Program-made: the position numbers and the translations under genes
From: Candidatus Iainarchaeum sp.
Lineage (GTDB): Archaea; Iainarchaeota; Iainarchaeia; Iainarchaeales; DTGL01
Direction of reading: 5' to 3'
DNA length: 14,187 bases
Assembly (NCBI GenBank): GCA_038736825.1
Contig: JAVYME010000028.1
Coordinates: 1 to 14,187 of the forward strand
In this document: positions 1 to 14,187 of the stretch, in pieces
How the letters are laid out: each line of letters begins with the position of its first letter
How positions within the stretch are numbered: position 1 is the stretch's first letter
The notes under the pieces: model-generated
Seen by the model: only the letters and a program-made list of their open reading frames with translations
The model's database searches: none
What the model was told of the DNA's origin: nothing

Positions 1-290
1 GCGGTTTTTTTCCCGAACCCAGCGAGTTTTTCAGCAAAAATCCAAAAATTTTTCCTCAAAAAAGGTTCTCCACCCATTATTGTTATCCTTGAAGTGTTTT
101 TTGAAAGACCCCATAGTTCAATAGTTTTAATATAGTCTTCAAGGATTGCATTCAATTGTTCCAATGAAAGCTCTTTTTCAAAATTTTTTTCAGAATAACA
201 GTGCTTGCATTTCAAGTTGCATTTTTCAGTAATATGCCATTGCAAGTGAAACGATTTTGGAATGTAATTCTCACTATCTTGTTTGACCAT
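1..290 (-). CDS. Radical SAM enzyme, N-terminal ~96 codons only (gene continues past the left window edge)
   Basis: Absent from the supplied ORF track because there is no stop inside the window. Manual translation of the reverse strand from the ATG at complement(288..290) gives MVKQDSENYIPKSFHLQWHITEKCNLKCKHCYSEKNFEKELSLEQLNAILEDYIKTIELWGLSKNTSRITIMGGEPFLRKNFWIFAEKLAGFGKKT... It carries a CX3CX2C motif (CNLKCKHC) and a GGEP SAM-binding motif. It lies 16 bp downstream of the 307..1299 gene on the same strand. Confidence 0.8.
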   Translation of the reverse strand, partial: MVKQDSENYIPKSFHLQWHITEKCNLKCKHCYSEKNFEKELSLEQLNAILEDYIKTIELWGLSKNTSRITIMGGEPFLRKNFWIFAEKLAGFGKKT

Positions 291-306
291 GCTCTTTTCC
301 CAAAAT

Positions 307-1299
307 TTACTGTTCTGGCCTGCCAATTGGGATTCGCCCTCTTGGCGATGGCTCTGCATAATTTAGCAATCCAATTTGGCACATCACTTCATCAAGCCTT
401 GAATATCTTTCCTTGAAGAACCGGCTGGCCAACAAATAATCTTCACTGGAATTTATGGGGCTTTCTTGACCACAAAACTGTTTTAAAAGGTAAAAATTGT
501 AGGCAGCGCAAACATTGCCTTTTTCTTTTTTAGCCATGCTTTCAAAAGACTTGCAAAAAATTGGCACAGCCTCGGTGTTTTTGGGTTTGCCGGCAGGAAC
601 TGACTGCAAAAGCAGCCTCAAAATGGTGGCTTTTTTTTTCATTGATTCCAGTGCTTTGCCTGTCTGGCTCGAATACTCTATGTTTATTGCGAGCACTTTT
701 TCAAAAAGTTTTGGGTTGTATGTTGTGCCTAGCTCTCCATAAACTAATTGGCATATTGTGATTCCTAGCACTGCGGGCAAATCGTTTTCTTCCAGCACTT
801 TTTTTGACTCTATTTGTTGCTCCCAATATTGCATTGCACTGGCAAAAGTCTCTTTGGCAAACAGTTCTGTTTTCAAGCCATCAGTGTTGCCTCTTTCTTT
901 AACAAAATAAGCATATTTGGACATGCAATAAGGCATTAAAACAGTGTAAGGTTCGCATTTTTCCAGTTCTAGGTTGTTGCACTCTTTTGCAAAAAAGCCC
1001 TCGGCAATTTTAGCATCATCCTTGTAGTCTTCGCCTTGAACTTGCAAGCCAAAATCATCTCTTAAGACATTTTTGACCACCCTATACTGGTACCAGCCAT
1101 AAGAAGAGCTTTCCGCCTCTGAAAGAAATGCCTTGGGTTCGAGTTCACTTGAAAAATACTGCTTTAACTCAGAGGCAGAGCTTTGCATTTCTGAAAAAAG
1201 CAGGAAAGGGTATAAGAAAAAAGCGAAAACTGCAAAGACGGCTGCCAGCACTATAGCAATTATTAGAAAATTTTTCCGCTTTGAATGTAGTGGCAGCAT
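307..1299 (-). CDS. Membrane-anchored protein of unknown function (one N-terminal TM helix, helical Cys-containing ectodomain)
   Basis: 330-aa ORF with an ATG start at complement(1297..1299). A KRK stretch is followed by the hydrophobic segment FLIIAIVLAAVFAVFAFFLYPFLLF. I recognise no catalytic motif. It is co-directional with, and 33 bp downstream of, the rSAM/SPASM gene. Confidence 0.6.
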   Translation of the reverse strand: MLPLHSKRKNFLIIAIVLAAVFAVFAFFLYPFLLFSEMQSSASELKQYFSSELEPKAFLSEAESSSYGWYQYRVVKNVLRDDFGLQVQGEDYKDDAKIAEGFFAKECNNLELEKCEPYTVLMPYCMSKYAYFVKERGNTDGLKTELFAKETFASAMQYWEQQIESKKVLEENDLPAVLGITICQLVYGELGTTYNPKLFEKVLAINIEYSSQTGKALESMKKKATILRLLLQSVPAGKPKNTEAVPIFCKSFESMAKKEKGNVCAAYNFYLLKQFCGQESPINSSEDYLLASRFFKERYSRLDEVMCQIGLLNYAEPSPRGRIPIGRPEQ

Positions 1300-1332
1300 A
1301 TCGCAATAGTAACCCCATTCAACTTTTATTTT

Positions 1333-3171
1333 TTATTCCCTCCAAGGGCATTGTGATTTTTTTGAGGTTTTTTTGAATTCAGAATATATCTCGTTTCTGT
1401 CAAAAAATTCGCTTATTTTTGGGCCTTTAACTCCACCACAATATTCAATTTCACCATTTTTTTCTTTGAAGAGTTCAAGGCACTCCAAGCAGTTTTTTGG
1501 AATGAAAAATTCTTCATAGAACTCCTTTTCCTTTTTTGCGTTCGCATCTGTTATTTTGACAGGTCGCGATATCTTGAATATTACCTTGTTTTTCTTCAAT
1601 GAATAAAGAAATGCCTTGAACCGAATTGAATCGCGAATACCAAGCCGGCCCCTGGTAATTGGGCAAAGCACAAAAAGCCTTATTTTTTCCCTGTGTTTTT
1701 TTGACGCCTCAACTATTTTTTTGGCTAGCTTTTCAAGGTCTGCCTTTGCGGGATCAAATTTCAAAAAAACTCCACTGGCTGAGTTCTTGCTGATTTCTGT
1801 TGAGAGTTCGAATTCGCTGAATTGCATGGAATAATAGAGTTTTTCACTCTTTTCCGACAAATAAGGCTTTATTTTTATGACATCGCGTTCCGCCAAATAT
1901 TTCATGAGTTGCAAGGTTTGCGTTTTTCTTTCCAGGCATCGTTCTCTGTCTGGTTTTGCCATATTGTTGTTTTTTTCCAGGTTTTTTAGGGGGCAGCCTC
2001 CCCAGCAAAGCTTGAAATCACAATCATAGCACTCGCTTTTTTTGTAGTAAGAGCGCAATTTTTTGATTTTTTTCCAGTCCATCAAAAATCCCTTTTTTCG
2101 GTTAAAGCAGCCAAGCACAAGTTGTTTCATTCCTTGGTGAATTTTCAGGTCATCTGTGTTTGAGTACATCAGGCAGCCAGAGACAGTTCCATCCGTGCCA
2201 AGGCAAAAATAGTTTCCAACTGAACAATACTGTGTTTTGCCCTTATATTCAAAGTAGTGTTCAACCGCAAGGCGGGATTTTAATCCAAAAGAATCGCAAA
2301 ACTCTTTCAGTTTCATTTGTGAATCTGCGAGCACCGCCCACTTATTGCGCTCTGAAGTTTTTATGAATTCGCAGCCAGCTCCCAGATCGCTAACTGTTGA
2401 GAAAACTATCACTGGGACCTCTAGGTTGTAAAAATATTTGAAGGTTTGCTCTTCTCGACCAACATGGTTTGAGGTAAGCGTGGTTTTTACCATAAATTCC
2501 TTGTTGTTTTTAACCAGTGTTTTTATTGTTTTTTCCACGGTGGCACTGCTCTTTCCGCCATTCCTGAGAGGTCTTTGTCTATTTTGAATTTCAGGCGGGC
2601 CGTCACAGGAAACTTGGAACCTGCCCATTCGATCCGCAATATCGGTTAAAAACTTTGGGTTGGTGGCACCGTTTGTTGAAAATTTGATTCTGGCAATTTT
2701 GAGTTTTTTTTCAATGGAACCCAAAGTTTTTTTCAATAGCGTGGGTTCAGTTGTCTGCTCTCCAGCAGAACTGAACATCACGTGGACTTCCTTGTTTTGT
2801 TGACCAATATATTTAATTCCAGCACTCAAGATTTCCCAATTTGAAGTTTTCTCCTCTCTTTTCTTTTCTTTGCCAAAGCAATATGTGCATCCAAGATTGC
2901 ACTTGCTTGTAATGACTGGCGAAAAAACATTAAAATAGCCTTTTTTGACAAAAGAGGGCTTTTTGTTTTTTGCTAGGAATTTTTTTCCAAGTGCCTCAAA
3001 GGCTTCTTTGTCCATGATGAAAAAGTTGTTTGAATTGCTACAAAAAGCCACCAATCGCCCTTTTTTTTCAAAAAGCAAGTGAAGAAAGGGATTATGTTTT
3101 GCGAAAGCCGCAAATATGTCTCGCTTGCTTTGCAAACAGGCCTGTGTTGCGCCTATTATTTCAACCTTCAA
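1333..3171 (-). CDS. Radical SAM/SPASM-domain peptide maturase (HxsB-like candidate) with a ~190-aa C-terminal extension
   Basis: 612-aa ORF. CX3CX2C motif in SPVITSKCNLGCTYCF. Twitch/SPASM-type auxiliary-cluster motifs: C-x11-G-x4-C (CSVGNYFCLGTDGTVSGC) and CX2CX4CX3C (CYDCDFKLCWGGC), plus a later RERC. The N-terminal ~85 aa before the cluster (LVAFCSNSNNFFIMDKEAFEAL) resembles the substrate-side N-domain common in peptide maturases. The annotated start is TTG (complement of caa at 3169..3171) and the first ATG is codon 53, so the exact start is uncertain. Confidence 0.85.
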   Translation of the reverse strand: MKVEIIGATQACLQSKRDIFAAFAKHNPFLHLLFEKKGRLVAFCSNSNNFFIMDKEAFEALGKKFLAKNKKPSFVKKGYFNVFSPVITSKCNLGCTYCFGKEKKREEKTSNWEILSAGIKYIGQQNKEVHVMFSSAGEQTTEPTLLKKTLGSIEKKLKIARIKFSTNGATNPKFLTDIADRMGRFQVSCDGPPEIQNRQRPLRNGGKSSATVEKTIKTLVKNNKEFMVKTTLTSNHVGREEQTFKYFYNLEVPVIVFSTVSDLGAGCEFIKTSERNKWAVLADSQMKLKEFCDSFGLKSRLAVEHYFEYKGKTQYCSVGNYFCLGTDGTVSGCLMYSNTDDLKIHQGMKQLVLGCFNRKKGFLMDWKKIKKLRSYYKKSECYDCDFKLCWGGCPLKNLEKNNNMAKPDRERCLERKTQTLQLMKYLAERDVIKIKPYLSEKSEKLYYSMQFSEFELSTEISKNSASGVFLKFDPAKADLEKLAKKIVEASKKHREKIRLFVLCPITRGRLGIRDSIRFKAFLYSLKKNKVIFKISRPVKITDANAKKEKEFYEEFFIPKNCLECLELFKEKNGEIEYCGGVKGPKISEFFDRNEIYSEFKKTSKKSQCPWRE

Positions 3172-3237
3172 AACACCACCAAAGCTAATAAATAGTTCTT
3201 TGGCAGCATCGTTTAAAAAGGAAGGTTTCTTACAGCA

Positions 3238-3597
3238 TTAGCTGCAGAAATCTATTGCACAAATCGCCCCGCAACTGTAATGGCTGTAGTGTGATGAGTG
3301 TGAGCTGTGTGATGAGTGTGAGAAGTGTGAGCCGTGTGCTGAGTGTGATGAATGCGAGGAGTGTGATGCGTGGTGTCCGTGTTTTGCAGTGACATTGCCT
3401 GCATTCCAGCTAACACTAAAATAATTTGAGTGTGCGGCTTCGACTTCGGGTAAAAGGTTTAAGATGGAAATCGAGCCCAAAAAGGCACCAATTGAAATCA
3501 TTTTGAATTTTGAAATTCCGCCTTTTTCTTCTATTAAAAAAGAGGACACCTTTCTTTTTATTTCTGGCAGTCTGTTCTTTATTTGTTTTTTCATCAA
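3238..3597 (-). CDS. His-Xaa-Ser repeat peptide (HxsA-like putative RiPP precursor, or a secreted His-rich peptide)
   Basis: 119-aa ORF whose first codon is TTG; the ATG at complement(3592..3594) gives 118 aa. A basic N-terminus (KKQIKNRLPEIKRK) is followed by a signal/TM-like segment MISIGAFLGSISILNLLPEVEA|A. The C-terminal part reads AKHGH-HAS-HSS-HSS-HSA-HGS-HFS-HSS-HSS-HSS-HYS-HYS-CGAICAIDFCS. It sits directly between rSAM genes on the same strand. Confidence 0.8.
   Translation of the reverse strand: MMKKQIKNRLPEIKRKVSSFLIEEKGGISKFKMISIGAFLGSISILNLLPEVEAAHSNYFSVSWNAGNVTAKHGHHASHSSHSSHSAHGSHFSHSSHSSHSSHYSHYSCGAICAIDFCS
3274..3381 (-). repeat. Coding period-3 repeat: HGH plus 11 in-register His-Xaa-Ser/Ala triplets
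   Basis: The plus strand shows imperfect 9/18-bp tandem units (gtgtgatgagtgtgagct x2, then variants). On the coding strand this reads CAC-NNN-TCN/AGC iterated. His is invariant at position 1 of all 12 triplets. Position 3 is Ser in 10 of 11 and Ala in one. Confidence 0.9.
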
Positions 3598-3625
3598 TAA
3601 TACAATCCTTTTAAACTTTAAATAT
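3598..3625 (-). promoter_or_regulatory. Possible internal TATA-like promoter immediately upstream of the HxS peptide gene
   Basis: In minus-strand orientation, right after the upstream stop codon: TAA-atatttaaagtttaaaaggattgtattattg-ATG. The TTTAAAG/TTTAAAA boxes lie about 13-27 nt upstream of the ATG. There is no clear SD sequence. Based on motif resemblance only. Confidence 0.25.
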
Positions 3626-4486
3626 TTATTGTTTTGTGGTGATTTTCCGTATTGGCTTGAATTCTTCTTCTCCGGCTAGTGGTGGATAAGAGCGCCAAAT
3701 CCTGCAACATTCGTTTTTTGCTTTGCAATAAAAGCATTTTTTTGCAAATTTTAGTTCTTTTTCCTGTTTTGTAATGCCTTTGGCGTGTTCCCAGTATTTG
3801 TTGCTTATTGTACACAAAGGGAAGTGGAACATTTTCACTTCCACTTTGTTTTTTTTCAGCACTTCAACTGCTTGTTGAACGAAAGGCACCAAGGTTTTAT
3901 AGTGCACAAAGAGGAGTTGCCGGTTAATAAATGCATTGCCAGTGTATTTTAGGTTGATGAAAACCACTCGAAAAACGCCTTTTAGTTCCCTTGCAATGAA
4001 TTCCGCTGTTTTTGCCAAATCTCGATAATTTTGCTTGCATACCAAGACCCTGACTTCTATTGCGAAACCGAGTTTTTGAAGGTTTTTTATTCCTTGAATT
4101 GTTTCGTTCCAGCTTCCACGGATTCCTGTCAGAAAATCGTGGGCTTTTTCTTCATGGCTTAATAGGGGAATGCCGAAAAAGAGGTTTTTGCCAGAAAATT
4201 TTTTGAATTGCATTGCATATTCTTTTTCTGCAAATTTTCTTCCATTGGTTACAATGAAGATTTCTCTTTCAGGGTTTTGTTCTAGAACAAATTCCACTAT
4301 TTGGGAGAGATTGGGTGAAAGAGTTGGTTCGCCTCCTGTTAGTCCAATGCATTCTTCTTCAGGTGTGCTTTTGATTTTTGCTTTTATTTGGTCTGCTGGC
4401 GGGTTTCCAAGCCAGGGCATCTGTCTTGTATCGTAAATGCAGAAAAGGCATTTGCTATTGCATTGAAATGTCACAGGAATGTCCAT
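3626..4486 (-). CDS. Radical SAM enzyme (small, N-terminal cluster; HxsC-like candidate), paralogue of 4487..5365
   Basis: 286 aa. CX3CX2C motif at residues 9-16 (QCNSKCLFC), GLTGGEPTL, VTNGR, and a C-terminal Cys cluster KKCFYCKAKNECC. Its ATG at complement(4484..4486) directly abuts the upstream stop codon (TAAATG). Confidence 0.85.
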   Translation of the reverse strand: MDIPVTFQCNSKCLFCIYDTRQMPWLGNPPADQIKAKIKSTPEEECIGLTGGEPTLSPNLSQIVEFVLEQNPEREIFIVTNGRKFAEKEYAMQFKKFSGKNLFFGIPLLSHEEKAHDFLTGIRGSWNETIQGIKNLQKLGFAIEVRVLVCKQNYRDLAKTAEFIARELKGVFRVVFINLKYTGNAFINRQLLFVHYKTLVPFVQQAVEVLKKNKVEVKMFHFPLCTISNKYWEHAKGITKQEKELKFAKKCFYCKAKNECCRIWRSYPPLAGEEEFKPIRKITTKQ

Positions 4487-5365
4487 TTATTTTCCCTTTA
4501 TTGCTTTGAATTCGTTTTCTCCTTTTTCTTTTAGGTATGCTTTTTCCACGCCAAAACATTTTTTTTCAAGAATGCATTTTTTGCATTCTGCGAGCTTTTT
4601 TTTGCCTTTCAGGATTTGTTTGTCAAGGGAAGTTTTGCCTTCAAACCAGTAAACCTCTGTTTTCAGTTCGCAAACTGTATTGTCAGCCTTTTGCGGGATA
4701 ATGCAAGGCGGCACATTGAGCGCCCAAACCCCGGCACTGCCTTTTTCAGCAATTTCAATGGCTTTCAAGAGATAGGGTGCTGTTTTGGAATACGCTGGCA
4801 CCAAGTGTTTGTTTTGTGAAAGGTTTCCGTCAATGCTTGGAAAGATGAGGCAAAACATTTTTGGCTTGAATGCCAAAACTTTTTTCACTATTGCTGGCAA
4901 TTGTTTGAAGTTGAGGGCATTTATTACAATGTTTGCCCTTATTTCCCCCCCTTTTTCCTTGAAATTTTTAATGCCTTGCATTAATTCTGAAAAACAGCCG
5001 TTCACTTGCGTCAGAAAATCGTGTGTTTCCTTGTCCGCGCCATGAATGGAAAAAATCGCGCTGTTTAATCCGCTTTCAAGCATTTGTTCTGTAAAATTTT
5101 TGTCTGAAAACATTCTACCATTGGTTGTAACGGAAATTTTTTGAAAGCCTTGTTCTTTTGCAAAGTGGACTATTTCAAATATGTCTTTTCGTATGGTGGG
5201 TTCTCCACCTGTAAAGCAAATTTCTTCAGCTCGACCTTTGGCTGAAATAACTTCTTTTTTGACTTGCTCTAATTGCTTGAAATTCCTTGACTTGTGTACA
5301 GAGCAAAAAAGACAGTTATTGTTGCAAGCAGCGCCAAGCACAATTTCAATTTTTGCCAGTCTCAT
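4487..5365 (-). CDS. Radical SAM enzyme (small, N-terminal cluster; HxsC-like candidate), paralogue of 3626..4486
   Basis: 292 aa with an ATG start. CX3CX2C motif (ACNNNCLFC), CFTGGEPTI, TTNGR, HDFLT, QGIKN (the last three are shared with the paralogue), and a C-terminal ECKKCILEKKC motif. Confidence 0.85.
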   Translation of the reverse strand: MRLAKIEIVLGAACNNNCLFCSVHKSRNFKQLEQVKKEVISAKGRAEEICFTGGEPTIRKDIFEIVHFAKEQGFQKISVTTNGRMFSDKNFTEQMLESGLNSAIFSIHGADKETHDFLTQVNGCFSELMQGIKNFKEKGGEIRANIVINALNFKQLPAIVKKVLAFKPKMFCLIFPSIDGNLSQNKHLVPAYSKTAPYLLKAIEIAEKGSAGVWALNVPPCIIPQKADNTVCELKTEVYWFEGKTSLDKQILKGKKKLAECKKCILEKKCFGVEKAYLKEKGENEFKAIKGK

Positions 5366-5399
5366 GAAATATTTGGCGCATTAATGGTTTTTAATTGGT

Positions 5400-5774
5400 T
5401 TATTCGCCAAGCTGTCTTGCCACAATTTCAAGGCATTGGTTCCTTATGCCTTCTTCGGTTACTTTGTTGCATAAGGCTTTGTCGTTATTCAAAACACCAA
5501 AGCAGTAATTCTTTATGTTTGCGTTGTAAATGTAATTGCAATAATTGTTGTTTCTTGCTTCATAGGCTTCCTGGAAAACGCACCAATCAGATTTTCCGCT
5601 TGCAAGTCCGCTGCACTTGCTCAAATCAAAGCTTGACTCGAGTTGTGGGCAATAAGTATTTGTATTACAATCTGGCTTAGCTTGCAATCCTAAAAAAAAC
5701 CCAGCCAAAAAGAAAACTATTGACGTTAGAACTAAAATTGCAAATCTCTTAAAATCAAAAGCAATTTTTTCCAT
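5400..5774 (-). CDS. Small membrane-anchored/secreted Cys-rich protein, unknown function
   Basis: 124 aa with an ATG start. Hydrophobic segment FAILVLTSIVFFLAGFFLGL, then 10 Cys with a recurring C-x(7-12)-C spacing (YCNYIYNANIKNYCFGVLNNDKALCNKVTEEGIRNQC). It is the first gene of the minus-strand block, 34 bp upstream of the first rSAM gene. Confidence 0.6.
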   Translation of the reverse strand: MEKIAFDFKRFAILVLTSIVFFLAGFFLGLQAKPDCNTNTYCPQLESSFDLSKCSGLASGKSDWCVFQEAYEARNNNYCNYIYNANIKNYCFGVLNNDKALCNKVTEEGIRNQCLEIVARQLGE

Positions 5775-5834
5775 GAAAACCCTATCCTATATGTGTTGTT
5801 TTCCTTTTTAATCTTTTTCAGCCACTTTATTTCC
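5775..5834. promoter_or_regulatory. Divergent intergenic region between the rSAM operon (minus) and the GYPECC gene (plus)
   Basis: It is the only non-coding DNA between the divergently oriented genes, provided the plus-strand gene starts at the ATG at 5835. No specific motif was confidently identified. Confidence 0.3.
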
Positions 5835-6851
5835 ATGCCTTTTGCTGAAAAATCCATTGCAGAGGCAATGGCAAGGCTTTCCAGTGAAAGCCGCGCTTTT
5901 TCTGACAAACAACGACTGAAAAAAGGAAAGTTTTATTATCCGCCATGCATTAAAGGCCATTTTTCTTTGCTCGAACTTTTGGCGCTTAAAAACGGCTTAA
6001 AGCCAGCGGTAAGCAATAAGGTGCCATTTACGCCTGAAGCCTGGCTGGCACTAAAAAAAGGGATTAATGAAATGGGTTTTCTTTGCGGGCACACTAGATT
6101 CAAGTACCTTATAAACACAATCCAAGACCTTTGCGAGCCAATTCCTCTTGATGACCCGCGCCTTGGGGAAGTTTATGCGATTGCAGCCAAAGACTTTGAA
6201 ACCATTAAAAGGGCAGCGGATGCCTATGCCAACGACACAACTGAATTTGGTAGGCTAATGGGTTATCCTGAATGCTGTCTGGCGTTCGGAAAGAGCTTGT
6301 GCAATAATGTTGGAATTAAAAGCAAAGTAGAGCAAGACTATGTTTGGTCGCGCATTTATTTTCGCTCTTATCGCAATTCAACGAACTTTTCCAAGTGGTT
6401 GAATGTTTATTCTGGCTTTGCTTTGATTCATCACATTCCATGCCATTTGAATTGCCCGGAAAGCAAGAAATACGCTCAAACCTTGTACGGTTTGCTGGAA
6501 AAGGAAAACGCAAAACTGGCAAAATTGTATGATTTTTTCATGCACTTGCCAGTATTGTTTTGGAATTGTGCGGACTCGATTTTATTCCAAGGCGAGTTTG
6601 AAAAGGGAGTTTTTCACTACTGGGATTGTTTTCCAAAAATCTCTTCAGATTCATTTTATGTTTCCGCACCAGACTTTTCATTAGCCAAAAGGCTTTCCGG
6701 CTATGCTGAATTAGTCAAAAAAGGCAACAGCCTTAAATTATCAGATAAGTGCATTGGTGTTTTCAAGGACAACAAAAAGATTGGCATTATTCCAAAACAA
6801 TTTGAATTTGAATGCATTCTGGTAAAACCTGACACTGACTTGTCAGAGTAA
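5793..6851 (+). CDS. G[YF]PECC / H-x-PC-x3-C family protein (uncharacterised, putative metal- or Fe-S-binding), divergent paralogue 1
   Basis: The 352-aa track ORF starts at GTG 5793, and the first ATG at 5835 (MPFAEKS...) is the more likely start. Motifs shared with 9469..10362 and 7624..8488: FSLLELLALKNGLKPAVS, GRLMGYPECCLAFGK, HHIPCHLNCPESKKY. Confidence 0.75.
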   Translation: MLFSFLIFFSHFISMPFAEKSIAEAMARLSSESRAFSDKQRLKKGKFYYPPCIKGHFSLLELLALKNGLKPAVSNKVPFTPEAWLALKKGINEMGFLCGHTRFKYLINTIQDLCEPIPLDDPRLGEVYAIAAKDFETIKRAADAYANDTTEFGRLMGYPECCLAFGKSLCNNVGIKSKVEQDYVWSRIYFRSYRNSTNFSKWLNVYSGFALIHHIPCHLNCPESKKYAQTLYGLLEKENAKLAKLYDFFMHLPVLFWNCADSILFQGEFEKGVFHYWDCFPKISSDSFYVSAPDFSLAKRLSGYAELVKKGNSLKLSDKCIGVFKDNKKIGIIPKQFEFECILVKPDTDLSE

Positions 6852-6853
6852 GC

Positions 6854-7075
6854 CTATTTGGAAAGCGCTATTACATTGTTTGAAAACCAGCCAGCAAGTT
6901 CTTCCAAGTCAGTTCCTTTTTCTGGAAAAAATTCAATAAAGGTGAAATGCCCTTTTTTTGATTTTTTGAATTTGATGTTTTTTGGAACAATTTCAAGTGC
7001 TTTTTGCAGGGCTTCTTCAAAATAAATGCCTTCCCTGAATTTCATTCGCACGCTTTTGCGTTTTATTTCAATCAA
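6854..7075 (-). CDS. Small HxsD-like protein (short paralogue of the N-domain of 7079..7567)
   Basis: 73 aa from TTG, or 63 aa from the ATG at complement(7043..7045) (MKFREGIYFEEALQKA...). ...HFTFIEFFPEKGTDLEELAGWFSNNVIAL parallels ...ILVTIKARDKKRGAKALEEIANHFNNELINY of the upstream gene. It lies 3 nt after that gene's stop codon. Confidence 0.5.
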   Translation of the reverse strand: MIEIKRKSVRMKFREGIYFEEALQKALEIVPKNIKFKKSKKGHFTFIEFFPEKGTDLEELAGWFSNNVIALSK

Positions 7076-7078
7076 TGC

Positions 7079-7567
7079 TTACACCTTTGGCTTTTTCAAG
7101 CCCTTGGCTTTTTTTGGAGTCCATGGTTCTGCAATTCCTTCAGGGTCCTTCAAGTAAAGGTCTTCGTCTTCATTTTCAGGCATTCGAATTTTTTTTGCTT
7201 TTTCTTCAAGCACTGGCTCTAAAGGGTTTTCTATTGTTTGCTCGCTTGAAAGGTTTGTTGCCAGTGCTCGCTGGATTATTGCCTCTCTTATTGCTTGGTT
7301 CCTTGCAGCTTGAACTGCATAAACGGAATAATTGATTAATTCGTTGTTGAAATGGTTTGCTATTTCCTCCAACGCCTTTGCTCCTCGTTTTTTGTCTCGC
7401 GCTTTTATTGTCACCAAGATTTCTTTTGCAGGATCTCCGTCCAAGAAAAAATAGGCTTTGTCAAGCAAGACATATGCTGCAGAATAAACAACTTCAAGCG
7501 TGAACACTTTTGGGTTCACTGAAACAATTGCTTTGCCATGTTTTGGAAAGAGCTTAACGTGCTCCAT
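7079..7567 (-). CDS. HxsD-like small protein with an acidic/basic C-terminal tail
   Basis: 162 aa with an ATG start. The pattern VFTLEVVYSAAYVLLDKAYFFLDGD...ILVTIKARD...FNNELINYSVYAVQAARNQAIREAIIQRAL resembles, from memory, the LLNDYxLRE-type signature of the His-Xaa-Ser system protein HxsD. Not verified by HMM search. Confidence 0.5.
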   Translation of the reverse strand: MEHVKLFPKHGKAIVSVNPKVFTLEVVYSAAYVLLDKAYFFLDGDPAKEILVTIKARDKKRGAKALEEIANHFNNELINYSVYAVQAARNQAIREAIIQRALATNLSSEQTIENPLEPVLEEKAKKIRMPENEDEDLYLKDPEGIAEPWTPKKAKGLKKPKV

Positions 7568-7623
7568 AAATAAAATATCTACAATAAAGAATAAAAGCGT
7601 TTTTCGTACAATTTTGCGAAAAA

Positions 7624-8488
7624 TTATTCAAATCTGAGGATTTTGGCCGGTTTTTTTATTTCTAGTATTTTTTTATCGCTTTTGAATACTTGGAATCTTA
7701 TATCATCCGTAATAACCTTATCGCCTATTTTTATTTTTTCAAGCACTTTTTTTGGGGTTCTGGTGGGAAACTCAAGAACTGAATCGTATGTGGCTTCGTT
7801 TTCAATTTGATCTTTGCGACTTTCATTAAGAATCACAAAGTCGAGTTGGTTGAAGAAAACAAATGTTTTTTTTAAAGTGTTCTCTATTTCTTTAGCGAAC
7901 TCCGGCATTTCATTTTGCAAAACGTTTAGTTTTTTTCCTGATTTTTATGCTTTCTTTACAGTTAAATGAGCATGGAAAGTGAAAGATAAGAAACATTGCT
8001 TTTTTCCAAATTTCAAAAAATCGTTCTTTATCCCAGCCAGAGCCAATGTTTTTTGAAATCGCTGAGGCTAAGATGTTGGTTTAAAAAGGAAATGGTTTTT
8101 CAGAATTTTCAGCGATTGACCATTCGATTGCTTTGCCCTCTTTGCCAGCCAGGGCGTGCTTTTTTATGCTGCGCACGCAGCATTCAGGGTAACCAAAAAG
8201 TCGGCCGATGTGTTCTCGGTTTTCTGTTTGCTCAGCCAAAACCATTTCTTTAAGTAGGGCAGTGTCTTTTGAGATGTAGAGCACTTTGTTTTTTCCAAGC
8301 CCATGATAGTTTTGGAAATAGTGGATTTTGGCATAAATGTTTTGTCTTGCACATTCTTCGAGGAAGAGATCAATTTGGGTTTGATGTTGAGAACTAAGTA
8401 TAACTCTTGAAATTGGCTTGATATCATACTTTATTCCAAAAAACTCTAAAGGAGTAAATCCGATATTTAATATTCTGGACTCAACCAT
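7624..8488 (-). pseudogene. Disrupted G[YF]PECC family paralogue (in-frame TAA plus 1-nt frameshift)
   Basis: Track ORFs 8081..8488 (N-terminal part, ...GRLFGYPECCVRSIKK...) and 7624..7920 (C-terminal part) align collinearly with the N- and C-terminal parts of the intact 297-aa paralogue. After the TAA at 8081..8083 the same frame continues TNILASAISKNIGSGWDKERFFEIWKKAMFLIFHFPCSFNCKESIKIRKKTKRFAK* (stop at 7910..7912). Removing one base of the T7 run at 7930..7936 restores ...RKKLNVLQNEMPEFAKEIENTLKK, which matches ...GKKYKRVLEKEAPLLAEQAKNALKK. The repaired length of ~287 aa compares with 284 aa for the intact copy. Confidence 0.75.
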
Positions 8489-8539
8489 TCTTCCAAAACT
8501 CCAATATTTTACTCAACACGGGGCGTTTATATTTTTTTT

Positions 8540-9448
8540 TCACCTTTCTTTCATCATTTTTTTGATCTCTTTAACCATTTTTTTAATATCTTTAGCTTGT
8601 TTTTTTCCAGCACTAGCAAGCGATAAAAACTGGCAAAATTTGAACAAAAGATAGGTTTTTTTTTCAAAAGCGTAATTTTCTCCAATTTTGCCCCCCATTT
8701 CAGCATAAGTTTTCAAAAAATGTTTTGAAAGGTCTGGTTTTACTGCTTTCAATGCGTTTTCAGTGATTGCAACATCAAAAAGGCAGTGACCCAAAAAGGC
8801 GTTTTTCCAGTCAATAACTGCATTGATTTTTCTGGATTTGTTGACTAAAATATTTTCAAGCCACAAGTCTCCATGACAAATGCAAGGATTAACCTTTTCA
8901 GGCAATGGGGTGTTATAAACAAAGAAAAGGATTTTTTTCGCAAAACTTTCTTTCACAATTCCATTTTTCACTGCAATTTGAAGATTTATTTCAATGTTTT
9001 TTCTGACAAACGAACCCCAGCTTTGAGTTCTGTCTTTCCATTCCAAATCTGTTTTTTTGGCTTTGTAGTTGGGCTTTACAGAGTGAAGTTTTGCAAGAAT
9101 TTCAGCAATTTGTTCAATCAAAAATATTCTTTCGGGTTCGCTCATTTTGGCCCATTGCGCTGTAACAGGTGTTCCTTCAACGAATTCAAATTCCAGCAAG
9201 CAAAAATCCGGGGATTTTTTTAAAGAAAAGATTTTTGGCACTGGAAGGTGGTTCTCGAATGCAAATTGCTGGAATGCTTTAGCGCGCAACACTTTTTTTT
9301 TGTCAAACCAAATCCAGCAAACCCTTTTTTTTCCATTTGGCAAAAACACTTTAAACATTGAATTGCTTTTTTTAAGTGGAAAAACTCGGCTTTTTTTTCC
9401 AAAGGCTTTTTTTGCAAAAACAATTTTGCTTTCCAAAGAGTTCATCAT
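8540..9448 (-). CDS. Aminoglycoside-phosphotransferase / choline-kinase fold (protein-kinase-like) phosphotransferase
   Basis: 302 aa with an ATG start. Catalytic-loop signature CHGDLWLENILV and the downstream VIDWKNAFLGHCLFDVA (the HGDLxxxN ... iDWe...D pattern of the APH family). The substrate is not inferable from sequence. Confidence 0.8.
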   Translation of the reverse strand: MMNSLESKIVFAKKAFGKKSRVFPLKKSNSMFKVFLPNGKKRVCWIWFDKKKVLRAKAFQQFAFENHLPVPKIFSLKKSPDFCLLEFEFVEGTPVTAQWAKMSEPERIFLIEQIAEILAKLHSVKPNYKAKKTDLEWKDRTQSWGSFVRKNIEINLQIAVKNGIVKESFAKKILFFVYNTPLPEKVNPCICHGDLWLENILVNKSRKINAVIDWKNAFLGHCLFDVAITENALKAVKPDLSKHFLKTYAEMGGKIGENYAFEKKTYLLFKFCQFLSLASAGKKQAKDIKKMVKEIKKMMKER

Positions 9449-9468
9449 TCAAACCACAAAATTTTTGC

Positions 9469-10362
9469 TTATTTTTTTAATTCCAAAATTTTTTGCCTGT
9501 TTTTAAAGACAGCGAGTGCTCCATTTTCCGCTTTAATGCGATTGCCTTGCCTGATTTTTTCCAAAATTTTTTTCGAAGTCGTAGTGGGGAATTCAAAAAC
9601 CGATTCATAGAATGCCTCGTTTTCGCTTTTGCCTTCAATGGCATCATTTAATAGAACAAAATTGAAACTTCCAAAATAAACCATTGTTTTCTTTAAAGCG
9701 TTTTTCGCTTGCTCTGCCAACAAAGGCGCCTCTTTTTCCAAAACTCTTTTGTATTTTTTTCCCATTTCAATGCTTTTATTGCAGTTAAAAGAACACGGAA
9801 TATGGTAAATGAAATAAAAGCTTTTGTTTCGTGCCTCTTTCAGGCAATTGCATTCAAGAGCATTTTTTGGCTTGAAATCCGAGGCAGTGTAAAGAACGAA
9901 ATTGTTGTAAAAAGACAAAGGCTTTTTGGAATTTTTTAATACTTCAAATGCAATATTTGACCGGTTTTCCGCCTTTCCGAAAAAAAACTCAATACAGCAT
10001 TCTGGAAAGCCAAAAATCCGCCCAATTTTTTTCACATCACGCGCTTTTTCCGCTTCAATTAATTCTTCAATGGTTTTCATGCGTTTGCAAACATAAAGCA
10101 TTGTGGTGTCGGGCCAAGCCCCCGCAAAATTTTCAAAATATTCCAGTTGCCATTGCAAGCCAAGCCTTTCACATTTTTCCCTGAACTTTTTAAACCGCGT
10201 TCCAAAAGATGCTTCTTTTGGATTAACACTCATTCTAGAAATAGGCTTAACTCCATGCACTAATCCCAAAATTTCCAGTGGCGAAAAACCCATTTCGTCA
10301 CGCCAAGAGAAACAGTTTGCCATAACCGAAAACTCTATCAAACCAATTAAAAAAATAACCAA
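9469..10362 (-). CDS. G[YF]PECC / H-x-PC-x3-C family protein, intact paralogue 2
   Basis: The 297-aa track ORF starts at TTG. The ATG at complement(10321..10323) (MANCFSWRDEMGFSPLEILGLVHGVKPISR, 284 aa) aligns with the start of the pseudogene copy. Motifs: GRIFGFPECCIEFFFGK and YHIPCSFNCNKSIEMGKKY. Confidence 0.8.
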   Translation of the reverse strand: MVIFLIGLIEFSVMANCFSWRDEMGFSPLEILGLVHGVKPISRMSVNPKEASFGTRFKKFREKCERLGLQWQLEYFENFAGAWPDTTMLYVCKRMKTIEELIEAEKARDVKKIGRIFGFPECCIEFFFGKAENRSNIAFEVLKNSKKPLSFYNNFVLYTASDFKPKNALECNCLKEARNKSFYFIYHIPCSFNCNKSIEMGKKYKRVLEKEAPLLAEQAKNALKKTMVYFGSFNFVLLNDAIEGKSENEAFYESVFEFPTTTSKKILEKIRQGNRIKAENGALAVFKNRQKILELKK

Positions 10363-10484
10363 AAGCCTTTTTTTGCAAAAACCAAAAGTGTTTTTTTGCC
10401 AAGCAAACCTTTAAATTAAAAGAATATATTAATAGATACGAGAATTTAACTTGGCATCTCTTAAAGGTTCCCAAGGGAGAAAAA
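10363..10484. promoter_or_regulatory. Divergent intergenic region with an AT-rich TATA-like block and an SD-like GGGAGA before the large surface-protein gene
   Basis: AT-rich block tttaaattaaaagaatatattaatag at ~10409..10436. GGGAGA at 10475..10480 lies 4 nt before the ATG at 10485. Confidence 0.35.
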
Positions 10485-10568
10485 ATGAAACAACAAAATA
10501 GGCAGCACCCTTCAAGGATTTTGTTGTTTATCGCTTTAGCCTTGCTTGCGCCATTTTATTCCTTTGCC
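10485..10568 (+). other. Predicted Sec signal peptide of the large surface protein
   Basis: n-region KQQNRQHPSR, h-region ILLFIALALLAPF, c-region YSFA, with likely cleavage before QTCTG. Confidence 0.6.
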
Positions 10569-13500
10569 CAAACTTGCACTGGCGGTCTTTCTGGGAGCAA
10601 CCTACAAAACTGCACTGGAACAGACTATTCTCCTTGCCATAAATGTGATGTTAACGACATGCAGTTCGAAATAAGGGCACCAGATGGCGTGACAACTAGT
10701 GGTTGGCAGACAATGACTTATTCTACAGGTTCGGGCACATGCTCTGCAGGTTGCGCTGACGAAACTTGGACCAAAAGCTATGGTTATACTTTTTGCCCAC
10801 AAGAAGGCACTTATTCAGCTAGAATAAAAGCTGGCGCTCAAAACAGTTCATCTTATGGTTGGGAGACAAGCGATTGGAACACTTCTTTTTACACTGTAAA
10901 CTGGGATTCTTCTCAAGGTTGGTGCACTTGCAAAACTGGGAGCAGTGCAAACTGGTTTGCAACAGTTTCAGGTGGCAGCAACGGCCAGTGCTGTGGGGAT
11001 GACGGCGCAAACGACAATTTCTATTACCATAGTGCAGAGCCCTCCACTGCAACCTCTCTGGATTGCACTCGTTGCTTGAATGGAACAAAATATGGTCCAA
11101 TAACATTGTATGGCAATGGTTATTTGTCTGGTTCTGGTACCTCTCGAACTTGTTATTATGGAGACATTAATTGCACTGCCGGTTCTGCTGAAAGTGGCAC
11201 TAGCACAATAGTGTATGGCTATGGCCATTGGTCCGGTTCTAGTCCAATAACTGATACAAGCGGGGTTTGCTATTATGGAACGCCTTCTTGTGGGGATGGA
11301 TACTATTCACATGGTTCCTTTGGCACTTATTATGGCAATGGTTATACAAATGGCAATCCTACAACGGATACAAGCAGTCTCTGTTATTATGGGGATATTT
11401 CTTGTTCTAATGGTTTTGCTTCCAATGGTGCCTCAACAACAGTTTATGGCAACGGTTTTGTCTCAGGCACAACATGCTATTATGGCAACTGGGTTTGTGC
11501 AAATGATACTGCAAGCAATGGGGCTAGTTGCACTCTTGCATGTGGTGGTCTTGGCACAAGTTGTTGTCCAACTCAAAACATTTTCCGCAACACAATAACT
11601 TGCTCTGAAAGCGGTTGTGGTTATAGTGATCATGATAGGGATTCTGGAGAAAGCTATTGCATTTCCAACGCGGGTGGTTGCATGGCATTTGTTTGGGATT
11701 CGTTGGGCAACAAGTGCTGTGGTGATGATGGTGCAGGCGACAACTTTTGCACTTTGGGTGGTGGTTCCTGCATAAATGGTTCTTGGAATGCAAACCATTG
11801 TTTTGACGGCATAAAAAATTGTGATGAAACTGCAGTTGACTGCGGTGGAAGCGATTGCTCGGCATGCGTGTCAGATAACAATCCGCCAACAACAACACAT
11901 GATGCCAACCAGGAATGGCAGACAACAAATCAAACTATTACTTTGATGTGCAGTGACGGTTCAGAGGTTGGATCCACAGGTTGTGCTCACACTTATTATT
12001 GCATTGATGATTCTAACACTTGCAATCCCACAATTGAAGGAACCACAATTCAAGTAAGTTGTATTGTTGGCGATGTTAACCGTGTTTTTGTGAGGTTTTA
12101 TTCTATTGACAATGCTAACAATGCAGAGCAAGTAAAAAGTGTTTTTATTAGAATTGACAAGCAAAACCCTGTCACAACTGCAATTGCTCCAACTGATTGG
12201 CAGGATGCAAATACAGCAATAACCCTTTCATGTTCTGATGGCGCTGGGGCTGGTTGTTTTGCTGTCTATTTCCGTGTTGATTCTAATCCGTCAAAAAATG
12301 TTTCTTTTGGTTCTTGGACCAGCTATGAGGCTCCAATAATTTTTTCATCTGATGGAAACTATTTGATAGAGTTTTATTCAAAAGATAATGTGTTTAACAC
12401 TGAAACAACCAATGTGGCGCTTGTTTTAATCGATAAACGCTTTGCTTCTCTGGGTAATGAAAGCCTTTATTCTAGTTATACAGATTATAATGGCGTCATA
12501 GTTGTTCCAATTACAGTGGATGGCAACTACCGAATTGACTATAATTCAACTGATATTATTGGCAACATTGAACAGATTCGCACTGGTTGGGCAGCATTGG
12601 ATAAAACACCGCCTTCAACAACAAATGACTTGAACACTGCTTGGCAGAGACAGAATTTTTCAATAACGCTTTCATGCAGTGATGCAACGTCGGGTTGTGC
12701 TCTCACGCGCTATAGAATTGATTTGGATGACAGCGAAAATATTTCAATGGGTGCTTGGCAAAATTACTCTTCACCCATAAACATTTCCTCAGATGGGAAC
12801 TGGGCAATTGACTATAATTCAATGGATGTTGCAGGCATGCGCGAAAGCATTCGCACGATTTATGCCCTTCTTGACAAAACCGCTCCAATAGTAAGTCATG
12901 ATGCAAACACGGCTTGGGTGAACGAAGATCAGGTAGTGCATTTAACTTCAGTTGATACAACATCTGGCATAAATGCAACTTATTATTGTGTTTCTGATGC
13001 AAACAATTGTATTCCCTCTACTAGTGGCAATATGGTGAATGTTACTTGTACTGCCAATTCAATATGTCACAACTATGTGAGATATTATGCTATTGATAAT
13101 GCAGGCAATCAAAGCAATGTTAGCGCCACAAGCGTTATCAGAATAGATAAAGAAAATCCTCTTACAACAACTGATGCTAATACTCTTTGCCAGAAAACAG
13201 ACCAAAACATCGTGATTTCTTCAAGTGATGGTTCTGGTTCTGGAATTGCTGGCACTTATTATTGTGTTGATGACTCTAATTCTTGCACTCCAAGCACGAG
13301 CGGCACTATAGTGACTGTTTCTTGTGCGACTGGTTCAACTTGTCAAAAGTTTGTTCGGTATCGCTCTCAAGACATTGCTGGCAATACTGAAAGCATTCGC
13401 TCTATTTTGTTAACAATTGACAAGCAGGCGCCTACAACAACAGATGATGCAAACAGTCAATGGCAGAGTGCAAACCAAAGCATTACTTTGACTCCTACTG

Positions 13501-14187
13501 ATGGCTCTGGCTGTGGAGTGCTTGCAACTTATTATTGTGTTGATTCTGACAATTCTTGCACTCCGTCTACAGTTGGTTCTTCTGTTAGTGTTTCTTGTGC
13601 TGAAAACTCTGTTTGTCAGAAATATGTGCGATATTATTCAGTTGACACTGCAGGCAATAGTGAAACAATAAAATCAGTGCTGATAAGGGTTGACAGGCAA
13701 CCTCCAATCACACAACATGATGCAAATACTGCTTGGCGGAATTTTAATCAAACTGTGCATTTTACCCTAAATGATGGTTCTGGTTGTGGCGGGAATGCAA
13801 TATATTATTGCATTGATGACTCAAATTCTTGCAATCCAAACATTTTGGACACTTCGGCAAATATCACGTGTGATGCCAATGCCGTATGCCAAAAATATTT
13901 GCGTTTTAAGGGAATTGACTGTGTTGGCAACCAAGAACAAGTAAGAGCAGTGCTAATAAGAATTGACAAGAATGCCCCCCTAACTTCAAGCAATGCTCCA
14001 ATAAATTGTGTTTCCTCAGACCAACAAATAGCCTTGACTCCGATTGATGGATCTGGCTCAGGAGTGCTTGCAACTTATTATTGTGTTGATTCTGACAATT
14101 CTTGCACTCCGTCTACAGTTGGTTCTTCTGTTAGTGTTTCTTGTGCTGAAAACTCTGTTTGTCAGAAATATGTGCGATATTATTCAG
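10485..14187 (+). CDS. Very large secreted Cys-rich surface/adhesin-like protein with tandem Ig-like (beta-sandwich) repeats; 3' partial (runs off window)
   Basis: Absent from the ORF track because there is no stop in the window. I translated the frame by hand from the ATG at 10485 to 14186 and found no stop (~1234 codons). It begins MKQQNRQHPSRILLFIALALLAPFYSFA|QTCTGG... (signal peptide). Repeats carry the generic ...IDK-x-AP-TTT ... W ... TL ... DGSG ... YYC ... VRYYS-x-D-x-AGN-x-E ... IRIDK pattern typical of bacterial/archaeal Ig-like cell-surface domains. All minus-strand track ORFs in this region are antisense shadows. Confidence 0.85.
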   Translation, partial: MKQQNRQHPSRILLFIALALLAPFYSFAQTCTGGLSGSNLQNCTGTDYSPCHKCDVNDMQFEIRAPDGVTTSGWQTMTYSTGSGTCSAGCADETWTKSYGYTFCPQEGTYSARIKAGAQNSSSYGWETSDWNTSFYTVNWDSSQGWCTCKTGSSANWFATVSGGSNGQCCGDDGANDNFYYHSAEPSTATSLDCTRCLNGTKYGPITLYGNGYLSGSGTSRTCYYGDINCTAGSAESGTSTIVYGYGHWSGSSPITDTSGVCYYGTPSCGDGYYSHGSFGTYYGNGYTNGNPTTDTSSLCYYGDISCSNGFASNGASTTVYGNGFVSGTTCYYGNWVCANDTASNGASCTLACGGLGTSCCPTQNIFRNTITCSESGCGYSDHDRDSGESYCISNAGGCMAFVWDSLGNKCCGDDGAGDNFCTLGGGSCINGSWNANHCFDGIKNCDETAVDCGGSDCSACVSDNNPPTTTHDANQEWQTTNQTITLMCSDGSEVGSTGCAHTYYCIDDSNTCNPTIEGTTIQVSCIVGDVNRVFVRFYSIDNANNAEQVKSVFIRIDKQNPVTTAIAPTDWQDANTAITLSCSDGAGAGCFAVYFRVDSNPSKNVSFGSWTSYEAPIIFSSDGNYLIEFYSKDNVFNTETTNVALVLIDKRFASLGNESLYSSYTDYNGVIVVPITVDGNYRIDYNSTDIIGNIEQIRTGWAALDKTPPSTTNDLNTAWQRQNFSITLSCSDATSGCALTRYRIDLDDSENISMGAWQNYSSPINISSDGNWAIDYNSMDVAGMRESIRTIYALLDKTAPIVSHDANTAWVNEDQVVHLTSVDTTSGINATYYCVSDANNCIPSTSGNMVNVTCTANSICHNYVRYYAIDNAGNQSNVSATSVIRIDKENPLTTTDANTLCQKTDQNIVISSSDGSGSGIAGTYYCVDDSNSCTPSTSGTIVTVSCATGSTCQKFVRYRSQDIAGNTESIRSILLTIDKQAPTTTDDANSQWQSANQSITLTPTDGSGCGVLATYYCVDSDNSCTPSTVGSSVSVSCAENSVCQKYVRYYSVDTAGNSETIKSVLIRVDRQPPITQHDANTAWRNFNQTVHFTLNDGSGCGGNAIYYCIDDSNSCNPNILDTSANITCDANAVCQKYLRFKGIDCVGNQEQVRAVLIRIDKNAPLTSSNAPINCVSSDQQIALTPIDGSGSGVLATYYCVDSDNSCTPSTVGSSVSVSCAENSVCQKYVRYYS
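11151..11500 (+). repeat. Four degenerate ~31-39-aa coding repeats, each starting C-Y-Y-G-x3-C
   Basis: In-frame TG[TC]-TAT-TAT-GG[AGC] at 11151, 11268, 11382 and 11475 (CYYGDINC, CYYGTPSC, CYYGDISC, CYYGNWVC), separated by Gly/Ser/Thr/Tyr-rich linkers containing (V/Y)YGNG(Y/F). Confidence 0.7.
13515..13641 (+). repeat. 127-bp perfect direct repeat, copy 1
   Basis: ggagtgcttgcaacttattattgtgttgattctgacaattcttgcactccgtctacagttggttcttctgttagtgtttcttgtgctgaaaactctgtttgtcagaaatatgtgcgatattattcag is identical to 14061..14187 (offset 546 bp = 2 repeat units). Confidence 0.9.
14061..14187 (+). repeat. 127-bp perfect direct repeat, copy 2 (truncated by the window end)
   Basis: Base-for-base identical to 13515..13641. 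The identity begins after a t/a mismatch at 13514/14060 and is still running at the last base of the window. Confidence 0.9.

What the first reader, a model, noticed from the sequence alone, without database searches (positions are those of the whole stretch)
1..5774. Expanded His-Xaa-Ser-type peptide-modification operon with four radical SAM enzymes
Seen: seven co-directional minus-strand genes with 0-34-bp gaps (66 bp between the peptide and rSAM/SPASM genes). In order they are a Cys-rich membrane protein, rSAM, rSAM (TAAATG junction), a 119-aa peptide with 11 in-register H-x-S/A triplets, rSAM/SPASM, a membrane-anchored protein, and a further rSAM that runs off the window. Established (from memory): a 'His-Xaa-Ser system' (HxsA repeat peptide, HxsB and HxsC radical SAM maturases, small HxsD) was defined purely by comparative genomics. 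Radical SAM/SPASM enzymes install thioether or C-C crosslinks in RiPPs. Inference: this is a divergent, enlarged Hxs-like system (4 rSAMs instead of 2, a much longer repeat array, an extra Cys tail, membrane partners) in what looks like a reduced-genome uncultivated lineage. As far as I know its product chemistry is uncharacterised.
Basis: partly seen in the sequence, partly recalled or inferred. Interest (0 to 1): 0.9.

Follow-up and report, generated by a model that had tools for sequence, protein, structure and literature searches.

The report
Archaeal expanded His-Xaa-Ser peptide-maturation system
A tiny uncultivated archaeon carries an enlarged, so far undescribed version of the His-Xaa-Ser system, which in E. 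coli was recently shown to block phage DNA entry: a histidine/serine-repeat peptide with at least four radical SAM enzymes and several unknown partner proteins to modify it.

Summary
Seven co-directional minus-strand genes (gaps 34/0/28-31/66/33/16 bp) include four radical SAM (rSAM) genes and a 118-aa peptide with 12 in-register H-x-S/A/H triplets plus a 3-Cys tail.

- A bona fide HxsD (TIGR03976, 55.5 bits, cutoff 50) and an HxsD-related gene lie just outside the finding, at 6854-7567.
- g3 is a short HxsC homologue (E 1.5e-61; 30% identity to Klebsiella HxsC), and g2 is an HxsC paralogue.
- g5 is not HxsB. It is a CteB/PapB-like rSAM/SPASM enzyme that occurs only with Cys-tailed peptides.
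- True HxsB is absent from the window but present in syntenic relatives.

The contig comes from a Diapherotrites (DPANN) MAG. The same variant recurs in dozens of DPANN loci and in one closed CPR bacterial genome. Those loci carry 2-9 rSAMs, and many also carry DUF483-like proteins, a Cys-rich membrane protein or an A24 peptidase next to HxsC.

NCBIfam already models related variants (HxsA3/A4, HxsC4, HxsD_rel). Canonical HXS was shown in 2026 to be an anti-phage system.

Verdict: a real new variant of a known kind. Its chemistry and function are untested.

The parts
7079..7567 (-). HxsD (162 aa), lying outside the finding's coordinates. It has a ~55-aa C-terminal extension that the 90-aa canonical HxsD lacks.
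   Evidence: TIGR03976 scores 55.5 bits against a cutoff of 50, E 5.5e-15. GenBank MEM0360633.1 is already named 'His-Xaa-Ser system protein HxsD'. Homologues occupy the same position in L001, L002, L006, L007, L025, L044, L067 and L086.
6854..7075 (-). Small HxsD-related protein (73 aa), 3 bp downstream of HxsD.
   Evidence: NF038315 HxsD_rel scores 19.6 bits, below its cutoff of 41. The positional equivalents pass the cutoff: L002 43.4, L025 51.3, L086 71.4.
5793..6851 (+). DUF483-like 'GYPECC' protein (352 aa by ORF; 338 aa as annotated, starting at 5835). It is inverted here but co-directional in relatives. Probable accessory protein of unknown function.
   Evidence: Pfam DUF483 scores 21.2 bits, below its cutoff of 25. 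The conserved motif is GYPECC...NS...HxPCxLxC. DUF483-like genes are interleaved with HxsC paralogues in 14 of 33 long loci. The AF2 model has pLDDT 88 and pTM 0.86, with no PDB fold match at E<=1e-3.
5400..5774 (-). g1: Cys-rich single-pass membrane protein (124 aa). It belongs to a family that recurs in these systems, often next to the peptide gene.
   Evidence: No Pfam or NCBIfam hit. An iterative HMM search finds relatives in at least 25 loci. In L044, L067, L056 and L047 the relative is adjacent to the HxsA-like gene.
4487..5365 (-). g2: radical SAM enzyme (292 aa), an HxsC paralogue. Its stop codon abuts the g3 start (TAAATG).
   Evidence: Best NCBIfam hits are HxsC4 (131 bits, cutoff 500) and HxsC (110 bits). 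Pfam Radical_SAM scores 78.9 bits. Orthologues scoring over 200 bits sit directly upstream of the g3 orthologue in L001, L002, L003, L010 and L016. Junction confirmed.
3626..4486 (-). g3: short HxsC-type radical SAM enzyme (286 aa).
   Evidence: TIGR03977 scores 207.8 bits, E 1.5e-61, covering profile positions 31-289 of 292; the cutoff is 267.9. It is 30% identical over 266 aa to Klebsiella HxsC, E 1e-43, and lacks that protein's ~90-aa N-terminus. CX3CX2C and a C-terminal C251/C254/C260 motif are invariant in 29 homologues.
3238..3594 (-). Precursor peptide (118 aa), in four parts. Leader, residues 1-26, with P10, K13, F19 and G25. Hydrophobic segment, residues 32-48, ending in VEAA|H. HxS array, residues 72-107 (nt 3274-3381). 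Tail CGAICAIDFCS, residues 108-118.
   Evidence: Sub-threshold hits to HxsA3 (34.9 bits, cutoff 65) and HxsA4 (31.8 bits, cutoff 55). Homologous peptides occur in about 20 loci. Leader invariants come from alignment A4. There are 219 cluster representatives at E<=1e-3 among 1.84 billion. Tandem DNA repeat shown; shuffle test.
1333..3171 (-). g5: 612-aa rSAM/SPASM peptide maturase with an extra C-terminal domain (about residues 433-612; invariant C561, C564, C578). It is not the HxsB orthologue. Probably acts on the Cys tail.
   Evidence: Best NCBIfam hit is PapB (71.9 bits, cutoff 340); HxsB scores only 48.5 bits against a cutoff of 370; the SPASM domain scores 28.4 against 27. AF2 pLDDT is 89.6. 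The top folds are CteB 5why/5wgg (E 4e-17), then anSME, ChlB and SuiB. It co-occurs with Cys-tailed peptides. L025 has both HxsB and a g5 homologue.
307..1299 (-). g6: membrane-anchored protein (330 aa), clade-specific, function unknown.
   Evidence: No family hit. Homologues are found only in L001, L002, L006, L007 and L024, downstream of the peptide or g5.
1..290 (-). g7: N-terminal 96 aa of a fourth radical SAM enzyme; it runs off the contig.
   Evidence: Pfam Radical_SAM scores 31.4 bits and Fer4_12 25.7 bits. Relatives in L003, L005, L006, L007 and L010 score 85-106 bits. The L003 copy is 380 aa with a SPASM domain.
7624..8488 (-). Disrupted DUF483-like paralogue. Neighbour; membership of the system is uncertain.
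   Evidence: The N-terminal part (GYPECC) ends at an in-frame TAA. The HFPCSFNC motif continues in the same frame after the stop. The C-terminal part is in another frame.
9469..10362 (-). Third DUF483-like paralogue (297 aa). Neighbour.
   Evidence: Pfam DUF483 scores 26.9 bits against a cutoff of 25.

Best explanation
The locus is a DPANN-archaeal variant of the His-Xaa-Ser (Hxs) system.

Shown:
- A ribosomal 118-aa precursor is encoded among radical SAM enzymes and Hxs-specific partners.
- These are HxsD and an HxsD-related protein (6854-7567), a short HxsC homologue (g3), an HxsC paralogue (g2), a CteB/PapB-like rSAM/SPASM enzyme (g5) and a fourth rSAM (g7).
- They sit with a Cys-rich membrane protein (g1) and DUF483-like proteins that recur in related loci.

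Inferred mechanism:
- The N-terminal leader (invariant P10, K13, F19, G25) holds the precursor on the cytoplasmic maturases.
- g3 with HxsD, and probably g2, modify the HxS array as HxsC-HxsD do in E. coli.
- HxsB, if the genome has one, lies beyond the contig.
- g5 cross-links the Cys tail, most likely through thioether bonds.
- The hydrophobic segment then takes the product across or into the membrane. The leader is removed either at the AxA-like site (VEA|A or AA|H) or at G25 by an A24-type peptidase, which sits next to HxsC in many relatives.

The product is therefore a cross-linked, His-rich peptide at the cell envelope.

Function, by homology only: the most likely single role is an envelope-level barrier against viruses, as for E. 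coli HXS (roughly 35-40%). A surface or metal-binding role is nearly as likely.
For: - Family assignments: HxsD above cutoff and already named so by PGAP. g3 matches HxsC at E 1.5e-61 and is 30% identical to Klebsiella HxsC at E 1e-43. All top plasmid hits are annotated hxsC. The peptide hits only HxsA3, HxsA4 and HxsA2.
- Conserved synteny with a homologous HxS peptide in L001, L002, L005, L006, L007, L025 and L028.
- More distant relatives pass the curated cutoffs for HxsB (419-505 bits), HxsD_rel, and HxsA4 (L041 peptide, 61.8 bits) in the order HxsD, HxsD_rel, HxsB, HxsA.
- g5 has the fold of CteB, anSME and ChlB and carries the SPASM cysteines.
- g5-type enzymes and tails with at least 2 Cys co-occur in 8 of 8 loci. 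Peptides without such an enzyme nearby mostly end in W or Y with 0-1 Cys.
- HxsC is followed directly by an A24-like peptidase in 26 of 62 loci.
- In E. coli, HxsB, HxsC and HxsD are needed for N-terminal processing, for a +8 Da modification in an HxS repeat, and for export of the effector that blocks phage DNA entry (PMC13128918).
Against: - Only HxsD passes a curated cutoff in the window. g3 (207.8 vs 267.9), the peptide, g2 and HxsD_rel are all sub-threshold.
- HxsB is absent from the 14-kb contig.
- The peptide has no peptidoglycan-binding domain. Its repeats carry no Lys or Arg (x = S/G/A/F/Y; net K+R 1, D+E 1). The electrostatic DNA-binding proposed for E. coli HxsA therefore does not obviously transfer.
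- The flanks look like cell-surface biogenesis (giant OmpL47-domain protein, type IV pilus genes, PMT_2 and GT2 glycosyltransferases), not a defence island. PADLOC gives only generic viperin cross-hits.
- Only 10-11 of 33 long HxsC-paralogue loci have the HxsD and peptide genes within reach.
- The g5/Cys-tail correlation is not phylogenetically independent.
- No chemistry was or could be tested.
Confidence: 0.8

Rival explanations
1. The system has the same maturation machinery, but its product is a cell-surface factor rather than an immune effector. It would be a His-rich, metal-binding (Zn/Ni/Cu) or adhesive peptide, possibly O-glycosylated on its serines. It would serve the episymbiotic lifestyle of DPANN and CPR cells through host attachment or metal capture.
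For: - The neighbours in the window and in relatives are surface-related. There is a giant secreted protein with six OmpL47-type beta-barrel domains, syntenic in L001, L002, L006 and L007.
- T2SSE/T2SSF pilus genes occur in L001, L002 and the CPR locus L086.
- PMT_2 glycosyltransferases occur in 12 loci.
- The mature peptide has 14 His, 20 Ser and almost no charged residues.
- A His directly follows the predicted cleavage site in most homologues (HTN/HSN motif).
- One homologue gives a weak hit to the ZrgA zinc-uptake protein.
Against: - No experimental precedent links any Hxs system to metals or adhesion. The only tested Hxs system is antiviral (PMC13128918).
- Pilus genes are adjacent in only 3-4 loci.
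- A simple metal-binding tail would not obviously need 4-9 radical SAM enzymes.
Confidence: 0.3
2. The peptide is a prepilin-like substrate. An A24 (class III signal) peptidase would cut after the invariant G25. The remaining hydrophobic helix would anchor the HxS/Cys region in the membrane, or feed it into a type IV filament.
For: - The layout of basic leader, invariant Gly and hydrophobic segment resembles prepilins.
- A24-like peptidases, some with Arc_PepC, follow HxsC directly in 26 of 62 loci.
- Type IV filament genes flank the system in L001, L002 and L086, that is, in both domains.
- In E. coli, HxsA cleavage is non-canonical and its protease is unknown.
Against: - Six or seven polar or basic residues (e.g. 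GISKFK) separate G25 from the hydrophobic stretch. In true prepilins the stretch starts at +1.
- A good AxA-type signal-peptidase site follows the hydrophobic segment.
- No A24 gene lies in the window.
- Several A24 hits are below the Pfam threshold (20.8-26.1 bits against 26.5).
Confidence: 0.2
3. It is a secreted antimicrobial RiPP, a sactipeptide- or ranthipeptide-like bacteriocin, whose His/Ser repeats are only a spacer or carrier.
For: g5's closest fold and family matches are thioether-forming RiPP maturases: CteB, PapB and the SCIFF maturase. The peptide has the leader-plus-core layout of a RiPP precursor.
Against: - No transporter, protease or immunity genes typical of bacteriocin clusters lie in the window.
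- The HxS array, not the Cys tail, is the part conserved across all relatives.
- HxsD and HxsC link it to a protein-effector system.
Confidence: 0.1
4. The rSAM genes are housekeeping enzymes (MoaA-, NirJ- or AhbD-like cofactor enzymes) and the His-rich ORF is a chance low-complexity reading frame.
For: g2 and g3 give secondary hits to MoaA, AhbC/AhbD and NirJ models.
Against: - Those hits score 45-85 bits against cutoffs of 230-650, and always rank below HxsC or HxsC4.
- The peptide ORF is conserved with its leader motif in about 20 loci and 219 cluster representatives.
- HxsD is present.
Confidence: 0.02

Closest known systems
Canonical HXS anti-phage system of Pseudomonadota (HxsD-HxsB-HxsC-HxsA; TIGR03976-03979; Haft & Basu 2011; Li et al., Nat Commun 2026, PMC13128918)
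   Same: - HxsD is present and above the cutoff.
- g3 is homologous to HxsC over its rSAM core and C-terminal Cys motif (30% identity, E 1e-43).
- The substrate has an N-terminal export signal and tandem His-x-Ser repeats.
- Syntenic relatives carry true HxsB.
- Maturation is presumably cytoplasmic, followed by export.
   Different: - The host is an archaeon with no peptidoglycan.
- The peptide is 118 aa with 12 repeats, against 211 aa with 5 basic repeats plus a PG-binding domain.
- It has a long conserved leader ahead of the hydrophobic segment, and a Cys-rich tail.
- HxsC lacks the ~90-aa N-terminus, while HxsD is 162 aa rather than 90.
- The gene order differs and no HxsB lies in the window.
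- Extra components are present: an HxsC paralogue, g5, g7, HxsD_rel, a Cys-rich membrane protein and DUF483-like proteins. Relatives also have an A24 peptidase.
- The 2026 paper reports 99.7% of systems in Pseudomonadota and does not describe archaeal forms.
NCBIfam variant models HxsA3 (NF038309), HxsA4 (NF038313), HxsC4 (NF038332) and HxsD_rel (NF038315)
   Same: - The window peptide's leader aligns to HxsA3 and HxsA4 (profile positions 2-79 and 2-90).
- g2's best hit is HxsC4.
- The 73-aa gene's only hit is HxsD_rel.
- Relatives reach the cutoffs: L041 peptide 61.8 against 55; P0312 55.2 against 55; HxsD_rel 43-71 against 41.
   Different: - Every window protein is below these cutoffs: 34.9 against 65, 31.8 against 55, 131 against 500, and 19.6 against 41.
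- No paper found here describes these variant types.
- The public records call the peptides 'hypothetical protein'.
Thioether-forming rSAM/SPASM RiPP maturases (CteB, PapB, SCIFF maturase; also anSME)
   Same: g5 shares their fold: Foldseek E 4e-17 to CteB with TM-score 0.66-0.70 on the target. It has the CX3CX2C motif and the SPASM cysteine set. It sits next to a Cys-containing core peptide.
   Different: - g5 is only 17-20% identical to them.
- It is far below the PapB cutoff (71.9 against 340).
- It carries an additional ~180-aa C-terminal domain with three invariant Cys.
- Its substrate also carries an HxS array handled by other enzymes.

Membership tests
His-Xaa-Ser (Hxs/HXS) system | HxsD protein (TIGR03976, cutoff 50 bits) | tested here: met
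   Window 7079-7567 scores 55.5 bits, E 5.5e-15. PGAP already names it HxsD. BLASTP against Klebsiella HxsD is not significant, so only the profile detects it.
His-Xaa-Ser (Hxs/HXS) system | HxsC radical SAM maturase at equivalog level (TIGR03977, cutoff 267.9 bits) | tested here: not met
   g3 scores 207.8 bits, which is below the cutoff. HxsC is nevertheless by far the best family (E 1.5e-61; next is HxsC4 at 90.9 bits). g3 is 30% identical to Klebsiella HxsC at E 1e-43. It is therefore a homologue, but not an equivalog by the curated threshold.
His-Xaa-Ser (Hxs/HXS) system | HxsB rSAM/SPASM maturase (TIGR03978, cutoff 370 bits) | tested here: not met
   No window protein qualifies; g5 scores 48.5 bits. 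Syntenic or related loci do have HxsB: L002 429, L025 419, L044 485, L067 505, L086 491. It may lie beyond the contig end.
His-Xaa-Ser (Hxs/HXS) system | HxsA: exported protein with tandem His-Xaa-Ser repeats (TIGR03979, cutoff 121.65 bits) | tested here: inconclusive
   The repeat motif and an export-type hydrophobic segment are present. There is no TIGR03979 hit at E<=0.01, and the HxsA3 and HxsA4 hits are sub-threshold.
His-Xaa-Ser (Hxs/HXS) system | [quoted passage not shown] | tested here: not met
   The window order is HxsD, HxsD_rel, (DUF483 inverted), g1, g2, HxsC-like, peptide, g5, g6, g7. The canonical order is confirmed in Klebsiella locus L085.
His-Xaa-Ser (Hxs/HXS) system | Peptidoglycan-binding domain on HxsA, and basic residues in the repeats | tested here: not met
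   The 118-aa peptide has no further domain. The x residues are S, G, A, F and Y. The Klebsiella HxsA has HRSHSSHRS repeats.
His-Xaa-Ser (Hxs/HXS) system | Anti-phage activity through block of DNA entry; +8 Da modification of an HxS repeat | not testable with these tools
   Requires expression, MS and virus challenge. Known only for E. coli HXS (PMC13128918).
NCBIfam Hxs variant types (HxsA3/HxsA4/HxsC4/HxsD_rel) | Scores above the curated cutoffs of NF038309 (65), NF038313 (55), NF038332 (500) and NF038315 (41) | tested here: not met
   Window scores are 34.9, 31.8, 131.3 and 19.6. Relatives of the same locus type pass HxsA4 and HxsD_rel. None of the tested HxsC paralogues passes HxsC4 (at most 162 bits).
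rSAM/SPASM thioether-forming peptide maturases (CteB/PapB type) | CX3CX2C rSAM cluster plus SPASM auxiliary-cluster cysteines, and the CteB/anSME fold | tested here: met
   C91, C95 and C98 are invariant, as are C316, C333, C381, C384, C393 and C412. TIGR04085 scores 28.4 against 27. Foldseek to CteB gives E 4e-17.
rSAM/SPASM thioether-forming peptide maturases (CteB/PapB type) | Equivalog-level match to PapB (NF047865, cutoff 340), and formation of Cys thioether cross-links | tested here: not met
   g5 scores 71.9 bits. The chemistry is not testable here. The only support is co-occurrence with Cys-rich tails.

The most novel reading that the evidence does not exclude
Ultra-small episymbionts of both domains, DPANN archaea and at least one CPR bacterium, share by horizontal transfer a multi-enzyme Hxs variant. 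It has 2-9 radical SAM enzymes, HxsD and HxsD_rel, DUF483 proteins with a fold not seen in the PDB, a Cys-rich membrane partner, and a dedicated A24-type leader peptidase next to HxsC. It builds a heavily cross-linked, exported His-Ser-repeat peptide. That peptide would be the first envelope-level antiviral barrier described in archaea. Alternatively it is a pilus-associated surface module, with the A24 peptidase being the 'missing' HxsA-processing protease.
Probability: 0.25. Interest if true: 0.8.

Novelty: new variant of a known kind. Interest (0 to 1): 0.62.

Why it matters
Until 2026 the Hxs system was a purely bioinformatic entity. It is now a broad-spectrum anti-phage system whose radical chemistry (+8 Da) and processing protease remain unsolved, and it is described as essentially confined to Pseudomonadota.

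This locus shows that a much larger, modular version is widespread in DPANN archaea and reaches CPR bacteria. That version offers:
- natural 'dissections' of the pathway: HxsC paralogues, loci with or without HxsB, and a separate Cys-tail enzyme;
- a candidate leader peptidase;
- short peptide substrates that may be easier to handle than the insoluble E. coli HxsA.

If the antiviral role carries over, it would be a new class of archaeal immunity acting at the envelope of organisms with minimal genomes. If it does not, it is a new family of radical-SAM-tailored surface peptides in episymbionts.

Tried and rejected
1. An exact-sequence look-up of g3 found nothing on record, although P0001 is the same protein.
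It returned only an unrelated Desulfobacteraceae rSAM at 22% identity. No species-level survey was therefore possible.
3. PADLOC gave only weak generic viperin (pVip) cross-hits to the rSAM cores, and no defence family.
4. The DUF483-like protein has no PDB sequence hit. Its confident AF2 model has no Foldseek PDB hit at E<=1e-3, so its function remains unknown.
5. hhalign of the g5 family against the DUF483-like family shows no relationship. The g5 C-terminal domain is unexplained.
6. A regex search for hidden leader-motif peptides in the loci that lack an HxS peptide found none. Many HxsC-paralogue/A24 arrays therefore have no visible substrate within 10 kb.
7. A general link to type IV pilus genes was rejected: they are adjacent in only 3-4 loci.
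8. Rfam and tRNA scans of the window were empty.
9. Literature searches for DUF483 and for DPANN plus radical SAM found nothing on this system.
10. The idea that g5 is a diverged HxsB was rejected, because L025 carries both.

Full report
**1. Observation**

The ORF map and a manual reading of the left end confirm seven co-directional minus-strand genes.

| Gene | Coordinates | Product |
|---|---|---|
| g1 | 5400-5774 | 124 aa, one TM segment, Cys-rich |
| g2 | 4487-5365 | 292 aa |
| g3 | 3626-4486 | 286 aa |
| peptide | 3238-3594 | 118 aa from ATG; 119 aa from the upstream TTG |
| g5 | 1333-3171 | 612 aa |
| g6 | 307-1299 | 330 aa, N-terminal TM segment |
| g7 | 290 to <1 | 96 aa visible |

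- The gaps are 34, 0, 31 (28 with TTG), 66, 33 and 16 bp. The g2/g3 junction is TAAATG.
- Pfam Radical_SAM passes its threshold in g2, g3, g5 and g7. SPASM passes in g5.
- The peptide has 12 in-register triplets at residues 72-107, 11 of them H-x-S/A, followed by CGAICAIDFCS.
- None of 100,000 shuffles of the mature region reaches 11 triplets; the maximum is 6.
- The DNA is a period-9/27 tandem repeat.

**2. What the proteins are**

NCBIfam results are unless noted.

- g3's best family is HxsC (TIGR03977): 207.8 bits, E 1.5e-61, near full-length, but below the curated cutoff of 267.9.
- g2's best hits are HxsC4 (131 bits, cutoff 500) and HxsC (110 bits).
- The peptide hits only HxsA3, HxsA4 and HxsA2, all sub-threshold.
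- g5's best hit is the ranthipeptide maturase PapB (71.9 bits, cutoff 340). HxsB scores only 48.5 bits against a cutoff of 370.
- Housekeeping families (MoaA, NirJ, AhbC/AhbD) always rank lower and far below their cutoffs.
- g1 and g6 have no family.

The 162-aa ORF at 7079-7567, outside the finding's coordinates, scores 55.5 bits on HxsD (TIGR03976) against a cutoff of 50. The 73-aa ORF that follows it (6854-7075) hits HxsD_rel weakly. GenBank already names the 162-aa protein HxsD. It calls the peptide 'hypothetical protein' and g3 'radical SAM protein'.

A tblastn of g3 against plasmids returns 437 records, and all annotated hits among the ten listed are hxsC. Comparisons with a canonical Klebsiella locus (hxsD-hxsB-hxsC-hxsA) gave the following.

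- g3 is 30% identical to HxsC at E 1e-43, and lacks its ~90-aa N-terminus.
- HxsD shows no BLASTP similarity.
- g5 matches HxsB only over the rSAM core, at 24% identity.
- Canonical HxsA is 211 aa, with a plain Sec signal, HRSHSSHRSHSSHRSS repeats and a PG-binding domain.

**3. Source and relatives**

- g3 is 100% identical to a protein of a 'Candidatus Diapherotrites archaeon' MAG, on a contig of exactly 14,187 bp.
- It has more than 400 homologues at E<=1e-10. All named ones are DPANN: Diapherotrites, Aenigmarchaeota, Nanohaloarchaeota and Anstonellales.
- I studied neighbourhoods from NCBI contigs (L001-L003) and 80 metagenome loci. I searched their six-frame ORFs with the window proteins and with proteins from relatives.

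The closest clade (L001, L002, L006, L007) is syntenic with the window. A giant surface protein lies divergent from HxsD. The order then runs HxsD, HxsD_rel, HxsC paralogue, DUF483-like, g2 orthologue, g3 orthologue, HxS peptide, g5 homologue, g6 homologue.

Homologous peptides occur in about 20 loci. They share these features.

- A leader motif with invariant P10, K13, F19 and G25 (alignment A4).
- A hydrophobic segment ending in an AxA-like site, followed by H-(T/S)-N.
- An HxS array of 4 to 39 triplets.
- A variable tail.

A full-library phmmer search finds 219 cluster representatives at E<=1e-3. The named ones come from Altiarchaeota and Anstonellales, plus a 497-aa fusion protein in a closed 689-kb genome of a CPR bacterium, Ca. 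Nealsonbacteria.

**4. Relation to bona fide Hxs**

- More distant loci (L025, L044, L067) and the CPR locus L086 carry, in order, HxsD, HxsD_rel, HxsB and an HxsA-like gene.
- In these four loci HxsB scores 419-505 bits against a cutoff of 370.
- HxsD_rel passes its cutoff of 41 where it was scored: 51.3 in L025 and 71.4 in L086.
- The L086 peptide reaches the HxsA4 cutoff (55.2 vs 55), as does the L041 peptide (61.8).
- L002, which is syntenic with the window, has true HxsB (429 bits) next to an A24 peptidase about 4 kb beyond g6, and its HxsD_rel scores 43.4.
- L025 has both HxsB and a g5 homologue (469 bits to g5), so g5 is an additional enzyme and not the HxsB orthologue.
- The window therefore lacks HxsB within its 14 kb. 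Whether the genome has one cannot be told.

**5. Family-wide traits**

Counts among the 33 loci of at least 12 kb:

| Component | Loci (of 33) |
|---|---|
| extra HxsC paralogues | 33 |
| A24-like peptidase | 24 |
| DUF483-like protein | 14 |
| HxsD | 11 |
| HxS peptide | 10 |
| g1-type Cys-rich membrane protein | 9 |
| HxsB | 8 |

- Each of these loci has 2-9 rSAMs in total, so four rSAMs is typical for this type.
- The HxsC-type gene is followed directly by the A24-like gene in 26 of 62 cases.
- The A24-like genes score 20.8-35 bits on Pfam Peptidase_A24 (threshold 26.5). One also scores 40 bits on Arc_PepC.
- The adjacent rSAMs are again best-hit HxsC, at 174-193 bits.
- g1 belongs to a family found in at least 25 loci, often next to the peptide gene. 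g6 is clade-specific.

**6. g5**

- The g5 family has about 25 members of 600-640 aa, seen only in Diapherotrites-like lineages.
- The rSAM and SPASM cysteines are invariant, as are three more (C561, C564, C578) in a C-terminal ~180-aa domain.
- The AF2 model is confident: pLDDT 89.6, pTM 0.90.
- Its best PDB matches are the sactipeptide thioether synthase CteB (E 4e-17), then anSME, ChlB, TigE, SkfB and SuiB.
- Every locus with a g5-type enzyme (the window, L001, L002, L005, L006, L007, L025, L028) has a peptide whose tail holds 2-4 Cys.
- Peptides in loci without such an enzyme end in W or Y and have 0-1 Cys.
- The two exceptions are L067 and L038. L067 (HCNCSSWN) carries two other PapB-like rSAM/SPASM genes; L038 (2 Cys) is a 3.2-kb contig too short to score.

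This supports a modular model, but does not prove it, because the loci are phylogenetically related. In that model, HxsB, HxsC and HxsD act on the HxS array and g5 acts on the Cys tail, probably through thioethers.

**7. DUF483-like proteins**

- The window has three: 5793-6851, 9469-10362, and a copy at 7624-8488 broken by an in-frame TAA and a frameshift.
- They share the motif GYPECC...NS...HxPCxLxC.
- The AF2 model of the first is confident (pLDDT 88), but has no PDB sequence or fold match.

**8. What is known**

- Haft and Basu defined Hxs by comparative genomics, as cited in PMC9062424.
- Li et al. 2026 (PMC13128918) showed that E. coli HXS blocks phage DNA entry.
- In that system HxsB, HxsC and HxsD are needed for a non-canonical N-terminal cleavage, for a +8 Da modification in SHRSS, and for export. 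HxsC binds HxsD.
- That paper also reports that 99.7% of systems are in Pseudomonadota, with the order D-B-C-A.
- I found no paper on archaeal, DPANN or CPR Hxs variants.
- NCBIfam, however, has curated variant models: HxsA2-4, HxsC4 and HxsD_rel.

**9. Mechanism and function**

Shown:
- the gene content;
- the family relationships;
- the conserved synteny with an HxS peptide;
- the fold of g5;
- the co-occurrence patterns.

Inferred:
- leader-guided cytoplasmic modification by g3/HxsD, g2, g5 and g7;
- export via the hydrophobic segment;
- leader removal by signal peptidase or an A24 peptidase;
- an envelope-located product.

Function is open.

- For an antiviral role: homology to the only tested Hxs system.
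- Against it: the repeats lack basic residues, there is no PG-binding domain, and the flanks are cell-surface genes rather than defence genes.
- I rate the system identity at about 0.8.
- For the end function I rate antiviral at about 0.35-0.4, surface or metal role at about 0.3, and secreted antimicrobial at about 0.1.

**10. Verdict**

- This is a real and conserved system.
- It is a new variant of a known kind.
- Interest is moderate to high, at 0.62.

Noticed in passing
window 10485-14186 (+): A partial giant secreted protein (more than 1,234 aa). It has a signal peptide, a Cys/Gly/Tyr-rich region with repeated C-Y-Y-G motifs, and at least 6 OmpL47-type beta-barrel domains (NF047446, 178.5 bits). 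It is divergent from the Hxs genes, and homologues hold the same position in L001, L002, L006 and L007. The contig ends inside a 273-nt tandem domain array: copy 14017-14187 is 93% identical to 13471-13641. This is probably why the assembly broke here.
   Followed up: partly
window 5793-6851 (+), 9469-10362 (-), 7624-8488 (-): Three DUF483-like 'GYPECC ... HxPCxLxC' paralogues lie within 5 kb. A confident AF2 model (pLDDT 88, pTM 0.86) has no PDB fold match at E<=1e-3, so this may be an unsolved fold with a 4-Cys/His metal site. The copy at 7624-8488 is broken by an in-frame TAA and a frameshift; that is either a pseudogene or a MAG error.
   Followed up: partly
window 8540-9448 (-): An APH-family kinase (Pfam APH, 78 bits) sits between DUF483 paralogues. 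Among its weak hits is the class V lanthipeptide kinase LxmK (19.8 bits). A Ser-rich peptide next to a small-molecule or Ser kinase is suggestive. However, the kinase is not conserved in related loci; the only other match is a faint one in L077.
   Followed up: partly
L059-L080, L044, L054 and others (e.g. L076 9995-12048): A short HxsC-type rSAM is followed directly by an A24 (prepilin-peptidase-like) membrane protein in 26 of 62 loci. Upstream there are usually 3-6 HxsC paralogues. Often no HxS peptide lies within 10 kb, so the substrate of these arrays is unknown.
   Followed up: partly
L086 (CP179887.1, Ca. Nealsonbacteria, closed 689-kb genome) 1-21494: A CPR bacterium carries the same variant immediately downstream of a bacterial type IV pilus cluster (PilO, PilB, PilT, PilC, pilin, PilD). 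The components are DUF483, HxsD, HxsD_rel, HxsB, an HxsA4-type leader fused to a ~350-aa domain, several HxsC4-like rSAMs, PMT_2, GT2 and a B12-rSAM. Its leader is ~54% identical to the archaeal peptide, which implies transfer between domains.
   Followed up: partly
window 3595-3625 and 3172-3237 (minus strand): An A/T-rich TATA-like element (ATATTTAAAG) lies about 30 nt upstream of the peptide's ATG, right after the g3 stop. A T5 run lies about 20 nt after the peptide's stop, within the unusually long 66-bp gap. This would fit separate high-level transcription and partial termination of the precursor gene, as in many RiPP clusters. It was read by eye only.
   Followed up: no
window 7079-7240 (C-terminal third of HxsD): HxsD here is 162 aa against 90 aa in Klebsiella. 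The extra acidic/basic tail (…MPENEDEDLYLKDPEGIAEPWTPKKAKGLKKPKV) is conserved in L001 (DPEGIAKPWTP motif). Conversely, g3 lacks the ~90-aa N-terminus of canonical HxsC. This may be a redistribution of an interaction domain.
   Followed up: no
L001, L003, L010, L014, L026, L030, L031, L033, L062, L086: PMT_2-type (GT-C) glycosyltransferases recur in 12 of the related loci, and GT2 in 5. This raises the possibility that the exported Ser-rich repeats are O-glycosylated. None lies in the window.
   Followed up: no
L038 575-2065; P0312: In some relatives the leader, HxS array and Cys motif are fused to a ~350-aa C-terminal domain with no family hit. The 'peptide' can therefore be the N-terminal module of a larger exported protein, as in E. 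coli HxsA.
   Followed up: no

Follow-up and report, generated by a model that had tools for sequence, protein, structure and literature searches.

The locus analyzed here raises the question of what role could be played by a short, His-rich protein that is encoded among radical SAM (rSAM) enzymes in a genome-reduced archaeon, and whether such a protein represents a peptide class of its own. The gene is found in a 14,187-nucleotide stretch of DNA from Candidatus Iainarchaeum sp. (contig JAVYME010000028.1), the whole of which is denoted here the window, and the parts of the gene that set it apart are the following:

3238..3597, minus strand: hxsA-like gene, 119-aa precursor or effector (open reading frame; alignment with HxsA3/HxsA4)
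3274..3381, minus strand: His-Xaa-Ser array of 12 in-register His triplets (HGH followed by 11 Hx[S/A]), the last two being HYS HYS
3238..3273, minus strand: Cys-rich tail CGAICAIDFCS with the stop codon, an optional module

The open reading frame comprises 119 aa when counted from the TTG start, and the NCBI start (P0001) is located one codon later (118 aa, ATG at 3594). The sequence-only reading of the window had described the product as an H-x-S repeat peptide with a Cys tail, and this description is borne out: the reported translation, ...AKHGH HAS HSS HSS HSA HGS HFS HSS HSS HSS HYS HYS CGAICAIDFCS followed by the stop, is reproduced exactly, and when the protein was shuffled 100,000 times with its composition preserved, the longest in-register run of His was 8 and a run of 12 never occurred. 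The 11 triplets include 10 HxS and one HxA, and the HGH that immediately precedes them in the same register brings the number of His residues spaced with a period of three to 12. At the DNA level, the array is a diverged 9-bp tandem repeat (9.4 copies, 71% matches, 3288-3372). The core of the protein (65 aa) contains 14 His and three Cys but only one K/R and one D/E, and a Pfam search with the peptide detected no domain, including no peptidoglycan-binding domain. A 54-aa open reading frame in another frame (3252-3416, minus strand) was rejected as a frame artefact overlapping the repeat array.

The His-Xaa-Ser (Hxs) system was reportedly catalogued by Haft and Basu in 2011 in TIGRFAMs/NCBIfam (TIGR03976-03979). 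The window peptide aligns with the NCBIfam models HxsA3 (34.9 bits, cutoff 65, model positions 2-79 of 81) and HxsA4 (31.8 bits, cutoff 55, positions 2-90 of 93), whereas it scores 17.8 bits with HxsA2 (cutoff 48) and does not match TIGR03979; thus, it remains below every curated HxsA cutoff (TIGR03979, NF038296, NF038309, NF038313) although the alignment is full-length, and because 32-35 bits fall short of the cutoffs of 55 and 65, annotation pipelines call it hypothetical. The resemblance to HxsA4 (NF038313) and HxsA3 (NF038309) extends from end to end and includes the leader, with its basic IPKIKKxISSFLxxEEGxISK motif, the hydrophobic segment, the A-x-A and H-T-N signatures, and the C-terminal HxS array; in contrast to the window peptide, these models have no Cys tail. 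The best match was HxsA4 or HxsA3 in all 15 family members tested, and three relatives exceed the HxsA4 cutoff of 55, namely, L025 (111.5 bits), P0014 (92.9) and L020 (66.1). Seventeen homologues of the window peptide were found, and a profile of the leader matched 599 clusters. In the alignment of homologues, the His and Ser of the array are invariant and the middle position is free; across the family, the leader is kept while the C-terminal cores are hypervariable, with S74 (tail-fibre-type) or Hint domains at the C-terminus of other members. Judged by these sequence comparisons, the window peptide is a divergent archaeal member of the HxsA family rather than a new peptide class. The literature library searched yielded no publication on the HxsA3/HxsA4 subfamilies and no chemistry or phenotype for such peptides. 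The 'rare' HxsC4 (NF038332) is grouped with these two subfamilies.

The genes around hxsA are compatible with this assignment, and hxsA belongs to one operon with those for HxsD, the HxsC-type enzyme, the HxsC paralogue and the 612-aa SPASM enzyme. Those that encode enzymes or HxsD-related proteins are:

3626..4486, minus strand: HxsC-type radical SAM enzyme, 286 aa, its gene immediately preceding hxsA
4487..5365, minus strand: HxsC paralogue (HxsC4-like radical SAM), 292 aa; HxsC4 131.3 bits (cutoff 500), HxsC 110.4 bits
6854..7075, minus strand: small HxsD-related protein, 73 aa; NF038315 (HxsD_rel) 19.6 bits, E 8e-4, cutoff 41
7079..7567, minus strand: HxsD, 162 aa; TIGR03976 55.5 bits, above the cutoff of 50
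1333..3171, minus strand: accessory radical SAM/SPASM maturase, 612 aa, encoded downstream of hxsA and proposed to act on the Cys tail
3..362, minus strand: fourth radical SAM gene, of which the contig end leaves only the N-terminal part

The hxsA-like gene is located 28 bp downstream of the gene for the HxsC-type enzyme, and the gaps to its HxsC and SPASM neighbours are 28-66 bp. By far the best family match of the HxsC-type enzyme is TIGR03977, although the score is below the cutoff (207.8 bits, E 1.5e-61, cutoff 267.9, model positions 31-289 of 292); it is 26% identical to residues 113-373 of Aeromonas HxsC, which cover the catalytic core and the C-terminal CxxC...CC motif, and has orthologues with 40-54% identity in every related locus compared, with an exact look-up of the protein returning no record. 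HxsC paralogues are present in multiple copies in related loci. The orthologues of HxsD show 46-66% identity and share the motif F..EL.NY..Y....RE, which corresponds to LLNDYxLRE, and the small tandem gene that follows hxsD is also found in loci L001, L003, L004 and L007. The fragment of the fourth rSAM gene is 54% identical to the SPASM rSAM encoded at positions 13399-14523 of L007. In the 14-kb window, HxsB is absent, the sole SPASM enzyme scoring 48.5 bits with TIGR03978 (cutoff 370), no gene for an A24 peptidase was found, and PADLOC 2.0, which lacks HXS models, reported only generic viperin-level rSAM similarity.

Comparison of the window with similar loci from other genomes provides the components that are missing here. 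About 30 related loci from DPANN archaea have HxsD, HxsC and HxsA in common, and those with sufficient sequence on view encode a bona fide HxsB as well, along with an A24 prepilin-type peptidase that in most loci is its direct neighbour. These HxsB proteins score 400-448 bits (cutoff 370) in L001, L003, L004, L006 and L007, and the archaeal HxsB is 35% identical to the annotated Aeromonas HxsB. In syntenic loci, hxsB is located 6-8 kb beyond hxsA, and the window contig stops 3.2 kb beyond hxsA; from synteny, hxsB and the A24 peptidase gene are expected just past the left contig end. In about 14 of the archaeal loci, the neighbour of HxsB or HxsD is an A24 peptidase that retains the two catalytic Asp residues, the gene order in Woesearchaeota and Nanoarchaeota being A24-HxsD-HxsB-HxsA; no A24 peptidase is present in the bacterial HxsA4 locus L025. 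The linkage of hxsA with rSAM genes is kept in five lineages of archaea at the phylum level and in one bacterium, and several of the related loci are flanked by genes for giant surface proteins. The flanking HxsD and HxsC-type genes, in an arrangement kept in about 30 loci, argue that the peptide is, as previously suggested, a substrate-type partner of rSAM enzymes. The expectation that the repeats would be conserved held for the register and for the identity of His and Ser, both of which are fixed, but not for the number of triplets, which ranges among homologues from 4 to 31 and differs even where loci are nearly identical, with the register unchanged.

The leader shared by these proteins consists of three parts:

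3502..3597, minus strand: basic N-region of the leader, residues 1-32, ...LPEIKRKVSSFLIEEKGGISKFK (alignments of homologues)
3436..3501, minus strand: hydrophobic segment and V-x-A↓A site of the signal-peptidase type, residues 33-54, MISIGAFLGSISILNLLPEVEA
3382..3435, minus strand: conserved spacer AHSNYFSVSWNAGNVTAK, residues 55-72 (alignment; beta-hairpin predicted at 59-72)

The AlphaFold2 model of the protein contains helices at residues 3-20 (pLDDT about 83) and 29-47 and the hairpin, with the repeat region unstructured and no confident structure for the array or the tail (pLDDT <50). The hydropathy of the hydrophobic segment peaks at 1.82, and the V/A-x-A signature followed by H-[ST]-N is conserved among homologues, in agreement with the earlier proposal of an export-type leader in which a basic stretch precedes a hydrophobic segment ending in VEA↓A; after such a cut, the mature N-terminus would start with A-H-S-N. 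The N-region holds a nearly invariant E-x-G motif that runs across the superfamily and here includes K25-G26. Conceivably, then, the protein could be a pilin-like surface filament or anchor, with a class III leader cut after K25-G26 by the A24 enzyme, the helix forming the mature N-terminus, and the array and tail displayed for host attachment or metal capture. The A24 peptidase genes next to HxsB or HxsD, the K or R that in the archaeal clade precedes the nearly invariant Gly as it does in archaeal prepilins, the giant surface proteins flanking several loci, and the S74 or Hint C-termini of other family members are all compatible with this scenario. However, K25-G26 is followed by six polar or charged residues (GISKFK, +1 to +6) that precede the hydrophobic helix, whereas in known pilins the hydrophobic stretch begins at once, and the prepilin consensus (FlaFind) differs from such a sequence, which weakens the strict prepilin reading. 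Furthermore, the more distant members have E rather than K or R at position -2, neither L025 nor the window contains an A24 gene, and the conserved V-x-A↓A after the helix points to an ordinary signal peptidase. A pilin-like function thus appears quite improbable.

The canonical HXS system, the function of which was assigned only in 2026, prevents phage DNA from entering E. coli cells (Li et al., Nat Commun, PMC13128918) and was described as nearly confined to Pseudomonadota, where 99.7% of HXS systems were placed (PMC13128918). The canonical order is HxsD-HxsB-HxsC-HxsA, and, as in the archaeal loci, an exported protein with in-register HxS triplets is encoded next to maturases; HxsD, the HxsC-type rSAM and, in the sister loci, the cutoff-passing HxsB are in common, and N-terminal processing is linked to the maturases in the canonical system, as may be the case in archaea. 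The terminal HYS is shared by the window peptide and the Aeromonas HxsA, which reads HRSHRSHSSHRSHSSHRSHYS. The differences are considerable. The host here is a DPANN archaeon rather than a member of Pseudomonadota; the protein consists of 119 aa and has no peptidoglycan-binding domain, whereas canonical HxsA proteins, of about 190-214 aa, have one; there are 12 triplets (up to 31 in relatives) compared to 5-7; the middle position of the triplets is occupied by S, A, G, F or Y instead of R; and the leader is longer, conserved and different from that of the canonical HxsA. The HxsC-type enzyme of the window lacks the N-terminal domain of about 108 aa of canonical HxsC, the HxsD has a C-terminal DPxGIxxPW extension unlike canonical HxsD, and the HxsC paralogues, the A24 peptidase, the Cys tail and its dedicated SPASM enzyme are extras.

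In E. coli, HxsA requires the rSAM enzymes for processing and activity (PMC13128918), and this dependence of a homologous protein bears on another view of the window peptide, namely, that it is an unmodified, secreted His-rich peptide that binds Ni, Zn or Cu and that the neighbouring rSAM genes are unrelated to it. The 14 His of the core together with the three Cys, as well as the A-H-S-N terminus that would be exposed by a cut at V-x-A↓A, are what such a peptide could be expected to have. Its gene, however, is embedded among maturases, between those for HxsC and the SPASM enzyme, at short distances, and this linkage is widely conserved, so that we consider the proposal, already raised in the sequence-only reading, to be very improbable.

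Among HxsA proteins, chemistry has been measured solely for that of E. coli, the last repeat of which carries a single shift of +8 Da; the search for this shift used components of +12 and -2.016 (PMC13128918). The sequence-only reading had proposed the triceptide class, with each triplet as a possible crosslink unit. In that case, one of the rSAM enzymes would link His C2 to Ser C-beta in every H-x-S to form a three-residue ring, and the result would be a poly-cyclophane RiPP with up to 11-12 rings, a secreted natural product and not an immune effector. In the triceptides, too, a repeated aromatic/His-X-X motif is found beside rSAM/SPASM enzymes, and rings on His-X-X motifs are known, being formed by HaaB on HAA, YhhB on HNR and HtkB on HTK (PMC11499958). 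The strict His in position 1 and Ser in position 3, with a free middle position, are what would be expected of a motif recognized by an enzyme acting on each triplet; cross-link events of -2 Da may form part of the +8 Da in E. coli (PMC13128918); and a single leader with hypervariable C-terminal cores resembles the RiPP precursor families. Against this, the maturases here are outside the HaaB/YhhB/HtkB-type families, and no enzyme of the window or the related loci comes near a curated cyclophane-synthase cutoff: the 612-aa enzyme scores 36.7 bits with YhhB (cutoff 445), 39.8 with GrrM/OscB (310) and 45.2 with AmcB (425), and the archaeal HxsB proteins score 54-68 bits with cyclophane-synthase models. 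Moreover, the modification in E. coli is confined to the last repeat, with +8 Da once and not -2 Da per triplet (PMC13128918), and a variation from 4 to 31 triplets is tolerable for a multivalent array but unusual for a defined polycyclic product. The triceptide assignment is not supported, and we regard it as unlikely.

The Cys tail is a different matter. What is new in this locus is that the Cys-rich tail is always accompanied by its own extra radical-SAM enzyme: the 612-aa protein is present in 12 of 12 lineages with a Cys-tailed HxsA and in 0 of 11 without the tail (Fisher p about 1e-5, uncorrected for phylogeny and inflated by shared ancestry, all loci with the accessory enzyme belonging to one archaeal clade). 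The sister loci L003 and L013 have near-identical leaders and yet differ in both the tail and the enzyme. The C-x3-C-x4-C spacing noted earlier is present in the window peptide but is not a family trait, given that the spacing varies and the tail is absent in many relatives. The enzyme combines an rSAM core with a SPASM domain (TIGR04085, 28.4 bits, cutoff 27), an N-terminal domain that may bind the peptide and, at the C-terminus, about 180 aa of conserved extension; its invariant Cys residues are 91/95/98, 316/333/381/384/393/412 and, the three in the extension, 561/564/578. This combination of rSAM core, SPASM and N-terminal domain is that of CteB/SCIFF and PapB maturases; unlike these, the enzyme is far below the curated cutoffs, its best NCBIfam match being PapB (71.9 bits, cutoff 340; SCIFF, 28.4, cutoff 425), and carries the extra extension. 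The closest PDB fold to its AlphaFold2 model (pLDDT 89.6) is that of CteB, a thioether-forming sactisynthase (5WHY; TM-score 0.70 over 462 columns, 18% identity), which was more informative than a PDB sequence search, in which only anSME was detected (E 3.6e-4). As in sactipeptides and ranthipeptides, a Cys-containing core is found beside an rSAM/SPASM maturase. The substrates of PapB have a Cys-x-Asp/Glu pattern, which occurs in only some of the tails here, and the Cys residues of these tails have no fixed spacing. The co-occurrence and the predicted CteB-like fold jointly support the previous suggestion that the tail would be a separate module for a different rSAM. Identification of this enzyme with HxsB was also considered and rejected since L001, L007, L009, L012, L013 and L016 each encode the true HxsB alongside an orthologue of the 612-aa protein.

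A scheme can be proposed that would accommodate these observations. In the cytoplasm, the HxsC-HxsD pair and HxsB would bind the conserved N-region of the leader and put a radical modification on one or more of the HxS triplets, perhaps, by analogy with E. coli, the terminal triplet of the HYS type. The CteB-like SPASM enzyme would act separately on the Cys tail, where it would probably introduce thioether cross-links from the Cys residues. One of two enzymes would then remove the leader: the A24 aspartyl peptidase of the cassette, cutting at the conserved [KR]-G, or signal peptidase, cutting at V-x-A↓A. The His-rich core would end up exposed on the cell envelope or be set free from it. We put at roughly 70% the probability that the window peptide serves as the HxsA of a divergent His-Xaa-Ser system in archaea (DPANN, Diapherotrites/Iainarchaeia), the estimate covering this assignment jointly with the proposed scheme. 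Going by the homology with the antiphage HXS of E. coli, the product is most likely an exported, rSAM-matured envelope effector, and its role is most likely to keep viruses out at the level of the envelope. A point against the analogy is that archaea lack a peptidoglycan or periplasm like those of E. coli. The chemistry of the effector may differ, involving, for example, pH-dependent or metal-dependent binding by His, because the core is almost devoid of basic residues and there is no peptidoglycan-binding domain; in the model for E. coli, it is the basic HxS repeats that bind DNA (PMC13128918).

The window locus and its approximately 30 relatives, which span 15-20 kb and include up to nine rSAM genes in DPANN archaea, would represent a much-elaborated form of HXS in genome-reduced organisms and, if antiviral as well, a rare case of envelope-level defence common to bacteria and archaea. 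The A24 peptidase is a candidate for the protease responsible for the unexplained N-terminal cleavage of HxsA. The peptide itself would be a natural substrate with two modules, in which the chemistry of the Cys tail is genetically separable from that of the HxS array, and, as it is a minimal HxsA without a peptidoglycan-binding domain, its reconstitution may be simpler than that of the E. coli protein, which is insoluble. More tentatively, the HxsA3/HxsA4-type leader might be the platform for a large class of exported, rSAM-matured mini-proteins in DPANN archaea and a few bacteria, with a dedicated A24 cut, an HxS array modified by HxsB, HxsC and HxsD, and swappable C-terminal modules (a single Tyr or Trp, a Cys tail cross-linked by a CteB-like SPASM enzyme, Hint/intein, or S74) that tune the function. 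We see this generalization as a possibility that is rather doubtful at this point; if correct, it would imply modular archaeal envelope defence or attachment, with two distinct rSAM modifications per peptide.

Two further genes are located among those described above:

5400..5774, minus strand: 124-aa membrane-anchored Cys-rich protein within the operon
5793..6851, plus strand: DUF483 protein with a GYPECC motif (Pfam DUF483 match below cutoff)

A PDB sequence search with the DUF483 protein returned nothing meaningful. Weak homologues of the Cys-rich protein are encoded beside hxsA in L001 and are also found in L008, and the DUF483 protein recurs as a neighbour of archaeal HXS loci.

The peptide encoded at 3238-3597 (minus strand) is annotated as hypothetical in this metagenome-assembled genome (MAG) of Candidatus Diapherotrites (DPANN), of which the window is one complete contig. 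Its translation, MKKQIKNRLPEIKRKVSSFLIEEKGGISKFKMISIGAFLGSISILNLLPEVEAAHSNYFSVSWNAGNVTAKHGH-HAS-HSS-HSS-HSA-HGS-HFS-HSS-HSS-HSS-HYS-HYS-CGAICAIDFCS, agrees with the sequence-only reading in showing 11 H-x-[S/A] triplets and a Cys tail; an HGH just before the first triplet shares the register, giving 12 histidines at period 3. In 100,000 composition-preserving shuffles of the peptide, the longest in-register His run was 8 and none reached 12. At the DNA level, the array consists of diverged 9-bp tandem repeats (71% matches) and so is not a fresh slippage product. AlphaFold2, supplied with the family alignment, predicts helices at residues 3-20 (the basic N-region) and 29-47 (hydrophobic) and a hairpin at 59-72, and yields no confident structure for the repeats and tail.

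By profile comparison, NCBIfam places the peptide among the His-Xaa-Ser repeat proteins: the models HxsA3 (34.9 bits against a cutoff of 65) and HxsA4 (31.8 bits against 55) align with it from end to end, and the canonical HxsA model TIGR03979 gives no match to the peptide in this search. The neighboring genes, judged by their own profile matches, confirm the predicted assignment to the His-Xaa-Ser (HXS) system.

Genes of the putative HXS operon in the window
3-362, minus strand: fourth radical SAM (rSAM) gene, partial, truncated by the contig end
1333-3171, minus strand: rSAM/SPASM enzyme, 612 aa (PapB 71.9, HxsB 48.5, both far below cutoff)
3238-3597, minus strand: hxsA-like ORF, His-triplet array with Cys tail
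3626-4486, minus strand: HxsC-type rSAM enzyme (207.8 bits, E 1.5e-61, cutoff 267.9)
4487-5365, minus strand: HxsC/HxsC4 paralogue, below cutoffs
6854-7075, minus strand: weak HxsD-related protein, below cutoff
7079-7567, minus strand: HxsD (55.5 bits, cutoff 50)

Over the catalytic core and C-terminal CxxC...CC motif, the HxsC of the window and annotated Aeromonas HxsC share 26% identity, but the window HxsC lacks the N-terminal ~108 residues of the canonical protein. Archaeal HxsD (that of the window and its orthologues) comprises 143-195 aa, compared with ~96 aa in Aeromonas, and ends, after an acidic linker, in a conserved DP-x-GI-x-x-PW motif that canonical HxsD lacks. The operon also encodes two membrane-anchored proteins, one of 330 aa (307-1299, minus strand) and a Cys-rich one of 124 aa (5400-5774, minus strand), weak homologues of which adjoin hxsA in the related locus L001 and occur in L008.

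A peptide search recovered 17 homologues, and a leader-alignment scan of species-representative genomes and metagenomes extended the set with loci of Iainarchaeia (Diapherotrites), Aenigmatarchaeota, Woesearchaeota, Nanoarchaeota, Altiarchaeota and one Elusimicrobia bacterium; when 1.84 billion representatives were searched with a leader-only profile, 599 clusters matched at E <= 1e-3. The family alignments show strong conservation of the leader (IPKIKKxISSFLxEE[KR]GxISK, then a hydrophobic segment, V-x-A|A and H-[ST]-N), the triplet His and Ser are invariant among homologues, and 125 of 165 collected family sequences contain at least three in-register His triplets. Of the two changes that had been proposed as signs of low-complexity drift, one is seen, the number of triplets ranging from 4 to 31 across the family, and the other is not, the register being kept. 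Because near-identical loci carry unequal numbers (17 in L008 and 19 in L009; L026 and L027 likewise), the arrays lengthen and shorten on short time scales. The array thus behaves as a selected multivalent repeat with drifting length. HxsA genes are probably under-annotated in public data, since the hxsA of L035 (2189-2641, plus strand) was missed by the gene caller, which placed a spurious 50-aa antisense ORF over the repeat. In each of two MAGs, a pair of distinct HXS loci differs in the HxsA tails (L001 and L003 in GCA_026396995.1; L010 and L013 in JAZDDY01). As many as nine rSAM genes lie within 20 kb in related loci, which is a considerable outlay for DPANN archaea with their reduced genomes.

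In every locus with sufficient context, hxsA is accompanied by HxsD and HxsC orthologues. L001, L003, L004, L006 and L007 encode a bona fide HxsB (400-448 bits against a cutoff of 370), and HxsB is recognizable in most remaining loci; the archaeal form and annotated Aeromonas HxsB share 35% identity. Next to HxsB or HxsD there is almost always an A24 (prepilin-type) aspartyl peptidase that retains both catalytic Asp motifs (L006 8464-9501, L007 15687-16790 and 11 others, that is, most archaeal HXS loci), the order in Woesearchaeota and Nanoarchaeota being A24-HxsD-HxsB-HxsA. Neither HxsB nor A24 was found within the 14,187-bp window. However, the contig stops 3.2 kb past hxsA, whereas the four loci with the closest synteny to it (L007, L009, L012, L016) carry HxsB and A24 as a pair on the other strand, at a distance of 6-8 kb past hxsA; we therefore infer that this absence is most simply a contig-end effect.

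The HXS system was defined in silico by Haft and Basu (2011, as cited in PMC9062424 and PMC13128918). In E. coli, it blocks phage DNA entry; non-canonical N-terminal cleavage of HxsA requires HxsB, HxsC and HxsD, HxsC binds HxsD, and mature HxsA is periplasmic via its peptidoglycan-binding domain (Li et al. 2026, PMC13128918). Pseudomonadota account for 99.7% of HXS systems, with the gene order HxsD-B-C-A (Li et al. 2026, PMC13128918). For the N-terminal cut in HxsA, the A24 peptidase is a candidate protease. In canonical Aeromonas HxsA, the sequence ...GHRSHRSHSSHRSHSSHRSHYSGYG... precedes the peptidoglycan-binding domain; its terminal HYS triplet recurs in the window peptide and in many of the archaeal homologues. 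The window peptide is best interpreted as an envelope effector that is exported, matured by rSAM enzymes and homologous to the antiphage effector of the HXS system. The electrostatic DNA-binding model from E. coli is not simply transferable, however, because the predicted mature core contains 14 His, one Lys/Arg and one Asp/Glu, and the peptidoglycan-binding domain is absent; its role may instead be metal binding, release as a diffusible RiPP or, once cleaved by A24, display in the manner of a pilin. It had also been proposed that each triplet could form a cyclophane ring. Three-residue cyclophanes based on His (HAA, HNR, HTK) are real chemistry (PMC11499958), but the rSAM enzymes of the window and sister loci do not approach the cyclophane-synthase cutoffs, and the modification measured in E. 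coli is a single +8 Da site on the last repeat (Li et al. 2026, PMC13128918). Per-triplet rings may be chemically feasible, but nothing tested supports them.

The C-terminal tails of the HxsA family are modular: most commonly just one Tyr or Trp, otherwise among others GGWC, Cys-rich (up to 20 Cys), Hint/mini-intein or S74-type. The 612-aa enzyme is not HxsB, an identity rejected because the two coexist in L001 and other loci, and its family is narrow (~25 full-length proteins, from Diapherotrites-type contigs). The gene for the 612-aa enzyme lies downstream of hxsA, mostly as its immediate neighbour, in 12 of 12 lineages with a Cys-containing tail (the window, L001, L007, L008/L009, L010, L012, L013, L016, L026/L027, L034, L035 and L036), as opposed to none of the 11 whose tail lacks Cys or has terminal GGWC only (Fisher p ~1e-5, inflated by shared ancestry). 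L003 and L013 have nearly identical leaders, and only L013 possesses both the Cys tail and the enzyme. The Cys residues of its rSAM and SPASM clusters are invariant, and three further Cys lie in a conserved C-terminal extension; in a fold search, its confident AlphaFold2 model (pLDDT 89.6) is closest to CteB, a sactipeptide thioether synthase (TM-score 0.70), followed by anSME. The co-occurrence, the L003/L013 contrast and the CteB-like fold support the earlier proposal that a different rSAM enzyme would act on the tail as a second site of modification, the 612-aa protein being the proposed catalyst. Hint/mini-intein domains with intein N- and C-terminal splicing motifs directly follow the HxS array in L019 (9995-10681), L030 (1867-2700) and the homologous proteins P0019, P0098 and P0143, and S74-type tail-fibre chaperone domains occur in P0011, P0036, P0043 and L021; these tails suggest putative self-cleaving C-terminal modules.

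The HXS system as such is already known and catalogued; what is new here is the DPANN archaeal setting, a minimal HxsA devoid of the peptidoglycan-binding domain, the long arrays, the A24 linkage and the Cys-tail/accessory-SPASM module. The literature searched yielded no publication on HxsA3, HxsA4 or archaeal HXS, and PADLOC 2.0 includes no model for HXS.

The window contains three DUF483 genes, bearing the motifs GYPECC and HIPC..C (5793-6851, plus strand; 9469-10362, minus strand; and 8081-8488 plus 7624-7920, minus strand, a pseudogene-like copy split over two ORFs); a PDB sequence search found no solved relative. DUF483 recurs in L001, L004, L007, L008, L012, L015, L016, L026, L028 and L029, lying between two HxsC-like rSAM genes inside the operon in L012 and L016. 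An APH-family phosphotransferase gene (8540-9448, minus strand) is paired with a DUF483 gene, as in L007 (805-2642); a kinase beside a Ser-rich peptide is suggestive, the pair being seen in these two loci only. Finally, 10359-14186 (plus strand) encodes a very large secreted Cys-rich protein (>1,276 aa, running past the contig end) with weak Big_3_4 similarity, and giant surface proteins are also encoded beside L001 (2,366 aa), L006 (5,524 aa) and L036.

Follow-up and report, generated by a model that had tools for sequence, protein, structure and literature searches.

The HXS system (HxsABCD, TIGR03976-03979) is an antiphage system of Pseudomonadota, in which the small radical SAM (rSAM) enzyme HxsC of E. 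coli needs and binds the small non-catalytic partner HxsD (Nat Commun 2026, PMC13128918). Canonical HXS is made up of four genes in >99.8% of cases, and a DUF483 protein is absent from it (PMC13128918). In the triceptide (three-residue cyclophane) systems, e.g., HtkB, HaaB and YhhB, aromatic-X-X motifs, His-X-X among them, are cross-linked by rSAM enzymes, and no DUF483 partner is mentioned for these systems in PMC11499958. An "rSAM module" is carried by the Thermus phages Cumys and phiMa (Viruses 2024, PMC11437467); its authors proposed a role in DNA modification, and the repeat protein of the module was not noted (PMC11437467). The DUF483 family itself (Pfam PF04467) is uncharacterised, having been assigned neither a function nor a structure.

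The window analysed in this study, the whole stretch of 14,187 nucleotides, is a contig of a Candidatus Diapherotrites MAG, and its features are listed in Table 1. Like HXS, the locus contains a His-Xaa-Ser repeat precursor, an HxsC-like rSAM enzyme, an rSAM enzyme in the HxsB position, and HxsD. In addition to the HXS components, it encodes an HxsC4-like rSAM enzyme, three DUF483-like proteins, an APH-family kinase and an HxsD-related protein. The HxsB and HxsC proteins of the window fell below the equivalog cut-offs and are related to the HXS enzymes rather than equivalogs of them. The surroundings of the DUF483-like genes were as the original prediction had described them, with HxsD, a weak match to an HxsD-related protein, an APH-family kinase, and the rSAM and HxsA genes between positions 1333 and 5365.

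Table 1. Features of the window, in order of position.
Feature	Position	Strand	Characteristics
Further rSAM gene, 5′ part	3..362	-	CxxxCxxC motif in product; ends at contig edge
Large rSAM/SPASM maturase, HxsB position	1333..3171	-	612 aa; HxsB model (TIGR03978) 48.5 bits vs cut-off 370
HxsA-like precursor	3238..3597	-	Conserved leader, hydrophobic segment, His-Xaa-Ser repeats, C-terminal CGAICAIDFCS
HxsC-like radical SAM enzyme	3626..4486	-	TIGR03977 207.8 bits, under equivalog cut-off 267.9
HxsC4-like small radical SAM enzyme	4487..5365	-	NF038332 131 bits
Small Cys-rich protein, N-terminal hydrophobic segment	5400..5774	-	124 aa; between rSAM genes and copy A
DUF483-like copy A (A-type)	5835..6851	+	338 aa; P0004; GYPECC and HHIPCHLNC motifs
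HxsD-related small protein, weak match	6854..7075	-	NF038315 19.6 bits, under cut-off 41
HxsD	7079..7567	-	TIGR03976 55.5 bits vs cut-off 50
DUF483-like copy B, pseudogene (or sequencing error)	7624..8488	-	Repaired product 287 aa
APH-family kinase	8540..9448	-	Pfam APH 78 bits; 20 nt downstream of copy C
DUF483-like copy C	9469..10323	-	284 aa; P0001; QXK06_04865; GFPECC and YHIPCSFNC motifs

The HxsA-like precursor contained nine HxS motifs in 30 aa and matched the NCBIfam models HxsA3 and HxsA4 under their cut-offs; its mature product is predicted to be exported. The HxsC4-like enzyme is of the rSAM type seen fused to DUF483-like domains elsewhere, and could be aligned along its whole length with the rSAM half of one such fusion, P0062, at 35% identity (E=1e-52). 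An orthologue of the 612-aa maturase was found at the same position in the related DPANN locus L017, and the counterpart of the HxsD-related protein in the related locus L080 scored 36.1 bits. The rSAM gene at the contig edge codes for a FHLQWHITE[KR]C motif common to a 380-aa rSAM enzyme of L005. The 380-aa rSAM enzymes of L004 and L005 were the top HxsB-profile matches in their loci, that of L004 being an rSAM/SPASM protein with TIGR04340 as its best match. No homologue of the 124-aa Cys-rich protein was found in any other compared locus. The window already has HxsD, the partner of HxsC in E. coli, which counts against a partner role for its DUF483-like proteins.

The original prediction of three paralogous open reading frames of one family, one of them disrupted, was borne out, with a similarity far beyond chance (E=4e-10 to 3e-62). 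Pairwise identities among the three copies were in the range of 24-37%, being 24% for A and C (E=3e-14), 26% for A and B (E=4e-10) and 37% for B and C (E=3e-62). Since no nucleotide similarity was found between copies B and C, the window copies are ancient paralogues that did not arise by recent duplication within the locus. The reading frame of copy A extends from a GTG at 5793 (5793-6851, + strand), the database protein beginning at the ATG at 5835, and that of copy C extends over 9469-10362 (- strand), the annotated product starting at 10323. Two lesions were located in copy B, an in-frame TAA at 8081-8083, where copy C has the Tyr of "SFYNN", and one inserted nucleotide, causing a +1 frameshift, within an A7 run (7930-7936). 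When both were mended, copy B was full-length with all motifs intact. All three of the predicted shared motif blocks were present, with the exceptions that copy A has Ala instead of Gly in the N-terminal block and that copy B reads F-H-F-P-C where [HY]-H had been expected.

The tentative assignment of these proteins to DUF483 proved correct: in a scan with PF04467 copy C scored 26.9 bits, above the gathering threshold of 25, whereas copy A (21.2 bits) and copy B in its N-terminal part (22.2 bits) fell just short of it, and DUF483 was matched by 91 of 94 profile-defined relatives (best E=1.1e-10). A profile search (E<=1e-3) gave about 1,665 cluster representatives, mostly of 270-320 aa and matching over their full length. 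The Pfam model, into which an approximately 100-aa central region with GYPxCC and HxPCx3C fits, covers the central 122 positions only, whereas the family unit recognised here comprises about 290 aa in three parts, N-terminal alpha/beta, central helical and C-terminal beta. The AlphaFold (AF2) model of copy C was confident (pLDDT 93.4), and a Foldseek comparison of this model with the PDB gave no significant match (best E=0.22). No signal peptide or transmembrane segment was found in the DUF483-like protein; these proteins are cytoplasmic.

Among 237 aligned homologues, P107, C109 and C181 were each invariant (237/237), and C110 was Cys in 236. Position 177 was occupied by Cys in 226 homologues, by His in the other 11, and by no other residue, and this replacement by His only is the signature of a metal ligand. 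The His lay at position 174 or one residue away from it, and N141, S184 and K26 were each kept in at least 90% of the members. The Cys and His residues are thus conserved as expected of metal ligands, in agreement with the original prediction, and the PxCC and H-x-P-C-x3-C motifs point to a putative metal site in the central part of the protein, the most likely occupant of which is a structural Zn, with an Fe-S cluster as the less likely alternative. In the model C109 and C110 lie at the N-terminus of a helix. An active site could also be made up of the invariant CC pair and the polar residues Y106, N141 and S184, an observation that counts against a role as a non-catalytic partner.

In a comparison with about 100 other loci, from DPANN archaea to phages, part of the DUF483 family was seen again beside rSAM enzymes and repeat proteins, or fused to such enzymes. 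The gene-neighbourhood statistics showed rSAM genes to be the commonest neighbours of DUF483-like genes (30 of 80 loci, i.e., 79 fetched plus the window; 90 proteins in total). Up to 1 kb from the DUF483-like gene there were 2.6 rSAM genes per 10 kb; at a distance of 8-10 kb this density had dropped about 8-fold, to 0.33, and an rSAM gene lay within 1 kb in 22 of 81 loci. An rSAM gene was absent within 10 kb in 48 of the 81 sampled loci (about 60%). None of these proportions represents an unbiased census, since LLGYPECC and HxPCS were the patterns by which the genome loci had been picked. The window copies clustered, in a quick distance (NJ) tree, with members mostly having 2-6 rSAM genes within 3 kb, and one DUF483-like clade sits among HxsC/HxsC4-like genes. 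No rSAM neighbour was seen for the approximately 278-aa DPANN proteins, whose genes lie close to TYW3 or to a class I methyltransferase gene, for some Elusimicrobia, or for one clade of Patescibacteria (candidate phyla radiation, CPR). Copy numbers of DUF483-like and rSAM genes differed from 1:1, which, like the sizeable rSAM-free clades, speaks against a partner role.

The related DPANN loci L017 and L080, the most similar in gene content, carried the same gene set as the window. In L017 the DUF483-like gene overlaps the flanking rSAM genes by 1 and 4 nt, an operon-like spacing; the DUF483-like and APH genes of L080 overlap by 4 nt, and in L033 an APH-rSAM fusion is encoded directly upstream of the DUF483-like gene. 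HxsA-like precursors were present in the window and in L017, L033, L053 and L080, and proteins with His-x-Asp/Ser/Thr or Tyr-x-Asp repeats are encoded beside rSAM and DUF483-like genes in L048, L057, L062, L067, L068 and phage Cumys. These DUF483-linked repeats (HxS, HxD, HxT, YxD) fit the aromatic-X-X motif type of the triceptides. An A24 peptidase, for leader cleavage, was encoded in related loci.

In four proteins (P0011, P0062, P0076 and the 609-aa protein of L014) an rSAM domain at the N-terminus is fused to a DUF483-like one, and HxsC4 was the best match of the rSAM half in all three that were scanned. Among the viral proteins, the DUF483-like domain was fused to a class I SAM methyltransferase in L088, L090, L091 and L094 and to a GT2 glycosyltransferase in L089, within modules of the same type. 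One further protein, P0147, joins it to DUF362 and two 4Fe-4S ferredoxin domains. Attachment to several different tailoring enzymes is the pattern expected of a substrate-recognition domain. The accessory link to the rSAM/peptide operon postulated in the original prediction is supported by the four rSAM fusions, the rSAM enrichment near the gene and the synteny with L017 and L080; the family corresponded to no housekeeping enzyme devoid of rSAM linkage, and its Cys residues were conserved.

Among 12 viral contigs, 11 had an rSAM gene adjacent to the DUF483-like gene or one gene away, and nine also carried a homologue of the repeat protein. The phage DUF483 protein, which has His at the C177 position, was homologous to the window family with an hhalign probability of 98.6%. 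All three elements of the phage module are present in the window, namely a DUF483-like protein, an rSAM enzyme and a His-rich short-period repeat protein; in the Thermus phages the DUF483 homologue follows directly after the rSAM gene, and the third gene codes for a His-x-Asp/Ser/Thr repeat protein analogous to HxsA. Cyclophane-forming maturases, as in the triceptide systems, gave the best matches to the phage-type rSAM enzymes; that of the Thermus phages is a SPASM enzyme resembling cyclophane maturases (best match AmcB), whereas the small rSAM enzymes of the window are HxsC/HxsC4-like.

We consider that there is an even chance that the DUF483-like protein is a metal-stabilised docking or recognition subunit, which brings tailoring enzymes to substrates with short-period repeats. 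The copies would be non-catalytic partner subunits docking on small HxsC4-type rSAM enzymes, which have no domain ahead of the CxxxCxxC motif, and they would also dock further tailoring enzymes, for instance the neighbouring APH kinase. The HxsC-HxsD complex of E. coli offers a precedent for such a partnership. By docking, they would recruit or present the HxsA-like precursor for modification. Homology, conserved ligand residues, gene fusions and linkage to rSAM and repeat-protein genes are observed; metal binding, formation of a physical complex and the recruiting role are presumed. RiPP recognition elements (RREs) are non-catalytic modules, free-standing or fused to diverse tailoring enzymes of a single pathway, that present the precursor, and the DUF483-like protein might follow the same logic in an unrelated and structurally new protein. 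Its likeness to the PqqD-like RRE is one of functional logic only: the DUF483-like protein is about three times larger and has a putative Cys/His metal site, and no PqqD/RRE match was obtained in Pfam or NCBIfam scans. Kinship to HxsD was likewise unsupported when the DUF483-like query A3 was compared by hhalign with an alignment of about ten HxsD sequences from these loci (probability 0.07-0.1%).

The near-invariant Y106, N141 and S184 beside the Cys/His set resemble an active site, and, with C109 and C110 at a helix N-terminus, they would be compatible with a tailoring enzyme that acts on the repeat precursor via a Zn-thiolate or Cys/His/Asn site. Activation of a thiol or hydroxyl once the neighbouring kinase has phosphorylated Ser, hydrolysis or removal of the leader, and a second step on the rSAM product are examples of such chemistry, and the coupling of a DUF483-like gene to an APH kinase, the three Cys at the end of the window precursor, and a minimal phage module consisting of repeat protein, rSAM enzyme and DUF483, in which DUF483 could supply a needed second activity, agree with it. 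We nevertheless regard an enzymatic function as rather unlikely, since neither sequence nor fold comparisons revealed a significant resemblance to a known enzyme, Cys-rich sites with interchangeable Cys and His are more often structural, leader cleavage is already covered by the A24 peptidase in related loci, and the fusion to three different catalytic domains is better explained by a recognition module. The four conserved Cys, including the CC pair, could instead make the protein an Fe-S electron donor or auxiliary-cluster subunit of the small rSAM enzymes, in line with its obligate association and fusion with them, with the ferredoxin domains of P0147 and with hosts that belong mostly to MAG-only uncultured lineages (DPANN archaea, Elusimicrobia, CPR), which are assumed to be largely anaerobic. 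This is improbable, however, because no Fer4, SPASM or twitch model matched the DUF483-like proteins in Pfam and NCBIfam scans, some clades have no rSAM neighbour, and fusions to a methyltransferase and GT2 need no electrons; a redox module would also need far less than these three-part proteins of about 290 aa, which have conserved features towards both the N- and the C-terminus.

That most of the sampled loci had no rSAM gene within 10 kb, and that one DPANN clade adjoins TYW3/methyltransferase genes and a CPR clade unrelated genes, would be expected if the protein were independent (housekeeping), its position in rSAM loci being coincidental or due to shared mobility. For the window clade this is very improbable, as the four independent rSAM fusions, the viral adjacency (11/12), the distance-dependent rSAM enrichment and the translational coupling are incompatible with chance. 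Several rSAM genes and several DUF483-like copies per locus, as well as the invariant CC pair, might also suggest that the protein is a substrate of the rSAM enzymes, modified for instance at the CC motif, or an immunity protein or chaperone for the mature product. We attach hardly any probability to these roles: one would hardly expect a substrate to be a well-folded protein of about 290 aa whose ligand pattern is of the metal type, an enzyme fused to its own substrate would be unusual, and the obvious substrates, the repeat proteins, are already present, while the DUF483-like protein is cytoplasmic and the product is predicted to be exported.

The docking or recognition role may be extended, more tentatively, to the view that DUF483 represents a new class of Zn- or Fe-S-dependent recognition/co-catalytic subunits and an obligate third component of the rSAM systems that cross-link His/Tyr-x-Ser/Asp/Thr repeats, which we consider possible but somewhat doubtful. 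Were it so, this recognition class would be structurally new and unrelated to RRE domains, and a three-part module of repeat protein, rSAM enzyme and DUF483 would be widespread, occurring in the HXS-like loci of DPANN archaea and Elusimicrobia and, at the other end of its range, in phage loci beside tail/baseplate genes. The phage module might then act post-translationally, hardening a protein of the virion or cell envelope or giving it a function, instead of modifying DNA as had been proposed.

Two to four DUF483-like copies were present in several related loci, and tandem double domains were found in P0011 and P0098; multiple copies are a conserved feature of related loci and tandem-domain proteins and not a local peculiarity of the window. 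The tandem domains and the two to four copies per locus suggest that the copies act together, and two or more paralogous copies probably cooperate. Orthologues of the A-type copy with PCHLNC or PCHLDC were found in L001/L004 and as P0023, P0024, P0041 and P0096.

The three open reading frames of the family (copies A, B and C) and the three motif blocks by which they had been recognized in the original prediction proved to be real. The guessed assignment to DUF483 was confirmed by Pfam, with copy C a member (26.9 bits, cut-off 25) and the other two copies, A and B, near-members that score slightly lower than required. In pairwise BLASTP comparisons, copies B and C showed 37% identity (E = 3e-62), A and B 26% (E = 4e-10), and A and C 24% (E = 3e-14), and no nucleotide similarity was found between copies B and C; the copies are therefore ancient paralogues and not recent duplicates. 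Copy A falls into a distinct conserved subgroup, termed A-type (about 335 aa, with PCHLNC or PCHLDC), which occurs together with the shorter type in L001 and L004 (L-numbers denote compared loci from other genomes or viruses, and P-numbers proteins from database searches).

Copy B carries an in-frame TAA (8081-8083), and its A7 run at 7930-7936 has been lengthened by an inserted A. Repair of both lesions gave a 287-aa protein with every conserved motif intact; in the public database its halves were entered as separate proteins (P0005 and P0019). Recoding or read-through was rejected, since a nonsense codon and a homopolymer frameshift that are independent of each other are more simply explained by a pseudogene or a sequencing error. 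Copy B is either a very recent pseudogene or the result of a sequencing or assembly error.

Features of the contig and of the compared loci
Feature	Locus	Position	Strand	Remark
rSAM gene, truncated	window	3-362	-	cut by the contig's left end
330-aa protein	window	307-1299	-	N-terminal hydrophobic segment
rSAM/SPASM maturase, 612 aa	window	1333-3171	-	HxsB position
HxsA-like His-Xaa-Ser repeat precursor	window	3238-3597	-	
HxsC-like rSAM enzyme	window	3626-4486	-	
HxsC4-like rSAM enzyme	window	4487-5365	-	
Small protein	window	5400-5774	-	hydrophobic N-terminus, many Cys
DUF483-like copy A	window	5835-6851	+	P0004
HxsD-related gene	window	6854-7075	-	
HxsD	window	7079-7567	-	passes its own model cut-off
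DUF483-like copy B	window	7624-8488	-	disrupted
APH-family kinase	window	8540-9448	-	
DUF483-like copy C	window	9469-10323	-	P0001; NCBI protein QXK06_04865
Large Cys-rich repeat protein	window	10485-14187	+	hydrophobic N-terminal segment; runs off contig end
APH-family kinase	L033	8137-9957	+	fused to HxsC4-like rSAM
APH-family kinase	L080	3961-4920	+	
HxsA-like precursor	L017	10428-10841		
HxsA-like precursor	L080	11147-11511		
HxsA-like precursor	L033	12658-12945		
HxsA-like precursor	L033	2189-2458		
HxsA-like precursor	L053	2157-2507		
HxsA-like precursor	L048	7644-8444		
Phage-type rSAM orthologue	L057			Thermoprotei archaeon; HxD repeats
Phage-type rSAM orthologue	L062			Woesearchaeote
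Phage-type rSAM orthologue	L067			Dehalococcoidia bacterium
Phage-type rSAM orthologue	L068			Nealsonbacteria
Phage-type rSAM orthologue	L048			Nealsonbacteria; YxDYGD repeats behind HxsA-like leader
Phage hypothetical protein by rSAM and DUF483	L083 (Cumys)	1110-2141		
Phage hypothetical protein by rSAM and DUF483	L091	1-1308		
Phage hypothetical protein by rSAM and DUF483	L092	8079-9425		
Phage hypothetical protein by rSAM and DUF483	L094	3286-4170		
Phage hypothetical protein by rSAM and DUF483	L095	3985-4572		

The window is a complete contig (14,187 bp) from a MAG of Candidatus Diapherotrites, a DPANN archaeon. The product of the large Cys-rich gene contains internal repeats of about 90 aa, as judged by eye. 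Homologues occupy the same position by DUF483 and HXS-like genes, as partial proteins of 998 aa in L080 and 1,991 aa in L017, so that it may be part of the system or its cell-surface context. The truncated radical SAM (rSAM) product at the other end shares the motif FHLQWHITE[KR]C with a 380-aa rSAM protein of L005, and in L004 an A-type DUF483 gene adjoins the gene of a similar rSAM/SPASM enzyme of 380 aa, whose best match in NCBIfam is TIGR04340 (ACGX system); in view of these enzymes and of the truncated gene, the system probably extends beyond the window. His/Thr-rich ORFs at 3252-3416 (-) of the window and 10606-10851 (+) of L017 were rejected as genes, being HxS repeat DNA in an alternative frame.

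When one genome was scanned for each GTDB species, 79 loci were obtained, from DPANN archaea, Elusimicrobia, Myxococcota, Acidobacteria, CPR bacteria and others; they were retrieved with a 12-sequence alignment subset and are hence biased towards LLGYPECC and HxPCS[YF]. Among the 80 loci including the window, HxsC/HxsC4-like rSAM enzymes were by far the commonest neighbour family (30 loci, 90 proteins), and rSAM density, in genes per 10 kb, fell from 2.6 at less than 1 kb from the DUF483-like gene to 0.33 at a distance of 8-10 kb. Gene maps showed up to seven small rSAM genes per locus, often with overlapping stop and start codons, and a quick NJ distance tree placed the copies of the window with members mostly having two to six rSAM genes within 3 kb. 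L017 (Iainarchaeum) and L080 (metagenomic), the latter encoding the closest relative of copy C (53% identity), share with the window the large repeat protein, HxsD, the HxsA-like precursor and several small rSAM genes; the enzyme in the HxsB position is also present in L017, and the APH kinase and HxsD-related gene in L080. Natural fusions of an N-terminal rSAM domain to one or two DUF483-like domains were found in P0011, P0062, P0076 and a 609-aa protein of L014. HxsC4 was the best match of the rSAM half in all three fusions scanned, and that of P0062 showed 35% identity over its full length to the window's HxsC4-like enzyme against 23% to its HxsC. The accessory link to rSAM and peptide genes put forward in the original prediction is borne out by these fusions, by the distance-dependent rSAM density and by the common gene content, and its interpretation holds overall.

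In L001, L002 and L005, from uncultured archaea and an unclassified bacterium, at least seven small HxsC/HxsC4-like rSAM genes lie in tandem, accompanied by a B12-binding rSAM, PMT_2-type glycosyltransferases, a carbamoyltransferase and one to four DUF483-like genes; no His-repeat ORF was found within 10 kb.

The Thermus phages Cumys and phiMa were described as carrying a DUF483 gene together with an rSAM gene and one further gene of unknown function, and DNA modification was guessed as their role; InterPro fusions of DUF483 to rSAM and methyltransferase domains were noted in the same work (PMC11437467). No other literature mention of DUF483 was found, the text matches being mostly to DUF483x families. 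By hhalign (98.6%) the DUF483 protein of the phage is a genuine homologue, with His at the C177 position, and the third gene, Cumys_13, encodes a long His-x-Asp/Ser/Thr repeat protein. The corresponding phage "hypothetical proteins" combine an N-terminal repeated motif, WVEGxxLHYIDxxGxxR, with long His-x-Asp/Ser/Thr repeat tails. In IMG/VR the rSAM gene was adjacent or one gene away in 11 of 12 loci and a Cumys_13-like protein was encoded in nine. Several cellular loci have an orthologue of the phage rSAM beside DUF483-like genes and repeat-protein genes. The best match of the phage-type rSAM enzymes was to cyclophane-forming peptide maturases, which cross-link aromatic-X-X motifs, His-X-X included (PMC11499958). 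Viral DUF483-like domains were also found fused to class I SAM methyltransferases (four loci) and to a GT2 glycosyltransferase (one locus). The genes just ahead of the Cumys module are annotated as encoding a baseplate protein and a tail collar fibre protein. These results suggest that the phage "rSAM module" should be read as protein maturation and not DNA modification, its product being a post-translationally modified virion protein.

The HxsA-like precursors have a common leader, KxKxFLxEExGxISK, followed by a hydrophobic segment, which in sequence resembles an archaeal class III (prepilin-like) signal. A similar membrane protein of about 350-365 aa is encoded in L001, L002, L005, L017, L025, L033 and L048, and its copies in L001 and L017 were identified by Pfam as A24 prepilin/preflagellin peptidases; this protein could be the leader peptidase. 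No A24-type gene was found on the window's contig. As for the kinase, the APH and DUF483-like genes of L080 share a 4-nt overlap, and the gene directly upstream of the DUF483-like one in L033 encodes an APH-rSAM (HxsC4-like) fusion. Given this translational coupling and fusion, the pathway may include a step in which the Ser-rich precursor or an intermediate is phosphorylated. In NCBIfam the kinase shows a weak similarity (E = 3e-4) to LxmK, the kinase of class V lanthipeptides.

An exhaustive profile search gave 1,665 cluster representatives (E ≤ 1e-3), most of 270-320 aa and aligning end to end. Pfam DUF483, the model of which spans only the central third, was matched by 91 of 94 aligned members. 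Among 237 aligned members, P107, C109 and C181 were without exception, C110 was Cys in 236, the His of HxPC was at position 174 or one residue off, and N141, S184, K26, G105 and Y106 were each conserved in at least 90%. C177 was Cys in 226 members and His in the remaining 11, with no other residue. Replacement of Cys by His alone is a classical metal-ligand signature, and this exchange supports the Zn or Fe-S site that had been proposed. The predicted site seems somewhat more likely to bind Zn than Fe-S. A confident AlphaFold2 model from the 94-sequence alignment (pLDDT 93.4, pTM 0.89) consists of N-terminal alpha/beta, central helical and C-terminal beta parts, with both Cys motifs in the central part at helix N-termini and loops.

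PDB sequence searches with copy C and with 6- and 94-sequence profiles gave chance matches only, and Foldseek of the model against PDB and BFVD gave nothing at E ≤ 1e-3. The top PDB match, the NleE methyltransferase (E = 0.22, TM 0.26/0.35), and the scattered Rossmann methyltransferases after it (60-80 columns) were regarded as not meaningful. Solved structures thus give no functional handle, and the DUF483-like proteins present a conserved, predicted Cys/His metal site with no solved structural relative. PADLOC and PHROGs gave no match for any of them. Kinship with HxsD was rejected by hhalign, and none with RRE domains or Fe-S domain families was found in Pfam and NCBIfam scans.

There is good support for an association between the DUF483 clade of the window and the rSAM-dependent maturation of short-period repeat proteins. 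At the molecular level, the DUF483-like protein would be a non-catalytic, metal-stabilised docking or recognition subunit bringing tailoring enzymes to the repeat precursor, by the same logic as RRE domains and without homology to them. This role is favoured since the domain is fused to unrelated enzymes (rSAM, methyltransferase and GT2) and coupled to a kinase, and since the partner rSAM enzymes begin right at CxxxCxxC, without an N-terminal recognition domain. It is favoured also by the precedent of E. coli HXS, in which the small rSAM enzyme HxsC requires and binds the small partner HxsD (PMC13128918). Joint action of paralogous copies is suggested by tandem double DUF483-like domains (P0011 and P0098) and by loci with several copies, again in favour of a docking subunit.

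The main rival to this reading is that DUF483 is itself an enzyme, to which the invariant CC pair and the polar residues point; its variants as a Cys-His-Asn protease or a LanC-like Zn cyclase are of low probability. An Fe-S electron-transfer role comes next, in favour of which is P0147 (676 aa), where the DUF483-like domain is joined in one chain to DUF362 and two 4Fe-4S ferredoxin domains. This protein, from the representative search, was the sole hint of redox context, and in it the conserved His is absent, with Asn at position 174.

HXS, the HxsABCD system, was recently shown to be an antiphage system relying on rSAM-matured His-Xaa-Ser repeat effectors (PMC13128918). Over 99.8% of canonical systems comprise just four proteins, whereas the window locus does not belong to this four-gene canonical type and is instead an archaeal relative of expanded composition; its HxsD is above the model cut-off, while the cut-offs of the HxsB and HxsC models were not reached. 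With its relatives it constitutes an expanded, non-proteobacterial version of HXS-like systems with a recurring extra component, which is without known fold or function and is also found in phage modules beside His-repeat proteins. In phage modules as well as in HXS-like loci of cells, part of the DUF483 family recurs in rSAM systems that act on His/Tyr-x-Ser/Asp/Thr repeat proteins. The novelty lies in the context thereby given to a large family without assigned function, whose approximately 1,665 sequence clusters gain concrete, testable binding partners, residues and substrates. Should the recruiting role be true, DUF483 would be useful in genome mining as a means of finding a new set of repeat proteins modified by rSAM enzymes.

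An rSAM neighbour is absent from some clades, namely CPR proteins and DPANN proteins near TYW3 or methyltransferase genes, so that the basic biochemical property of DUF483 is probably more general than HXS-type systems. The DPANN clade (about 278 aa) has a conserved neighbourhood (L032 8265-8825, L037 10602-11156 and about ten further loci), in which four loci have a TYW3 (wyosine pathway) methyltransferase and 11 have a small class I methyltransferase; this may indicate another partner, perhaps one for the methylation of tRNA or of protein.
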